Shown: positions 1-64,000, counted from the stretch's first letter. The stretch: 64,000 nt of DNA from Candidatus Zixiibacteriota bacterium (GCA_043819555.1 JBDREQ010000063.1:96001-160000), one strand, 5' to 3'. Translations and numbers: made by a program. Notes: generated by a model not told the origin, from the letters alone.

Positions 1-27
1 GTAAATTCGCACAGATAGGGGCGATCA

Positions 28-1689
28 ATGTATAATCATGCAAAGAAGAAGTGGTGGATGCCGGTGCTCTGCTTATTCTTTTTATTTCAATCAGCATTTG
101 CCGATGATAAGACTTTCAAAGTCAGCAGTTATATCCCTGAGAAATTTATCGATTTCGAATGGAGATTAAATGGCGGATTTAACCTCAGCGGATTTAATAC
201 TTCGACCGACAATAGTTTTATCGATGAGTGGGGCAATCGGAATTACCGTAATTCGTCAGGCGATAAGCAATCGCTAACGCTTGGATCAAGTATTTTTTAT
301 CGCAATGAAACAGCACAACGATTTTATATCGCGTCCGGAGATTTATCGGTGCGGATTAATAATGGTAATTCCTCAAGGGATGATTTTTCTTCCGGAAATA
401 TCGGAGAAATCAATAATTCCCGTTACGAAAGCGGCCAGGCCATTTACACCGTATCTATTCAACCGTCTATATCAGCCGGGCAATATCTGCTGTCTGACTT
501 CTTTGTGACCGGCGCAATGCGATTCGGGTCGTCATTTGATATTCGGCCGGAAAATAGTGGAACCAGTTATAATTATAACAAGAAATACTTATATGACAGC
601 GATACCGATTACTGGATGCGCGAGACCAATATCAGCCAGAGCCAGCGCAGCAACGAGCGAAGTCATAAAATCAACATGAGCGCCGGTCCCGGATGGGGAC
701 GGATCTATTCCGGGCAATTTGCCGCGACGGCAATGTATATTATCGATGAGTTGAAACATCACGATCTTCTTGAAAGAGAACCCACACGCGACGAAATGCT
801 ATATCTGACCGATATAATTTATAGCTATCGCAACACGCGGCCGATTGACTCACGGATTCATAAAATCGAGGCGCTCTCAAAGATCATCGAGTATCTCAAC
901 AATGCAGGCGTAATCGATTATTCCGACAGATACGGATATTTGTTGATTCAGGATATCTGGGATTATTACCCGCGCGACGTGCGCGATTTTGGTTATCGGG
1001 CAAGCCTCGACGCCGGGCTGGATTATTTTTATCGAAGCAATGATGAATCCGAATACGGCGATAGGTATTCACTCTACACCCGCCACCTGGCCGACAGCCT
1101 GATGGTGGATACGATTTCTATCTATTCGGGCGGACATGATCGATTTTATCGAAGGCGGGATGAAAGTAAATATCCTTACTTTTCGCTTCGTTTTCAATAT
1201 TTAAAACCGGTAAGCTTGCGCTGGCAATATGACATATTTACCAATGCCATTTATTACCTCTCCTACAAGCAGGTAAGTCAGACATACAGCTCTGATTTCA
1301 TCGAACAAAATCATGCCTATACCGAAAATCAATACAAACGATTTGCTAATTATCAAATCCATGCCAATGGGATTGTAAAATATATTATTGATTCGCGCAC
1401 TACGGCAAAAGCAGCCGTAAATTATACATTTCGGCATTACAATAGTGAAACAAAATCCCTGAGAATTATTGATGATAATTTGGTTCAGGAGAGTCAGACC
1501 ATTTCTGGCGTCGCTTCTGGTTCATTTTCACTTTCGGGAACAATGGAATACAGAGTTTCCATCCCGACGACATTATTGGCCAACATCGGTTATAATATAT
1601 CCGAGGATAATTCCAGAAGCAATATTTATGGCGATAACCATTCCAGTGGCTATTCGCTGAGTTTGTTATTAAGCCACTATTTGTATTAG
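28..1689 (+). CDS. Secreted hypothetical protein, probable outer-membrane beta-barrel
   Basis: Signal peptide (..FQSAFA|DD), Y/S/G-rich strand-like segments, C-terminal aromatic residue (LSHYLY). Confidence 0.55.
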   Translation: MYNHAKKKWWMPVLCLFFLFQSAFADDKTFKVSSYIPEKFIDFEWRLNGGFNLSGFNTSTDNSFIDEWGNRNYRNSSGDKQSLTLGSSIFYRNETAQRFYIASGDLSVRINNGNSSRDDFSSGNIGEINNSRYESGQAIYTVSIQPSISAGQYLLSDFFVTGAMRFGSSFDIRPENSGTSYNYNKKYLYDSDTDYWMRETNISQSQRSNERSHKINMSAGPGWGRIYSGQFAATAMYIIDELKHHDLLEREPTRDEMLYLTDIIYSYRNTRPIDSRIHKIEALSKIIEYLNNAGVIDYSDRYGYLLIQDIWDYYPRDVRDFGYRASLDAGLDYFYRSNDESEYGDRYSLYTRHLADSLMVDTISIYSGGHDRFYRRRDESKYPYFSLRFQYLKPVSLRWQYDIFTNAIYYLSYKQVSQTYSSDFIEQNHAYTENQYKRFANYQIHANGIVKYIIDSRTTAKAAVNYTFRHYNSETKSLRIIDDNLVQESQTISGVASGSFSLSGTMEYRVSIPTTLLANIGYNISEDNSRSNIYGDNHSSGYSLSLLLSHYLY

Positions 1690-1711
1690 CGAATTAGCAA
1701 AAGAAGAAAAT

Positions 1712-1734
1712 GGGGAAAATTTTCAATTCTCCCC
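1712..1734 (-). terminator. Hairpin between convergent genes, probable yceI terminator
   Basis: GGGGAAAATT-TTC-AATTCTCCCC, followed by a T-rich tail on the minus strand. Confidence 0.45.
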
Positions 1735-1746
1735 TGCAAAATAATC

Positions 1747-2334
1747 TTACTTGTCTTTGATCAACTCGATTTCCATCATGATTTTGACGTCGTTGCCAAC
1801 CACAAGAGAACCGTCCTTCAGTGTGTTGTCGAACCTGACATTAAAATCCTGTCGATTAATAGTTGTTTCGGCGGTGAACCCGGCGCGTTTGTTTCCCCAG
1901 GGATCGTCGATAGTACCATTGAATTCACAACCGAGCATCACCTCTTTGGTTATGTCTTTGATAGTCAAATCACCGGAAATAGAAAAACTGCCGTCTTTTA
2001 CCGGAGTAATTTTCTTGGATTTGAAAGTCATGACTGGAAACTTATCGACATCAAAAAAGTCGGCTGACTTGAGGTGTTTGTCGCGATCTTCGTTTTCAGT
2101 ATCAATCGAAGCTACCTGTATTGTAATATCGACTGAGCCATTTTCGACACCGCTTCCATCAAATTCAACTTTACCCGAGTAATCATGGAATTGCCCGGTG
2201 CTTTTGCTGATTACGAGATGCCTGACTGAGAATCCAATAGTAGAATGAGCCTGATCGAGACTCCAGGTCTGAGCACGGGCGATAGGACCAATCGCCAAAA
2301 ATAAAATTGAAAAACAAATGATCATTTTCCGCAT
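1747..2334 (-). CDS. yceI: YceI family periplasmic lipid/polyisoprenoid-binding protein
   Basis: W.LD.AHS.IGF.VRH, RD.HLKS.DFF, DPWGN.RAGF, INRQDF motifs; signal peptide follows the ATG at 2334 (ORF track starts at 2379). Confidence 0.92.
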   Translation of the reverse strand: MRKMIICFSILFLAIGPIARAQTWSLDQAHSTIGFSVRHLVISKSTGQFHDYSGKVEFDGSGVENGSVDITIQVASIDTENEDRDKHLKSADFFDVDKFPVMTFKSKKITPVKDGSFSISGDLTIKDITKEVMLGCEFNGTIDDPWGNKRAGFTAETTINRQDFNVRFDNTLKDGSLVVGNDVKIMMEIELIKDK

Positions 2335-2384
2335 AACAATATTCCTTAAGTTAAGGTTTTCATTTTGGATAGCCGCCATTTCCG

Positions 2385-2410
2385 TAACACTTTATTGGGA
2401 GAATTGTTCC
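2385..2410 (-). promoter_or_regulatory. ECF-sigma-like promoter upstream of yceI
   Basis: Minus strand GGAAC-N17-GTTA about 50 bp upstream of the start. Confidence 0.4.
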
Positions 2411-2481
2411 CCAGAGATCCCTCACTATACTTGCCAAACGACCACCGTTTGAGTTTATTGGATGGTGGTAATAGACTATGA

Positions 2482-3675
2482 TTGGATATGATAATGTGTT
2501 TATGGCATCAAAATAAATTTCTTTCGGATTCCCCGGATTTCGACAACGATGTTGCCGAACCTATGAAACGGTGCAATAGCATCGAATTTCACAGGCGCCT
2601 ACCCCAATATAACCCGACCCCGCTGATTTCACTATCTGAGTTAAGCCGTCATCTTGGGATTGGCAAATTATACGTAAAAGATGAAGCGCATCGATTTGGA
2701 TTAAAAGCTTTCAAATCTTTGGGCGCGTCGTATGCCATCTATCGATTTTTGATAAGTGAAAATATTATTGCCGCCAGCGAAAAATTGGATCTGAAAAATA
2801 TTCCACCAGGCAAATTCACATTTTGTACTGCTACCGATGGCAATCACGGTCGAGCCGTGGCCTGGACGGCAAAAATTATGTCCCAGAAAGCGGTTATATT
2901 CATGCCGAAATCTGCCGTTCCCGCTCGAATCCAAAATATCGAATCCGAAAACGCCCGGGTAATAATTGTTGACGGGGAATATGATGATGCTGTCAAAGCC
3001 TCAGCCCGCACCGCCAAAGAAAACGGCTGGATTGTAATTTCAGATACAGCCTATGAAAATTACATGCAAATACCTTCCGATATAATGGCCGGGTATCAGA
3101 CGATGTTTAAAGAAATCGAGTCTCAATTGGAACTTCGAAACTATAACATTCCCGGGATTGATTTGGTTGTTTTACAGGGGGGAGTGGGCAGTTTTGCCGC
3201 TTCGGCGGCCTGGTATTTTTGCAACCGCTACCCGCAAAAAAAATCTAAATTAATCATTGTTGAGCCCACCGAAGCGGCCTGTCTGATGGCATCCGCAAAA
3301 TCACCGGACGGAACCTTGACAGTATTTGAAGGATCATTTAAGACAATAATGGCCGGCCTGAATTGCGGGACGCCGTCGATTACGGCCTGGCCAATTCTGA
3401 AACAAACAGTCGATGCCTTCATCGCAATTTCCGACGATTATGCCCGGGAAGCGATGCGGAAATACTACTTTCCATTAAAGGGTGATCTTCAGATAATCTC
3501 AGGTGAATCAGGCGCATCTGGTTTGGCCGGTTTGCTGGCCATCATGAAATCGCCGAAACTTAAAAATCTAAAACAACTACTTGCCCTTGATAATAATTCG
3601 CGCGTATTGATCTTTAATACCGAAGGCGATACCGACCCGATAAATTTCAATAGAATCGTCCGAACCGGAGGTTGA
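2482..3675 (+). CDS. dpaL: Diaminopropionate ammonia-lyase (PLP, fold type II)
   Basis: KDEAHRFGLKAFKSLGA, ATDGNHGRAVAW, TIMAGLNCG, SGESGA, NTEGDTDP; true start may be ATG 2488 or 2494. Confidence 0.88.
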   Translation: MDMIMCLWHQNKFLSDSPDFDNDVAEPMKRCNSIEFHRRLPQYNPTPLISLSELSRHLGIGKLYVKDEAHRFGLKAFKSLGASYAIYRFLISENIIAASEKLDLKNIPPGKFTFCTATDGNHGRAVAWTAKIMSQKAVIFMPKSAVPARIQNIESENARVIIVDGEYDDAVKASARTAKENGWIVISDTAYENYMQIPSDIMAGYQTMFKEIESQLELRNYNIPGIDLVVLQGGVGSFAASAAWYFCNRYPQKKSKLIIVEPTEAACLMASAKSPDGTLTVFEGSFKTIMAGLNCGTPSITAWPILKQTVDAFIAISDDYAREAMRKYYFPLKGDLQIISGESGASGLAGLLAIMKSPKLKNLKQLLALDNNSRVLIFNTEGDTDPINFNRIVRTGG

Positions 3676-3769
3676 CCAAAACGCAATTTAACTTTTCACA
3701 AAGTTGTAAATAGATTATACTAAGTCAGGCTCACAACCCGTTATAACATCGTATTTATTTTGAAGTTTT

Positions 3770-4744
3770 ATGGCAAATTTAGAACGCCTGCAGGAGCGAA
3801 TAAGAGAATTGACCGGATGGCCGATGGAACGGCTCCCAAAATTAGTAACTGATACATCCGATGCGATGCGAATCGTTCGAGGTAACGTGCTGCGGGCTGG
3901 CGGACATGATTTTGTCATTGAGGGCAATCGCTATGAAACACGTTTCGGTATCGCCGATCAACCCAAATACTGGGTCTTTAGCGCTATTGATCTGGACAGC
4001 GGGGGAAAGAAAATAATAAAAACCGTCTTTCACGAGGATTTTAACGTTCATATTGGAGTGTTCAAGATTCGCTGTTATCGCAGTCCGGAAAAAGAAGCCC
4101 GGGTGTTGGAACGTGTCAAAGGAGATAGCCGATTTATGCAGGGGTATACGATTGAGGACGAAAAAAGTAATTGTATTCGAGTTCTTGATTATATACCCGG
4201 CTTGACCATTTTTAATTATATCTATTCAATCAACAAACCTCATCGCCAGTATTTTCAGGAAGATCTACCCGGAATACTCCACGATCTGGCCGAATCGATG
4301 GAAGCAATTAAATTCCTTCATGATAATGACTTTTGTCATGGTGATATTCGCAACGATCATATCATTATTGAAACCGGGACCAGGCATTTTCGCTGGATTG
4401 ATTTTGACTTACAGCAGCATGTTTCTGATTTTGATGTCTGGAGTATGGGTAACATTTTATGCTATGCCGCCGGTAAAGGAATCAACTCCTTTAAGCTGGT
4501 GTTAAAAGGACAGTCATTTTCTGAGGAAGTAAAACGGAGCCTGATAGCTGATGATGGATCAGCATTTTATGAATACCGCATTATGAATTTAATAAAACTG
4601 TTTCCCTATATTCCAGAAAAATTGAACAACATTCTTCGTCATTTTACTCTGAACCCGATTGGTCATTACGCGACGGTGGGGGAGCTTTTGGACGATTATT
4701 ATGACATGCTGGATTCGGATTTTCCTGCAATGTCTCAGCAATAA
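3770..4744 (+). CDS. Ser/Thr protein kinase-like protein
   Basis: Catalytic loop CHGDIRNDH, WIDFD, DVWSMG (subdomain IX-like), Lys in KIIKT. Confidence 0.75.
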   Translation: MANLERLQERIRELTGWPMERLPKLVTDTSDAMRIVRGNVLRAGGHDFVIEGNRYETRFGIADQPKYWVFSAIDLDSGGKKIIKTVFHEDFNVHIGVFKIRCYRSPEKEARVLERVKGDSRFMQGYTIEDEKSNCIRVLDYIPGLTIFNYIYSINKPHRQYFQEDLPGILHDLAESMEAIKFLHDNDFCHGDIRNDHIIIETGTRHFRWIDFDLQQHVSDFDVWSMGNILCYAAGKGINSFKLVLKGQSFSEEVKRSLIADDGSAFYEYRIMNLIKLFPYIPEKLNNILRHFTLNPIGHYATVGELLDDYYDMLDSDFPAMSQQ

Positions 4745-4761
4745 GCGGGGTTAATGAGGCC

Positions 4762-6582
4762 ATGAAAACTGTAATCATAGGCGGAGGAAAAGGCAGCCGA
4801 GCGATAATCGAGCTGGCCACAGGCAATTTTAAAAGCGAGTTAACTCTTGACGTGCAGTGTGTGGTCGATCCCGATGATAAAGCCCCCGGAATAATCCTGG
4901 CCAGGCAAAAGGGCATCAAGATATTCGATAATATGCTTGAAGCGCTGGCTCTTCCTGGAATAGAACTCGTCATCGAATTGACCGGTGAAAATGAACTCCT
5001 GGAAGAACTTCACCATATCCTTCCAAAGGGTATCTGTCTTGTCGACCATACGTTTGCGCATGTCTTCTGGGATCTGGTCAAGGCTCGAGAAGATCAAAGC
5101 AGACAGCTCAAAGAAAAAATCGAGCTGGAGAAAAAAATCGAACGCGAACGGCATTTTTTACAGAGTTCATTCGATACCATCCCCGAGCTAATTATTGTCA
5201 TGAACACCGAAACAAAAATAATAAAAATTAACGAGAAAGCGGTTCGCTTCGCGCATACGTCCACTTCAAAAGCTGTCGGGGAAAAATTGAAAAACCTGCT
5301 TACTCAGACCGAATTGTCGGGGAGCATTCAGGAAACCCTATCAGTATTGAAAGATATTTTAGAAACGGGTCGGCCTCACATTTTATTTTGGAATACAACC
5401 GAGCCGGAAGAAGTTTTTTGGGAAATTACGCTAAGCCCCATTCTTGATCAGAACCTGGAAATAGAAGCTATTGTCGGAACATGGCATCGAATCACCGAAC
5501 GGGTTCGATTGCATCGTGAAATTGAGAGTGCCGAGGTTCGCTTCAGGGGATTTATTGATTCGGCTCATGATTGGATATCGATCAAAGATACCGAAGGACG
5601 GTATATCATCGTCAATCCGGTTTGTGCCCAGGCTTTCAAACGCAAACCGGAAGACTTTGTTGGCCGCCGCCCGGATGAGTTATTTGACCGGGAACTGGCG
5701 GAAATGATATTAAAGCATGATCATGATGTGATGGCCGCCAATCAAGCTCAAAGTTATGAGGAAATATTTAACATTGATGGATTTGATCGCCATTATAGCA
5801 CAGTCAGGTTTCCTCTCAATGATTATCGCGGGCAAACAATCGGAGTCTGTACCATCGCCCGCGACATCACTCAGGAGCGGGAATTGAACGACCAGCTGGC
5901 TCAGGCTGTAAAATTGGCAGCGATAGGCAAGCTCGCCGCAGGTGTCGCCCATGAAATCAATAACCCCTTAACCGGTGTTTTGGCCTATGCCGAAGATATT
6001 TTGGATGAATTACCAGCCGATAATCCTCTTCATAGTGATATTAAAGTCATTATTCGGGAGACAATGCGGTGTCGGGATATCGTAAAGAATCTGCTTGATT
6101 TCGCTCGGCAGGAAACACCCAAACTGGAAGAAGCGAATGCCAACGATATTGTCAAAAACACCATTGAACTGGTCAAAAAACTGCCGCAGTTTCGTAATAT
6201 CACACTTAAATATTCGCTGGCCGACAATATCCCGGATATAAACTGCGACCGCCATCAAATACAACAGGTCATACTAAACCTGATGATAAATGCGGCTGAA
6301 GCGCTTAAGGAAATGGGCAAAATAGAAATCACGACAGAATATGATTTTCGGCATCAGCGCTGTATAATCACGGTGATCGATAATGGTCCGGGAGTCCCGG
6401 AAAATCTGAAAACCAAAGTTTTCGAGCCGTTTTTCTCGACCAAGGGCACTAATGGATTAGGGTTGGCCGTTAGTTGGGGCATTATCGAAAGGCATAAGGG
6501 TTTTATTGAAATTGATACTAATAAATCGGGGGGCGCGATCTTTAGATTAGCAATTCCAATTATTGAGAACGATAAAAAATGA
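4762..6582 (+). CDS. Cytoplasmic sensor histidine kinase (Rossmann-like N-terminus, two PAS domains, HisKA, HATPase)
   Basis: N-terminal VIIGGGKG; H-box AHEINNPL; N-box NLMINA; DNGPG, FEPFFSTKG, GLGL. Confidence 0.92.
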   Translation: MKTVIIGGGKGSRAIIELATGNFKSELTLDVQCVVDPDDKAPGIILARQKGIKIFDNMLEALALPGIELVIELTGENELLEELHHILPKGICLVDHTFAHVFWDLVKAREDQSRQLKEKIELEKKIERERHFLQSSFDTIPELIIVMNTETKIIKINEKAVRFAHTSTSKAVGEKLKNLLTQTELSGSIQETLSVLKDILETGRPHILFWNTTEPEEVFWEITLSPILDQNLEIEAIVGTWHRITERVRLHREIESAEVRFRGFIDSAHDWISIKDTEGRYIIVNPVCAQAFKRKPEDFVGRRPDELFDRELAEMILKHDHDVMAANQAQSYEEIFNIDGFDRHYSTVRFPLNDYRGQTIGVCTIARDITQERELNDQLAQAVKLAAIGKLAAGVAHEINNPLTGVLAYAEDILDELPADNPLHSDIKVIIRETMRCRDIVKNLLDFARQETPKLEEANANDIVKNTIELVKKLPQFRNITLKYSLADNIPDINCDRHQIQQVILNLMINAAEALKEMGKIEITTEYDFRHQRCIITVIDNGPGVPENLKTKVFEPFFSTKGTNGLGLAVSWGIIERHKGFIEIDTNKSGGAIFRLAIPIIENDKK

Positions 6583-6620
6583 ATTTACCGGAAACAACAA
6601 AAGGCGAGGAGGATTAGATT

Positions 6621-7394
6621 ATGTCTCGCTCATTGGATATTTTAATCGTTGATGACGAGCAGGTTGTTCTCGACAGCGTCAAGAAACATTTGCGAAAAAA
6701 TAATTATAATCTGATTACGGTATTATCCGCGCAGGAAGGCCTCGATTTATTGGATAAATCAACTCCCGATATTATTCTAACTGATTTGATGATGCCGGAT
6801 ATAGACGGGCTGGAACTGATGAGAATTGTCAAGGACAAATACCCCCATTTGCCGATTATCATGATTACCGGTTATGCCACTATAAATACCGCTCTTCAAG
6901 CGACTCAGTTGGGGGCCTTTGATTATATTGCCAAACCATTTACAAAGTCGGAATTGATTTCAGTTGTCCAGCGCGCCGCGGATTTGGTTCTGAACATTGC
7001 CAACGCAGAAAAAGATAGTGCCCATGAAATACCTATAAAGAATGAAATATCAGGCGAACTTAAAAATGTTGGCGACCATGTATGGATTATGGTTGAAGAT
7101 GATGGTCACGTTCGGATGGGAATCGATCGTTCATTTTTGCATGCCATTGGAAAAATACAAAATATATTTTTACCCGCAGTCGGAGACAAGCTCCGCCAGG
7201 GCAGCAAATATCTCCAAATATTTTCCTCTGATTTGCGCTCTCATACCGTTCTCTCTCCATTATCCGGAACAGTCATAGAAGTAAATGATCAATTGCAGGA
7301 ACAGCCCAAAATATTAATTGAAGATCCCTTTGGCAAAGGATGGTTAATTCGCCTTAAGCCTTCAAAATTCGATTATGAAATTAGTGAACTGTAG
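6621..7394 (+). CDS. Response regulator receiver fused to a GcvH-like domain lacking the lipoyl lysine
   Basis: ILIVDDE, TDLMMP, AKPF; C-terminal HVW..VRMGID, SPLSGTVIEVN, EDPFGKGWLIRL. Confidence 0.85.
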   Translation: MSRSLDILIVDDEQVVLDSVKKHLRKNNYNLITVLSAQEGLDLLDKSTPDIILTDLMMPDIDGLELMRIVKDKYPHLPIIMITGYATINTALQATQLGAFDYIAKPFTKSELISVVQRAADLVLNIANAEKDSAHEIPIKNEISGELKNVGDHVWIMVEDDGHVRMGIDRSFLHAIGKIQNIFLPAVGDKLRQGSKYLQIFSSDLRSHTVLSPLSGTVIEVNDQLQEQPKILIEDPFGKGWLIRLKPSKFDYEISEL

Positions 7395-7405
7395 ATGTGG
7401 CGGAT

Positions 7406-10400
7406 TTAAGAAGCCGATATCGTAACCTTGTTGCGATCCAGCTCGTTTCGCACGGCCCCTCCAAGACTGGCCATAGAAAATGGTTTGCGTACATATTCTC
7501 CGGCGCCAAGAGTCTGCATTTCATTGACACGTTCAGTAGCCGAAAAGCCACTAATTATAATCGCCTTTTGAGCCGGATGTATTTTTAAAATATCACGGTA
7601 TGTGTCGAGGCCATCATAATCTTGTTCCATTATAATATCCAAAAGGATAATATTAACGGAATGGTTTTTCAGAAATTCAATTGCTTCATGACCGTGCCTG
7701 ACCACACTAACATCATATCCAAGATTGGTTAGTAATTCATATGCGACCTGCCGCTGCTCCGGATTATCGTCGACGACAAGCACGCTTTCTGTGCCCGAGC
7801 AATCATTCGTTTCTATTTGACTTTCGGCTTCGGCTGCTTTGCACAGCGGGAAATAAAGAACAAATTCACTTCCCTCCCCCTCGGCAGAAAAGATATCATA
7901 ATATCCTTTGTGGTCCTTGACTATACCGTAAACTACTGCCAGCCCCAGGCCGCTCCCGGATTTGCCCATTTTTTTATTGGAATAATAGGGCTCAAAGATT
8001 TTTGATTGGTCTTCAAGTGGAATACCCGTTCCTGTGTCGCAAATTCTTAAAACTATATAATCCCCGGCCTCAATATTATCGAATCCCCCCAGAAGAGTAT
8101 CAAGATGGAGCGCTTCAGTACTTATAGATAAACTTCCCTCGCCTTCCATTGCGTCAAAGGCGTTGACTATCAAATTCATGATTACTTTGACAAGATGGGG
8201 AGGCGAACCAAGCATGAATGGCTGTTGTGAATCTAATTCCAAATCGATTTTTATTTCTGGCCGAGTTGTTGATAAAAAATGATAAGATGGTGAATCAAGG
8301 TACTCCTCGATTACATTATTTAGCTTAATAGGTTTTATTTCATATCGTCCCCGACGCGCTAGTGTTAATAGATCCTGAATAACATCGGCGGCGTCCTGAG
8401 CCGATTTCCCAATGCGCTCAATCTGTTTTTTATAGGGACTATCTTCTTCCAGCCGGGAAAGAATTAGATCGCTATAGCCGACCATCGGGCCCAGCATGTT
8501 ATTCAAATCATGAGCCACGCCGCCGGCCAAAACGCCCAATGATTCCATGCGTTCGGCGCGTTCCAGCTTATCCTTCAAAACCTGTTGCTGTGTTTGGACC
8601 CGGCGCAATTGGCTCAAATCGACGTCAAGGCAATACATCTCGTCCTCGCCGCGGCTGTTGCACAACATAACATGACTGCTATAGACCGGAATAATTGAGC
8701 CATCCTTATGGCGCATTCCATATTCGCCCGGCCCGTATTGAATTGCTATCTGATTATCATCAACCTCAACTTTATATGAGTCATAGGTCATCAAGTCTTC
8801 AAGTTGTTTACCCATGACTTCTTCTTGCGAATATCCATATAATATTTCGCTGGCTGTATTCCAGAATATTATCCTGCGGTCGCAGTTATATCCCTGGACG
8901 GCAATGTTGGGAACCCCTTCAAGAATCGCTCTGAACCTCTCCTCGCTTTCTCTCAAAGCCTCTTCCGCCTGCTTTCTTTCGGTTATATCTCTTAATGCGC
9001 ATTGAATGTAGGTCACCTTACCATTTTCAATAATTGGAGTTGTCGCCACTTCGACATAAAATGGAGAGGTGTTTTGGGGTTTATATAAGAACTCGAAATT
9101 GGCGGCTTTTTGATGTCTGACTATCAGCCGTATGAGTCTTAACGCTCTCTCGTATTCGTCCTGGTAAACAAAGTACTTCTTGATGTTTTGGCCGATTTCT
9201 TCCTCCGGCTTATAGTCGCCGAAATATTTGATGGCCGGGCTGATATATGACAATGTTCCATCCAATGATATTTTGACAACCATATCCTTGAGATTGTCGG
9301 CGATTACGCGGTAATGCTCTTCACTATCTCGCAGAGCATCTTCGGCCCTTTTTCGATCAGCGATGTCAATTATGAAATTCAAACCGGCACGCTGACCCTT
9401 CCAGGTTATCAAAGTTCCGCGGACTTCCACCCAACGTGGTTTATTCCCTTTATCCACAAATCTCATGGAATAAACGGCAGGAACATCTTCATCGTCTTGA
9501 AATTTTTTATTGTTTTCTTTTATCCAGTTTAGATCACCGGGATGAACGATATCATGTATGTGCATATCCTTCAGTTCATCAATAGTATAACCGGTCAGAG
9601 CTTCCATTTCGGGATTGGCAAAAACAACTTTGCCCTTCTGTACAATACAAATACCCTCTTTGGCGTCCATCACCAGGCGGCGATATTGACTTTCTGATTT
9701 TCTTAATGCGGCTTCAATATTATTTCTCTCGGTTATATCATTTCCTGAACAAACGATACCGGTAATTTGTCCCAGAGAATCGGTTAATTGAGCGTGATTC
9801 CAGGCAATAATCTTTTTCTGTCCGGATTTTGTCATGACCGGTATTTCGCAATCTGTTTCAGGAAGCAATTTGCCTGAAATTATTTTTTCAAACTTGTCCT
9901 TGTTTTTATGTAGACCATCATCCGGAGCAAAAATCCTATTCCATTTTTTCCCGATAATATCGTCTCGCCCATATTCCAAAACCCGGCAACCATAATCATT
10001 AATCATGGAAATCTCGCCGGAAGTGTTTAATGCTATGACTATCGTTCCAATTTTATCCAGATATAACTGAGTTCTCTCAAATTCCTTGCGCAAACTCTCC
10101 TCAGCGGATATTAAATCGGTAACATCTTCAAAAGAAACACCCAATCGTTCGTCTGAAATTTTGAATATCCGGATTTTAAATGCCTGGCAAATACCACTTT
10201 CACAATAATTGAATTTTTTGGTAGAAAAGGCGACACCAGAATTCATAACTTCAATACACTTGTCCTGCAGTTTCTCACCCAATCCAAAGGGCATGGCAAA
10301 ATTGAAATTCTTTTCAATAATATTTTCACCATCAGATAATTCTACCGCCTTAGAGTTGGATGATTTTAGGATTATTCGCTGAGGCGACAGATATTCAAAT

Positions 10401-10783
10401 ATCATTAATGCGTTGGGAATCGAGGCAACGATATCCTCCGAGGTTTCCATTGATTCGCGCAGTTCCTTAGTCCGTTTGGCGACCAATTCCTCCAACTCAT
10501 CTCGGTTCTTCCTTAATTTTTCAAAAGCGGCATTGAGGGCGAATTGTAATTCCGGTGGAAATGGATTTGAAGACGAGTCATTTATTTGTTCTTTTATTGC
10601 TGTTGCTATGCTTGTTACCGTCGGTGCATCCTTCGACAATATCTGGATGCGAGCCGAGATAAACATAATGAGCAAAATGATAATTGAAGTCAGAACCAGC
10701 CCGGCTGCAAATATTATTATTGCCGGATGAATAGCGCTGGTTCCTAGTGTATCGGCCACATATTTTTTGGCGCCCGGCATCAA
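7406..10783 (-). CDS. Membrane-anchored multi-PAS hybrid histidine kinase with receiver domain
   Basis: TM helix, four or more PAS domains, AHDLNN H-box, DTGTG, GSGLGL, C-terminal VLVVDD..LLDIIM..RKPF; N-terminus may extend to 10866 across a frameshift. Confidence 0.9.
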   Translation of the reverse strand: MMPGAKKYVADTLGTSAIHPAIIIFAAGLVLTSIIILLIMFISARIQILSKDAPTVTSIATAIKEQINDSSSNPFPPELQFALNAAFEKLRKNRDELEELVAKRTKELRESMETSEDIVASIPNALMIFEYLSPQRIILKSSNSKAVELSDGENIIEKNFNFAMPFGLGEKLQDKCIEVMNSGVAFSTKKFNYCESGICQAFKIRIFKISDERLGVSFEDVTDLISAEESLRKEFERTQLYLDKIGTIVIALNTSGEISMINDYGCRVLEYGRDDIIGKKWNRIFAPDDGLHKNKDKFEKIISGKLLPETDCEIPVMTKSGQKKIIAWNHAQLTDSLGQITGIVCSGNDITERNNIEAALRKSESQYRRLVMDAKEGICIVQKGKVVFANPEMEALTGYTIDELKDMHIHDIVHPGDLNWIKENNKKFQDDEDVPAVYSMRFVDKGNKPRWVEVRGTLITWKGQRAGLNFIIDIADRKRAEDALRDSEEHYRVIADNLKDMVVKISLDGTLSYISPAIKYFGDYKPEEEIGQNIKKYFVYQDEYERALRLIRLIVRHQKAANFEFLYKPQNTSPFYVEVATTPIIENGKVTYIQCALRDITERKQAEEALRESEERFRAILEGVPNIAVQGYNCDRRIIFWNTASEILYGYSQEEVMGKQLEDLMTYDSYKVEVDDNQIAIQYGPGEYGMRHKDGSIIPVYSSHVMLCNSRGEDEMYCLDVDLSQLRRVQTQQQVLKDKLERAERMESLGVLAGGVAHDLNNMLGPMVGYSDLILSRLEEDSPYKKQIERIGKSAQDAADVIQDLLTLARRGRYEIKPIKLNNVIEEYLDSPSYHFLSTTRPEIKIDLELDSQQPFMLGSPPHLVKVIMNLIVNAFDAMEGEGSLSISTEALHLDTLLGGFDNIEAGDYIVLRICDTGTGIPLEDQSKIFEPYYSNKKMGKSGSGLGLAVVYGIVKDHKGYYDIFSAEGEGSEFVLYFPLCKAAEAESQIETNDCSGTESVLVVDDNPEQRQVAYELLTNLGYDVSVVRHGHEAIEFLKNHSVNIILLDIIMEQDYDGLDTYRDILKIHPAQKAIIISGFSATERVNEMQTLGAGEYVRKPFSMASLGGAVRNELDRNKVTISAS

Positions 10784-11110
10784 GGCACCATTAGAGAAAC
10801 CAAAATAACGAAACTAAAAGTGATTGCTGAAGATATGGTAATTACTTTTGACGTCTGCTTTGGCATATTGATTTAGCTCAGTATATCTATTTTTATTAAA
10901 TGACCCCATCCATTGTTTTCGTTCAATCGCAATTTGTTTAAGTACTTAATGTAAATATCGACTTCAAAGATAATTACTTAACTTTTCAATCCCGATTTTG
11001 AGCAATTAAGATATTGAATTATAATAAGATGACCCCCAAGACGATTATTGGTCTCAGGGAATCATTATTGATAGAATTAAATATTTAAATCAGACCAATT
11101 CCTGGCAATT

Positions 11111-11950
11111 CTACGCAACCTGCTTATCGCTTAAAACTTCACCACGAATACCGACCACTATTTCTTTAAGAGGGATATCGCGTCCGGAAGCCTTTAGTGC
11201 TTCACGAGTTATCATACTCAGGCCTCCGCAACAAGGAACTTCCATAATCATCACCGAAACCGCCGTGCATCCAGAGTGACGGAATATCTCTTCCATCTTC
11301 TCCCGATAAAATTGAAGATTGTCGAGCTTTGGGCAAGCAATCAGAAGAGATTTATCTTTGAGATATGAATTATGAAAATCAGCGAAGGCAAACGGACAGC
11401 AATCGGCCGCCAAAAGCAGTTCCCGGCCCTTCAAAAATGGGGCTGTTGGCGGAACAAGCATTAATTGGACCGGCCATTGCGTCAATTTGGATTGTTGAAT
11501 CGGGAATGATCCGGAATGTTGGTCCTGTTGATTGACCGCGGGCGCAAATGACCGCATTGCCGAACCGGGACAGCCGGACATGGCCGGTATTTTGACTTGC
11601 TGAACCGGCTGGGCAAATGATTGAACGGCCGATCCGGGACAAGCAGCCATCTGTGTTTGAGGGATTTCCTCTGATTGTTTTACCGATTCTCCGGATGTTT
11701 CCTGATTTCCCAAATGCACCTTTACTGCTTCTTCATCAAATTCATCCGCATCTCGTTTTATTATAGTGATGGCGTCCTGCGGGCATGTTCCAAGGCAGAC
11801 CCCGAATCCGTCACACAAATTATCCGACACCAGTTTGGCTTTGCCGTCTATTATCTGTAATGCCCCTTCGGCACAGCTCATAATACATTCACCGCAACCG
11901 TCGCAGAGTTCCTCGTCAATTTTTACTATCTCGCGTGTTTTGCTTGTCAT
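11111..11950 (-). CDS. 4Fe-4S ferredoxin-domain protein of the type often found in Hcp/HcpR regulons
   Basis: CDGCGEC..SC and CDGFGVC..TC; QWPVQL, AADC, ACPKLD, MEVPCCGGL. Confidence 0.8.
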   Translation of the reverse strand: MTSKTREIVKIDEELCDGCGECIMSCAEGALQIIDGKAKLVSDNLCDGFGVCLGTCPQDAITIIKRDADEFDEEAVKVHLGNQETSGESVKQSEEIPQTQMAACPGSAVQSFAQPVQQVKIPAMSGCPGSAMRSFAPAVNQQDQHSGSFPIQQSKLTQWPVQLMLVPPTAPFLKGRELLLAADCCPFAFADFHNSYLKDKSLLIACPKLDNLQFYREKMEEIFRHSGCTAVSVMIMEVPCCGGLSMITREALKASGRDIPLKEIVVGIRGEVLSDKQVA

Positions 11951-12012
11951 AAAAACTCCTATTATTTATTCTCTTTACGGGAGTATTATCGGGAAATTAT
12001 GGGAATTTGGGT

Positions 12013-12026
12013 TTGATTTAGGTCAA
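12013..12026. promoter_or_regulatory. FNR/Dnr-type binding site
   Basis: TTGAT-TTAG-GTCAA, 9/10 match to TTGAT-N4-ATCAA, about 63 bp upstream of the Fe-S gene and next to a Crp/Fnr gene. Confidence 0.65.
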
Positions 12027-12031
12027 GCGTT

Positions 12032-12727
12032 TCAAATTTTTTTGCCGGCCGCTATTTCTTCCAGTTGGGCCGGATCATTGACGGTGATTTCCTGCCCGTC
12101 AACCTCAATGACATTTATCTTCGTTAGTTTAGCAAACGCCCGCGACAAGGTTTCGGGAATTGTCCCCAGTATAGATGCCAAAGTCATTTTTTTTTCGCCT
12201 AAAATGATTTTTGGTTTTTCACCCGGCTTATAATCGGGCATAAATTCAAGCAAATAACTGGCCAGGCGGGTTGAGATATCTTCCAGCGATAATTGCTGAA
12301 CGAGGCGCGAAAGATGGTGCAAAAGAGACGACAATCGGCCAATCATGTTAATCGCTAATGCCGGATGTTCATTTATTAGCCTGAGAAATTTATCCCGGGA
12401 AAATGACATCAAGATTGAATCTTCAATCGCTTCAGCATTGGCGGGATAATTCGTCCGGGCAAACAGAGCCGCTTCCCCAAATGAATCACCGGGAAAAGCC
12501 ATCATAAGAATCTGTTCTTTACCGTCCGGAGAATTCTTGTGGATTTTGACTTTTCCGGAAAGAACCAGATAGAATTTCTCTCCGGGATCACCCTGGAAAA
12601 ATAAGAACGTCCCTTTGGCAGCTTTTATATTATCACCCGTTTCCTCAACCAATTTTAATTCATCGGTATCAATTCCGGAAAACAGGATAGAATCCTTGAG
12701 CGCTTTTTCCATGACGGAAATATACAA
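12032..12727 (-). CDS. Crp/Fnr family transcriptional regulator (HcpR/Dnr-like)
   Basis: cNMP-binding fold (GDSFGEAALF..YPA), HTH LGTIPETLSR; no Cys cluster; likely ATG at 12712. Confidence 0.9.
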   Translation of the reverse strand: MYISVMEKALKDSILFSGIDTDELKLVEETGDNIKAAKGTFLFFQGDPGEKFYLVLSGKVKIHKNSPDGKEQILMMAFPGDSFGEAALFARTNYPANAEAIEDSILMSFSRDKFLRLINEHPALAINMIGRLSSLLHHLSRLVQQLSLEDISTRLASYLLEFMPDYKPGEKPKIILGEKKMTLASILGTIPETLSRAFAKLTKINVIEVDGQEITVNDPAQLEEIAAGKKI

Positions 12728-12772
12728 AAATCACGAATTGATGGAAATTAAATTAGATGATTATAACGCGGC

Positions 12773-13132
12773 TTATTTCAAGACTTGTGCCAGTAGCTTT
12801 TCTATGTCGCACATTTTGAACGGCTTATTTAAAAAACCATCGGCCAGGCTGGTCAATAGATTGCCGCCTTCGTCGTCAATGGCATAACCCGAAATGACGA
12901 CAACCGGGAGTTCCGGCCTTTCTCGTTTGATCTTTTGCAGGAGATCAAGTCCTGACATTTTGGGCATTCTCATATCAGTGATGACAAGGCTGAAATCTTC
13001 CAACTCAACTTTTTCAATAGCTTCCACACCGTCGGCAGCACGGATAGAATCATATTCGAATATTTCAAGCATTTCGCTCAAAAGGGCAGACATATTGGGG
13101 TTGTCATCGACTATAAGTATTTTTTTGCTCAT
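12773..13132 (-). CDS. Single-domain response regulator
   Basis: ILIVDD, TDMRMP, ISG, KPF. Confidence 0.9.
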   Translation of the reverse strand: MSKKILIVDDNPNMSALLSEMLEIFEYDSIRAADGVEAIEKVELEDFSLVITDMRMPKMSGLDLLQKIKRERPELPVVVISGYAIDDEGGNLLTSLADGFLNKPFKMCDIEKLLAQVLK

Positions 13133-13203
13133 TATAATATTTATCCTTACCCGATAAATATCGGCAGATATCCTTAAATATTAAATATTTAGAGCAAAAA
13201 AAA

Positions 13204-14304
13204 TCAGCCAAATCGGGCCATGAGCTCGGTTTTTAATCTATTTAACCCCAATTTTTTCAAGGCTGAAATAGGAATAAATCCGTTTCCCAAAGGTGGAATC
13301 TGGCTTTCTTCAAGAAGATCAATCTTATTATAAATTTCTATAATGGGCACGTTGTTGACACCGATTTCTTTCAAAACTTTACGGACAACACCGATTTTCC
13401 TATCTTTGTAAGCGTCGGATGAATCGACCACGAGTAAAATTAAATCAGCCAGATTCACCTCGTCGAGGGTAGATTTGAAAGAAGCGACCAGTTGATGCGG
13501 GAGTTTTTCAATAAATCCAACGGTGTCGGTGACGACTATATTTTGAGGATATTCCACCGATATCACTCGTGTCGTTGAATCCAGAGTCGAGAATAATTTA
13601 TCCTCCTGCAAAACATCGGCGCGGGTCAGGCATGTAAACAATGTTGATTTCCCGGCATTAGTATATCCTACCAGGGCGATTTTGTAAAATTTATCCCGTC
13701 CTTGCCTCTGAATTACCCGCTGTTTGTCAATCTTTTTTAATTTTTGCTTGAGGGACAATATCTTTTTCCCGACCTGACGGCGGTCAGTTTCAAGCTGAGT
13801 TTCTCCGGGGCCTTTAGTACCGATTCCGCCGCGCTGGCGGGAAAAGTGAACCCACAATCCGGCCAAACGAGGAAGCAGGTACTCCATCTGAGCCAGTTCG
13901 ACCTGCAATCTCGATTCGGCAGTGCGGGCATGAAGAGCGAAAATATCGAGAATCAGCATCGGCCGGTCAATGACTTTTATATCGAGCTTTTTTGAAAGAT
14001 TGCGCATTTGATTGGGCGAGAGCGGTTCATCAAAAACAACCAGATCAGCTTCATTTTCATCAATGAATTCTTTGATCTCATCCACCATGCCTTTGCCGAT
14101 ATAATAAGTTCCATCCGGCTTGGGCCGTTTTTGAATATAGCGGGCGGCCTCGATTCCACCGGCGGTTGAAATAAGTCGTGACAGTTCATCGATGGAATAC
14201 TCTATGTCCTGCTTTGGCGTCCGCCCCACAGCGACCCCGACCAAAACAGCCTTCTCCGCTTGATTATCCCTATCCATTTCGTACATATAGAGAATATAAT
14301 ACAC
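13204..14304 (-). CDS. hflX: Ribosome-splitting GTPase HflX
   Basis: GPGETQLETDRR, GYTNAGKS, DTVGF, NKID. Confidence 0.96.
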   Translation of the reverse strand: MYYILYMYEMDRDNQAEKAVLVGVAVGRTPKQDIEYSIDELSRLISTAGGIEAARYIQKRPKPDGTYYIGKGMVDEIKEFIDENEADLVVFDEPLSPNQMRNLSKKLDIKVIDRPMLILDIFALHARTAESRLQVELAQMEYLLPRLAGLWVHFSRQRGGIGTKGPGETQLETDRRQVGKKILSLKQKLKKIDKQRVIQRQGRDKFYKIALVGYTNAGKSTLFTCLTRADVLQEDKLFSTLDSTTRVISVEYPQNIVVTDTVGFIEKLPHQLVASFKSTLDEVNLADLILLVVDSSDAYKDRKIGVVRKVLKEIGVNNVPIIEIYNKIDLLEESQIPPLGNGFIPISALKKLGLNRLKTELMARFG

Positions 14305-14348
14305 AATTGGGAATTATAAGATGCAAAAAATTGAGGTGAAATGTTAGT

Positions 14349-15077
14349 TCAGGCAGATAGTCTGGCAAAACTAACCGGCATCTGATCCCAGGTTTGATTA
14401 TCAAGAATCCGCCCGGCTTTCTTTTTGTTCACCCCGCCCCATTGCTTGAAGAAAAACGGAACTTGCGCCTCAAGACATTGATCGCGAATATCCAGAACCC
14501 ACTCCGGTTTCATCGAACGCGCGCCCGGCCCGGATTCACCACCGACGATTACCCAATTGATGTCCTGCAAATTCAAATTTTGCAATGGCCCAAGAAGCGG
14601 TTCTAAAGACAAAAATTTGGTTTTAGCTCCGATTTGACGCAGTTGCTCGATGCGATGCACGCATTTTTGGTTTTCGACCGTAACGCCCATCCAGATATTT
14701 TCCTGCCAGGGCAGTTTTATGTCAAGTTGCAGCATCCTGCCGGCGCGTTTGGTCAGAATCTGGAATTGATGCTGCGGGCATCTTTTCATCACATCAAATA
14801 CTTTGAGAATATATTCAAGCGGAATATCTTTGTGAAACAGATCGCTCATCGAATTAACAAATATCATCTGCGGTTTTTTCCACCCGAGAGGCAGATTCGA
14901 GGCACGCCGATGTAAAGAAACTTTGAACCCGTCTTTATAATTAGGGGAGCCCATAGCCCGAAGACGTTTGGCCATTCGCTCGGCATAACAGTACCGACAC
15001 CCAGCGCTGATTTTGGTACAGCCAGTCACAGGATTCCACGTCGATTCCGTCCACTCTATGCTTGATTTTATAGCCAT
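14349..15077 (-). CDS. DUF5131 (phage Gp37/Gp68) family radical-SAM-like protein
   Basis: IEWT..TWNPVTGC.K.S.GC..CYA, FVNSMSDLFH, SLEPLLG, WVIVGGESG, FFFKQWGG. Confidence 0.92.
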   Translation of the reverse strand: MAIKSSIEWTESTWNPVTGCTKISAGCRYCYAERMAKRLRAMGSPNYKDGFKVSLHRRASNLPLGWKKPQMIFVNSMSDLFHKDIPLEYILKVFDVMKRCPQHQFQILTKRAGRMLQLDIKLPWQENIWMGVTVENQKCVHRIEQLRQIGAKTKFLSLEPLLGPLQNLNLQDINWVIVGGESGPGARSMKPEWVLDIRDQCLEAQVPFFFKQWGGVNKKKAGRILDNQTWDQMPVSFARLSA

Positions 15078-15186
15078 ATTATACTCATGAGTGAAATTTC
15101 TGTAAAAAATCCGGAAAAGGAATCACATTTTTACAAAAATTATGTGAAATTGGAACTTTTTATGAAAAATGCCGATATAATAAACA

Positions 15187-15222
15187 GTTGACAAAATATA
15201 TAAAATATACTATTTTGTAAAC
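15187..15222 (+). promoter_or_regulatory. Sigma70-like promoter overlapped by an inverted repeat (putative XRE operator)
   Basis: TTGACA(15188)-N17-TATTTT; arms GTTGACAAAATA and TATTTTGTAAAC match 11/12. Confidence 0.6.
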
Positions 15223-15234
15223 CGGGAGATTAAT

Positions 15235-16284
15235 ATGATAGGCGAAAGAATAAAGAGCGCGAGAAAAGCCAACGGCTTAGCTTTACGTGACTTAGCAAAA
15301 ATAGTCAATGTGTCTCAAACTGCAATCGACAAATATGAAAAGGGCAAGATTTTCCCTAGTTCTGATAAGCTAATGGCCATAATTGATGCTTTAAATTACC
15401 CACTTGATTATTTTTTTAGAGAAAATAGTATTAAATTGGGAGAAATTTCGTACCGCAAGCGCAGCGGATTGGGAAAGAAGAAACAACATGAGATTGAATC
15501 GAGGGCAATTGATTTTCTTGAGCGTTATCTTTATGCCGAAGGATTGATTCCTTCAATTAATTCATTATTCAAAATACCTAATTGTTTTTCAAAAAAAATT
15601 GAAGGTTACGATGACATCGAGGATTTGTGTCTGGAATTACGAAAAGAGTGGCAGTTGGGATTTGACCCTATTGGAAATTTGATTGAGGTCTTAGAGGATT
15701 TGGGTGTAAAGATTGTCTTGTTAGATATCGATGAAAAAGGTTTTGATGGGTTTTGTGTTTGGGCGAATGAAAACATTCCAGTAATAGCTATTTCCAAAAA
15801 TTGGCCCGGAGATAGACAGCGATTTACCATTGCTCATGAGTTGGGTCATTTACTGATAAAAAAATATAATAATAATCTAGACTCCGAAAATATAGCCAAT
15901 CGATTTGCAGGGGCATTTCTGTTCCCCAGACCCTCTGTTTTGTCAGAAATCGGCTCTAGTCGTACCTCTATTTACATAGACGAATTAAAAGTGTTGAAAA
16001 TTAAATATGGCTTAAGCATGCAGTCGATTATCTTTAGGGCGAAAGACTTGAATCTAATATCAAAATCATTATTCGAAAGAGCATGGAAGGTTTTCAATAA
16101 AAAAGGCTGGAGAAAAGTTGAGCCGGAAAAATTGCCTTCTGAATCACCAAAGCGTTTTGAGCTTCTCATTTTCCGAGCTGTAATTGAGAATATTATTGGT
16201 GAAGCCAAGGCGGCTGAATTGCTGAATACTTCAATATCTTCTATTCGTTCTCATATTCAGCCCTTGCTCGGAGCCAGTAGTTGA
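15235..16284 (+). CDS. XRE HTH fused to ImmA/IrrE (DUF955) metallopeptidase
   Basis: N-terminal IGERIKSARK HTH; RQRFTIAHELGH; E..ANRFAGAFL. Confidence 0.92.
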   Translation: MIGERIKSARKANGLALRDLAKIVNVSQTAIDKYEKGKIFPSSDKLMAIIDALNYPLDYFFRENSIKLGEISYRKRSGLGKKKQHEIESRAIDFLERYLYAEGLIPSINSLFKIPNCFSKKIEGYDDIEDLCLELRKEWQLGFDPIGNLIEVLEDLGVKIVLLDIDEKGFDGFCVWANENIPVIAISKNWPGDRQRFTIAHELGHLLIKKYNNNLDSENIANRFAGAFLFPRPSVLSEIGSSRTSIYIDELKVLKIKYGLSMQSIIFRAKDLNLISKSLFERAWKVFNKKGWRKVEPEKLPSESPKRFELLIFRAVIENIIGEAKAAELLNTSISSIRSHIQPLLGASS

Positions 16285-16775
16285 GTCGACTTGTATTCGA
16301 TACATCAGTATTAATTGACATAATCAATGCAGATATTTTGGAACATTTGTGTCAGCTAGATTATGAATTACTTATTTCAAATGTCCAAGTTGGAGAACAG
16401 AAAAAAAGAAAAGAAATAACTTGTCGCGATCTAGAATCTTATGGATTTAAAATAATAAGTCACCCTCCTGACGAAGTCGAAAAAGTCTATTTAATCAAGC
16501 GATTACATAATAGACTAAGCGTCAAAGATTTATTTGCCTTTATTACTGCTGAACAAGAAAAGGCTCTTCTAATTACAGGAGACAAAGATCTTAGAAAAAT
16601 GGCTGAAAAATCTGGATTAGAATGCCATGGAATTCTATGGCTTTTAGATCAGATAGTTGACAAAAATATATTATCAAAAAAGTTTGCTTATCGAGCTTTA
16701 AGCCAAATAATAAAGTCAGGCGGTTATCTCCCGGAAAAAGAAGTACACAAACGATTGAAAGAATGGAGTTCTTGA
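16281..16775 (+). CDS. PIN-domain protein (DUF3368-like), putative toxin
   Basis: VFDTSVLID, LSVKD, LITGDKDLR, HGILWLL; 4-bp overlap with the upstream gene. Confidence 0.82.
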   Translation: MSRLVFDTSVLIDIINADILEHLCQLDYELLISNVQVGEQKKRKEITCRDLESYGFKIISHPPDEVEKVYLIKRLHNRLSVKDLFAFITAEQEKALLITGDKDLRKMAEKSGLECHGILWLLDQIVDKNILSKKFAYRALSQIIKSGGYLPEKEVHKRLKEWSS

Positions 16776-16782
16776 ACTCACC

Positions 16783-17922
16783 CTACCCAGCCACCGCTTG
16801 TTCTTTCCGTATCTCTTCCAATTTTTCCCGGCTGACGCCTAACGAAACGCCAGTCGATAGCGAATTGCGGATGAGATAATGATCAAGAGGCACTTTGCGG
16901 ATTTTCCCCGCCACCTCGGCCAGAGGAACGGTCGTCAAATCAACTCCCCTCAATGAGACAAGCTTACCGAATTGTTTTTCATGGACAAGCCTGACCGCTT
17001 CGCATCCGTAACGAGTGCCCAATAACCTGTCAAACGGCGAAGGTGATCCGCCCCGAACAAGATGGCCCAGTATTGTAACACGAGTTTCTAAACGCGTTAA
17101 TTCTTCAATTTGGACAGCAAGCTGACGGGATACGCCTCCGAGCCTGATCGTATCGGGTGATGTTTCCACTGTCCGTTTAACGACCATTTCGCCGCCTACC
17201 ATTTTAGCGCCTTCTCCGATAACGATTATCGAAAAATTCTTCCCCATGCGGTTGCGCTCTTTGACTTTGTCGCAGATACTTCCCAGATTGTAAGGGATTT
17301 CAGGAATCAAAATGATATCGCCGCCTCCGGCCAGTCCGGATGCCAACGCCAGCCATCCGGCGTAACGACCCATTACCTCGATAACCATGACCCGATGATG
17401 CGACTGCGCCGTCGTATGAATCTTATCAATCGCCTCCGTCGCTGTTACCACAGCCGAATCGAATCCGAATGTCTGGTCGGTGCCGTATAAATCATTGTCA
17501 ATTGTTTTGGGAACGCCTATAACATTTAGACCCAGGCTTGAAAGCCTCGCCGCCGCATTCATGGTGCCGTCGCCGCCGATAACGATCAGCGCGTCCAAAC
17601 CCAGTTTCTCATAGTTATTGGCCAGCTCCGAAGAACGGTCAAGATAAACGTAATCATCTTTTTGGGGAATTGGGAAATTAAACGGATCGGCCCGATTGGA
17701 AGTTCCCAAAATAGTTCCGCCCAGGGCCAGGATCCCTACTACCGAATTGCGATCCATGGTAATATATTTGTTAAGAATGACCCCCTCATAACCATCCTTA
17801 AATCCAATGACGGACATATTATAATTGTTTATCGCTGTTTTAACAATTGCTCGAATGACCGCATTAAGACCGGGACAATCGCCGCCCCCGGTCAGGATTC
17901 CAATCCGCGCTCCTTTAGTCAT
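16783..17922 (-). CDS. pfkA: 6-phosphofructokinase (PfkA family)
   Basis: TGGGDCPGLN, GGTILGT, GGDGT, PKTIDND, EVMGR; ATG at 17922. Confidence 0.93.
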   Translation of the reverse strand: MTKGARIGILTGGGDCPGLNAVIRAIVKTAINNYNMSVIGFKDGYEGVILNKYITMDRNSVVGILALGGTILGTSNRADPFNFPIPQKDDYVYLDRSSELANNYEKLGLDALIVIGGDGTMNAAARLSSLGLNVIGVPKTIDNDLYGTDQTFGFDSAVVTATEAIDKIHTTAQSHHRVMVIEVMGRYAGWLALASGLAGGGDIILIPEIPYNLGSICDKVKERNRMGKNFSIIVIGEGAKMVGGEMVVKRTVETSPDTIRLGGVSRQLAVQIEELTRLETRVTILGHLVRGGSPSPFDRLLGTRYGCEAVRLVHEKQFGKLVSLRGVDLTTVPLAEVAGKIRKVPLDHYLIRNSLSTGVSLGVSREKLEEIRKEQAVAG

Positions 17923-18194
17923 AATAAAAAACTCCCGCAATAAATACACTAACCCAACATTATGTTTTCGGCCGTTTATAGCAATTAAATTATTTGATTA
18001 TTCTTGTATATTCATCCGTCGCTTCGTAATATTTATACTTGTTTGCAAAATTCGGAGGACCTAAAGGTAAATAAGGAAATATTACCGGTCTGCCGATAAA
18101 TAGTAGGATGAAGGGATTCTGAAGGAAAAACTCAAGGGGCTTGGTTAACCGCGCTGGAATTCCGAAACGAATTATAATATTTGGTGAAAGTCTT

Positions 18195-20771
18195 ATGAAA
18201 ATAAAACCTATTCTGGTATTGCCGTCTTTACCCGACAAAATATCGCGACTTCTTGAACTATCGCAAAACGTATGGTATGCCTGGTCGCCTAATCTGGTTC
18301 GTTTATTCAGGCGCCTTGATCCCGATTGTTGGGCCGATTGTAATCAAAACCCGGTTCAGATGCTGGCTCATGTTTCCCAGGATAAACTGCGCGAAGCGGC
18401 CGAAGATGATTCATTTGTGGCGCATTTGGAGCGCGTTTACGGTGAATTTAACCGCTATATGGCTCAAAAGAAATGGTTCGAAACCCGGTATCCGGCCTGC
18501 AAGGATGCGCATATCGCTTACTTTTCCTGCGAGTATGGGCTGGATGTATCACTTCCAATTTATTCGGGAGGCCTTGGAGTTCTCTCGGGCGATCATTTGA
18601 AATCAGCGTCCGATCTGGGAATTCCAATAGTCGCCGTGGGGCTGTTGTATCGCTATGGTTATTTCAGGCAATCTCTAAATGCGGATGGCTGGCAGAACGA
18701 ATCATATGATGAAAATGACTGGTATAATATGCCGGTTACTCTGGAAAAGGATAAAGAGGGTAATCCGATCAAAATAGAGGTTGAAATTGGCGACTCGCCG
18801 GTATTCGCTCAAATCTGGCGGGTTCAGGTTGGCCGAGTGCCCCTGTATCTACTTGATGCCAATATTCCGGAAAATCCAACTTTTCACCGAGAGATTACTT
18901 TCCAGCTATATAGCGGGGATAAAGACATTCGTATCCGCCAGGAAATTCTCCTTGGAATCGGTGGAGTCAGAGCTCTTGAAGCCCTTGGCTATGTACCCGA
19001 TGCATTTCATCTCAATGAAGGCCACTCAATGTTTTTGTGCCTTGAGCGAGTTCGCCAATTAATGGATAAGGGAAAATTATCATACGAAGAAGCCTTTGAT
19101 GTAGTTTGGTCGACTAATATCTTCACAACCCATACTCCGGTTCCGGCAGGCAATGAACAATTTGACACAAAATTGATAGAAAAATATCTTAAAAAAATGT
19201 CTGCCAAACTCGGACTTCCAATCGAAAAACTTATCGATCTGGGACGGATGCATGCCGGAGATCAAAAGGAATCATTCTCAATGACCATCGGCGCCCTGCG
19301 CATGTCGGCCTTTGCCAACGGCGTATCCAAGCTGCATGGAAATATATCTCGGGGCATGTGGAAAGACGTCTGGAACGGTTTCCCTGTCAATGAAGTCCCA
19401 ATTACGTCAATTACTAATGGCGTTCATACATATAGCTGGATTGCTCATAATATGGGCGAGCTGTACCGCACTTATCTGGGACCCAGGTATGTCGAACAGC
19501 CTGAAGATTCCACCTGCTGGGATAATGTCAATCGCATACCCGATGGAGAATTATGGCGAGCTCACCATCACAATAAAGAAAAACTTGTTTTCCTGACGCG
19601 AAAGCAACTTAGAATTCAACTTGAGCAAAAGGGCAAATCGCAGCATGAACTGAGACGTACCGAACAGATTCTCAATCCTCATGCTCTGACCGTCGGATTT
19701 GCCAGGCGATTCGCGGCGTATAAACGCGGCTATATGATGTTTTCCGATCTTGAACGCCTTCGTAAACTAATCGCCAACACTGATCGTCCCGTTCAATTTA
19801 TCTTTGCTGGCAAAGCTCATCCCAAAGATAATCAAGGAAAAGAAATTATTAAATCGGTTGTTCATATCGCTCAGCAGGATGAATTCCGTGATCATATTGT
19901 TTTTCTGGAAAATTATGATTTGGATCTGGCCTCGAAATTGGTCAGTGGAGTCGATGTCTGGCTCAACACTCCCCGCCGCCCCCAGGAAGCGTCCGGCACA
20001 TCCGGTATGAAGGCCGCTCTCAATGGCGCTATTAATTTGTCTATTCTCGACGGCTGGTGGGAAGAAGGATATACCCCAAAGACTGGATGGGCGATTGGCA
20101 TGCCGTTCGATTATGCCAATCCCGACGAGCAGGATAATATAGAATCTCAAGCCCTCTATGATATTATTGAACGAGACGTAATCCCTTTATTCTACGATCG
20201 GCGAGATAATCGCGATACCGCTGATTTTTCACGCGACTGGATCGATATGATGAAACACTCAATCATAATGGGCGGGAAGGATTTTTCATCGCACCGGATG
20301 GTAAAAGAATATACGGAAAAATTCTATATCCCTGCCGTTCAAGCCCATCAGGATCTGGTTTCTGACAATTATAAACAATCCCATTCAATTACCGAGTGGC
20401 GGCAGAGAGTTTCCAATGACTGGAGTAAGGTCAGTGTCGATAACATTGAATTACCCGATACCAATAGCTCGTCTCGAGTGGGGCAGACTATGCTTGTTAA
20501 TATTCGGGTTTTTTTGGGTGCTTTGTCTCCGGAAGATGTAAAAATTGAAGTCGTGCGCGGAAATCTTAATGCTCAGGATCAATTGCTCAATACGGAGAAA
20601 TTCACGGCGACGCTGGATCACAGCGAAAAAGACGGGCATCATGTTTATCATGTCGATATGGTTCATACTAAATCCGGAAGAATGGGTATCACGGCCAAAA
20701 TTATTCCTAATAATAATCAACATCTGATTAAACACCACCCTCGGCTGGTAGCCTGGTATGGAGGGAATTAG
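18195..20771 (+). CDS. glgP: Alpha-glucan (glycogen) phosphorylase
   Basis: YSGGLGVL.GD, HLNEGH, ARRFA.YKR, PLP motif EASGTSGMKA; ATG at 18195. Confidence 0.96.
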   Translation: MKIKPILVLPSLPDKISRLLELSQNVWYAWSPNLVRLFRRLDPDCWADCNQNPVQMLAHVSQDKLREAAEDDSFVAHLERVYGEFNRYMAQKKWFETRYPACKDAHIAYFSCEYGLDVSLPIYSGGLGVLSGDHLKSASDLGIPIVAVGLLYRYGYFRQSLNADGWQNESYDENDWYNMPVTLEKDKEGNPIKIEVEIGDSPVFAQIWRVQVGRVPLYLLDANIPENPTFHREITFQLYSGDKDIRIRQEILLGIGGVRALEALGYVPDAFHLNEGHSMFLCLERVRQLMDKGKLSYEEAFDVVWSTNIFTTHTPVPAGNEQFDTKLIEKYLKKMSAKLGLPIEKLIDLGRMHAGDQKESFSMTIGALRMSAFANGVSKLHGNISRGMWKDVWNGFPVNEVPITSITNGVHTYSWIAHNMGELYRTYLGPRYVEQPEDSTCWDNVNRIPDGELWRAHHHNKEKLVFLTRKQLRIQLEQKGKSQHELRRTEQILNPHALTVGFARRFAAYKRGYMMFSDLERLRKLIANTDRPVQFIFAGKAHPKDNQGKEIIKSVVHIAQQDEFRDHIVFLENYDLDLASKLVSGVDVWLNTPRRPQEASGTSGMKAALNGAINLSILDGWWEEGYTPKTGWAIGMPFDYANPDEQDNIESQALYDIIERDVIPLFYDRRDNRDTADFSRDWIDMMKHSIIMGGKDFSSHRMVKEYTEKFYIPAVQAHQDLVSDNYKQSHSITEWRQRVSNDWSKVSVDNIELPDTNSSSRVGQTMLVNIRVFLGALSPEDVKIEVVRGNLNAQDQLLNTEKFTATLDHSEKDGHHVYHVDMVHTKSGRMGITAKIIPNNNQHLIKHHPRLVAWYGGN

Positions 20772-20988
20772 GAATTCTCGTCTCTTTTTCGCAAAGACCG
20801 CAACCATTTGACCCAAATTGCCGTCAATATAATACATGGTAATTGGATAGATTTGTCAGGCTTCGACTATCGTACGGAATTGAGATCGTTTTTTTGAGTT
20901 CAATAATAAACCATTTGGAATGACTGATTTTATGATTATATTGTATTTGTCAAACTGCAGGTTTTAATACTTACCGTAGGAATAGCCG

Positions 20989-23061
20989 ATGAAAAAATTC
21001 TTTTTTCTTTCCGCATTGTTAACCCTCCTCACATTTATTACCCCCGCCCTGGCACAGGATTATGGCAATGCCATTATCTATGATATGCCGCAGGAACAAA
21101 TAGACAGGATATTCGATATTCCACCGGGGTCAAAACTGACTCCTGAAAAATTGAAATCAATTACCGATTATCGCTTTACCGGTGATAATGTTCGCATTCT
21201 GGCAATTCCACTCGAATGGAATAACAGGCCAGGTACAGTAACTCGAGAAACTATTGATAGCCTCCTCTTTTCCCGCGATGTTTTCGCCGGAGGTTCAGTT
21301 GCTGATTATTATCATGAAGTCTCATTCGGTCGGGTGGAAGTAACCGGCGATGTTGTTGATTGGTACAACGCCGGATATTACACGGGAGAAAACTGGTTCG
21401 GCTTTAATGACGTTCTGTATGCATTGAATCCTTCCGTGGATTATTCACAGTACGATGGCGACGGCGACGGTGTGGTTGATGTAATTGTTTTCATTCGCGC
21501 CGGTACCGGGCAGGAAGATACTCGTGATTACGAAGATATCTGGTCATTTGCCGTAACTTACGGCGGTAATGGTTTGGGTCCTCTTGACGGTGTGCGTATT
21601 AAGACATGGAATACCTCGCCTGAACTATTTCCGCTCCGCTGGCCTGAAAATCCAACTATTTTTTCAGGCGAAAAGATAACAAACAGCATTCGCGTTTTTT
21701 GCCATGAAATTGGACATAGCCTGGGATTGCCTGACCTGTATGATTATGACGACAAACTGTTGGAATCATCATTTTATACACCCAACGACAACAACGATCA
21801 TCCACTATATGACTGGTGCACGATGGGTTTTGGGGGATATGGTTTGTTTTCAATCCGTTCGACGACTCCATCACATTTATGCGGATGGAGTAAAAAATCA
21901 TTAGGGTGGATTGAGCCGGTGGTATTAATGGGGGAATATGAACAAGTGGTGATGAATCCAATAACGATCAGCGGCGAAAACTCTCTTTTTATGGTTCCGA
22001 TTAATCCTCTTGAAGGTGAGTACTTTCTTCTTGAATATAGAAACAATCATCCCAATGCTCAATTTGACCGTACGGATTCTGATTTTAGCTGTTATTTCTG
22101 GCCGGATATAACTTATGGCGCCGATCCCAAGGATGAAGGGCTTCTTATAACTCATGTCCACGATTCACTGCCATCGGGCAGTTATCGGATGAACAATGGC
22201 ACCCCGACTTATCCCCATTATACCGTTATTGTTGAAGATATTGGGTACAATCCGGGCATGGATTATACCAATAATCCCGATGGACGCGTATCCGACAGCG
22301 CCGAATGGTGGTATCCTTATGAATCCCGCAAATCGGCGTTGTTTAATCCCGACATTCCCGGTAAAGCCGAATTTTCGCCAACAACGACCCCATCCAGCGA
22401 CGGATATAATGGTCCTACCGGAATTATTATCAGGGTTGACTATATGGATGAGGATCAGCTCATTGCCTATCTTTTTAATCCTTATAATGATACCGATCTG
22501 GATGGAACGCAGGACCCGGATGATAATTGTCCCACTACCTTTAATCCCGATCAAGCCAATTCTGATGCTGATGATTACGGAGATGCCTGCGACAATTGTC
22601 CTCAGACAGATAATCCCGATCAGACAGATTCTGATCAGGACGGCAACGGAGATGATTGCGATATATGTATCGGCTCTGACGATTACGCTGATGCCGATGG
22701 CGATGGCGTTCCCGACGGATGCGATATTTGTCCCGGATATAGCGATTTCGACGACGGCGATGGTGATTTAGTTCCCGATGGTTGCGATAATTGCCCAGAT
22801 GTCATAAATCCGGAACAGGAAGATTCTGACGAAGACAATATCGGCGACGCTTGCGATTATATCTGCGGCGACGCCAATGGAGATAGAGACACAAACGTAG
22901 GCGATGCCGTTTTTATAATTAATCTCGCTTTCAAAGGTGGGCCGGCTCCCGTCCCTGTTGAAAGTGGGGACGCCAATTGCAACGGTAACACCGATGTCGG
23001 CGACGCCGTTTATATCATTAATCATGTCTTCAAGGGCGGACCGGCGGCTTGCTGCCCCTAG
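20989..23061 (+). CDS. Secreted M6 (immune inhibitor A-like) metalloprotease with TSP3 repeats and a C-terminal dockerin-like domain
   Basis: Signal peptide; GSVADYY.EVSFG, HEIGHSLGLPDLYD, EYFLLEYR; D.D.DG..D.CDNCP repeats; duplicated GDAN..VGDAV.IIN..FKGG. Confidence 0.88.
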   Translation: MKKFFFLSALLTLLTFITPALAQDYGNAIIYDMPQEQIDRIFDIPPGSKLTPEKLKSITDYRFTGDNVRILAIPLEWNNRPGTVTRETIDSLLFSRDVFAGGSVADYYHEVSFGRVEVTGDVVDWYNAGYYTGENWFGFNDVLYALNPSVDYSQYDGDGDGVVDVIVFIRAGTGQEDTRDYEDIWSFAVTYGGNGLGPLDGVRIKTWNTSPELFPLRWPENPTIFSGEKITNSIRVFCHEIGHSLGLPDLYDYDDKLLESSFYTPNDNNDHPLYDWCTMGFGGYGLFSIRSTTPSHLCGWSKKSLGWIEPVVLMGEYEQVVMNPITISGENSLFMVPINPLEGEYFLLEYRNNHPNAQFDRTDSDFSCYFWPDITYGADPKDEGLLITHVHDSLPSGSYRMNNGTPTYPHYTVIVEDIGYNPGMDYTNNPDGRVSDSAEWWYPYESRKSALFNPDIPGKAEFSPTTTPSSDGYNGPTGIIIRVDYMDEDQLIAYLFNPYNDTDLDGTQDPDDNCPTTFNPDQANSDADDYGDACDNCPQTDNPDQTDSDQDGNGDDCDICIGSDDYADADGDGVPDGCDICPGYSDFDDGDGDLVPDGCDNCPDVINPEQEDSDEDNIGDACDYICGDANGDRDTNVGDAVFIINLAFKGGPAPVPVESGDANCNGNTDVGDAVYIINHVFKGGPAACCP
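22489..22857 (+). repeat. Thrombospondin type-3-like Ca-binding repeats (about 6)
   Basis: Recurring DxDxDGxxDxCD(N/I)CP units in the translation. Confidence 0.8.
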
Positions 23062-23094
23062 TCAATAAAAGTGTGTGTTTTTCGCCAAAAATAA

Positions 23095-23120
23095 AAAGGC
23101 GGGCCGTATGGCCCGCCTTT
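23095..23120. terminator. Intrinsic terminator, possibly bidirectional
   Basis: AAAGGCGGGCC-GTAT-GGCCCGCCTTT; the U-tract is stronger on the minus strand. Confidence 0.8.
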
Positions 23121-23344
23121 CCTTTAACTAAGGGTCTTTTGACGTCTTAAAAAAACCTCAGTAATATATTCCTCACTCTATGTTACGATTGAAAATCAAT
23201 TTTGTTCGCTTTTTCATAATTATTTTCTGATTTTTTTTAGCACAGCACACTTTTTTCTAAAAAAAACCAAACTCTGGCGAAAACCTTTGAATCTTTTTAT
23301 TGTTATTCTTATCTAAAGGGTTAATTGCTTCTGAGGAGGTTGTT

Positions 23345-23761
23345 TTGAATATTGAAATGAACTGGCAGGGAGGCTACAAGTTTTCGGGCCAGTCAATATT
23401 CGGTCATGAAATATCGACCGATGCCTCGAAAAAAATAGGGGGCGCCGAGGATGGCTATCAGCCCCTGGAATTATTGATGTATGGTCTGGCCGGGTGCACC
23501 GGAATTGATGTGGTCCTGATAGCCGGGAAAATGAAACAGGAAATTACCGGTATTAGAATCAAAATCAACGCCGAGCAACGTGAAGAAAATCCCAGAGCCT
23601 TTACTAAAGCCCATATTGAATATATATTTGAGGGAAAAAACCTCAGCCGGGGTAAGCTGGAAAAAGCTATCAAGCTATCTGAAGAAAAATACTGCAGTGC
23701 TGCGGCCACCCTCAGCGGAGTAACTGAAATAACTCATAGCTGCATAATAAAGGGAGAATAA
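23345..23761 (+). CDS. OsmC/YhfA family protein
   Basis: PLELLMYGLAGCTGIDV, KYCS; TTG start after RBS GAGGAGG. Confidence 0.88.
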   Translation: MNIEMNWQGGYKFSGQSIFGHEISTDASKKIGGAEDGYQPLELLMYGLAGCTGIDVVLIAGKMKQEITGIRIKINAEQREENPRAFTKAHIEYIFEGKNLSRGKLEKAIKLSEEKYCSAAATLSGVTEITHSCIIKGE

Positions 23762-23763
23762 TT

Positions 23764-24156
23764 ATGAATCTCGAATATGAATTAACAACCAATAAGCCAT
23801 TTGATGCCGTTGTAAAAAGAGTAGAAGAATTAACGGCGGAAAAAATGTTTCGTGTTTTGCATATCCATGATGTCCAGTCTACTCTGGCCGATAAAGGATT
23901 TGAAAGAGGACCTTTAAAAATAATTGAAATTTGCAACGCCAAATTCGCCTATGAAGCCCTGCAAAAAGAAATGAGCGTTTCGCTGTTTATGCCCTGCAAG
24001 ATTAATGTTTTCACCTCGGCAGGGAAAACGGTAATAAAAGCCATGCGCCCGGCGGCCATATCGGAGTTTTTTCCGGAAGCTGGTTTGGGTGATCTGGCGT
24101 CCGCTGTGGACAAAACGATTATTGATATAGTCGATGGCGCTGTTAAAGGAGAATAA
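23764..24156 (+). CDS. DUF302 domain protein
   Basis: [27 protein letters not shown]. Confidence 0.85.
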
Positions 24157-24161
24157 ATTTT

Positions 24162-24371
24162 ATGCCAATTTTCGAATACAAATGCAAAGACTGCGGCCAT
24201 TGTTTTGAAAAGCTGGTCGGAGTGACCGAACCGGAAGGCTTCCCTTTGTGCCCGAAATGCGGGTCAGATAATTGCGAAAAACAATTTTCCGCTTTTGCCG
24301 TGAATTCATCAGGAAATTCTACCGCCAAAGCCGCTCCTTCATGCGCTGACAGCGGCTGCGGATTTACCTGA
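24162..24371 (+). CDS. FmdB family zinc-ribbon protein (possibly Sec-extended to 24380)
   Basis: [25 protein letters not shown]. Confidence 0.88.
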
Positions 24372-24412
24372 AACGCCTAATGAGAATTATGCCGGTGGCG
24401 TAATAATTTATT

Positions 24413-24907
24413 ATGAAAAAATCTAACCTTCTATTTTTGGCTATTGTCACCATAGCGCTTTTGGCAGTTTACGGCTTTAATGGCCAGTTCAATAAGCCAG
24501 GTATTGAATGGCGCGAAAAAATCGACTGGACCAACCCTTCAATCTCAAAAGAACAAGTTGAACAAAAAGGTAAGCCAATTTTCGTTCTGGTCAGCACCAA
24601 ATGGTGCCGGTTTTGCAACATGATGAAAGCGCAGACATTCACCGACGAAAATGTTCAGACCCAGATGAATCAGAATCTTGTCAGTATTTATATTGATCCA
24701 GAAACCGAAGGCATAGCCAATTTTCTGGGTGGATCTCTAACATTTCCTCAATTTGCCTCAAAATTCAGTGTTAACGGCTATCCCACAATGCTGTTTTTCA
24801 CTCCCCGCGGTGAACTTATTGGCAGCAAATCAGGTTATCTCTCCACCGATCAAATGCTTGAACTGATTGATTATTTTGATCAATATTCATCATCTCGAAC
24901 CATTTAG
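24413..24907 (+). CDS. Exported thioredoxin-fold protein (SoxW/DUF255-like)
   Basis: Signal or anchor segment; WCRFC; cis-Pro motif GYPT. Confidence 0.8.
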   Translation: MKKSNLLFLAIVTIALLAVYGFNGQFNKPGIEWREKIDWTNPSISKEQVEQKGKPIFVLVSTKWCRFCNMMKAQTFTDENVQTQMNQNLVSIYIDPETEGIANFLGGSLTFPQFASKFSVNGYPTMLFFTPRGELIGSKSGYLSTDQMLELIDYFDQYSSSRTI

Positions 24908-25015
24908 TAAATGGCGCGTATAATTTCTCCAGAGTCTTTGCCGACAATTGCAAAAAAAAACGTTTCACAACTTGTGGAATTTTCCTTATGTTTTCCCCAT
25001 TCGAAAGGACGGGAT

Positions 25016-25654
25016 ATGAAAAATAGCAGATACAGAATTAGACTTACTAAGTTATCAATAATCCTGATTTGTTCTTCATTTATTATTTCGTGCGGTGGAA
25101 ATTCAGGCGATCCTGATAAATTATCATCCGAACAGGTTGAATTGGTCAGGAAATATCAGACCATGAAATTGGCTGGTCTGGCTGGCGATGTTAAGACATT
25201 TCTCTCAATGCGTGATTCGGTCACTAATTTTGAAATTGGTAACTATCATAAAAACTGGGGCTGGACCGTCGATTCAACTAAAGTTGTCAAATGGACGACA
25301 AATTGGCCAGATGTTGCCGGTTTGCCTATTATACAGGATACTTCGGATGGGGAATGGCGCCGAATAGTCTTCACTCATGCCCCGACAATCCTTGAAGATG
25401 GCAAGGAAGCGGTTATGTGTGTGGTAATTATTTTGCGCAAAAACGGCGATGAATGGAAAGTTTCTAACGTCACTCGAAGTATGAATTCGGTTAATAACCC
25501 GGATGGATCAAAAGCGGTTTTGAATGAGTTATCTTTCCATCGTCTATTCAGGATTCCGCCCGTCTTCGATGATTTACGCAAATTGCCCGGGCAGGGAGGA
25601 GATTCATTGAAAGTCAAGGATGAGGCGACGAGGGCCCAGCCTACTGGCCGATAA
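25016..25654 (+). CDS. Hypothetical lipoprotein
   Basis: ATG at 25016 after GGGA; basic then hydrophobic leader with IISC lipobox. Confidence 0.55.
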   Translation: MKNSRYRIRLTKLSIILICSSFIISCGGNSGDPDKLSSEQVELVRKYQTMKLAGLAGDVKTFLSMRDSVTNFEIGNYHKNWGWTVDSTKVVKWTTNWPDVAGLPIIQDTSDGEWRRIVFTHAPTILEDGKEAVMCVVIILRKNGDEWKVSNVTRSMNSVNNPDGSKAVLNELSFHRLFRIPPVFDDLRKLPGQGGDSLKVKDEATRAQPTGR

Positions 25655-27833
25655 CCGTCAGATGAGCATACAAGGCGATTAGTTTCTTGGGCCCAAATGA
25701 ATAAAAATCAACATCGACGCGCATATTTTCACCAGAACCGTTTATTGATATGACGCGCCCCTGACCAAACTTGGGATGCTCAACAATACAACCCGGACGC
25801 ATTCCCTCACCGTTTTCATATTCATAATAAATCCCTTCAGGTTTTTTTGGAGTCGGGGTTTTCATATTATTTATTGTCCGGGCTGGGCCAAATTCATATT
25901 TATAAGACCTTCGGTCAATCTTGTCAGTGATATCTTCCGGAATCTCCCGCAAAAAACGAGAAGGCATTGATTCAGTTCCTCCAAAGCGATGACGAAACCG
26001 TGCCGCCGTTAATAATAATTGATATCTTGCCCGCGTCGTCCCCACGTAAAATAGCCGTCTTTCTTCCTCAAGCATGGCCGGATCATCGAATGCTCGCGCC
26101 AGTGGGAAAAGTCCATCTTCCAGGCCGGTAATAAAAACAGTATCGTATTCCAGACCCTTGACGTTGTGCAGCGTCATCAATGTCAATTTTTCATCCGTAT
26201 CCTGATAATTGTCAAGGTCGGTGTAGAGCGTAATCTCGGCCAGAAAATTATCAAGTGTAGGTTCGGCGTTATGATGAAAAAACTCCGCCGCTGCGGCAAT
26301 AAATTCATCAAGATTCTCCAGACGGTTTTCACCGGCCACCGGATCATCATCAACCAGCGCCTTATCCAATTCGGTCTCATCAATGATTTGCTGAATTAAT
26401 CTATCAATCGGGAGATGATTGGAATCCTCAACGAATTTTCCAATCAAGTTCGCGAATTTTTGAAATCCTCGCCGGGCGCGATTATTTATTATTTCAATCA
26501 ATTGGGCTTGCCGCGACGCTTCCAAAAGGGATAAATTATGTTCTCTCGCATAATCAGATAACTTTTCCAGCGACGTCTGACCCAGAGAACGTTTGGGGTA
26601 ATTGACGATGCGAACAAACGATGCTTCATCCTTGGCGTTGGAGATCAGTTTCAGATAAGCGACGATATCTTTAATTTCCTTGCGTTGATAGAAAGACATA
26701 CCGCCGATAATTTGATAAGGCGTATTTTCGCGCCGCAAAGTTTCTTCGAAAGCGCGAGATTGCGCGTTGGTCCGGTACAAAACTACCATTTGCTTAAGCG
26801 AATATTTTTCCCGCATGGCCAGACAGCGATTTATTACCCAATCGGCCTCATCGCCCTGAGATTCATATAGGCCGACAATTATTTTATCTCCGCCCTCAAT
26901 TTCTGACCAGAGGATTTTATCTTTGCGCGAAGTGTTATTTTTAATAACCGATGACGCGGCGCTTAGAATCAATTGAGTACTCCTATAATTCTGCTCCAAC
27001 TTGATAACTTCAGCGCCCGGATAATCATTTTCAAAATTAAGAATATTTGAAATATCAGCCCCTCGCCAGCCATAAATCGATTGATCCTCATCGCCAACCA
27101 CGCAGATATTTTTATCCGTCCCGGTCAGAGCTTTTAATAATAAATACTGGGCATGATTTGTATCCTGATATTCATCGACCATGATATAGCGGAAACGATT
27201 TTGCCATTTTTGACTAACATCCGCTTTTTCGCTTAGAATTCTGACTGTCATTGCAATCAAATCATCAAAATCAAATGCGGCCGATTGACGGAGTTTTTTT
27301 TCATAGAGCATGAATACCCGGGCAACTTTTTCATCATAATATCCGTCGGCTTCGGCGGTGAACATCTCGGCGGTATAAAGACTATTTTTGGCGGAAGAAA
27401 TCTTTCTCAAGACCGAATCTGGTGTAAATTGAGATGTGCCGTTCAATCCTAATTCATTAATTGACCGTTTAATCAAAGATTTGCTGTCATCGCTGTCGAG
27501 AATTGTGAAGTTAGACGGATACCCCAGATGCTTTGCTTCCTGACGCAGAAAACGGGAACAAAATGAATGAAATGTCGAGACCCACATCCGGTCAATATCA
27601 AATCCCAGAAGCGATTCAATCCGTTCTTTCATCTCACCGGCAGCTTTATTGGTAAAGGTCACTGCCAGAACTTCCCACGGCTTTGCCTTTTGTTCGGAAA
27701 TAATATAAGCCAGACGATGCGTCAGTACTCGGGTCTTGCCCGATCCGGCTCCGGCCACGACCAAGAGAGGACCTTCGGTTTTGGTAACCGCCGAAAGCTG
27801 GCGGTTATTGAGATTGTCAAGCAACCTGCTCAT
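25641..27833 (-). CDS. pcrA: ATP-dependent DNA helicase PcrA/UvrD
   Basis: AGAGSGKT, TFTNKAA, VDEYQD, QNYRS, EERRLFYVG.TRA, C-terminal Tudor-like HPKFG.G; ATG at 27833. Confidence 0.95.
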   Translation of the reverse strand: MSRLLDNLNNRQLSAVTKTEGPLLVVAGAGSGKTRVLTHRLAYIISEQKAKPWEVLAVTFTNKAAGEMKERIESLLGFDIDRMWVSTFHSFCSRFLRQEAKHLGYPSNFTILDSDDSKSLIKRSINELGLNGTSQFTPDSVLRKISSAKNSLYTAEMFTAEADGYYDEKVARVFMLYEKKLRQSAAFDFDDLIAMTVRILSEKADVSQKWQNRFRYIMVDEYQDTNHAQYLLLKALTGTDKNICVVGDEDQSIYGWRGADISNILNFENDYPGAEVIKLEQNYRSTQLILSAASSVIKNNTSRKDKILWSEIEGGDKIIVGLYESQGDEADWVINRCLAMREKYSLKQMVVLYRTNAQSRAFEETLRRENTPYQIIGGMSFYQRKEIKDIVAYLKLISNAKDEASFVRIVNYPKRSLGQTSLEKLSDYAREHNLSLLEASRQAQLIEIINNRARRGFQKFANLIGKFVEDSNHLPIDRLIQQIIDETELDKALVDDDPVAGENRLENLDEFIAAAAEFFHHNAEPTLDNFLAEITLYTDLDNYQDTDEKLTLMTLHNVKGLEYDTVFITGLEDGLFPLARAFDDPAMLEEERRLFYVGTTRARYQLLLTAARFRHRFGGTESMPSRFLREIPEDITDKIDRRSYKYEFGPARTINNMKTPTPKKPEGIYYEYENGEGMRPGCIVEHPKFGQGRVISINGSGENMRVDVDFYSFGPKKLIALYAHLTVIGQ

Positions 27834-27871
27834 AGGGGAACTAATATAGAAAGTATCAGACCGATTGGCAA

Positions 27872-29065
27872 TCACTCATAGAGCAACATTTCGATTATTT
27901 TATCAGCCAACAGAAAGCCGGAATCAGTCAAGCACAAACGATTGTCCTCAATCTCAAGAAAGCCGTCGTTTATAAAAGCGGCGGCTATTTTCCCTTCAAG
28001 TAATTCCAGAGCCCGCTCACCAAATTCCCTCAATAGTTTTTTCTTATCAATTCCAGGATTCGTGCGCAATGACAGCATAACTGTTTCGGTAAATTTCTGC
28101 TCCCGACTGAGATTCTCGATTCCCGCAATGGGGAAACGCCCTTCCTCAATCATATTGAGATACGAATCGATATCTGATACATTATGGTATCGGTGATTAT
28201 TGATATATCCATGCGCGGCCGGACCGAGTCCAATGTATGGAGAGCCATCCCAGTAAGATATATTTTGACGGCACCGGAACTCTTCGGGAGCGAAATTTGA
28301 TACTTCGTAACGCGCGTATTTTCTATCCATCAAAATATGCGAACCCAATCTGTACATTTGAGCCTGTTTATCTTCGCCGGGCAAAACGAGTTTTCCCGAT
28401 TTTATTTTCCTCTCAAGAGCTGTTCCCGGTTCCACCGTCAATTGATAAAATGAAATATGGTTGGGTTCCAGCGCCAGCACGCGGTCGATATCGCCGCGTA
28501 ATTTCTTCATTGTCTGACCGGGGAGGCCAAATATTAAGTCAGCTCCGATATTTTTATATCCGGCCATGCGGGCGTTATAAAACGCCTGATAAATATTCTT
28601 TGAATTTTGAGACCGGCCTAATTTCTTAAGAGATTTTTCATCAAATGACTGAATACCTATTATTATTCTATTCGCCCCAAGCCTAAATGTCTTTTCCGCA
28701 AAAGCAGCAGTCAAGGATTCGGGGTTGGTTTCGATGCTGAATTCAAATCCGGATGAAAAAGTACAAAATCCGCCGACCAATGATATCCATTTTTCAAGAA
28801 ATTGAGTATCGAAAAGCGTCGGTGTCCCGCCTCCGATATAAATTGATGAAATCTCCACCGGTTCCTGCTCAAATGCCGATAAAACCATTTCTGTTTCTCG
28901 AAGTAACGCCCGGTAATACCGCTGCGCCAGTTCATCCGAGTATTTAACTTTAAAAAAATCGCAATAGTCGCAGAGATTATCGCAAAAAGGAAAATGGACG
29001 TAGAGGGCCAGAGGCCCCGGATACGGTTTGAAAACTGAATTAATCGAGAGACCCGAGGCGGTCAA
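27872..29065 (-). CDS. hemW: Radical SAM heme chaperone HemW (HemN-like)
   Basis: LYVHFPFC..LC.YCDF, GGGTPT, YEVSNFA, YW; start uncertain, TTG at 29065 chosen. Confidence 0.85.
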   Translation of the reverse strand: MTASGLSINSVFKPYPGPLALYVHFPFCDNLCDYCDFFKVKYSDELAQRYYRALLRETEMVLSAFEQEPVEISSIYIGGGTPTLFDTQFLEKWISLVGGFCTFSSGFEFSIETNPESLTAAFAEKTFRLGANRIIIGIQSFDEKSLKKLGRSQNSKNIYQAFYNARMAGYKNIGADLIFGLPGQTMKKLRGDIDRVLALEPNHISFYQLTVEPGTALERKIKSGKLVLPGEDKQAQMYRLGSHILMDRKYARYEVSNFAPEEFRCRQNISYWDGSPYIGLGPAAHGYINNHRYHNVSDIDSYLNMIEEGRFPIAGIENLSREQKFTETVMLSLRTNPGIDKKKLLREFGERALELLEGKIAAAFINDGFLEIEDNRLCLTDSGFLLADKIIEMLLYE

Positions 29066-29849
29066 GGCGCATACGGGTGGGGAAAGTTTTGAGATTGTGC
29101 CAGATAATTTCGAAAGTTTCGCCGATGTACGGCGCTTTCCATTCCGGTGAGCTGGGATCGGGTGCATATGAGAAATATACGAAAACTGCCTTGCCTTTGA
29201 TATACCTTTTATCGAGACAGCCCCAGAAACGGCTATCCTGACTGTCGTCGCGGTTGTCGCCGAGAACAAACACTTGATTGGCGGGGACCATCATCGGGCC
29301 AAAATTGTCGCGGTTGGACAACACCGAGGGGAATATTCGATAATCAATATGCTTAGACATTGGCGGTATCGGAGCCACCTGACCGTCAACATATAGAACC
29401 TTGTCGATTATCTCAACCGTTTGGCCTTCAACAGCGGCGATTCTCTTGATAAAATCTTTGGATTCCTCAAACGGATTTTCAAACACAATAATATCACTCG
29501 CCTGAGGGGGCGACCAGTTGTAGGCCAGTTTATTGACGAAAATAAAGTCGCCCTCGGTCAGGGTCTCTTCCATTGAACCTGATGATACGCGGTAAGCCGA
29601 TACAATGAAAACCCTCAGGATCAAAGCCGCCAGAAGAGCTATTGCTATCGTTTCAACGTACTGCCGCCATATTGGTTTTTCGATTCTGGTCTTTTTGCCT
29701 GACCGCTGAGGAGTGACTTCCCGCCGGCGCAAAAACTCGCCGGTTTCATAACCGGCATCATATCTGGTATCATTCCCGTTTTTATATCCGGTTTCCTGAC
29801 CATTATCAAGGCCGGATTTATTCCCGTATTGTGTTTCATTAAAATCCAT
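29040..29849 (-). CDS. lepB: Signal peptidase I
   Basis: SGSME.TL..GD, FIKR, GDNRDDSQDSRFWG. Confidence 0.93.
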   Translation of the reverse strand: MDFNETQYGNKSGLDNGQETGYKNGNDTRYDAGYETGEFLRRREVTPQRSGKKTRIEKPIWRQYVETIAIALLAALILRVFIVSAYRVSSGSMEETLTEGDFIFVNKLAYNWSPPQASDIIVFENPFEESKDFIKRIAAVEGQTVEIIDKVLYVDGQVAPIPPMSKHIDYRIFPSVLSNRDNFGPMMVPANQVFVLGDNRDDSQDSRFWGCLDKRYIKGKAVFVYFSYAPDPSSPEWKAPYIGETFEIIWHNLKTFPTRMRLDRLGSLD

Positions 29850-29909
29850 ATATGAATGTTATCGGAAAGAGAGCTACAAAGCTTAGGGCTCTAACAATCT
29901 ATTTAAACT

Positions 29910-29931
29910 AAAAAAGCCGCCCGAGGGCGGC
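29910..29931 (-). terminator. Intrinsic terminator
   Basis: Minus strand GCCGCCCTCGGGCGGC-TTTTTT. Confidence 0.75.
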
Positions 29932-29951
29932 CATGAATTTTTTTGGACCAT

Positions 29952-30755
29952 TTATTTTTGCTGTTTATTCTGCCAGTCTTTTTCCATTTTTCTAAGGGCT
30001 GAGAATCGGAGCAGAATATCTTTTTTTTCGTTTTCAAGTTTATCGAGGTACTCCTGCAATTTTTCCGGCGTCAGACCCAAATCGCTTTTCTGTTCTTCGG
30101 TCAGACTGTTGATGCGTTCCTTTTCATCCATTAGTTCTTTATACTGAATCTCATCGGCGGCATGATTGCCGGGAAACCACTGGCTATGATTCAAATCGCG
30201 AATGATGTTTTCCCGCGTTACCATGCCCGCTCCGGGGATCTGGTAATGCACTCCGCGCGGGGAATATATTTCCCAGACAACGCCGCGCTTGCCGAATTTT
30301 GGAATCACGCCAAAATAAACGAGTCGTAACGAATCAGACATGATGCTGTGCTGTTTTCTGGCTTTTACGATTACCGAATCGGGATTATAATGATGATAGC
30401 TGAATTTGCCGTCATGCATCGCGTAATACGGCGGCGACATCTTCCCGATCGACAATAGAACCGATTGACCGGTTTTTTGATTGACTTCAATTTCGGCCTG
30501 AAAGAACCCATCCTTCAGGAAATACAAAAGATAGAAGTCGTCTCGGCGCATTGATTTCGAATGAACCGGAAGGATGATAATCGTATCATAATCGATGCGG
30601 TAATGATAAGATTGGTCCGTCAGGTTTTTGATATCTTCTTTGCCGATTTTAAGCGCTTTATTAAGCGACACATCCGCGGCCGCCATTCCCGAGACGCCCA
30701 GCGCAATAATAAATAAAACGAATACTTTAGCGGTTTGCATCTTTTGCCTTTTCAA
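29952..30755 (-). CDS. Secreted hypothetical protein with coiled-coil C-terminus
   Basis: Signal peptide (..GMAAA|D); overlaps lptC; may start at 30740. Confidence 0.6.
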   Translation of the reverse strand: MKRQKMQTAKVFVLFIIALGVSGMAAADVSLNKALKIGKEDIKNLTDQSYHYRIDYDTIIILPVHSKSMRRDDFYLLYFLKDGFFQAEIEVNQKTGQSVLLSIGKMSPPYYAMHDGKFSYHHYNPDSVIVKARKQHSIMSDSLRLVYFGVIPKFGKRGVVWEIYSPRGVHYQIPGAGMVTRENIIRDLNHSQWFPGNHAADEIQYKELMDEKERINSLTEEQKSDLGLTPEKLQEYLDKLENEKKDILLRFSALRKMEKDWQNKQQK

Positions 30756-31305
30756 TATCGGTCAATCGTCCGCTCGCTTTTTTGAATGAAATATTTTTAA
30801 GCTGCGGATCCGACTGCATTCCTTCTTTGCTTGTCAGAGTATCGCCCCCCGGTCGGATAATAGTTACAAAACTATCGGTCACAACCGAGTCTTTCTTGCC
30901 GTCCCATTCGAGATATTCCGTCAGGAGAGTCACCGAATCCTCGCCAATTAGAACAACCGCGCCGTTGACTGCCAAAAAATTATCATCCTGGCGAATGTAG
31001 CCTTGATTGGAAGTTAATGTTGATAACCTTTGCCCTAAAGAATCATAAAATTCGGCGTGCAGGTTTATGGCGATGGTCGAATCGCGCTGAGTAAACTGCC
31101 GAATCTCATCGGCGAGCAGATCGGTTGTCTTATAGCCCTTCTTGTATAGATAAATATGGGCGTTTGACGTAACCTGGTCGGGCTGAATTGAATCGATCAG
31201 GGTGATTGAGGATTGAGGCGGACGGGTAGTTTCCTCACCGCAGGCCATCATCAAACTGCAGGCTATAATCATGGAGAAAAAAATAATTTTTCCAGATAAC
31301 TTCAC
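30727..31305 (-). CDS. lptC: LPS export protein LptC
   Basis: N-terminal anchor/lipobox; FYDSLG...LTS..G, L.TEYLEWD, V.TDSFVTI jellyroll-like pattern. Confidence 0.75.
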   Translation of the reverse strand: MKLSGKIIFFSMIIACSLMMACGEETTRPPQSSITLIDSIQPDQVTSNAHIYLYKKGYKTTDLLADEIRQFTQRDSTIAINLHAEFYDSLGQRLSTLTSNQGYIRQDDNFLAVNGAVVLIGEDSVTLLTEYLEWDGKKDSVVTDSFVTIIRPGGDTLTSKEGMQSDPQLKNISFKKASGRLTDIEKAKDANR

Positions 31306-31608
31306 GTTAATACCTCATTTATTTCTATCGACAAAATTATCACCGATATTCATCGATACTCTGATATGTTTTACAATTGTCCAGACCAGAAGATAACCAA
31401 TCTTTGAAAAATATCAACCGCCGCACTTCTGAAAATTGGGAAGATTTCGCCGCAAGCAGGCTTCACAATTCTGGTATTTTTATCGTTTGTGGAAATTTGC
31501 CGCGCACAAGGTGCGAAGTTGACTCCGCCGAATAATCCATCGTAAGCCCGCCCGATAGTTTCTATAGCATAAGTTGTTTAAGGTTTTGAATTGGCTGAGA
31601 TACAAATT

Positions 31609-32088
31609 TCAAGTGTTAGCTTTTTTTGCAGAGGGTACCACTTGTGTCCTCGACCAGGAATCATGCCAACCTTTACCCTGAGAAGAAAAGAGAATAGACA
31701 AAGGCTCTATTGGAATAAAACGAACGAGTGTGCGAATCGCGACTTGCCCAAAGCTTGGTTTCTGTCCATTGGCAGATAACACCTCAGTATGTGTGATGGC
31801 TTTCCCGATTGTACGACCAAAGAAATATTCGCACACAAGATAATAGGCAACGATTGTCAAAATGACTTGAGCTTTGGAATTCACAAAATGTGCACGCAGG
31901 AGAGTGAATGCCATATCTATCAGGATCGAAAGCACCAATGCAGCCACCATATCGACGAACCCGTTTGTTAACCGACGCCACTTTGAAACGGTCCCGGATG
32001 TCACTTTCCAAGTGCGGGTAAGTAGTATCAGCAGAGCCCCGATGACCAGGAAAAATAGTATTAACTCATAGATCCCCGTCCCAAACAT
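31609..32088 (-). CDS. RDD family membrane protein
   Basis: RRL.NG.VD, GRTIGK, IRTLVR, GWHD.WS.T.VV. Confidence 0.85.
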   Translation of the reverse strand: MFGTGIYELILFFLVIGALLILLTRTWKVTSGTVSKWRRLTNGFVDMVAALVLSILIDMAFTLLRAHFVNSKAQVILTIVAYYLVCEYFFGRTIGKAITHTEVLSANGQKPSFGQVAIRTLVRFIPIEPLSILFSSQGKGWHDSWSRTQVVPSAKKANT

Positions 32089-32316
32089 CCTGACTTCCTT
32101 CGTCTGACTCGCTTTATATCTCAGCTATTGGCCCGCTGCAGCCGTTTTGCATGAGTATATGTAGATATTTTATAGATTCCTGTCAATTCAAATCTGTATC
32201 CCGCCCCGCTATGATAAAAATCAAGCTGGGGGGCAGCCCGCAAGGAGCTTTAAAATTAAATAAAAGAATCGTTAGTTTGGGACAATCTCTGGACACCTGC
32301 CCGGTTCGTTTAGTAT

Positions 32317-33585
32317 TTATTCAATATTTAAATTTGATAAAATGTCTCTGGCGTTTTGATTATTGGGATTCAACTCAAGTGATTTCCTGTAAATGATTAT
32401 GGCATTAGCCGTATCCCCTTTGGCAAGCAAGGCTTCTGCGAAACTGTCATAGGCATTAAAGGAAGTGGGATTCAAAATAGCACTTAACCTGAAAAATCCC
32501 ACTGCTTCATCAATTTTGTCGGACAACAGCCGTTGATATCCTAATTGATTCATGCGGTTTTCATCGAAAGGAAAATTTCCAGAGTCAATCTTGCCGGACA
32601 TCACCATATTTTCAATATAGGCATCTATACTATTCTGCGCGATATATTCAAAAAATGAGTTTTCCGAATAAAAATTTTTCACAAGGGCGTTGAATTCGTC
32701 AGGGTGTTCCATATGCGCCAGGTGGCCCGCATTTTTCATTATGTATCGACGGGAATTTTCTATTCCGGCCTCGATAACACCCGCATGGGCATGAAGGTCC
32801 GGTAAATCGGATTCTCCAATCACGAGCAGCACAGGGACTTTTATTTCATTCAAATTAGGCATTGCCGGTCTTTCGGGATCTTTGGCAAGTGTGAAATTAG
32901 TTCTTTGCAGATTGTGCAAATTGGCCGTTATGATTCGGTCGGCGTACAATCGGACCTGCTGGTTTTCCTTAATGATGGAATATGGATCGACATGATATAG
33001 GTAAAAACGATAATCATCGTAGCTTTTAAATGAAGCCGGATCAAAATACCCTCCCCGAGTCAGACAATGTTCACTGTAACCATAGCCGCTAACAACAGCT
33101 CCCACCAAAACAAGTGAGATTACTTTATCGGGATGAGCCAGAGTAAAATCGATGGCCAAGCCGCCCCCGGCAGAACATCCGATCAAATGAGCCTGATTGA
33201 CTCCAAGCTGGTCGAAAACGGCCAAAAGGTCCTGTATGGGAGAAAATAATTCCGTCGGCTGGCTTGATCGGCCATATCCACGGCGGTCATATCGAATAAC
33301 TTCATAATCTTCTGCAAAGACGCCAAATTGAAAATCATAGGTTTCCCGATGTAAAATCCCGTCATGGATAAAAATAAGTTGTTCACCTTCACCCGATATT
33401 TCATAAAACAATTGCCCGCCCTCAACCTGGACAAAACCGCTGTCGGTAATATTCAGAATGGGCTTTTCCGGGATATTTTCCTGTGCCATGATATTGTATT
33501 CCCATGTTGAAATAAATATGACCGCCAAAATCCAAATAATAGTCCAACAACTATTAACCTTGTTTTTGATTTGATTTTTCTTCAT
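32317..33585 (-). CDS. Exported alpha/beta hydrolase with C-terminal TPR
   Basis: YDRRGYG.S, nucleophile GCSAGG, AGHLAH.E; NAYDSFAEA..Y.KSLELNP. Confidence 0.85.
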   Translation of the reverse strand: MKKNQIKNKVNSCWTIIWILAVIFISTWEYNIMAQENIPEKPILNITDSGFVQVEGGQLFYEISGEGEQLIFIHDGILHRETYDFQFGVFAEDYEVIRYDRRGYGRSSQPTELFSPIQDLLAVFDQLGVNQAHLIGCSAGGGLAIDFTLAHPDKVISLVLVGAVVSGYGYSEHCLTRGGYFDPASFKSYDDYRFYLYHVDPYSIIKENQQVRLYADRIITANLHNLQRTNFTLAKDPERPAMPNLNEIKVPVLLVIGESDLPDLHAHAGVIEAGIENSRRYIMKNAGHLAHMEHPDEFNALVKNFYSENSFFEYIAQNSIDAYIENMVMSGKIDSGNFPFDENRMNQLGYQRLLSDKIDEAVGFFRLSAILNPTSFNAYDSFAEALLAKGDTANAIIIYRKSLELNPNNQNARDILSNLNIE

Positions 33586-33747
33586 TTATCACTCCTAATA
33601 TACAGAACCTTCTTTGATAAAATAATTTTATAATGCCGAATCAAGATTTGTTTTTTGCGCCAATAACTTATCGACGAAAAACTAGGCTGGGTTTTTTAGG
33701 GACCGAATCAAGTTTTTGAATCACTAAGGAATTATTTAAATTAATAG

Positions 33748-33837
33748 AACAGGGCAGTGGAGCTGGGATTACTCACGGCCGAGGAATTCGACGAGAAGGT
33801 AAGACCGGAGGATATGGCAAGGCCCAAGAGGGGATAA
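33748..33837 (+). pseudogene. fumC: Orphan 3' fragment of class II fumarate hydratase/aspartase
   Basis: Translates to NRAVELGLLTAEEFDEKVRPEDMARPKRG*, resembling the FumC C-terminus; in-frame TAG directly upstream. Confidence 0.7.
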
Positions 33838-33848
33838 TCCCTCTTTTT
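33826..33848 (+). terminator. Intrinsic terminator at the end of the fumC remnant
   Basis: AAGAGGG-GATAAT-CCCTCTT-TTT. Confidence 0.6.
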
Positions 33849-33888
33849 GCTGTCGCCCGATTCAATAATACAATTATGCAACTATTCG

Positions 33889-33916
33889 GGCGGCCTATTG
33901 AGGCCGCCTTTTTTTT
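33889..33916 (+). terminator. Strong intrinsic terminator
   Basis: GGCGGCCT-ATTG-AGGCCGCC-T8. Confidence 0.75.
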
Positions 33917-33968
33917 GCAACTAATCCAGATTTGCCTTATATTAATCATGCCAAAACCAAGGTGGATT

Positions 33969-34523
33969 ATGCAACATGCAGTCACTCTTACTTTTGATAA
34001 AGAAGCCACTTCATTATTGCGAAGCGCCTGGCAAAGTATCGTAGATGCGGGTTTGCCTCAGCCGTTATTTAATACTGATGTGCGGCCCCATATAACATTA
34101 AGTGTATGCGGCCATCTTGATAAGGAACGCTTTTTTATTGAACTCAAAGAATGGACTGCGAGTAATTTACAATTTAATATCAGGATTTCGAGCGTCGGGC
34201 TGTTTACAACTAATCAACTAGTGCTTTATTACAGTATCACTCCGACCGAATACCTGATTCAGCTTCACCGGAAATTCCATGATATGTTTTCTCATTATGC
34301 CGAAAACGTCTGGGATTATTTTCATCCCGGTATCTGGGTCCCCCATGTGACGATGTCGGAAGGGTTGAAGGCGGAACAAATTTCTAAGGCGGTAAACATC
34401 GCGTCTCGATTTGAGTTTCCTCTTGTTTGTCGGGCCGAGGAGATTGTCCTGGTGGATGTAAAGAAATTGAGAGAAATTAACGCATTCAAATTAGGCCAGG
34501 GAGAAGCTACCCACCCGTTATAG
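33969..34523 (+). CDS. 2H phosphoesterase (2'-5' RNA ligase family)
   Basis: Two HxT motifs, PHITL and PHVTM; ATG at 33969 after GGTGG. Confidence 0.82.
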   Translation: MQHAVTLTFDKEATSLLRSAWQSIVDAGLPQPLFNTDVRPHITLSVCGHLDKERFFIELKEWTASNLQFNIRISSVGLFTTNQLVLYYSITPTEYLIQLHRKFHDMFSHYAENVWDYFHPGIWVPHVTMSEGLKAEQISKAVNIASRFEFPLVCRAEEIVLVDVKKLREINAFKLGQGEATHPL

Positions 34524-34561
34524 GGACATCACATCGTCACTTTTACCGCTTTCGACCTTGC

Positions 34562-35557
34562 TTATTTTTCCGGTCTGAATTTTTCAATAATTTTGGCATC
34601 AACCCAGAAAAGAGTCGCGTAGCCGTTTTCCGGCGAGCGGTAGAGCTCGATGTATTGATCAAAATTTTTGCCTTTGAATGATTCCGGATCAATAGCACGA
34701 TAACTGGAGAAGAATATATATTTGCCGTCGGGCGACAGGCAGGGATCAAATTCACTGGCCGGAGAATTCACGTCCTTTCCCAGGATAACCGGGCTTGACC
34801 AGATTCCGTCATTATTTTTGAAACTGACAAAGATATCATTGTTGTATGAACCAGTCAGGCGATTGGAATAAAAAAGGATAAAGCTTTCATCGGGGGCGAT
34901 CGCGGGGTGGCCTTCGACTCCAGAAGAGTTGATGTCCGCCAGATTTTCCGGGGGTTGATACTGGCCATTTTCGAAGCGCGACAAATATATATCGAACTGG
35001 CGGTTTTTATCATAATCTCCCTGAATGTACATATTCCCATTAGCCGCGATCGATCCGATGCCTTCGATGCCGGACGTATTCAGGGGAGCGCCCATGACAG
35101 TCGGTTCCGACCGTCCTTCGGCCATTTTTTCGACATACCAAATGTTGTGTAATTTAAGGGTTGTATCATTAGGAGCAGGGCGGTTGGAAGTAAAGTAAAT
35201 GCCTTTGCCATCATGTGAAAATGCAACTGAAATATCTTTATACTCGCCCGACCAGGGAAGGATTTCGGGTGAACCCCAGACCCCGTTTTTTTCTTTAATT
35301 GATACCATGGCGTAATGAGAATAATTATTATCCGTCATGATATAATACAGTTCTTTGCCGTCAGATGAAAACGTCGCGCCAAGCTCATGAAATCCACGTG
35401 AAATAATCCCCGGCGCAAAAATCTCAGGGATGGTATCGGGCGGTGTTTGGCCAAGGTACGGGCCGCGCAATTCAGGAATTTTTTCCTGTGTTGAGCAGCC
35501 GTAAATGCATAATGATAACAAAATGCTCATGAGTATTATAGTATTTTTTGAATTCAT
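34562..35557 (-). CDS. PD40/TolB-like beta-propeller lipoprotein
   Basis: Lipobox IYGC; GPYLGQ.PP..PEIFAPG; repeated P.(F/I)SPDGK units. Confidence 0.8.
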   Translation of the reverse strand: MNSKNTIILMSILLSLCIYGCSTQEKIPELRGPYLGQTPPDTIPEIFAPGIISRGFHELGATFSSDGKELYYIMTDNNYSHYAMVSIKEKNGVWGSPEILPWSGEYKDISVAFSHDGKGIYFTSNRPAPNDTTLKLHNIWYVEKMAEGRSEPTVMGAPLNTSGIEGIGSIAANGNMYIQGDYDKNRQFDIYLSRFENGQYQPPENLADINSSGVEGHPAIAPDESFILFYSNRLTGSYNNDIFVSFKNNDGIWSSPVILGKDVNSPASEFDPCLSPDGKYIFFSSYRAIDPESFKGKNFDQYIELYRSPENGYATLFWVDAKIIEKFRPEK

Positions 35558-35857
35558 GATTTCCTCCAGCCAATTTGATTTTCAATTCGGGTATAAGTTT
35601 AATTACCGCCTGGCTGGATAATAAGAAAATAATGACATCAGAGCCAAGTAAATCATTTGCGAAAAAAGGCGGTGTAATTCAGAGTTCAAAAAAATAGCTC
35701 CAATGGACTCTTTCCTTTAGCTGATATCATTATGAATGCTTTTTCATAATCTTCCCGTTATTACTGAATGCCATATTGATTTTGGAATTCTACAGTTATT
35801 GCAGTAATAACAAAGATAAGAACAAGATTGCTCAATTATTCTTTGGGAAAGATAATT

Positions 35858-35892
35858 AAAAAACCCGCGAGATATAAACCTCACAGGTTTTT
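35858..35892 (-). terminator. Terminator at the end of the aromatic cluster
   Basis: Minus strand AAAACCTGTGAG..CTCGCGGGTTTTTT with G-U pairs. Confidence 0.6.
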
Positions 35893-35918
35893 ATTCAACA
35901 AAAATATATTGTAATTGC

Positions 35919-38003
35919 CTAAACCGACATTACTTTGACGGCTTCGGAACCAATCATTCCTTTTTGGCAATATTTACTGCTCATGAAATCAGCCGAATGT
36001 TTGGCTTGAATATTCAAAGCCTCGCCAATCGGGCTTTCGCAGGAATTTCTTATACAATTCAAAATAGCCTTGCGAGCCGCTTCGGTGGCCGGGTTTCCGG
36101 AATCAGTCAAACCCAAATCGGCCGGGATTCCGCTAAGAGGTTTTTCCTCGACCTTCCTGAGGGGAATGTTGTGACCGCCTCCGGACGCAATCGACCAGGC
36201 AATTTTGATTGCCTCTTCCATTGGGCCGGCAAAATCAGTCAACCAGCCGACTGAATCTTTGGCTTTGACAAATTTGCCGGTTAAAAGCAGGTGCATAACT
36301 TTGGTCCAGTCATCTGATTTGGCTTTCCTGAGCGGCCAATGACACCCTTCCATACCCGGGACGACCGGGAGTGTAACTTCCGGCATTCCAAATTGGCCGC
36401 CTTCGTCGGAAACCAGATAGTGACAGTGCATCAATAATTCCAGCATACCGCCGAGGCATCTTTTGCCATTTAAGAATCCGACCGATACTTTGAATTCATC
36501 ATTAAAACGGCGGGCAGTTCTGGACCAATTGGTGGAAATTTCCAAACCCTTTTCCAGTTCTTTCAGCGCCGGGTAGAAATCGCTGGTATCGGCCCCGACC
36601 ATCTGCGTCGACAGATGGAAATCGCCAGTGAGAATCACTCTTTCAATGCCATCCGCCTTCAGCCAATCGATAGCTCGGTTTAATTCAGCATTGACCTCGT
36701 TGTTATAGCTCTCCCGATTGATGCTGATTACTCCTATAGTCCCGTCATGTTCGGCATTAACATACAGTTGTTGCCAATCGAAATCATTTATCTTGTCGAA
36801 AACTTCCGGATGCCACGAACCGCCTTTGGCTTCCGGGTGAAGAGTATGATATGCTTCGACGGTTTTGATTGCTTTTTCAGCGCCGAGATCACGAATGGCC
36901 GCCATGATACCATTGCGAAACTGGGCGCAAATCTCACCGATAGCATTGATGTGCGAGAAATGGGAACGATTTTCATAGATCATCAATGATGTCATTTGAA
37001 TCATCGGCCCGAAAAGCCAATTGCGCATCTCTTCGGTTTCGGCGTCATCAAGTTTCCAGTTCACAACCGGACGGAAATGATCAAGCGGATACCAGTTCTG
37101 GCCGGTTACTGAGCGTTCATTGAGTTCCGGAGTAGGCTCAAACAGTTCGCCGTAGTTTTTACTCAGGTGATGCAGGCATGACCATGTCAGATAATTGGCC
37201 CCGGCCGCCCCAATGGCGTCGTGTGCCCGGAATGGATTTGGACCCATTATCTTTCGGACAAATTTGTCAATTTTCCAATATGGCATATTGGACGCTCGAT
37301 GATACCTGAGTCCCGCGAGCATCAAACCGCAGAAGAGGACATCAAGAACGAATGACCAGTTATCGCTGACCGGTACCGGAATCATACCGACGGCCCAGAA
37401 TAATTTCGTGATAGGCGATGCCTCATCTTCGACAATTTCCCACATTTTATTTATCTGATGAGGGAAGGCTGGATGAGCGATGCCCACTCCGAGTTCCGAC
37501 TGTGGAAAACCGGACGTGACGGAACGAATTTGAATTTCAGGGAAGGTTTCACGGAAAACTTTATAATGTGCTTTTTTAATCTCAAGGATTTCCGGTATGG
37601 CTTCGAGTAGAAAGCGCGGATTCATGTTTTTCAAGGCAGATGGCAATTGTTTGCCATCGTAATTTAATCGAACAACGTTTGACATAATTTTATCGGCTTG
37701 GCCTTGTCCGAATGCAGCCCTGAGACCCTGATACTGCGGACCGATGCCATCGGGGGCTCCGGGGAAATCAAGGCAGGCGACAGGGATATCAAAAGGCATC
37801 AACCTCGAACCCAATTGCATTGTTTTGCCAGCGCCAACAATACCGTTAGCTCCGGAGATGACTAACGCTCCGCGATTGCCGGAGTTTCCAAATACCTGAT
37901 CGACCAAATCATCGGCTCGGGCAGGGAGTTTTCCCTTTTGGAATATTTCCAGAACAGAACCGAGTCCCATCGTTTCCAGAGTAGATTTTCTCATCTGTTT
38001 CAT
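35919..38003 (-). CDS. Divergent 3-hydroxyacyl-CoA dehydrogenase-enoyl-CoA hydratase fusion
   Basis: GANGIVG Rossmann motif, EAIPEILEIKK, SVTSG; C-terminal crotonase CLGGMLEL, FGMPEV.L.VVPG. Confidence 0.7.
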   Translation of the reverse strand: MKQMRKSTLETMGLGSVLEIFQKGKLPARADDLVDQVFGNSGNRGALVISGANGIVGAGKTMQLGSRLMPFDIPVACLDFPGAPDGIGPQYQGLRAAFGQGQADKIMSNVVRLNYDGKQLPSALKNMNPRFLLEAIPEILEIKKAHYKVFRETFPEIQIRSVTSGFPQSELGVGIAHPAFPHQINKMWEIVEDEASPITKLFWAVGMIPVPVSDNWSFVLDVLFCGLMLAGLRYHRASNMPYWKIDKFVRKIMGPNPFRAHDAIGAAGANYLTWSCLHHLSKNYGELFEPTPELNERSVTGQNWYPLDHFRPVVNWKLDDAETEEMRNWLFGPMIQMTSLMIYENRSHFSHINAIGEICAQFRNGIMAAIRDLGAEKAIKTVEAYHTLHPEAKGGSWHPEVFDKINDFDWQQLYVNAEHDGTIGVISINRESYNNEVNAELNRAIDWLKADGIERVILTGDFHLSTQMVGADTSDFYPALKELEKGLEISTNWSRTARRFNDEFKVSVGFLNGKRCLGGMLELLMHCHYLVSDEGGQFGMPEVTLPVVPGMEGCHWPLRKAKSDDWTKVMHLLLTGKFVKAKDSVGWLTDFAGPMEEAIKIAWSIASGGGHNIPLRKVEEKPLSGIPADLGLTDSGNPATEAARKAILNCIRNSCESPIGEALNIQAKHSADFMSSKYCQKGMIGSEAVKVMSV

Positions 38004-38005
38004 AA

Positions 38006-39214
38006 TTATTTACCCCCGTCCGTTACTTTAAGAATAGCCGCGATACCTACATCTCCGGCGGCGCATCCGAAAATAAGCACATAACCTCCACCCAGCGTCA
38101 CCGCTTCCTCCAAAGCTTCGATAGTAACCCGTGTCAGAGTCGGTCCCTGGGGGTGGCCCCAAACCAGGGGACAGCCGGTATTGTTCATATTGTGCCAGTC
38201 GTATTCAAGCACTTTGGAGAAAATGACATCATTGACGGCAAAGGGATTATGATTTTTTACGACAGTCATATCCGTCATCGTCAAGCCGGTTTTCTTTAAA
38301 AGTTTTTGCACAGCCAGCGCGGGAGATTCGGGCATTAAACTGGGTTGAGTGCGAATTTCTATTTTACCAACGAATCGGATATCGATTTCCGGTCGCGGGC
38401 TGAGTTCTTTGGCTTTCTCCGGTGATGTAACCAGAAGCGTCGCCATGCCGTCCGAAGCGTGGGTTTGGGTACCGGCTGTGACGCCATCATCAAGTTCAAA
38501 CATGCCTCTCAGGCTATCCATAGTAACCTGCCTGATTCCCAAATCGTCATCAACTGTTCCCAAATACCGGCCCTGGACATTTAGAACTTCCAGCGGAACA
38601 AGGATTTTATCAAAGAATCCCGATTTTTTTGTATCGAAATATTGCTGATAGCGATGGAAAGCCAGCTCATCCACTTCGCGGCGGTCACATTTATATTTTC
38701 GGGAAGCCTTTCCGGCGCAGGCGATCATTGCTTTCCCGGTTGCCGGATCAAATCCAAAATTATCCCAGACATCGCTTAGTGCGGCCGTTCTCTGATATGT
38801 CCTTCTTTCAGGAAACACTCCCACCGGGGAATCGCTTGTGCGATCAAAAGTCAAAACGCCGACAACATCGTGCGAGCCGCCATGAACTTCCGATGCGGCC
38901 AGTACTATTGCCTGAAGACCTGTGGCGCAGGCCTGTTCCATATGATATCCGGGGATGCGAACGCCCATACAGCTGGATACAAGCGGGGCAGTCCAGAATT
39001 TCCAATGCCAGGGAATCGTCGATCCGATGACAAGATATTCAAGTTCGCTTACAGGGACTTTCCTTAATCCCAGGATTCGATTGGCCGCCTCCCCGGCAAA
39101 TTGGCCGATATTAACTTCGGCCAATGCCGATGTTTGCCAGGCGGGGAAATAACTGCTTCCCCAGGTACCATAAGGTATCCTGGCGTTACCGAACATCATT
39201 TCGTCGGTTTTCAT
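38006..39214 (-). CDS. Atypical acetyl-CoA acyltransferase (thiolase)
   Basis: QACATG, TAG.QT..SDG, NHNPFA, GHPQG, GCAAG. Confidence 0.82.
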   Translation of the reverse strand: MKTDEMMFGNARIPYGTWGSSYFPAWQTSALAEVNIGQFAGEAANRILGLRKVPVSELEYLVIGSTIPWHWKFWTAPLVSSCMGVRIPGYHMEQACATGLQAIVLAASEVHGGSHDVVGVLTFDRTSDSPVGVFPERRTYQRTAALSDVWDNFGFDPATGKAMIACAGKASRKYKCDRREVDELAFHRYQQYFDTKKSGFFDKILVPLEVLNVQGRYLGTVDDDLGIRQVTMDSLRGMFELDDGVTAGTQTHASDGMATLLVTSPEKAKELSPRPEIDIRFVGKIEIRTQPSLMPESPALAVQKLLKKTGLTMTDMTVVKNHNPFAVNDVIFSKVLEYDWHNMNNTGCPLVWGHPQGPTLTRVTIEALEEAVTLGGGYVLIFGCAAGDVGIAAILKVTDGGK

Positions 39215-39392
39215 TATTTTCCACTCCCATATAATTTGATATTATTTTTCGGTTTCGCAAATTGTATCATAATCTTATGAAATTATAAGAAATTGCTTCA
39301 CTTGGCAAGAGTCTGAAGATATTTTGTGACTGAATTTTAGTTAAATATCACATGAGGGATAAAAATAATCATATTTAATTGTCGGACATAAT

Positions 39393-40202
39393 TTATTTTT
39401 GGGATTTGAGAGCCAGGGCCGCTTCAAGCGCCCCGCCGGCGATGGCATTGGCTTTGTCAGATATTCGAAAACAAAAATCACGTTTTCCCCGCGGATCAAT
39501 ATCGCCAATTTTCTGACCCTGTTTGACTTCACTACCGTTTGCAATCAATCCCCTGATAATACCGCTTGTTCCGCAAGCAACGGCAGTATCGCCAATTTTT
39601 CCTATCTCCTGCCCAATATGAACTTTGTTGGTGATCTCATAATCAGGCATGAAAATGCCATTGCCCGGCGCTCTCAATACCCGCGCTTCGCTGATACCAT
39701 CAACGCTGGCCGGAGTGCCGGTATGTGCCTGCGTCGAACCATCGTACAAGACCCGTCCCAGATCAAAACCCCGATTTGTCTCAATAGCGGCATGGCAATT
39801 TTCTCCGACGGTAAATCCGGGACCGAGACCGATGACAACGGGAGCCATATCGAGATTAGTATCATTTTTGGTTTTCATCATGCGGGCGTCTATCAGAAAA
39901 TATGGATTAAGTAATTTGAGGCATTCGGCATCGGGATCAATCAAAATTGGTACGCGTCGCGATTTAAGTGCAGACAAGGCATCAATTACCGACGATGCCA
40001 ATTTCGCAGTAACGCCTTCAATTGTTACCTCTTTTTGATGGACGGCTTCGGCAAAACATACTTTGCGCCTGATACATGTTGGGGAAGGTTTTTCAAGAGC
40101 CACGACATCAAATCCGGCAATAAAAAGTTTCTTTATCACTCCGGATGCCATTTCCCCGGCGCCGCGAACGATAATTAAATTTCGATTAATCTCTTCTGTC
40201 AT
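39393..40202 (-). CDS. yqeB: Selenium-dependent molybdenum hydroxylase system protein YqeB
   Basis: VRGAGEMASG, IRR.VCF, ETNRG..LGR, GDIDPR, ISDKA.AIAGG. Confidence 0.9.
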   Translation of the reverse strand: MTEEINRNLIIVRGAGEMASGVIKKLFIAGFDVVALEKPSPTCIRRKVCFAEAVHQKEVTIEGVTAKLASSVIDALSALKSRRVPILIDPDAECLKLLNPYFLIDARMMKTKNDTNLDMAPVVIGLGPGFTVGENCHAAIETNRGFDLGRVLYDGSTQAHTGTPASVDGISEARVLRAPGNGIFMPDYEITNKVHIGQEIGKIGDTAVACGTSGIIRGLIANGSEVKQGQKIGDIDPRGKRDFCFRISDKANAIAGGALEAALALKSQK

Positions 40203-40983
40203 ATGATTTTACTAAGAGGGAGTTTTTTACCATAATAATTTCGGCCATTATGGCCAATGCGATTTCGGCCGGGCCTTCCGCCCCAATATCAAGGCCAATT
40301 GGCGAATGGATTTTACTGATTTGTCCTTTTGTAAAACCATTCTGCTCAAGTTGGGTAAATACTTTTTTGATTTTCGCCTTTGAGCCGATCATTCCCAGAT
40401 AGGCTGAGTTTTGTTTCAACACATTTTTCAACACTGCCAGATCGCCTTCATGCGAACTGGTAACAATAACGACATATGAGGAATCGTCAATGTCGGGTAA
40501 GTTGTTTGAATAATGCTCATCTATCAAAATAACATTTGTGCCTTTACTCACATCATCAAGCAATTCCCGGCGGTTATCGGCCACCGTAATAGAGAAGTCG
40601 AATCTCTTCGCGAGCGATGCCAATTCTGAGCCAACATGTCCGGCGCCGAAAATAATTAGTTTATTGGGACGAGTGTTTACTTCCATATATACTTCGGCCT
40701 CCCCGCCGCATTGCATACCGGTCGCATCGGGACCGTTTTTCGCAAAGCTGTATTTTTTCAATAAAAAGCGATTGCCGCTACTCATAAGAGAGAGGCAGTC
40801 ATCAATAACCTGCTTTTCAAACAGCCCGCCGCCGATTGTTCCGCATATTGTGCCGTCGAGAAAGACAATCATTTTTGCTCCGGTTTGCCGTGGTGACGAA
40901 CCGGCCGTGCGAACGATGGTGGCAATAACAAATAGACGGCCTTGTTCTCGGTTGCGAACGATTTCTTTATAAATATCGATCAT
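40186..40983 (-). CDS. xdhC: XdhC/CoxI family Moco insertion chaperone
   Basis: GSSPR..GAKM, GTIGGG, CGG, GAGHV, YLGMIGS, PIGLDIGA..P.EIA. Confidence 0.92.
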   Translation of the reverse strand: MIDIYKEIVRNREQGRLFVIATIVRTAGSSPRQTGAKMIVFLDGTICGTIGGGLFEKQVIDDCLSLMSSGNRFLLKKYSFAKNGPDATGMQCGGEAEVYMEVNTRPNKLIIFGAGHVGSELASLAKRFDFSITVADNRRELLDDVSKGTNVILIDEHYSNNLPDIDDSSYVVIVTSSHEGDLAVLKNVLKQNSAYLGMIGSKAKIKKVFTQLEQNGFTKGQISKIHSPIGLDIGAEGPAEIALAIMAEIIMVKNSLLVKSYDRRD

Positions 40984-41007
40984 ATAAATAGCGATACGAG
41001 CCTGAGA

Positions 41008-41625
41008 TTAATAACTCTCCATTAATTTTTGGTAATCTTCCATAGTGTCAATATCTATCTGCGAGGTGTCATCATAAAGTTCAAAAACATCATCTTTATG
41101 ACGGGCAATCAGATAATCCCGCAGGTTCTGACCTTCATATCCCAATATCTCATCAAAAATCCGATATGAAAAGATAATGGGATGCCCGGGTCCGAACGGC
41201 GTATGAGTCGTTAATATCAAAGGATAATGTTTTCTAAATTTATCAACGGCTTTTGATATTAATGCGCTTGCGACTCCGGGTTTGTCGCCGACCATAAAAA
41301 GTGCCGCGTCTGATTTGCCGTAAAGAAAACGCAAGGCGCATTTTATCGATGAGATTCGTCCTTGATTATAATTCCCATTTTTGATAATCGCGACTCTGTC
41401 GTTAATCAAATTGGCAAGAGTATTCTCAATCCTATCACTCTCAAATCCAGTGACAATGACAATGTCATCGACACTTGATTTTTCCATCTGCTCTACCACT
41501 TCTTCGATGATAGTCTGCTCGCCGTATTCCAATAAAAGTTTGTTGGCAGTCCCCATTCTTTCGGATTTTCCGGCGGCCAGAATGGCGCCGGTAATTTGTA
41601 TCCCCGCTTCGAGCATGATAACCAT
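41008..41625 (-). CDS. mocA: Molybdenum cofactor cytidylyltransferase MocA-like
   Basis: ILAAGKSERMG..KLLL, GDKP, GHPIIF, DIDT.EDY. Confidence 0.8.
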   Translation of the reverse strand: MVIMLEAGIQITGAILAAGKSERMGTANKLLLEYGEQTIIEEVVEQMEKSSVDDIVIVTGFESDRIENTLANLINDRVAIIKNGNYNQGRISSIKCALRFLYGKSDAALFMVGDKPGVASALISKAVDKFRKHYPLILTTHTPFGPGHPIIFSYRIFDEILGYEGQNLRDYLIARHKDDVFELYDDTSQIDIDTMEDYQKLMESY

Positions 41626-41745
41626 ATAACCAAACGATATTGAATTGTCAAGGTGTGGAGAATAGCTCTTCCGGCCTATTATTTAATTCAAGCGGGGACT
41701 GCCAAATTCCCAGAGAATCAAAAGTGCGGTTTGGATAAATTTTGA

Positions 41746-42294
41746 TCAAGCAGCGGCCATTTCCTGTTCGGCCAGATGTATTCCTTCGCGCATAGCATTC
41801 AAATTCATTTCCTGAGTACCGGCAGGGACATTTTCCGATATGACTTGTTCCAGTATTTTTGGTGAAATCAAATTTGAAAGCCGATTCAAATATCCCAGGA
41901 TTATCATGTTGGCGATGATTTTGCGATTGAATTTGGTGAATGCGATATCGGTTGCACTGATGGCATATCTTTTTATGTTTTCGGGTTCGTTAGCGTCGTT
42001 GGTAATCACCAAATCTTTTTCGACAATAAGCGTCCCGCCGGGTTTCAAAAATGGAATGAATTTATCATAAGCGGGCTGAGCCATGGCCACCAAAATATCA
42101 AATTTTGACGGTTCCAGTTCATAAATTTCCCGGTCGGATATAATCACATCGCCCCGGCATTCGCCGCCTCGCGATTCACTGCCGTACGATTGATTCTGGA
42201 TGGCTTTTTTGCCGTCCAATGATGCCGCCTGCCCGAGAATATAGCTTGACATGACAATCCCCTGCCCCCCGAATCCGGCTAATCTGATAATCAA
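41746..42294 (-). CDS. korC: 2-oxoacid:ferredoxin oxidoreductase gamma subunit
   Basis: GFGGQG, SYGSESRGG, NMIILG. Confidence 0.88.
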   Translation of the reverse strand: MIIRLAGFGGQGIVMSSYILGQAASLDGKKAIQNQSYGSESRGGECRGDVIISDREIYELEPSKFDILVAMAQPAYDKFIPFLKPGGTLIVEKDLVITNDANEPENIKRYAISATDIAFTKFNRKIIANMIILGYLNRLSNLISPKILEQVISENVPAGTQEMNLNAMREGIHLAEQEMAAA

Positions 42295-43139
42295 TTTTTA
42301 CTCTCCTCGGCGACCTGTTTCACCATCCGATTGGTCAAATCATGCACTTGAGTCGCGAATTCCGGGCGGTCCCGGTCACACAGTGTTCCCACTATGAATT
42401 TATTTTCCAGTTCTTCTTCCGACATATCTTTGGCTTTTGAGACGCGCACCGAATTTTCCTTGAGATATTTAAGGAATTCGGTTGCCTTAGGCATGCCCAC
42501 CCGTCTTCCGAAATTATCGGGACACTGGGAGACGATTTCCACAAAACTAAAGCCATTTTTATTAATTGCTTTTTGAATTGTCCGCATCGTTTGGAAAGCA
42601 TGATACGTCGTCCATCGAGCCACAAAACTGGCTCCGGCGGCCTGGACAAGTTCCGCCACTTTAAAAGGAGGTTCGACATTGTGATGGGGCGTGGTCGTAG
42701 TTTTTACGCCGATCGGGGTAGTTGGCGCTACCTGCCCGCCGGTCATGCCATAGATCATATTGTTGACCATGATGACCGTTAGATCGATATTGCGCCGCGC
42801 GGCATGGATGAGATGATTGCCGCCGATCCCGGATATATCGCCGTCACCGGCAATAACGATAACTTTCATGTCGGGCCGCATCATTTTTACGCCAGTAGCG
42901 AAAGCAATCGGTCGGCCGTGAGTAGTATGGAGCGTATCGGCTTTGAAATATGGGCTGGGAATCCAGGCCGAACATCCGATTCCGGAAACGCACACCATTT
43001 TCGAAGTATCGAGTTTCAGTTCCTCAACGGCATTAGTAAAAATATTCAGGATTGTTCCGCATCCGCATCCGACGCAAAAACGATGAGGGAAAATGTCCTC
43101 GCGCACGTAATCCATTAATCTATGTCTGGGCTGACTCAT
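42291..43139 (-). CDS. korB: 2-oxoacid:ferredoxin oxidoreductase beta subunit (TPP-binding)
   Basis: C.GCG, GIGCS, HGR, GDGD..GIGGNH, YGMTGGQ. Confidence 0.9.
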   Translation of the reverse strand: MSQPRHRLMDYVREDIFPHRFCVGCGCGTILNIFTNAVEELKLDTSKMVCVSGIGCSAWIPSPYFKADTLHTTHGRPIAFATGVKMMRPDMKVIVIAGDGDISGIGGNHLIHAARRNIDLTVIMVNNMIYGMTGGQVAPTTPIGVKTTTTPHHNVEPPFKVAELVQAAGASFVARWTTYHAFQTMRTIQKAINKNGFSFVEIVSQCPDNFGRRVGMPKATEFLKYLKENSVRVSKAKDMSEEELENKFIVGTLCDRDRPEFATQVHDLTNRMVKQVAEESKN

Positions 43140-44302
43140 GAGGCTACCTCCCGAATAGCGCCGTAAATTTCATCGATCGAATGGGCGATACCGCCGATTT
43201 TTGAGACCGGGATAACTTTGCAGTCAACGAATCTCTCGATCTCTCTGTTAATCTGCCCCAGACTCATCTCGGGGACCAAAATGACATCGAGATTTTTGGC
43301 AAATTCAGCAATCTGCCTGCCGGCAAATGGCCAGATTGTAATCAATCTCAAAAAATCAACATCGATATTTTCTTCACGTGCCTTCATAACCGCACCGAGC
43401 GATGGACGCGAGCTGGCGCCGAATGAAATAACGCCGATTTTGGCCTTGCCTCCAGTGTTTTTATTTTCCTCAATCTTTATTATTTTATCCCGATTAACAT
43501 CAATCTTCTCATGAAGTCTTTTGATGAGTACTTCATGCACCCTCTGGGTCGTTACGTCTCTCATCCCGTTGGCTTTGTGGGTTGAACCGGTAACATGAAT
43601 GTTTTGACCTTCACCATAATGAACAATCCCGGGAATCAAGTCCCCGCCGCCGAAAACCTGTTCACCCGGTTGAGCTTTTTTTCTCGAGGCATGCTTGATT
43701 TTCGATACATCGGGCATTGTGACGCTTTCACGAATATGCCCGATTTCTCCATCCATAAGAAAGATAACCGGAGTACGGTAAACATCGGCCAAATCAAAGC
43801 AGTCAAACATCAGGTCGAAACATTCCTGAACCGAGTTGGGGGACAGGGCAATGATGGAATGATCACCATGAGTACCCCAGCGGGCTTGCATGACATCGCC
43901 TTGAGCCGGTTTGGTTGCCTGCCCGGTCGAAGGACCGGACCTTTGGACGTTAACAACAACGGTCGGGGTTTCAGTCATGATCGCGTAGCCCAGGTTTTCC
44001 TGCATGAGTGAAAATCCGGGACCGCTGGTTGCCGTCATTGTCCGCGAATCGGTCCAGGCGGCTCCGATAATGGCCGCGATGCTGGCGATTTCATCTTCCA
44101 TCTGGATGTAGATACCGCCCGTTTTGGGAAGCTCCCGAGCCATCAATTCGGCAATTTCACTGGCCGGAGTAATAGGGTAGCCGGCAAAAAAATCACAACC
44201 GGCAAATAAAGCGCCATAGGCGCAGGCTTCATCGCCGAGGAGAAAATACTTCTTTCCTTCGAGCGACCGAAGATATTGTTTTTTATTTTCGTTAAGTGCC
44301 AT
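43136..44302 (-). CDS. korA: 2-oxoacid:ferredoxin oxidoreductase alpha subunit
   Basis: GYPITPASE, QMEDE, TATSGPG, QRSGPSTG. Confidence 0.9.
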   Translation of the reverse strand: MALNENKKQYLRSLEGKKYFLLGDEACAYGALFAGCDFFAGYPITPASEIAELMARELPKTGGIYIQMEDEIASIAAIIGAAWTDSRTMTATSGPGFSLMQENLGYAIMTETPTVVVNVQRSGPSTGQATKPAQGDVMQARWGTHGDHSIIALSPNSVQECFDLMFDCFDLADVYRTPVIFLMDGEIGHIRESVTMPDVSKIKHASRKKAQPGEQVFGGGDLIPGIVHYGEGQNIHVTGSTHKANGMRDVTTQRVHEVLIKRLHEKIDVNRDKIIKIEENKNTGGKAKIGVISFGASSRPSLGAVMKAREENIDVDFLRLITIWPFAGRQIAEFAKNLDVILVPEMSLGQINREIERFVDCKVIPVSKIGGIAHSIDEIYGAIREVAS

Positions 44303-44317
44303 AATGCTTATTGCCGT

Positions 44318-44551
44318 TTATTGTTCCTTTTCGGTCAGGACGATGGCGAATTCGGGACACATTAGATCGCACAATCGACAACCGGTACAGGCTTTCATGT
44401 TAACAATTACGGGGAGATAATATCCCCTGCGATTTAACTTGTTGGATTTATCGAAGACATCGGTGGGGCAAAACTCGATGCATATATCGCAACCCTTGCA
44501 TAAATCCTCGTTGATCTCAACCAATGTCTCAGGTTTTTTTGGCAACGCCAT
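44318..44551 (-). CDS. korD: 2[4Fe-4S] ferredoxin, oxidoreductase delta subunit
   Basis: CKGCDIC..FCP and CTGCRLC..MCP. Confidence 0.85.
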   Translation of the reverse strand: MALPKKPETLVEINEDLCKGCDICIEFCPTDVFDKSNKLNRRGYYLPVIVNMKACTGCRLCDLMCPEFAIVLTEKEQ

Positions 44552-44637
44552 AAATATTTAGTTCCATTTTCAAAGTTTCAATGCCGAATCGAAATCATCG
44601 CTCTTAATCGGTTTAGGCCGTTTTTTTCACGAGGGCA

Positions 44638-44666
44638 AGTATAACAAATTGCCGGCCAATATTCAA
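44638..44666 (-). promoter_or_regulatory. Sigma70-like promoter of the kor operon
   Basis: Minus strand TTGAAT-N17-TATACT with TG extended -10. Confidence 0.6.
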
Positions 44667-44824
44667 TAGCAAATCAGCGGATACAACTTGATTTAAGAAA
44701 ACGGTTGAATTTGGCGGGGGAAGGTGTATATTCAGGGCTGGATTTACTATGAGCTATATTTACATCATATTTCAAGAAACGCGAAAATTGGATTATCTCA
44801 TTCATATCTTTAGGAGGGATTTAT

Positions 44825-45574
44825 ATGGACTTGGGTCTTGAAGGGAAAGGAGCGATTGTTACCGGCGGCAGCCTGGGCATCGGAACGTCAATTGCTCTGG
44901 ACCTGGCCCGCGAGGGCTGCAACGTGGCCATAAATTACAGGCGCCACGATACCGAAGCCAAGAAAGTCGTCGAGGATATAGAAGCGATGGGTCGGAAAGG
45001 TTTGGCTGTCAAAGCGGATGTTTCCAGCTATGATGACGCCCAGAACATGGTTGATACCGTCATAAAGGAATTCGGCAGTTTTGATATTTTGGTTTGCAAC
45101 GCCGGAATTAATTGGGATGGCGTCATCTGGAAGATGACTGAAAAGCAATGGGACAGCGTTATTAACGTGAACCTCAAAGGATATTTCAATTACAATAAAG
45201 CCGCGGCATTGGTTTTCAAAGACCAAAAAGGCGGTAAAATAGTCAATATTTCATCCATCAACGGTCTTCGGGGCAAATTCGGACAGACCAATTATTCGGC
45301 CTCAAAAGGCGGCGAAATAGCCATGAGCAAAGCCCTGGCCAAAGAGCTGGGCAAGTTCAATGTCAACGTCAATGTCGTCGCTCCCGGTATGGTATTAACC
45401 GACATGGCCAAAAATATCCCAGCAGAGTTTCTCAATATGGCTATCGATGAAACCGTTTTGGGGCGGATCGCAACCCCAGATGATGTCGCTTATCTGGTGA
45501 CATTTTTGTGCTCGGATAAAGCCCGGCATATTACCGGTGAAGTTTTCAAAATCGACGGCGGTCAATACATTTAG
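44825..45574 (+). CDS. SDR 3-oxoacyl-CoA reductase / 3-hydroxyacyl-CoA dehydrogenase (FabG/BzdZ-like)
   Basis: TGGSLGIG, CNAG, YSASK. Confidence 0.88.
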   Translation: MDLGLEGKGAIVTGGSLGIGTSIALDLAREGCNVAINYRRHDTEAKKVVEDIEAMGRKGLAVKADVSSYDDAQNMVDTVIKEFGSFDILVCNAGINWDGVIWKMTEKQWDSVINVNLKGYFNYNKAAALVFKDQKGGKIVNISSINGLRGKFGQTNYSASKGGEIAMSKALAKELGKFNVNVNVVAPGMVLTDMAKNIPAEFLNMAIDETVLGRIATPDDVAYLVTFLCSDKARHITGEVFKIDGGQYI

Positions 45575-45586
45575 GAGGATAAATTT

Positions 45587-46741
45587 ATGTCCCGAGTGGG
45601 AATTATTGGAATAGGACATGGAGAATTCGGGCGCAGGAGCGATGCCACCGTTCAGGAGCTGGCTTTTGAGGCGTATCGCGACGCCGTGCATGACGCCGAG
45701 ATTGATCCCAAAGAAATTGACGGCTCGGTCATCGGTTCGGTTCCCGAATATCATAAACAGCGATCATTGCCCGGAGTCGTTCAGGAATATCTGGGATTAA
45801 ATCCCAAACCGACGTGGCTGACGGAAGTCGCCTGTTCATCGGGAAGCGCGGCGATCCGGACAGCCTGGATGGGGATCAAATCAGGGGCTCACCAATTAAT
45901 GGCCGTTATCGGATGCCAGAAAATGACTGAGCTTTCAACACCGGAAATTTTGGCCCTGATGGGCCGGGTCGGCGAAGTCCAATGGGAATCGGTTTTCGGC
46001 ACGACTTTTCCGGCTTATTACGCTTTGTTTGCTAAAAGCCACATGCATAAATTCGGCACGACAAGAGAACAGCTTTTACAGGTAGCGGTCAAGAATCATT
46101 TTTACGGAGCAAAGAATCCCAACGCCTTATTCAGGAAAGAAATCACGATTGAAAAAGCTCTGGCTTCCGATCCGGTATCGGATCCTTTTCAGGTTTATGA
46201 TTGTTGTGCCAATGCCGATGGAGCTGCTTGCGTGATTGTAGCGTCGGAAGAAATCGCGAAAAAATCAAAAAAACCGGTAGCATGGCTCGACGGTATGGGA
46301 TGCGCGACTTCGAGTATGTCGGTTTTGCGCCGTCCCGATCTGGTCGGACTTCCCAGCGCCGCGGAAGCATCGCGGATTGCCTATGAAATGGCCGGCGTGA
46401 ATGCCAAAAATATCAAAGTAGCCGAAGTGCATGACTGCTTTACGATTGCTGAAATTATGGCGTATGAAGACCTCGGTTTTTGCGCCAAAGGCGAAGGCGG
46501 TAAACTCATCGAGAACAAACAATCGTATATCGGCGGTTCGACTCCAGTAAATGTCGATGGCGGATTAAAATCCAAAGGTCATCCGATTGGAGCGACCGGA
46601 GTTTCGATGACAGTTGAAATCGTCAAACAGCTTCGCGGTGAAGCGGGTGAGAGGCAGGTTCCGGATGCCGATATTGGACTGACTCACAACGTCGGCGGCA
46701 TCGGGCAGTATTGCTTTGTTCAAGTTCTGAGGAGGGATTAG
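45587..46741 (+). CDS. SCP2/archaeal-type thiolase
   Basis: ACSSG, EVHDCF, GHPIGATG, HNVGG. Confidence 0.9.
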   Translation: MSRVGIIGIGHGEFGRRSDATVQELAFEAYRDAVHDAEIDPKEIDGSVIGSVPEYHKQRSLPGVVQEYLGLNPKPTWLTEVACSSGSAAIRTAWMGIKSGAHQLMAVIGCQKMTELSTPEILALMGRVGEVQWESVFGTTFPAYYALFAKSHMHKFGTTREQLLQVAVKNHFYGAKNPNALFRKEITIEKALASDPVSDPFQVYDCCANADGAACVIVASEEIAKKSKKPVAWLDGMGCATSSMSVLRRPDLVGLPSAAEASRIAYEMAGVNAKNIKVAEVHDCFTIAEIMAYEDLGFCAKGEGGKLIENKQSYIGGSTPVNVDGGLKSKGHPIGATGVSMTVEIVKQLRGEAGERQVPDADIGLTHNVGGIGQYCFVQVLRRD

Positions 46742-46745
46742 GCTT

Positions 46746-47198
46746 ATGTTTAAATGGTTCGGGAAAGTGAATTTTTCTCCCTATACTAAAGTCTCCGATT
46801 TTGCCAATCACCTTAAAGATGGCCGCCTTATGGGTTCCAAATGTAAAAAATGCGGAACCGAATCGTTTCCTCCCAAGGCCGATTGCAGCAATTGTCTATC
46901 GGGTGATTTTGAGTTTATCGAAATGTCAGGTCAGGCCAAGCTTGTTTCTTATACCGTTATTCACGCCGCTCCGACCGGTTTTGAGGATGTTGTTCCCTAC
47001 ACCATTGGGGTTGTGGATTTAAAAGAAACAGGCAGGCTTTTGGCATGGATTGGAGATACTGTCGCCGCCGATAAAATCGAAATCGGTATGGAGCTTCAGG
47101 TTGTACCGCAGATATTTGATGAACTCGAAGAAATTAAAGTCTATTATTCGCTGGAAAAGCCAGGGACCAAATGGTCTAAAGGCAATTCGATGACTTGA
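46746..47198 (+). CDS. DUF35 zinc-ribbon/OB-fold thiolase partner
   Basis: CKKCG..FPP..C..C followed by an OB fold; adjacent to the thiolase. Confidence 0.9.
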   Translation: MFKWFGKVNFSPYTKVSDFANHLKDGRLMGSKCKKCGTESFPPKADCSNCLSGDFEFIEMSGQAKLVSYTVIHAAPTGFEDVVPYTIGVVDLKETGRLLAWIGDTVAADKIEIGMELQVVPQIFDELEEIKVYYSLEKPGTKWSKGNSMT

Positions 47199-47224
47199 TT
47201 TTGATGTATAGATTTAAAAAGATA

Positions 47225-47251
47225 AAGGAATCCCAAAACGGGATTCCTTTT
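47225..47251. terminator. Bidirectional terminator between convergent operons
   Basis: AAAGGAATCCC-AAAAC-GGGATTCCTTT. Confidence 0.8.
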
Positions 47252-47280
47252 TATTTTAATTATTTACCAATCAGAATAGA

Positions 47281-48057
47281 CTACTCGTTTTTCCATTCCG
47301 GTTTGCGGCGCTCGAGAAAAGAATTGATACCCTCGTTGGCGTCGTTCGTATCCATCAATTCGTCGATATAGAGTTCTTCAAGTTTATCCAGTCTCTTTTT
47401 CAAGGTTTTGTTGAATTGTCCTCGAGCTGCCCTGACTGCGAATTTCAGAGACGACGCGCTTTTGGGCAGGATATATTTCTCGACCCAGCCATCCACGCCG
47501 GACATCATCGCATCCCGGTCATCAAATACTTCTGTCGCCAAACCCATCTGAAGAGCGACATCGGGTTTGATAATACGTCCGGTCAAAAGCAAATCATCGG
47601 CGCGGGCTTGCCCGATTTTCATTGGAAGAATTACTGATGCCGGAGGCGCGAATACAGCAAGGCTGATTTCCGGCTGTCCCAATCGCGCTGTTTGGTCGAG
47701 AAACATGAAATTGCACATCAAAGCCAATTCCATCCCGCCGCCCAAACATTGACCCGAAACCAATGCAGCTGTCGGGATTGCCAAATCTGCCAGAGTATAA
47801 AACAGTGCGTGAAATTGTTTGAGCATTTCCGGCGCTTTTTCTTTGGTATGTTCGGGAACGCTGGCCCCGAAACAGAAATGCTCCCCCTCACCGGTAAATT
47901 GAATGAGTTTCACCTGGAGCTGATCTTTCAATTCCTTCAGCGTATTTTGAATATCATCCATCATAACCGCATCGAGAACATTCCCTTTGTGGGAATTAAG
48001 AATAATTCGCACGATTTGATTATCATGCGAATATTGAACGTCGATTTTTTTGGCCAT
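47281..48057 (-). CDS. dch: Cyclohexa-1,5-diene-1-carbonyl-CoA hydratase
   Basis: KGNVLD, HFCFGASVPEH, CLGGGMELA, GQPEI.L.VFAP.AS; next to oah and had. Confidence 0.88.
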   Translation of the reverse strand: MAKKIDVQYSHDNQIVRIILNSHKGNVLDAVMMDDIQNTLKELKDQLQVKLIQFTGEGEHFCFGASVPEHTKEKAPEMLKQFHALFYTLADLAIPTAALVSGQCLGGGMELALMCNFMFLDQTARLGQPEISLAVFAPPASVILPMKIGQARADDLLLTGRIIKPDVALQMGLATEVFDDRDAMMSGVDGWVEKYILPKSASSLKFAVRAARGQFNKTLKKRLDKLEELYIDELMDTNDANEGINSFLERRKPEWKNE

Positions 48058-48060
48058 CTT

Positions 48061-49149
48061 CTATCCCTTCGGTAAAATGGCGTCGAGCATTTCATCATCC
48101 CATGGATGACCTTCGGCCAGCATCAAACGCAGCTTAATGAAATCAACTTCGCGATTGTGTTTTGGACCTTCGTTGAACGCCCGGAACCCTGCTTTGGCTT
48201 CGGTCATCATATTCAAGCCGAGCCAGTCGCGGTTTGACTGCTGATTGCGATCCCAATGCTCAAGTTTTTTCTTCCGCATACTGTTTACTGTTTTATTGAT
48301 ACAGTCAGGCATCATATAGAGCAGCTTTGTGCACAGAACATTCACGGCATCATCAAGGGGAGCAAGATCAATAGTACCGCCTGCCATCATCTCTTTGCCT
48401 TTTTTGTAATCGTCGCCTGATTTGCGTTTACCATAGACGATATCACCGGATTCATCGAGCCATTTATCAGTCACCAGAAGCGGATTGCGCACAAATTTAT
48501 TATCGACTTTCAAAACGGGAATGGCATCGGTGATAAGGCCGATGGTTTTGGCTTCATAAGCGGTCCACATTTCGCAAAGAGTGCAGCTCTGCATTGCCCT
48601 TTCAATACCTACAAACAGATGCAGAAAATCGGTGCTTCCGCCTTCGGGAGCGCTGCCGTGCTTGGGTCCGGCTTGTCCAAAGACAGACAGATCGCTGGCG
48701 ATGGCAAAATCGCAGGCCATCCCGATTTCCTGTCCTCCGGCGATGCGCATACCGTTAACGCGGCAGATGACAGGTTTATCACACATCAGAATACTGGTAA
48801 TCATGTCATTGAAAAGACGCATATACTGCTTGTATTCCAGCGGGCGGCCCGTATAATACTCGGCGTATTCCTTGGTATTGCCGCCGGTACAAAAAGCTTT
48901 GTCGCCCACGGCTGTAAAAACAACCGCCACGACCGAACGGTCATTGGATGCTTGCCGGAACGCAAGGATGACCTCTTTAACGGCGGCAGTTGTGTACGAA
49001 TTATACTGCTTGGGATTATTCAAAAATATCCAGGCGTTGAAAAGCCCAGAAACTTCTTTGCCCTCTTTATCCAGGCACGGGCGGCGTTCATAGATAATTT
49101 CCTTAAAATCGACTTCCACAAGATTATGGCTGTTTAGTTCTAAGCTCAT
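48061..49149 (-). CDS. oah: 6-oxocyclohex-1-ene-1-carbonyl-CoA hydrolase
   Basis: NP.QYNSYTT, AFCTGGNTKEYAEYY, GQAGPKHGSAP.GG.TDFL. Confidence 0.93.
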   Translation of the reverse strand: MSLELNSHNLVEVDFKEIIYERRPCLDKEGKEVSGLFNAWIFLNNPKQYNSYTTAAVKEVILAFRQASNDRSVVAVVFTAVGDKAFCTGGNTKEYAEYYTGRPLEYKQYMRLFNDMITSILMCDKPVICRVNGMRIAGGQEIGMACDFAIASDLSVFGQAGPKHGSAPEGGSTDFLHLFVGIERAMQSCTLCEMWTAYEAKTIGLITDAIPVLKVDNKFVRNPLLVTDKWLDESGDIVYGKRKSGDDYKKGKEMMAGGTIDLAPLDDAVNVLCTKLLYMMPDCINKTVNSMRKKKLEHWDRNQQSNRDWLGLNMMTEAKAGFRAFNEGPKHNREVDFIKLRLMLAEGHPWDDEMLDAILPKG

Positions 49150-49203
49150 TCTCCTGTTCCTCCTTTATATCCGGTATGTTTTCATTTCAAATTAATTATC
49201 AAA

Positions 49204-50259
49204 TCAAAAATCGGGAGTCAAAACCGATCGTTTCAAAAGTTTATGCTCCAACGTTTTCTTGAATATATCATTAATTTGCGAAAGCGGGAAGGTGTCGGTA
49301 AACGGTTTCAGTTTCAGTTTACCATCGGCGACCAATTTAATGACGTCATTGTATAGTTCCGGCTTGCATCCCCACGTTCCGATAATCTGGGCATCAAACG
49401 CCATCAAATTACTCAATCGTACTTCCAGTTTATCAAGCGTAAAACCAACGACCGATAGAACTCCGGCAATACCCAGCAGACCAAAACCGAGTTCTTGACC
49501 CGGTTTGGTTCCCGATGTCTCGAATATTTTCCAGCCGTGGGGCGGTGCGCCCATTTCTTTGCAGGCCGCTTTGACAGCTCCTTTGATTGCCTTGAAGTCC
49601 ATGTCTTTGATATTCAAGGTTGACGTTATGCTTATGTCCCCCAACTGGTCGAGTTTTTTCTGGTCGATATCAAGCGCGAGGACGTTGGCTCCCACGATAT
49701 TGGCAAGTTGGGCGGCATATATGCCAATTCCGCCAACTCCGATTACGATAGCGAAATCACCGGCCTTAAGGCCGCTTTTGACAATAACCTGATATGGCGT
49801 CGAAACCGCATCGGCAATAACCGATAATTCAGCAAGAGAATGTTCCGCTAATGCCGCGTCGGGAACCTCTGCCAAAAATCGCGATGGCACTGTGATATGG
49901 CTGGCGAATCCGCCGTGAAAATCGTTTCCGGGCATCAACTGATTGCGGCAAATATTGCCTCGCCCGGCTTTACACAGGTCGCATTCTCCACAAGGGAGTA
50001 CGGCTGGGATGATGACCGGTTTTCCTTTTAGTTCAGCTGGACCGTCTATTACAATGCCGCTGATTTCGTGTCCCAGAACAAGGGGCAGTTGCTTTTTTGT
50101 TGGAACACCGTAATGCCAAAAGCTCAAATCAGTATGGCAGACTCCGCAGCCGGCGATTTCGACCATGGCATCATCGGCTTTCACTTCGGGCGGATCAAAT
50201 TCAACAAGCTCAAACGGCTGATCTTTGGCAACCATCTGATAGGCTCGAATTTTATCCAT
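49204..50259 (-). CDS. had: 6-hydroxycyclohex-1-ene-1-carbonyl-CoA dehydrogenase (Zn-ADH family)
   Basis: GVCHTD, GHEISG, MPGNDFHGGFA, ADAV.TPYQ, RLSNLMAFD. Confidence 0.92.
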   Translation of the reverse strand: MDKIRAYQMVAKDQPFELVEFDPPEVKADDAMVEIAGCGVCHTDLSFWHYGVPTKKQLPLVLGHEISGIVIDGPAELKGKPVIIPAVLPCGECDLCKAGRGNICRNQLMPGNDFHGGFASHITVPSRFLAEVPDAALAEHSLAELSVIADAVSTPYQVIVKSGLKAGDFAIVIGVGGIGIYAAQLANIVGANVLALDIDQKKLDQLGDISITSTLNIKDMDFKAIKGAVKAACKEMGAPPHGWKIFETSGTKPGQELGFGLLGIAGVLSVVGFTLDKLEVRLSNLMAFDAQIIGTWGCKPELYNDVIKLVADGKLKLKPFTDTFPLSQINDIFKKTLEHKLLKRSVLTPDF

Positions 50260-50311
50260 AAAATTCCTCCTTACATTTATTTTTGTTTATCATAAAATTC
50301 CAATTTATAAA

Positions 50312-51259
50312 TCAATGTCCGATATCCGGCAATTCCATCAAATGCACCTGCGCCGTTATGGTTTTGTTAACCGGAGTTGAAATACCATGCTTGAGACCAT
50401 ACTCGACTATTTTTCCATTCAGATAATCAACTTCGGTTGGCGCTCCGGCATCGATATCGACCCACATTGACGGCCGGTGATGGCCGGCCTTTTTTAGATA
50501 TCCGATACAAAAATCAGCAAAGTCTTCTCTGAATTTGATGTTTTCTTTTGCGGCCACGGCCACCCCTTCATCTATTATACCCCGGACGATCTCAACCGAT
50601 AAATCAAAATCCATAACCTGCTTCATGGTTTTGCCGGTGATGGCGCACATCGCGCTGAGAGATGAGTTTAGAATAACTTTTTCCCAGACATAGAACAATA
50701 TGTCTTCAGGAATTTCAGTTTTTAAATTAGCGGAATTCAAAAGATTAGTAACAGTCTTGACCATCTCTTCAGATTTCGGCGACAATGCAGCGACATAGTT
50801 CGGCGGATTGAAAAAAGTAACATTGACGAGATCATTATTCTCGACGCCTCCGGCATAATTGACTACCATCCGCATTGCTTTCTCAGGGCCAAATACTCGA
50901 ACCGCTTCTGCTTCAGCATCAAGGCCATTCTGTGCGCACAGGACATACAATTTATCCGACGCGATTCGCGATAGCTGCGCCATTACTTTTTCGTTAGCAG
51001 TAGTCTTGACAGATACAACAGCCAGATCGAGATCATGCGTTTTTAGTTTATCAATAGAGGTACAAATATCAGAAACATCGGTTTTGAATTCAATTGTATT
51101 CGACAGTCTGATACCCGAATTCTCAATATTTTCCATTCGTTCAGGTATTATATCGCAGGCAACAACATATACTCCAGCTTTGGCAAAATGAGCCGCCAAT
51201 ACTGATCCGACAGGCCCCATACCAATCACGGCGACTCGTAGATTTTTATTTTCAGCCAT
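50312..51259 (-). CDS. Ketopantoate reductase-family (PanE/ApbA) 2-oxoacid reductase
   Basis: GMGPVG, VKT, QNG, WEK..LN, SM..D....PTEVDYLNG. Confidence 0.85.
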   Translation of the reverse strand: MAENKNLRVAVIGMGPVGSVLAAHFAKAGVYVVACDIIPERMENIENSGIRLSNTIEFKTDVSDICTSIDKLKTHDLDLAVVSVKTTANEKVMAQLSRIASDKLYVLCAQNGLDAEAEAVRVFGPEKAMRMVVNYAGGVENNDLVNVTFFNPPNYVAALSPKSEEMVKTVTNLLNSANLKTEIPEDILFYVWEKVILNSSLSAMCAITGKTMKQVMDFDLSVEIVRGIIDEGVAVAAKENIKFREDFADFCIGYLKKAGHHRPSMWVDIDAGAPTEVDYLNGKIVEYGLKHGISTPVNKTITAQVHLMELPDIGH

Positions 51260-51274
51260 ATATTTATCCCCCGA

Positions 51275-52687
51275 TTATGTTCCCAGTTTGATTTTTCTAT
51301 TATCAAATAAAGGTACCGCAAAAAACGTCAAAAGGCTTATTATCCAGCAAAAATAAATTGGATGCACCAGGCCAAAACTCTTGAAAAATGCCGGTATCTG
51401 CGGGACTAATAGCCATATTACCAGCGCCGCCATGGCCATCAGCAATGTCCAGGTCGCATGTGAGCGGCGGCAGATGCCGGGCCAGAATAAGGTCATCAAG
51501 GTTACCAGCGTATAAGCCGTCGTCAGGGTTAAACCGATAAGCAAAGTTTTCAATATTCCTGAAACGGATACGGCCAGTATATATGTGAATACGCTTAATA
51601 CCAAAATAGATAAGCGCGAGTAAACCCGTTCTTTTTGTTCAGACAAATTAGGCGAGAAAAAGCGTTTGATTATATCACCGACAACCAGCGTGGCGCTGCC
51701 CAACAACAAAGCCGACGCGGTCGATACATCGGCTGCCCACAGCCCGGCCAGGATTATTCCGGCGACAAATGGGCTTAAACTCAAGACCATGCGGGGCAAG
51801 GCTTCGGTAGGAATAATACCGGGATGCTGAATAGCCGCGGCGATGCCGATTATGGCGCTTACAAACCCAACCGGAAAAATTATAAAGGCTCCCAGAATGA
51901 ATCCATTACGCGCGGCTCTGGAATTTTTGGCGGCGAAACTTATCTGGACGATTGATTGCACGGAAAAAGTCGTCGTACACATAACGACGAACCAGGCAAT
52001 GATGAGTCCCCATCCCAACGCACCCAGATCAAAGCCGGGATGTTCGACCGGGAGTTTGGAAATTATCTCTCCGAACCCGCCAACTTTATCAACCGCCATG
52101 ACAGCGCCCAAAATAACTCCAGCGTAGATGAAAATCACGTTGATGATGTTAGTCAAACCTGCCGCCCAGAAACCTCCTATTAATGTAATACCGACGAACA
52201 CCACCGCCGTAACCAGCATGCCTGATTGAAAAGTGAAAACTTCCGGTAATAGAGATGACAGTATCGCTCCGCCTGCGACATATTGAAGTGATGTGATGAC
52301 TATCTGAAGTGTCAATTGACCAACAACGCCGATAACTCGCCCGGATGTATTATAATATTTTTCAAATAACTCAGGCAGGGTGGCTACTTCCAGCTTGCGA
52401 TATCTCTGTGCGGCGAACAGTCCGACTAATAAGGCACCGGCGGCCCAGGCGGCATTATACCAACCGGCTGAAATGCCGGAATTGTAAGCCCGCTCGGCGA
52501 CCCCGATAGTGGAAGCTCCACCAATCGCAAGTCCGGTCAGCAGCGGCGCAATTACCCAGGCCGGCAAGCGGCGTCCGGCCAAAAGATAACCTACCATTCC
52601 TCCCCGGCTGAGATGACGCGACATCCAAGTGATAACATAGAGTAGAATGATATAAATACATACGATTATGAGCGGAATCCAATTCAT
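51275..52687 (-). CDS. Sodium:solute symporter (SSS family)
   Basis: YLLAGR.L, IGG.ST.G, many TM helices, AA..STAS. Confidence 0.9.
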   Translation of the reverse strand: MNWIPLIIVCIYIILLYVITWMSRHLSRGGMVGYLLAGRRLPAWVIAPLLTGLAIGGASTIGVAERAYNSGISAGWYNAAWAAGALLVGLFAAQRYRKLEVATLPELFEKYYNTSGRVIGVVGQLTLQIVITSLQYVAGGAILSSLLPEVFTFQSGMLVTAVVFVGITLIGGFWAAGLTNIINVIFIYAGVILGAVMAVDKVGGFGEIISKLPVEHPGFDLGALGWGLIIAWFVVMCTTTFSVQSIVQISFAAKNSRAARNGFILGAFIIFPVGFVSAIIGIAAAIQHPGIIPTEALPRMVLSLSPFVAGIILAGLWAADVSTASALLLGSATLVVGDIIKRFFSPNLSEQKERVYSRLSILVLSVFTYILAVSVSGILKTLLIGLTLTTAYTLVTLMTLFWPGICRRSHATWTLLMAMAALVIWLLVPQIPAFFKSFGLVHPIYFCWIISLLTFFAVPLFDNRKIKLGT

Positions 52688-52751
52688 AGCCCAATCATCC
52701 CTGCATGATTAGCGATAAGCCATTACCTCCCCAAATAAAACTCTTACGCCT

Positions 52752-54830
52752 CTATATTTTCAAACGCGCATCAACTACCTCAACACCATAGCCAGCCTCA
52801 AACGCGAAGACCGGATTCAAATCCATTTCTTTGATTTCCGGGAAATCGGATGTAAGCTGGGAAATCCTAAGAAGCGTTTCGGCCAGCTTATCGATATCGA
52901 CCGCCTTTTCGCCTCTGAAGCCTTCTAATATCCGATAGCCCTTGATTGAAGAAATCATATTATTGGTATCCTGCTCAGAAAGCGGAGCGAGGCGGATCTG
53001 AACGTCTTTCAAAACCTCAACAAAAACGCCGCCGAGACCAAACATAATCGTCGCGCCCAAGCCTTCGTTTGCCTGAGCTCCGATGATAATTTCCTTGCCT
53101 TCCTTGCGGAATTCCTGCACGACAAATGAAGGCTTGAACTTGCCGAATTTCTTTGACATTTCATCGAATGCCGATATCAATGCCGCTTCGTCTTTGAGAT
53201 TGAGATATACTCCGCCCTCGTCAGATTTATGAACAATTTCCTCAGCATCAACTTTGAGTACCAATGGATAGTGCATCTTCGCGGCCTGTTTGACAAGCTC
53301 GTCCTTTGTTTGCACCTTAATAGTCTTGACTGTAGGAATCCCATAACTTTTCAACAATGCGAAAACATCGGCCTGCGGGAGGAATTTATCCTGCCCTCGA
53401 TATTTATCAATAATATCCTTAGCGGTTTTTTTATCGAAGTCGTAAGTTCTGTATTTGGGTTCTTCTCGCCGGATAATCCGGCCGTATTTTATCATTGCGT
53501 TCAGCGCTTTTGAAGCCGATTCCGGGAAATCATAGACCGGGATCCCGCTCTCGCGAATCAGCCTGACAACTTCGCCGAATTTCTCCTCGATTGTCAGGAT
53601 TATGCAGACGATTGGTTTGCTTGCCGTTTTACCAATCTCTGCCAGTTTATGCGCGACCGCTTCACAATCAACAAACGGTGGTGTGACAAAATTGAGAATT
53701 AGCGAATCGATATTAGGATCTTTCAAGAGCGCATCAACTGTCCCGCCATACTCTTTGGCCCCAGCTGTCGCGATAACATCGACCGGATTGGATACGATGG
53801 CTTCAGAAAATAAAAGCTCACCAAGCGTTTTGGATGTTTCCGGGCTGAGTTTAGCCAGTTTGAGGCCGGATTTTATGCATTCATCAACGGCAATGATGGC
53901 CGGGCCGCCGGTATTGGTGACGATTACGATATTTTCAGATTTTGGAATCGGCTGAGTGGACAGCGCGATGGCCGCTTCAATCATTTCCTGTTGATTATCA
54001 AAGCGCATCACGCCTGCTTTTTCAAAGATGGCATCAGCCAGAGTATCCTGCTCGATAAGCGAACCGGTATGAGATGCCACAGCGGCGACGCCTTCGGTGG
54101 TACGTCCGGTTTTGACAGTCAATATCGGAGTGTTTTTGGTTACACGGTTGGCAACTTCGAGAAATCCGGCCGGGTCTTTAATAGTCTCAATGTGAGTCAT
54201 GATGACTTTGGTGCCTTCATCCTGACCATAATAATCAATGATTTCATTCATGCTGACATCAGCCTCGTTGCCAAAGCTGGCATACATCCGCGTACCGATT
54301 CCGATATTATAAAGCTGTAGTTTCAGAGTTTCGCCAACCCCGCCGCTTTGCGCTACGATAGAGATATTTCCCGCTATTTGAGGCACAAAAGTGAAGTTAG
54401 CATACACGGAAACATCGGGATCGGAATTTTGTATGCCCTGCGAGTTAGGGCCATAGATTCGCATGCCATATTTATGAGCAACTTCGACTATCTTCTTTTC
54501 AAGCTCAAATCCTTCTTTACCGACTTCCTTGAATCCGGCTGTATGGACAATTGCGTATTTAATGCCCTTTCTGCCGCAATCTTCCAAAACGACCGGTACC
54601 AAAGTGTTTTTGATCGATATATTGACTAGATCGATTTCATCGGGTACATCCATAACCGATGCGTAGGTCTTAAAACTTTTAATATGTTTCGATTTGGGAT
54701 TGATAGGGTAGATAGGGCCCTTAAAGTTATGGTCAACCAGATTTTGTATAACGATATGGCCAATACTTAAAGGATTATTTGAAGCTCCAATAATTGCCAC
54801 TGACCTGGGCTTGAACAAACCGTCAAGCAT
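52752..54830 (-). CDS. ADP-forming acyl-CoA synthetase (fused alpha-beta ACD family)
   Basis: PRSVAIIGAS, GPNSQG, SHTGS phospho-His, NPVD, ATP-grasp HKSDEGGV, MDLNP. Confidence 0.9.
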   Translation of the reverse strand: MLDGLFKPRSVAIIGASNNPLSIGHIVIQNLVDHNFKGPIYPINPKSKHIKSFKTYASVMDVPDEIDLVNISIKNTLVPVVLEDCGRKGIKYAIVHTAGFKEVGKEGFELEKKIVEVAHKYGMRIYGPNSQGIQNSDPDVSVYANFTFVPQIAGNISIVAQSGGVGETLKLQLYNIGIGTRMYASFGNEADVSMNEIIDYYGQDEGTKVIMTHIETIKDPAGFLEVANRVTKNTPILTVKTGRTTEGVAAVASHTGSLIEQDTLADAIFEKAGVMRFDNQQEMIEAAIALSTQPIPKSENIVIVTNTGGPAIIAVDECIKSGLKLAKLSPETSKTLGELLFSEAIVSNPVDVIATAGAKEYGGTVDALLKDPNIDSLILNFVTPPFVDCEAVAHKLAEIGKTASKPIVCIILTIEEKFGEVVRLIRESGIPVYDFPESASKALNAMIKYGRIIRREEPKYRTYDFDKKTAKDIIDKYRGQDKFLPQADVFALLKSYGIPTVKTIKVQTKDELVKQAAKMHYPLVLKVDAEEIVHKSDEGGVYLNLKDEAALISAFDEMSKKFGKFKPSFVVQEFRKEGKEIIIGAQANEGLGATIMFGLGGVFVEVLKDVQIRLAPLSEQDTNNMISSIKGYRILEGFRGEKAVDIDKLAETLLRISQLTSDFPEIKEMDLNPVFAFEAGYGVEVVDARLKI

Positions 54831-55608
54831 CGAGACCTCCTTTGCCGTTTATAGAATAAAGAGCCGCTCCAAAAGCTCCTGTTAACTGAGGATGAGGGGG
54901 AACATGAACTTTTTGCCCGATTCTTTCCTCGAACATTTTTACCAGATAGGGATTATGGGCGATAACGCCCCCGCTCATCACGATATTCCCGTCCATAGTA
55001 TCCATTTCCAAAACTCTTTTTATAACTGAAATAAAAATGCCCTTAACGATATCCGCGACCGCAACTCCTTCTCGAATGCGCGCCAAAATTTCCGTTCCGG
55101 TAAAGACAGTGCAATAACTGCCAATGGGAACAGTATTTTCCGCTCTTTCAGCCAATTCGTTTAATTGTCCCAGAGGAATTCTCAGGCGGTTGGCGATTTC
55201 TTCCAAAAACGCGCCTGTGCCGGCGGCGCATTTGCGATTCATTTTGAAATTTGTACGTTTTCCGCTATCATCGATTTTTATAGTTTTGCTATCCTGTCCG
55301 CCGATGTCAATCAAAGTCTGGGTAAAGGGGAAATAATGATAACTACCCGCTGCATGACAACTGATTTCGGTCATGGTTCCCCTCGCGAATGGGATATTGT
55401 TGCGTCCATATCCGGTAGCGGTAACGATTACACCATCGGGATTTTTACATTGGCACATATCACAGGCGGCGCCAAAAGCCTGTTTGCCGGCTTTTTCAAA
55501 ATCGGCCCCCGAATCGACAACAGCATTTCCGATGATTTCACGGTTATCATCAATAATGACAGCCTTGGTTGTTGAGGCCCCGATATCAATTCCTGCGTAA
55601 TAATCCAT
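54823..55608 (-). CDS. HgdC/FldI-type ATP-dependent dehydratase activase
   Basis: GIDIGASTTK, TGYGR, DIGGQD.K, MN.KCAAGTG, CTVF. Confidence 0.92.
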   Translation of the reverse strand: MDYYAGIDIGASTTKAVIIDDNREIIGNAVVDSGADFEKAGKQAFGAACDMCQCKNPDGVIVTATGYGRNNIPFARGTMTEISCHAAGSYHYFPFTQTLIDIGGQDSKTIKIDDSGKRTNFKMNRKCAAGTGAFLEEIANRLRIPLGQLNELAERAENTVPIGSYCTVFTGTEILARIREGVAVADIVKGIFISVIKRVLEMDTMDGNIVMSGGVIAHNPYLVKMFEERIGQKVHVPPHPQLTGAFGAALYSINGKGGLDA

Positions 55609-55642
55609 AAAATATCGATTTATCTATAATGCATCGCGAAAT

Positions 55643-56887
55643 TTATCTTGAATCCAATTGTTCGATAAAGGCTTCAATATTGGTTTTCGCCTGTTCTTCC
55701 GAATAACATCGCAAATCGTTGAGATCGCCATTGATTGTCAGCGTCGGTATGCTCAGTTTCTTCGTCAACCGTTCGGGCATGCCGTAACGGCAGTTGGAAT
55801 TATTAGGGCAAGTTTTGGAATCATGAAATACGATTCCATCAAGTTTAAATCTATCCACAATATCTTCGATATATTTTTCCTTGAAATCCTCATCACGAAC
55901 GATAAATATCTCAGTGTAGGCGCGAGCCATGCTCAAGAATGGGTCTTTAGGATCAAAGGCATTGAATATCCAACTATTGCAATAGGTCGATGCGATAACG
56001 GCCGTATTAAAACTGATAAAAAATTCGGACAGGTCGCGGAGCTTGCCCCAGATCGGCATACCTTCCCAGTAAAGTCTAAATTTTTCATCTTCGACCGCGC
56101 CGGTATTATTTGCGACTCGTTCTTCCAGTTCTTTAAGAAGCAGCTCGTAATACTCGTTGGCAGTATTTGATCCCCGCAGTACAACCGCCGGACCCATGTG
56201 AATAGTGGCGTCGAAGAAACTCATCGGTGCGGGCGAGGCAGTATTAGTTTCCAAAACTTTTTTCCACAATTCACTGCATTTTTTGGAACGAGCCATGACT
56301 TCCCTAAATTTATCGATATCAAATCTATTGCCAGAAATTTTCTCGAGTGTCGGGATCAGTTCTTTTATCTGATGAACGATGCCGGATAAAACGCCGTCGG
56401 ATACGTCTCCGATATTCCGAAAAGTGGAAATTCCGATTATGGGAGCGTTAAACTCTCTCGCGTACCACGATAACCAATCCTGAACATCGCGGCATTGATT
56501 GGTGTTAAATACTAAAACATCCGGTTTGGGAACCCCTTCGATGCCTTTGTAAGCCATAGATAACGGCGTTTGTTTTTTCAAATAGGAACCGATATCGCTG
56601 GTCAGGTATGAGCAGATATCCGGAGAATAACCAATCGCGTTTGCGGCGGGGATTAAATTGGGCGCCATTCTCGTCGCCCCCAGCATGGCGCCATGATTTT
56701 CGGGATAATAGACTTTGAATCCCATGCTCAATAAAAGCTCGGCCGGGCCAACGCTGGTGCACCAGGCGACTTTTTGAGAATCATCCTGAGCGGCGGCATC
56801 CAGTTCATAAAAATAATCCGCCATTATTTTTTTCAACTGTCCGGTAGCGGCGATTTTTTTTATGCCAGTTTTTTTCTCTTCGCCCAT
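55643..56887 (-). CDS. 2-hydroxyacyl-CoA dehydratase alpha-type subunit (HgdA/FldB/HadB family)
   Basis: YYPENHGA, DICSY, NQC, H..KTC, TNIEAFIE. Confidence 0.85.
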   Translation of the reverse strand: MGEEKKTGIKKIAATGQLKKIMADYFYELDAAAQDDSQKVAWCTSVGPAELLLSMGFKVYYPENHGAMLGATRMAPNLIPAANAIGYSPDICSYLTSDIGSYLKKQTPLSMAYKGIEGVPKPDVLVFNTNQCRDVQDWLSWYAREFNAPIIGISTFRNIGDVSDGVLSGIVHQIKELIPTLEKISGNRFDIDKFREVMARSKKCSELWKKVLETNTASPAPMSFFDATIHMGPAVVLRGSNTANEYYELLLKELEERVANNTGAVEDEKFRLYWEGMPIWGKLRDLSEFFISFNTAVIASTYCNSWIFNAFDPKDPFLSMARAYTEIFIVRDEDFKEKYIEDIVDRFKLDGIVFHDSKTCPNNSNCRYGMPERLTKKLSIPTLTINGDLNDLRCYSEEQAKTNIEAFIEQLDSR

Positions 56888-57006
56888 TATTTACTCCCGA
56901 TTATTTTCGTTATGATTGGGTATTCCAAAATTTCTTCCCACCCAGATAGTACAGTATAAGCTTTAAATAACTAAATTTACGGCCAATATTCAAGAGGCTC
57001 GGCCAA

Positions 57007-57225
57007 TTAATTTTTCTTCCGCGTAAAAATCATTACGGTTTTGTCGTTTTTATCCTCAAAACATACGTTACAGCCGCCGCAATCAAGATCGCGAACCGCT
57101 ACGGTTTTGATTTCGAATCCCAGCATCTCATAATTCTCAAGCGCTTCTGCAAGCCTTGGACCCGATGCTGTAAATTGAGGATTCCAGCCGTCCGCTTTCA
57201 ATTTTTCAATAGATATGTTATCCAT
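57007..57225 (-). CDS. Small CxxCxxC hypothetical protein
   Basis: 72 aa; CGGCNVC; ATG overlaps the stop of the bzdV-like gene. Confidence 0.65.
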   Translation of the reverse strand: MDNISIEKLKADGWNPQFTASGPRLAEALENYEMLGFEIKTVAVRDLDCGGCNVCFEDKNDKTVMIFTRKKN

Positions 57226-59753
57226 CAGAAAAGATCATCCAAATCATCTTCCCCGCCGCCACCGCCCGGCATTTCTCCATGCTCCTGCAAATATTGCTGA
57301 ATAAGTTCGCTTTCGCGTTTGGTGTACATCGGATCTTCTTCCCAGATAAACCACCTGGCTTCACCGGGATTTCCCAGACATTCGCTCAGGCCGTTACGGA
57401 TATTACTCACGCCCGAAATGCGAATAACTTTTTTACTCTCATCCAGCAATCGAAAAACACCTTCAGCATTGGGCAGGGATTCAATCGATTCTTGATTTAA
57501 CGGAAGCCACGGTTCAGGTGGTAAAGTCACCGGAGATATTCTTTGCCTTTGATAGCATTGCAGACAACGCCGTGACTCACGGACGGCATGCTCTTCATCC
57601 ATCGTAACAGTTATTAGATTAAAATTGCTTTTTCTTTTTTCCGGATTGACCGAATCAACCACTGTTCGAGAATGCTGGAATGCATCATGCGGGATTTCTA
57701 TTCGGGAATACTCGTATTCCGAGTTGTTAAAATCAGGTTCTGGGATTCCCGAACCTCCGAGAAATTTGTCAATTCGGTCGACCGCAATTCGTCCTTCGGC
57801 AATGGCATCAATGACCGACGTCGGCCCCCGCATAACATCGCCGGCGACAAAAACATTTTCTGATACTTCAATATCAATGGCCTGCTCGATGTTTATTCCG
57901 AATTTATCTGAGAAATAACTGTTTAACTTTTCATCAACTTCCTGCCCAATAGCGACGATGGCTGCCTCGGCGGCAATTTCTTTGCTTTCGTTTTCATCAA
58001 ACTGAGGATTAAATCGGTTTTTTTCATCAAAGACTCGTGTACAACGAATGAATTCTATTCCGGCAAGTTTTTCTCCGTCGCTGATGAATTTTCTTGGGCC
58101 CCAGGAATTCTCAATTTTGATTCCTTCCTCTTCGGCCTGTGCTATTTCCCACTTATGAGCAGGCATTTCTTCTCTGGATTCAAGGCAAACCAAAGTTACT
58201 TCATTGGCACCCAACCTGCTGGCTGTCATGGCGGCATCAATAGCGACATTCCCTCCGCCGATGACTATTACTTGTCCGGTAAGTTTTGGTTCATGCGACA
58301 GTTTGGCTGACTTTAGAAAATCCAGTGCTGGATAAATACCGTTTAAATTCGAATTTTCGATATTTAATATTTTACTTGCCGATACACCCGCCGCAATTAG
58401 CATCGCATCGTATCCATCAGCTTTTAATTTGTCTATTCCCGCCGTATCGCCAAATTCATTATTAGGATGAATTTTAATTCCCAGTTTTTCGATAGTTTTC
58501 AATTCACGGTCAAGAATATCCTGCGGCAATCTATAATCAGGAATGCCATGGCGGAGCATCCCGCCCGGCTGGTTTTCCTTTTCAAATATCTCAACCGCAT
58601 GGCCCTGCATTGCAAGATAATAGGCCGATGTCAATCCTGCCGGTCCAGAACCGATAATCGCGATTTTTTTTCCAGTACTTTGTTTTTTATTTGATAACAG
58701 AAAATCAAGATGCCCGACTTTCTCGGCCGCAAAACGTTTCAGATCGCATATCGCTACCGGCTTATCGATCTCACTTCGGCGACAACCAGATTCACAGGGA
58801 TGAAAACATACATACCCAAGAATACCCGGAAAAGGAACCTTGGCGCAAATTACTTCAAGCGCCTTTTGATATTCGCCTCGTGCGATAAAATGCAAATAGC
58901 GGGGAATATCAATCCCGGCCGGGCATGAAGAAACGCAGGGGAGAGCCTTACCGGCCTGAACCGGAGTTACACCTTCTTTATCGCGCATGGCTCCCGTTGG
59001 GCAAATTTCGATACATGCTCCACAGTTGCGACAAATACTTTTTTCTGAATCTGTTTCGTCATTGAAACCAATCCAGGCGCCGCTATCTTTCCAGACAGCT
59101 CCGAGAATATCTGCTTGATGAATATCATCGCAAATTCTGACGCATCGCAGGCATCCAACACATAAATTATAATCGCGGATAAAGAACGGTACATTGGATG
59201 AAATTGGCCGGTTTTGTGGAATATACTTTGGCGTTTCACCGGGAATGCCGATGTAATCGCTGATTTTTTCAAGTTCGCAATGTCCCAATAGGGGGCAGCA
59301 TCTTTCATTCACAGGAACATTTGATGAGCAATCGGTACGGCTGCATCCTTCTTTTTGGGCGCAGGTCAGACAGGCATGGGGGTGATCTGATAAAATCTTA
59401 CTTAAGGAATCTCGGCGTTTTTTGATTAATTTTTCAGATGTAGTGGAAATGTTCATCCCATCGATGACTTCAGTCACACAGGAATTCACCGGTTCCGGTT
59501 GGCCATCAACTTCAACAATACATAAATTACAATGGCCGTTTTCTCCCGCTGATTCGTCTGTTTTCTCCGAGTTGATTTCAATATTTGTCTGATATATCGA
59601 GTCGGCCCACGTGACTTTATCTGAGGGAGAAATATCGGGATGGTGACACAAACGCGGGATATAGATCCCTGCGCCGTCGGCAACTTCGAGGATTGTTTTT
59701 CCCTCTGCAGACGAGACACTCACACCATCGATATTTATTTTGATATCAGGCAT
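57225..59753 (-). CDS. bzdV: BzdV-like NAD(P)H-dependent Fe-S flavoprotein oxidoreductase
   Basis: N-terminal 2Fe-2S/4Fe-4S module, two ferredoxin motifs, GltD-like CPAGID and GSGPAG/GGGNVA, extra ~100 aa C-terminal domain; follows bzdM. Confidence 0.72.
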   Translation of the reverse strand: MPDIKINIDGVSVSSAEGKTILEVADGAGIYIPRLCHHPDISPSDKVTWADSIYQTNIEINSEKTDESAGENGHCNLCIVEVDGQPEPVNSCVTEVIDGMNISTTSEKLIKKRRDSLSKILSDHPHACLTCAQKEGCSRTDCSSNVPVNERCCPLLGHCELEKISDYIGIPGETPKYIPQNRPISSNVPFFIRDYNLCVGCLRCVRICDDIHQADILGAVWKDSGAWIGFNDETDSEKSICRNCGACIEICPTGAMRDKEGVTPVQAGKALPCVSSCPAGIDIPRYLHFIARGEYQKALEVICAKVPFPGILGYVCFHPCESGCRRSEIDKPVAICDLKRFAAEKVGHLDFLLSNKKQSTGKKIAIIGSGPAGLTSAYYLAMQGHAVEIFEKENQPGGMLRHGIPDYRLPQDILDRELKTIEKLGIKIHPNNEFGDTAGIDKLKADGYDAMLIAAGVSASKILNIENSNLNGIYPALDFLKSAKLSHEPKLTGQVIVIGGGNVAIDAAMTASRLGANEVTLVCLESREEMPAHKWEIAQAEEEGIKIENSWGPRKFISDGEKLAGIEFIRCTRVFDEKNRFNPQFDENESKEIAAEAAIVAIGQEVDEKLNSYFSDKFGINIEQAIDIEVSENVFVAGDVMRGPTSVIDAIAEGRIAVDRIDKFLGGSGIPEPDFNNSEYEYSRIEIPHDAFQHSRTVVDSVNPEKRKSNFNLITVTMDEEHAVRESRRCLQCYQRQRISPVTLPPEPWLPLNQESIESLPNAEGVFRLLDESKKVIRISGVSNIRNGLSECLGNPGEARWFIWEEDPMYTKRESELIQQYLQEHGEMPGGGGGEDDLDDLF

Positions 59754-59829
59754 TAGCGACTGACTTTCAATTATAAGAATCCCGTCCTGGCCGCCCCAAT
59801 AAAGCGGTCAGGATAAACGAAAAATGCTA

Positions 59830-60111
59830 TTACCACGAATGCGAAACCGCTTCGAGGGTACAAGCCTCAACGCATGGCAGAGGCGGTCGTTCTCCGGTCG
59901 GTTTGCACGGGCCGCAATCGTATTTCACTTTTTTGCGAAACTCTTCCTTGATCGCCGCGACTTCATCATCATAATCGTCCACAATCATTTCAAACATACC
60001 GATCGGACAGGCCGAAATGCAGGCATGATGTTCACATTCGATGCACTTATCGGTATCGATAGTAATGAAAAAATCACCGCTTCCATCCATATATCCATAG
60101 TTAGCTTTCAT
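59830..60111 (-). CDS. bzdM: Benzoyl-CoA reductase-associated ferredoxin
   Basis: ANYGY.DGSG.FFITID, CIEC..C..ACP, CGPC..PCVEAC; directly after bzdQ. Confidence 0.82.
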   Translation of the reverse strand: MKANYGYMDGSGDFFITIDTDKCIECEHHACISACPIGMFEMIVDDYDDEVAAIKEEFRKKVKYDCGPCKPTGERPPLPCVEACTLEAVSHSW

Positions 60112-60998
60112 GCTGACGCTTTCTTCCTTTGTTTTTCCATTAATGCTTTGGCGAACAAAGCGGCACCAAAAGCTCCGGCAATCTGAGTGTCGTATTTCGA
60201 TTTGAGAGCGGTTACGTTTAGTTCTTTCTCGAGGCGTTTGACGACGCCGGCGTTTTTGGCAATTCCTCCGGTTATGGCAAAATCCGTCTCAACGCCGACC
60301 CGTTCCAATAACGAAACAACGCGATGAGCCATAGCCGAGCAGTAAGCTGCCAAAACTCTCTTTTTTGACCAGCCTTCACGCAAAAGTGAAGACGCTTCCG
60401 ATTTGGCAAAAACGACACAGGTCGAAGAAACCGGCGGCGGTTCTTCTTCAACATCAAGAGACATCTCACCGACTTCCTCAATCGGAATCGCCAGAAGATC
60501 AGCGAAAACCTCCATGCCTCGTCCGGTTCCAGCGGCGCACTTATCATTCATGAGGAAGTTTTTGACTTTGCCTTTTTCATCGCACAGGATCGCTTTACAA
60601 TCCTGTCCGCCCATATCGAGAATAGTCCGAACGGTATTGCCGTACATCAAATTGCCGCCACGGGCATGGCATGCGATTTCAGTAATAGCCCGATCTGCAA
60701 ACGGTACATTGACGCGCCCATATCCGGTTCCAACGGTGTAATGCACATCAGCAATTGTCAATCCGGTATTTTCCAGCGCCCAGTTCATGGCATTTTTGGC
60801 GCTGTTGGGGCTGTCTGAACCGGTGCGCATATTGGAGTACGCGTAAAGCTCCCCATCCAGAAGTATGACCGCCTGCGAGCTTACCGAACCGACATCGACT
60901 CCTGCCGAGATAATATCAGCGCTTTTGGGATCTTTGTTTTCATCGTGCCAGTTATATTCTTTCCAGCGCCAGAATTCTTTTTTATTCTCCGTCATCAT
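60108..60998 (-). CDS. bzdQ: Benzoyl-CoA reductase (bzd-type) ATPase subunit Q
   Basis: EFWRW.E, GVDVGSVSSQ, TEIACHARG, MNDKCAAGTGRG, CVVF. Confidence 0.92.
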   Translation of the reverse strand: MMTENKKEFWRWKEYNWHDENKDPKSADIISAGVDVGSVSSQAVILLDGELYAYSNMRTGSDSPNSAKNAMNWALENTGLTIADVHYTVGTGYGRVNVPFADRAITEIACHARGGNLMYGNTVRTILDMGGQDCKAILCDEKGKVKNFLMNDKCAAGTGRGMEVFADLLAIPIEEVGEMSLDVEEEPPPVSSTCVVFAKSEASSLLREGWSKKRVLAAYCSAMAHRVVSLLERVGVETDFAITGGIAKNAGVVKRLEKELNVTALKSKYDTQIAGAFGAALFAKALMEKQRKKASA

Positions 60999-61768
60999 TT
61001 ATTCCTTTCCCCGGCGACAATCGCGGCGCCGAGAGCGCTCACGTAATCCGGATCTTCGGGAACGATAAGTTCGGTTTCCAGGCTTCTCTGGATGGCGTCA
61101 ACGAAACCGGGACTATGAGAAACGCCACCGATTAGAGCGATGTCATTGTTGATCCCCACTCGGCGAACCATCGAGACGATTCGGCTGGCAATAGCATCAT
61201 GCACCGCCCGAGAAATATCTTGCTTCGGCGTTTTGGCATGGACCAGCGAAACGACTTCGCTTTCGGCGAAAACGGCGCATTGCGCGTTCATTGGAATCGA
61301 TTTGTCTGATTGCAACGATAGTTTCCCGAATTCTTCGAGCGAGACGTCCAATGCTCGCGACATCGATTCAGCAAATGCTCCGGCTCCGGCCGCGCATTTT
61401 TCATTGACGGCAAAATCGATGACTTTTCCCTCGGCGTCAATTTTTATCGCCCGGCCTTCTTCAGCGCCGACATCGATCACGGTTTGCACACCTTTTTTCA
61501 AATGAACCATGCCTTTGGCGGCCGCGCCAACATCGGTAATATCCGAATGCGCATTGGGTGCGTTTTTGCGACCGGCCCCGGTAGCGGTAATGTGAGCAAT
61601 TGTTCCGGAATCGATTCCCGCCATGTCAACCGCCTCTTTCATACAAGCCGAAGCCGCTTCAAGCGGATCAAAACCGGTCGTAGCCATGGCTTTGCCCTTG
61701 ACAGCTCCATCCTGCAGAATGACCACCTTAACATATTTGGCGCCCATGTCTATACCTGCGGTAATCAT
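60995..61768 (-). CDS. bzdP: Benzoyl-CoA reductase ATPase subunit P
   Basis: GIDMGA, DVGAEEGR, NEKCAAGAG, NAQCAVFAESE. Confidence 0.9.
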   Translation of the reverse strand: MITAGIDMGAKYVKVVILQDGAVKGKAMATTGFDPLEAASACMKEAVDMAGIDSGTIAHITATGAGRKNAPNAHSDITDVGAAAKGMVHLKKGVQTVIDVGAEEGRAIKIDAEGKVIDFAVNEKCAAGAGAFAESMSRALDVSLEEFGKLSLQSDKSIPMNAQCAVFAESEVVSLVHAKTPKQDISRAVHDAIASRIVSMVRRVGINNDIALIGGVSHSPGFVDAIQRSLETELIVPEDPDYVSALGAAIVAGERNK

Positions 61769-61806
61769 TTATCCTCCTCTATATAAAATCTATTTTTCAA
61801 ATTAAA

Positions 61807-63123
61807 TCACGCGGTTTTTGTTGTTTGCTCCAATATGTCATAACCCAAAGTTTCCATGAAGGAATCTATCCGCGTTACAGTTCTCTTTTCATCAAATTCA
61901 CGTTCGTCGCCCATATTTCCCTCGAATGTCATAACCGGAACTCCGGCTTTTGCAATACCGAGACGATTTTCCATGATACCGCATGACAGCCCTTCGCAGC
62001 CGCGATTAAGATGCAGCATAACGCCGTCAAGCTTCCACTGTTTGACAATTTGCAGCATCATTTCGGTTTTGATGTTAGGATCATAGAAATGCTGCCATTC
62101 CGGTTTGGAGAGATTCCAATCGGCCAGATGCCTTAGAGCCTGGTCGCGGGTGGTGATGTCTTCGCCTTTTTGCATCGGCGTTGTTCGCGGTCCCCAGGTA
62201 CCATCAGGTTTGGTCTCCCAGATGCCAATCAAGCCAAACGTGTACAACGATCCCACTGAAATTGCGCCGAATTTTTCAAGATACCGAAAGACCTTTAAAA
62301 ATCCCCAGGGCGGCTGAGTATCCGACATCAAGCGGCACTTTTCATTCGGAACTGCGGCAATATTGTTATCAACCCGGTATTTTACTTCATCGCGCAGTTC
62401 TTCATAAAAGTCGGCGATTTCTTTGTTGTGTTTGGCCAGAGTACCGTGGACATAAAGCGAGTACATTGTTTTTTCATCAAGCGGGGCCGGTTTGGCCATA
62501 TTGAGATAACATATCTCAGCCCAGGTCGATGTCGAACGCATCTCGTTTTTGACCGCTTCGATCAAAAGCTCATCCTGATACTTGCGCCCGGTAGTTTTTT
62601 CGAGCCATTCGATTGATTCATGCATCTGATTGACGACAAACATCAGTCGGTCTTCGTCTAGGTCCTTGTATGGACCCACCGATACATCAATACAGAAATA
62701 CGGAATCTTTTTGTATTCGGCGACATGCTGATACCATTTGGCATGGCTGCAGCAAATGTGATCCTGAAAACAAAAATCCGGTTTGGGGTATTCACCGCCG
62801 AAAGCATATTTATTAAGATACATCGAGCCCCAGTAATTGCGCATGTAACTGCACAAATCGCGCGCCCAGCCTTTGGCTTCGGCCGCTTCCAGACATTCCA
62901 TCGATAGTTTTTTGTCAAACGCGATTGAGGCGCCATACGGTTCGCCGGTGATGTTGTAAACATCATGGCCCAGTCCGGCCGGAATCGCATCGAATGACCA
63001 GGCTCCGCCCGTCCAGCGGATGCCGCCTTTTGTGTGGGCGTTCTGGTAATCCTCATAGTATTTTTGCCGCAACTCTTTGGCTTTTTTCCAGCTTTTCAGC
63101 GGCTCCGTTTTATATACAGCCAT
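61807..63123 (-). CDS. bzdO: Benzoyl-CoA reductase subunit O
   Basis: [43 protein letters not shown]. Confidence 0.92.
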
Positions 63124-63146
63124 TTATTCTCCCTTTCTTGTAATCA

Positions 63147-64000
63147 TTAAAATAATTCTTCCACCCCCAACATTTCCAAAAATGCCTCGACCCTGATTCT
63201 AAACTGACCCATAGGGACGGTAACATCGAATTCAAGGAAAAGAGTCGGGAAGCCGTTACTGTTTAGATACTCTTTCAGCGGGACCATGTCGCATTCGTGG
63301 GGGTCACAGAATTTCTGTTGAATGAGAATTATGCCTTCGACATTGTAATCCTGAGCCAGCTTGAGGATATGCGGAAATCTGGTTCGTTCTTCCCAGTCTT
63401 TGGTCGGACAGGGGGGGCGGTCAACGTATCGATTGGTAATATCCTGGATAATGTCCCCTTTGAATTCGGTTTCATTCCAGAAGTAACGCGATCCGGTGCA
63501 ATGGTCATCGACAACAACGGTCGCCCCGACGTTTTCGACCATCTTGATAAATTCAGTGTCATCGTCTTCTGAACCGACAATCATCAATCGTCCACCGGTT
63601 TCGCGGTCGAGCTTTCGTGATTTCAATTCCGGCAGGATACGCTTCAATTCGGCGTTGTGATCTTTTTTATCAACGAAAAAGGATGAGGCGACCATGACCA
63701 TCGCTTCCAGGCCAGTTAAGGGAGGATTGGGACCCTGGCGAAGCTCGTAGACTTCTCGCATCAAACGGCGGTTTTCATTATACAGCTCGGCCGCCTCCCG
63801 AAGCTTTTCGTCGGAAATGGGATTACCTGTCCATTCTTCAACAGCCTTTTTGAATTTAGCAAGTTCGGTCGCATAATAAGTGTAAGCATGTTCCGTCTGA
63901 ACTTTGTTGGGCATGTATATGTAATAGCTGAATTCTTCGGGAACATGATTTTTCCACGAAGTGTAGGCCTGCCGCAAATGCAGACATGACTGGGCAATGA
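63147..64000 (-). CDS. bzdN: Benzoyl-CoA reductase subunit N (5' end beyond the window)
   Basis: DDHCTGSRY, PPCPTKD, QQKFCDPH, GQFRIRVEAFLE; frame open to the window edge. Confidence 0.9.
   Translation of the reverse strand, partial: IAQSCLHLRQAYTSWKNHVPEEFSYYIYMPNKVQTEHAYTYYATELAKFKKAVEEWTGNPISDEKLREAAELYNENRRLMREVYELRQGPNPPLTGLEAMVMVASSFFVDKKDHNAELKRILPELKSRKLDRETGGRLMIVGSEDDDTEFIKMVENVGATVVVDDHCTGSRYFWNETEFKGDIIQDITNRYVDRPPCPTKDWEERTRFPHILKLAQDYNVEGIILIQQKFCDPHECDMVPLKEYLNSNGFPTLFLEFDVTVPMGQFRIRVEAFLEMLGVEELF

Follow-up and report, generated by a model that had tools for sequence, protein, structure and literature searches.

A dehydratase-type gene module within a Zixibacteria benzoyl-CoA operon, with a probable role in the use of phenylalanine-type acids

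A described counterpart of the genes considered here occurs in Desulfococcus multivorans. According to the excerpted text of that study, the counterpart genes have already been annotated as a phenyllactate-type module, the neighbouring genes yield proteins whose formation is specific to phenylacetate and phenylpyruvate, and the organism can grow with phenyllactate; the same text reads the genes as serving the conversion of phenyllactate into phenylpyruvate (PMC5109826). In the Zixibacteria genome analysed here over a window of 64,000 nucleotides (the whole stretch of DNA under study), five genes form a conserved catabolic module within the benzoyl-CoA operon, which, judging from sequence and gene order, probably feeds phenylalanine-type acids into the benzoyl-CoA pathway. 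It is the context of the genes that points to an aromatic substrate.

Organization of the module and its operon

The five genes are co-oriented on the minus strand and encode HGDD (55643..56887; 414 aa), a partner-less HGD-D family protein of the catalytic (alpha/BzdO) type (PF06050, 214.6 bits), an ATP-dependent activase of the HgdC/HadI type (54823..55608; 261 aa; PF01869, 175.3 bits), a fused alpha-beta ADP-forming acyl-CoA synthetase assigned on its Pfam architecture (52752..54830; 692 aa), a transporter of the sodium:solute symporter family (51275..52687; 470 aa; PF00474, 108.4 bits), and a PanE/ApbA-family reductase with ApbA and ApbA_C domains, proposed to act on a 2-oxoacid (aryl-pyruvate) (50312..51259; 315 aa). 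Coordinates and profile matches thus bear out a preliminary description, which had placed five closely spaced genes of common orientation at these positions between bzdV and had-oah-dch.

Downstream and on the same strand follow had (49204..50259; TIGR03201, 439.8 bits, cut-off 338.65), oah, the gene of the ring-cleaving 6-oxocyclohex-1-ene-1-carbonyl-CoA hydrolase (48061..49149; TIGR03200, 570.1 bits, cut-off 464.45), and dch, coding for a dienoyl-CoA hydratase-like crotonase (47281..48057) whose best match, TIGR03189, reaches 223.6 bits, under the cut-off of 292.5. From HGDD to dch the gaps between genes measure 3-64 nt, and the activase and synthetase genes are coupled in translation, the start of the latter overlapping the stop of the former by 8 nt. 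A bidirectional terminator-like hairpin (47224..47250), in which 12 or 11 pairs precede a T run on either strand, closes the operon; its strong 12-pair form, read from 47250 to 47224, lies directly 3' of dch. No convincing terminator was found in the 120-nt gap 5' of HGDD. The module is transcriptionally fused to had-oah-dch in this genome, and since the identical eight-gene order, from the dehydratase gene through activase, synthetase, symporter, PanE, had and oah to dch, recurs in four other loci (L001, L002, L006 and L017), this arrangement is not due to chance.

Upstream of the module, again on the minus strand, the order is bzdN, bzdO, bzdP, bzdQ, a ferredoxin gene, a bzdV-like gene and a small ORF. 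The bzdNOPQ genes (60108..64000) encode a benzoyl-CoA reductase of class I (TIGR03192, 455.2 bits; TIGR03191, 739 bits; TIGR03190, 344.7 bits on the incomplete gene), bzdN being cut by the window end; the complete bzdN of locus L095 encodes 374 aa. The ferredoxin of 93 aa (59830..60111) gives weak 4Fe-4S dicluster matches, and the BzdV-like Fe-S flavoprotein of 842 aa (57225..59753) contains Fer2_4, Fer4_20 and Pyr_redox_2 domains. The ORF of 72 aa (57007..57225), missing from the preliminary gene list, carries a CGGC..C motif and its start overlaps the bzdV-like stop; it has no Pfam or NCBIfam match, and copies with 64-71% identity occur 3' of bzdV in L001, L002 and L017.

The dehydratase-type protein and its activase

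Among the profiles, HGDD scores best with HadB (NF052455, 226 bits, vs 155 for BcrB, 84 for BzdO and 59 for the double-cubane model), and HadB is also its best match among solved structures (3o3m_A, 175 bits), ahead of MbdO (130) and BzdO (87). The cluster cysteines C92, C132 and C360, together with E63 and W42, are invariant across 74 HGDD homologues. In its 97%-complete genome, HGDD is one of three PF06050 HGD-D genes, the others being bzdN and bzdO; in the genomes G001, G002 and G005 it is the sole HGD-D gene, and 79 of 80 HGDD loci hold exactly one HGD-D ORF, the 80th containing this gene in split form. A search for a beta partner across the 97%-complete genome and the 80 related loci found none. 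On this gene content, HGDD is an unusual, partner-less, single-subunit dehydratase-type protein, and a homomeric (alpha2) enzyme with dehydration chemistry may be predicted. The former label of 2-hydroxyacyl-CoA dehydratase alpha subunit therefore stands as to family and alpha type, but HGDD is the only subunit, the beta gene being absent genome-wide.

The activase, which shares a locus with HGDD in 63 of 80 cases, scores 219.1 bits on TIGR00241 (acyl-CoA dehydratase activase; cut-off 125.4). Its best solved match is MbdQ (204 bits), the ATPase subunit of a benzoyl-CoA reductase, ahead of HadI (178) and HgdC (170), and this proximity to MbdQ counts against a dehydratase. So do the score of HGDD on the HadB equivalog, far under its cut-off (226 vs 750), and the extra conserved cysteines absent from HadB, C303 being invariant and C43 and C394 near-invariant.

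These features lead to another reading, according to which HGDD and its activase would form an ATP-driven ketyl-radical reductase, a minimal relative of benzoyl-CoA reductase acting on a substituted aryl-CoA or an alicyclic CoA ester. Besides the activase match, it would account for the Glu63 and Trp42 residues common to HGDD and BzdO, for the alignment of C43 and C303 near ligands of the BzdN distal sub-cluster, for the coupling of HGDD to the benzoyl-CoA pathway irrespective of the class of reductase (class I here, the Bam enzyme of class II in G005 and G002), and for the presence in G001, a genome whose completeness is not established, of oah beside HGDD without any other HGD-D or BamB-like protein. 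However, the position of the catalytic His131 of BzdO is occupied by Val in HGDD, as in HadB, Cys293 of BzdN has no counterpart, HGDD scores far under the cut-offs of the reductase models, no electron-storing subunit of the BzdN type accompanies it and a single ATPase gene is available, while the recurrent partners are enzymes of 2-oxo/2-hydroxy acids, a CoA ligase and a thiolase. Such a reductase is distinctly unlikely.

Reductase, synthetase and symporter

The reductase exceeds the cut-off of TIGR00745 (178.8 vs 141.35 bits) and is the only clear ApbA gene of its genome, where panC is present. Both observations would suit a supply of pantothenate by PanE and the symporter, formerly offered as a simpler alternative. 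Yet 108 of the 121 Zixibacteria genomes are devoid of any PanE-family gene; 11 of the 13 such genes lie inside the module cluster, so the reductase is not a pantothenate gene, and the two outside are distant (23-27% identity to the module reductase). PanE-like genes also occur in 10 of 80 HGDD loci, from both Zixibacteria lineages and other phyla, and one natural PanE-HGDD fusion (P0242, seen once, as one protein on one contig) keeps all cluster cysteines. The symporter, present in 14 of 80 loci, reaches 77.8 bits on the panF model TIGR02119 (cut-off 328) and 89.4 on PutP (cut-off 515.5), which marks it by its profile scores as a protein other than PanF. The pantothenate reading thus has hardly any probability left, and the PanE-like reductase is to be assigned to the dehydratase module, as first proposed.

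The domain set of the synthetase (CoA_binding_2, Succ_CoA_lig, Ligase_CoA_2 and ATP-grasp_5) is, by profile, that of an ADP-forming acyl-CoA synthetase, and its best solved relative is an ADP-forming 4-hydroxybutyrate--CoA ligase (8wzu, 487 bits, full length). In 24 of 80 loci it comes 3' of the HGDD and activase genes. Desulfobacterota and the second Zixibacteria lineage have AMP-forming ligases in its place, which points to the activation of an acid to its CoA ester.

A further possibility is that symporter and synthetase import and activate benzoate, leaving HGDD, activase and reductase to another task or a second substrate. In this respect, no protein of the 97%-complete genome exceeds the cut-off of the benzoate-CoA ligase model (best 212 bits vs 375), the two best candidates being an acetate-CoA ligase plus a fatty-acid ligase of generic type, and in Zixibacteria and Aminicenantes-type loci oah is accompanied by synthetase and symporter. 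But the 8-nt overlap couples the synthetase to the activase; the synthetase is kept beside HGDD in archaeal loci and in G005, although there the bam genes are at a distance of 116 kb and a different contig carries oah; the substituting AMP-forming ligases do not resemble benzoate-CoA ligases; and three of the five genes are left unexplained. D. multivorans has a separate BclA plus two ligases in its phenyllactate cluster (PMC5109826). We regard the import of benzoate as unlikely, if still worth considering.

Coupling to the benzoyl-CoA pathway and the proposed route

Among 121 Zixibacteria genomes, HGDD occurs in 11 and Oah in 12; all 11 HGDD carriers possess Oah, and none of the 109 genomes lacking Oah contains HGDD. 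In the class to which G001 belongs, the 11 genomes with an HGDD copy of at least 62% identity all have Oah, and the five with a copy of at most 61% all lack it. Of 79 carrier genomes drawn from many phyla, 65 give an Oah match at E<=1e-60 (56 above the curated cut-off) and the other 14, genomes whose completeness is not established, give none. The genomic coupling of HGDD to the benzoyl-CoA pathway and the PanE-type reductase is strict, in agreement with the tie to this pathway initially put forward. Carriers without an Oah match (14 of 79; five in the class of G001) count against the route proposed below.

A non-aromatic 2-hydroxyacid, for example a branched-chain or short aliphatic one, could be the substrate, the module residing in an aromatic operon because of its regulation or its history. 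The closest solved relative of HGDD indeed acts on 2-hydroxyisocaproyl-CoA, many Desulfobacterota loci have generic neighbours (a GlcD-type dehydrogenase, a fatty-acid-type ligase, a thiolase), and the copies of at most 61% identity occur without oah. Against this stand the near-perfect co-occurrence with oah in two phyla, the overall count of carriers and the transcriptional fusion to had-oah-dch, which leave a non-aromatic substrate only a small chance.

Depending on the locus, other genes accompany HGDD: a GlcD-type FAD dehydrogenase directly upstream (18 loci), a LarA-type hydroxyacid racemase (L044), or PaaK-like ligases, ACT proteins, IorA and 4-hydroxybenzoyl-CoA-reductase-like genes adjoining it (L076, L079 and L094). 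The present genome contains a 4-hydroxybenzoyl-CoA-reductase-like enzyme (972 bits vs a cut-off of 994.55), and the window holds yqeB, xdhC and a mobA-like gene for molybdenum-hydroxylase cofactor maturation (39393..41625, minus strand; TIGR03309, 306.8 bits, cut-off 220; XdhC and NTP_transf_3 domains). The same island comprises korA, korB and korG, encoding a 2-oxoacid:ferredoxin oxidoreductase (41746..44302, minus strand; POR_N, TPP_enzyme_C and POR domains), and in L005 and L006 HGDD has kor genes directly upstream.

The kor genes would suit a module running in reverse in the lower pathway, from glutaconyl-CoA through 2-hydroxyglutaryl-CoA and 2-hydroxyglutarate (with ATP gained by the synthetase) to 2-oxoglutarate, thereby feeding the oxidoreductase that reduces the ferredoxin of the benzoyl-CoA reductase. 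ADP-forming synthetases can conserve ATP, and the coupling to the benzoyl-CoA pathway would be explained. However, the AMP-forming replacements fit activation rather than ATP gain, the module holds a dedicated importer, and the PaaK-like, IorA and ACT neighbours would have no explanation; a reverse course is accordingly very improbable.

The evidence leans modestly towards a route from aryl-pyruvate or aryl-lactate through aryl-lactyl-CoA and a cinnamoyl-type CoA to benzoyl-CoA. Phenylpyruvate or phenyllactate (an aromatic 2-oxo and 2-hydroxy acid, respectively), possibly in the 4-hydroxy form, would enter via the Na+ symporter or be made intracellularly from phenylalanine or tyrosine. The PanE-type reductase would form the (R)-2-hydroxy compound and the ADP-forming synthetase the CoA thioester, in either order. 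Once the ATP-dependent activase has primed it with a single electron of low potential, HGDD would remove water via a ketyl radical on its [4Fe-4S] cluster to give a cinnamoyl-CoA-type enoyl-CoA, from which a hydratase/dehydrogenase fusion (o694) and the thiolase Thl2 would release benzoyl-CoA and acetyl-CoA, the former to be processed by BzdNOPQ, Dch, Had and Oah. No tblastn match to IOR or PaaK was obtained in the own genome, which fits the bypass of phenylacetate already suggested. On the other side, hydroxyacid oxidation is the normal activity of the GlcD-type partner found in Desulfobacterota, a poor fit to a reductive first step; the window contains no aminotransferase or other phenylalanine-specific gene, and this lack counts against the route, as do the direction, phenyllactate to phenylpyruvate, read in the excerpted D. 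multivorans text and the silence of that excerpt on any detection of the dehydratase (PMC5109826).

Of the aryl-lactate scheme outlined earlier, the module, its tie to the pathway, the reductase and a symporter other than PanF are retained; the alpha-subunit label and the genes chosen for beta-oxidation are not. The latter, an SDR, a thiolase and a DUF35 protein assigned by domain matches (44825..47198, plus strand), had been taken for the enzymes shortening cinnamoyl-CoA. The SDR is BzdZ-like, and the three genes follow oah in other phyla (oah-SDR-thiolase-DUF35 being contiguous in L009, L015 and L019), so they more likely serve the lower benzoyl-CoA pathway from 3-hydroxypimeloyl-CoA onward. 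For the shortening of the side chain, two genes at 35.9-39.2 kb, both on the minus strand, are the likelier candidates: o694 (35919..38003), a divergent 3-hydroxyacyl-CoA dehydrogenase/enoyl-CoA hydratase fusion of 694 aa with crotonase matches at residues 415-607 and a weak N-terminal 3HCDH_N match, and thl2 (38006..39214), a divergent, putative benzoylacetyl-CoA thiolase (TIGR01930, 159.4 bits, under cut-off). The o694 gene lies directly upstream of HGDD in L001, L002 and L017, and thl2-type thiolases occur in 20 of 80 HGDD loci.

These assignments have their parallels in D. multivorans, where a 249-aa BzdZ SDR adjoins oah. HGDD is likened to Dmul_24850 by size, annotation and gene order only; o694 agrees in architecture and size with Dmul_24740 and Dmul_24680, and thl2 is comparable to Dmul_24750 (396 aa).

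The gene row and its distribution

The window corresponds to positions 96001-160000 of contig C63 in a 3.35-Mb genome of 97% completeness, and its closest protein relatives bear Zixibacteria names. On the minus strand it displays a row of genes starting with bzdN (truncated at the edge of the window), bzdO, bzdP and bzdQ, and continuing with the genes of a 93-aa ferredoxin and an 842-aa BzdV-like flavoprotein and with a 72-aa ORF. After a gap of 120 nt come the genes of a 414-aa protein of the HGD-D family (HGDD, 55643-56887, minus strand), an activase (261 aa), an ADP-forming synthetase (692 aa), a symporter of the SSF family (470 aa) and a PanE-like reductase (315 aa), followed by had, oah and dch, of which oah encodes the ring-cleaving hydrolase. 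The gaps between HGDD and dch measure 3-64 nt, the activase gene shares 8 nt with that of the synthetase, and a hairpin of 12 pairs with a run of T (47250-47224) closes the row, which confirms the five co-oriented and closely spaced genes of the preliminary description as members of one minus-strand row. No convincing terminator was found upstream of the five-gene module. The start of the 72-aa ORF (57007-57225, minus strand) coincides in part with the stop of the bzdV-like gene; the ORF contains a CGGC..C motif and has no match in Pfam or NCBIfam; copies sharing 64-71% identity come after bzdV in three loci of HGDD relatives (L001, L002 and L017). A search for sequencing runs found no RNA run and a single DNA run, with a 0.05 share of the sampled words. 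Far from this row, a 257-aa protein (6621-7394, plus strand) adjoining PAS histidine kinases associates a response-regulator receiver domain with a glycine-cleavage H-protein domain, an unusual pairing.

In a scan of species-representative genomes for relatives of HGDD, 521 of 594 pattern matches were confirmed, with an estimated total of about 1300 stored stretches. The best 80 loci, 62-83% identical to HGDD, come from metagenome-assembled genomes labelled by their submitters as Zixibacteria, Aminicenantes, Desulfobacterota, Acidobacteria, Bacteroidota and Thermoplasmata-type archaea, among others. Of 121 Zixibacteria genomes, each with a completeness of 90% or more, 11 contain an HGDD-like gene (E<=1e-100) and 12 contain Oah. 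The co-occurrence of the module with the benzoyl-CoA pathway genes was borne out by this survey, Oah being present in all 11 HGDD carriers and HGDD in none of the 109 genomes devoid of Oah. The only genome with Oah but without HGDD, G094, is uninformative, bzdN lying at a contig start and bzdO missing as well. Counted by genus, kin not being independent, HGDD is found in 9 and Oah in 10 of 80. The carriers form two lineages, one of seven genomes with an HGDD copy 81-100% identical, located beside bzd-type reductase genes, and another of four genomes with a copy 49-53% identical, located beside a Bcr-type reductase. The gene order of the second lineage reads bcrCBAD, AMP-forming ligase, HGDD-like, PanE-like, activase, had, oah and dch. 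It is exemplified by the loci L093 (G018:C1:184000-203000) and L094 (G110:C69:50000-68000), with HGDD-like proteins 48-49% and PanE-like proteins 52-55% identical to those of the window; the activase occurs in L093 but not in L094, and subunits of a Mo-hydroxylase are encoded close by.

In the class of the carrier genome G001 (121 genomes of unstated completeness), 16 genomes possess an HGDD-like gene and 12 possess Oah, which accompanies all 11 copies of at least 62% identity and none of the five copies of 61% identity or less, while G301 has Oah alone. Oah was similarly found in 65 of the 79 genomes behind the best 80 loci (E<=1e-60), over the curated cut-off in 56 of them, and 14 gave no match. 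HGDD also accompanies class II reductases, G005 having bamBCDEF and G002 a BamB 78.6% identical to that of G005. The module is conserved, and its function is linked both to the benzoyl-CoA pathway and to a 2-oxoacid reductase.

The HGDD protein and the search for a second subunit

HGDD exhibits the HGD-D fold (PF06050, 214.6 bits, cut-off 28.4). Its best curated model is that of the HadB dehydratase alpha subunit (NF052455), on which it scores 226.4 bits where 750 are required, so that the equivalog level is not reached, and it stays below the cut-offs of the class I reductase models as well (BcrB TIGR02260, 155.4 vs 486.55; BzdO TIGR03191, 84.3 vs 448.6). Among solved structures the closest relative is HadB (3o3m_A, 175 bits over residues 22-414), followed by MbdO (130 bits) and BzdO (87 bits). 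The three cysteines that bind the [4Fe-4S] cluster of the catalytic subunit are present (C92, C132 and C360), align with the ligands of both HadB and BzdO, and are invariant among 74 homologues, as are E63, H65 and W42. In the alignment with BzdO, the three cysteines correspond to Cys95, Cys128 and Cys380, E63 to Glu65, and W42 to Trp46. Of the acid/base pair Glu65/His131 of BzdO, the Glu residue is kept as E63 and the His residue is missing, its position being occupied by Val135 in HGDD and by Val in the HadB alignment too.

In addition, HGDD contains cysteines that are missing from HadB, C303 being invariant and C43 and C394 near-invariant in the same 74 homologues. C303 aligns with Cys263 of BzdN, and C43 falls within the loop that carries BzdN Cys36; the alignment offers no counterpart of BzdN Cys293. 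The reading as a double-cubane protein was rejected, given the weak scores (59 bits on model NF040772, cut-off 350) and the incomplete set of the six cysteines needed for an [8Fe-9S] cluster. C43, C303 and C394 may be what is left of a second cubane site, or they may form part of the lining of the substrate pocket.

To our knowledge, every 2-hydroxyacyl-CoA dehydratase studied to date requires two different Fe-S subunits. The whole genome contains three PF06050 genes (bzdN, bzdO and HGDD) and three ATPase genes of the BcrAD type (bzdP, bzdQ and the activase gene), so that the HGDD module comprises one HGD-D gene and one ATPase gene, as opposed to two of each in the class I benzoyl-CoA reductase. 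HGDD has no neighbouring gene for a second, different HGD-D subunit of the kind found in heterodimeric enzymes. Of the designation as a dehydratase alpha subunit, the family and the cluster cysteines are therefore retained, whereas the beta subunit it implied is absent from the genome. A profile built from HGDD, BzdO, BzdN and Bcr-type subunits, run over the best 80 loci of the 521 relatives, revealed exactly one HGD-D ORF in 79 of them, while in the 80th that gene is present as a split copy. Pairing of HGDD with BzdN or BzdO, both encoded in the window genome, was rejected as a general solution because the two genes are absent from G001, G002 and G005; these three, out of five carrier genomes checked whole, lack any PF06050 gene other than HGDD. 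From the single ORF per locus and from these three genomes, the HGDD family is predicted to work without a second subunit.

Partner genes and the proposed route to benzoyl-CoA

The activase passes TIGR00241 (219.1 bits, cut-off 125.4) and has MbdQ as its best solved match (204 bits), ahead of HadI (178 bits) and HgdC (170 bits). The synthetase is built from five Pfam domains, with CoA-binding, flavodoxin-like ligase and ATP-grasp domains in one chain, which represents the full ADP-forming architecture. It matches, over the full length and with 487 bits, the structure 8wzu named 4-hydroxybutyrate--CoA ligase [ADP-forming], a thaumarchaeal enzyme working in the ligase direction, and remains below the substrate-specific models (NF045493, 573 vs 1300). 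The symporter is a generic SSF member (PutP, 89.4 bits vs 515.5).

Partners were counted in the best 80 loci, many of which are short contigs; the sequence exceeds 3 kb on the upstream side in 57 loci and on the downstream side likewise in 57. The activase is the most frequent (63/80), followed by the ADP-forming synthetase (24/80), a thiolase of the type encoded at 38006-39214 (20/80), a GlcD-FeS-CCG fusion directly upstream of HGDD (19/80), an AMP-forming ligase (17/80), the symporter (14/80), a P5CR-like reductase (11/80) and PanE-like genes (10/80). The P5CR-like reductase, consisting of F420_oxidored and P5CR_dimer domains and encoded some 200 nt before HGDD in 9-11 loci (L038, L057, L080 and related Desulfomonile-type loci), may substitute for the PanE-type reductase. 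Depending on the locus, other companions are found, such as a LarA-type hydroxyacid racemase and a CoA-transferase in L044, IorA and a PaaK-like ligase in L076, or PaaK-like ligases, ACT proteins and a subunit resembling those of 4-hydroxybenzoyl-CoA reductase in L079.

The PanE-like reductase passes the broad PanE/ApbA model TIGR00745 (178.8 bits, cut-off 141.35) but not the cut-offs of the equivalog models, and every one of its solved relatives lies between 74 and 79 bits. A housekeeping PanE is expected to track panC and not a catabolic cluster. In Zixibacteria, a PanE-family gene was detected in 13 of the 121 genomes; 11 of them are the HGDD carriers, of both lineages, with the gene inside the cluster in each case, and the remaining two contain higher-scoring PanE-family proteins only 23-27% identical to the reductase of the window. 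These are pairwise identities, as the PanE tree, in which 4 of 13 inner branches are starred, is of low resolution and contains an unrelated ORF, L097_m528. The simpler alternative offered at first, namely that PanE and the symporter supply pantothenate, is discarded in view of the 11 of 13 genes that reside in the HGDD cluster and of the symporter, which stays far below the PanF threshold (TIGR02119, 77.8 bits vs 328.05). The PanE-like reductase is part of the module. In a representative library at 50% identity, the 728-aa protein P0242, a single occurrence on one contig, combines PanE-like (38% identical) and HGDD (52% identical) domains, the latter with all cluster cysteines retained. Such a fusion suggests that the reductase may act on a 2-oxoacyl-CoA and pass its product straight to the dehydratase. 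Two other library proteins, P0249 and P0265, which combine PanE-like sequence with HGD-D domains devoid of all three cluster cysteines, look like a separate heteromeric variant.

With respect to the shortening of the side chain, the SDR, thiolase and DUF35 genes (44825-47198, plus strand) had been proposed to perform the β-oxidation of the aryl substrate. This assignment was abandoned because the trio comes directly after oah in Aminicenantes-type loci and, according to the part of PMC5109826 dealing with Desulfococcus multivorans, a 249-aa BzdZ adjoins oah in that organism; both observations place the trio in the lower benzoyl-CoA pathway. In L001, L002 and L017, HGDD is directly preceded by a thiolase 78-80% identical to that encoded at 38006-39214 (thl2, minus strand) and by a protein of about 700 aa, 68-70% identical to the product of 35919-38003 (o694, 694 aa, minus strand), a divergent dehydrogenase/hydratase fusion. 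The same part of PMC5109826 describes a pair of this kind (680 and 396 aa) twice in D. multivorans, in a cinnamate/phenylpropanoate and in a phenylacetate/phenylpyruvate cluster.

No benzoate-CoA ligase over the TIGR02262 cut-off occurs in the genome (best 212 bits vs 375), the two best candidates being an acetate-CoA ligase and a generic ligase, and tblastn found no relatives of IorA, PaaK-like ligases or BamB. This is unusual in a degrader of benzoyl-CoA. A 931-aa Mo-hydroxylase with fused small Fe-S and large Mo subunits is encoded on contig C73 (280100-287100, locus L098), next to a FAD subunit, a 574-aa protein without assignment and a second SSF symporter. It reaches 972 bits on the model of the 4-hydroxybenzoyl-CoA reductase alpha subunit, whose cut-off is 994.55, and maturation genes (yqeB, xdhC and mobA-like) are located in the window at 39393-41625.

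Proposed role and comparison with known systems

On balance, an entry route for aryl-lactates is the best-supported reading of the module, for which we infer an aryl-lactyl-CoA substrate, a radical dehydration and an α2 state. A wider proposal, put forward with more reserve, is that a one-gene (α2) radical dehydratase would represent a widespread aryl-lactate gateway to benzoyl-CoA, and that sediment bacteria of the Zixibacteria and Aminicenantes type would keep the pathway mainly for oxidising the phenylalanine and tyrosine of proteins, bypassing free benzoate. Since no benzoate-CoA ligase was found, benzoyl-CoA would, under this gateway proposal, never arise via free benzoate. The HGDD gene, with its estimated 1300 or so stored stretches in the species-level genome collection, travels with oah in most carriers, and this wide occurrence and company make it a candidate for the chief connection by which, in sediments, aromatic amino acids from proteins enter the anaerobic benzoyl-CoA pathway. 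The gene could also account for the way in which strict anaerobes devoid of phenylacetate/phenylglyoxylate enzymes reach benzoyl-CoA from phenylalanine. Should the family work with one subunit, the structural picture of the formation and recycling of ketyl radicals would be changed, and a simpler enzyme would become available for engineering.

Among the titles and abstracts searched on 2-hydroxyacyl-CoA dehydratases and on a phenyllactate route to benzoyl-CoA, neither a one-subunit state nor an enzyme test was found, and nothing joined such dehydratases with Aminicenantes. In passages of a 2026 paper dealing with a benzene degrader (PMC13416013), a phenyllactyl-CoA dehydratase step toward benzoyl-CoA is proposed and a 'singular gene' 30% identical to FldB is mentioned.

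A close counterpart is the cluster Dmul_24730-24900 of D. multivorans (Doerries et al. 2016, PMC5109826), in which, as far as the passages on this cluster describe it, sizes and architectures fit HGDD, the activase, PanE, o694 and thl2. The cluster is set between bam genes and dch/oah, with CoA ligases, a transporter, the 680-aa dehydrogenase/hydratase fusion and the 396-aa thiolase close by. Differences are the AMP-forming ligases and the TRAP transporter, where the window has an ADP-forming synthetase and a symporter, the class II reductase accompanied by the cluster, and iorAB, which the genome of the window lacks. In the same passages the authors report growth on phenyllactate and interpret the genes as converting phenyllactate to phenylpyruvate; no discussion of a missing beta subunit was seen there. 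Dmul_24850 is a putative HGDD orthologue by size, annotation and gene order; no named D. multivorans protein figures among the 120 matches listed for the Desulfonema-type HGDD homologue.

With HadBC/HadI from Clostridioides difficile (PDB 3o3m, 4eht), HGDD shares the fold family, the three aligned cluster cysteines and the Val at the His131 position, and the dedicated one-gene ATP-dependent activase is a HadI-like trait (178 bits). However, HadBC is a heterodimer and HGDD has no beta gene; HGDD also differs by its extra conserved cysteines and by its score on the HadB equivalog model (226 vs 750), and CoA activation is predicted to depend on the ADP-forming synthetase, no CoA-transferase appearing in Pfam scans of the window ORFs. 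FldABC with FldI from Clostridium sporogenes (Dickert et al. 2002, as cited in a passage of PMC13416013) converts (R)-phenyllactyl-CoA to cinnamoyl-CoA in phenylalanine metabolism, i.e., the chemistry proposed for HGDD, to which it is likened by description and not by sequence. According to that passage, FldABC is a heterotrimer with a CoA-transferase subunit, in a reductive fermentation ending in phenylpropionate, whereas the product of HGDD would be oxidised to benzoyl-CoA.

DCCP and its reductase (PDB 6eno, 7yyl) resemble the HGDD module in having one catalytic and one activase gene and a homodimeric enzyme, α2 being predicted for HGDD, but the likeness is weak (22.9 bits in PDB), and Trp42 of HGDD stands where, according to the relevant part of PMC11971306, BzdO lost its second cubane. 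Finally, BzdNOPQ/MbdNOPQ (PDB 8s02, 9g87) belong to the same superfamily, and the cluster cysteines, Glu and Trp of BzdO, as portrayed in that part of PMC11971306, are common to HGDD. The module has neither a subunit of the BzdN type with its [8Fe-9S] cluster nor His131, and a single ATPase gene instead of two. Further points in common are the activase, closest to MbdQ, and the location of HGDD in the same operon.
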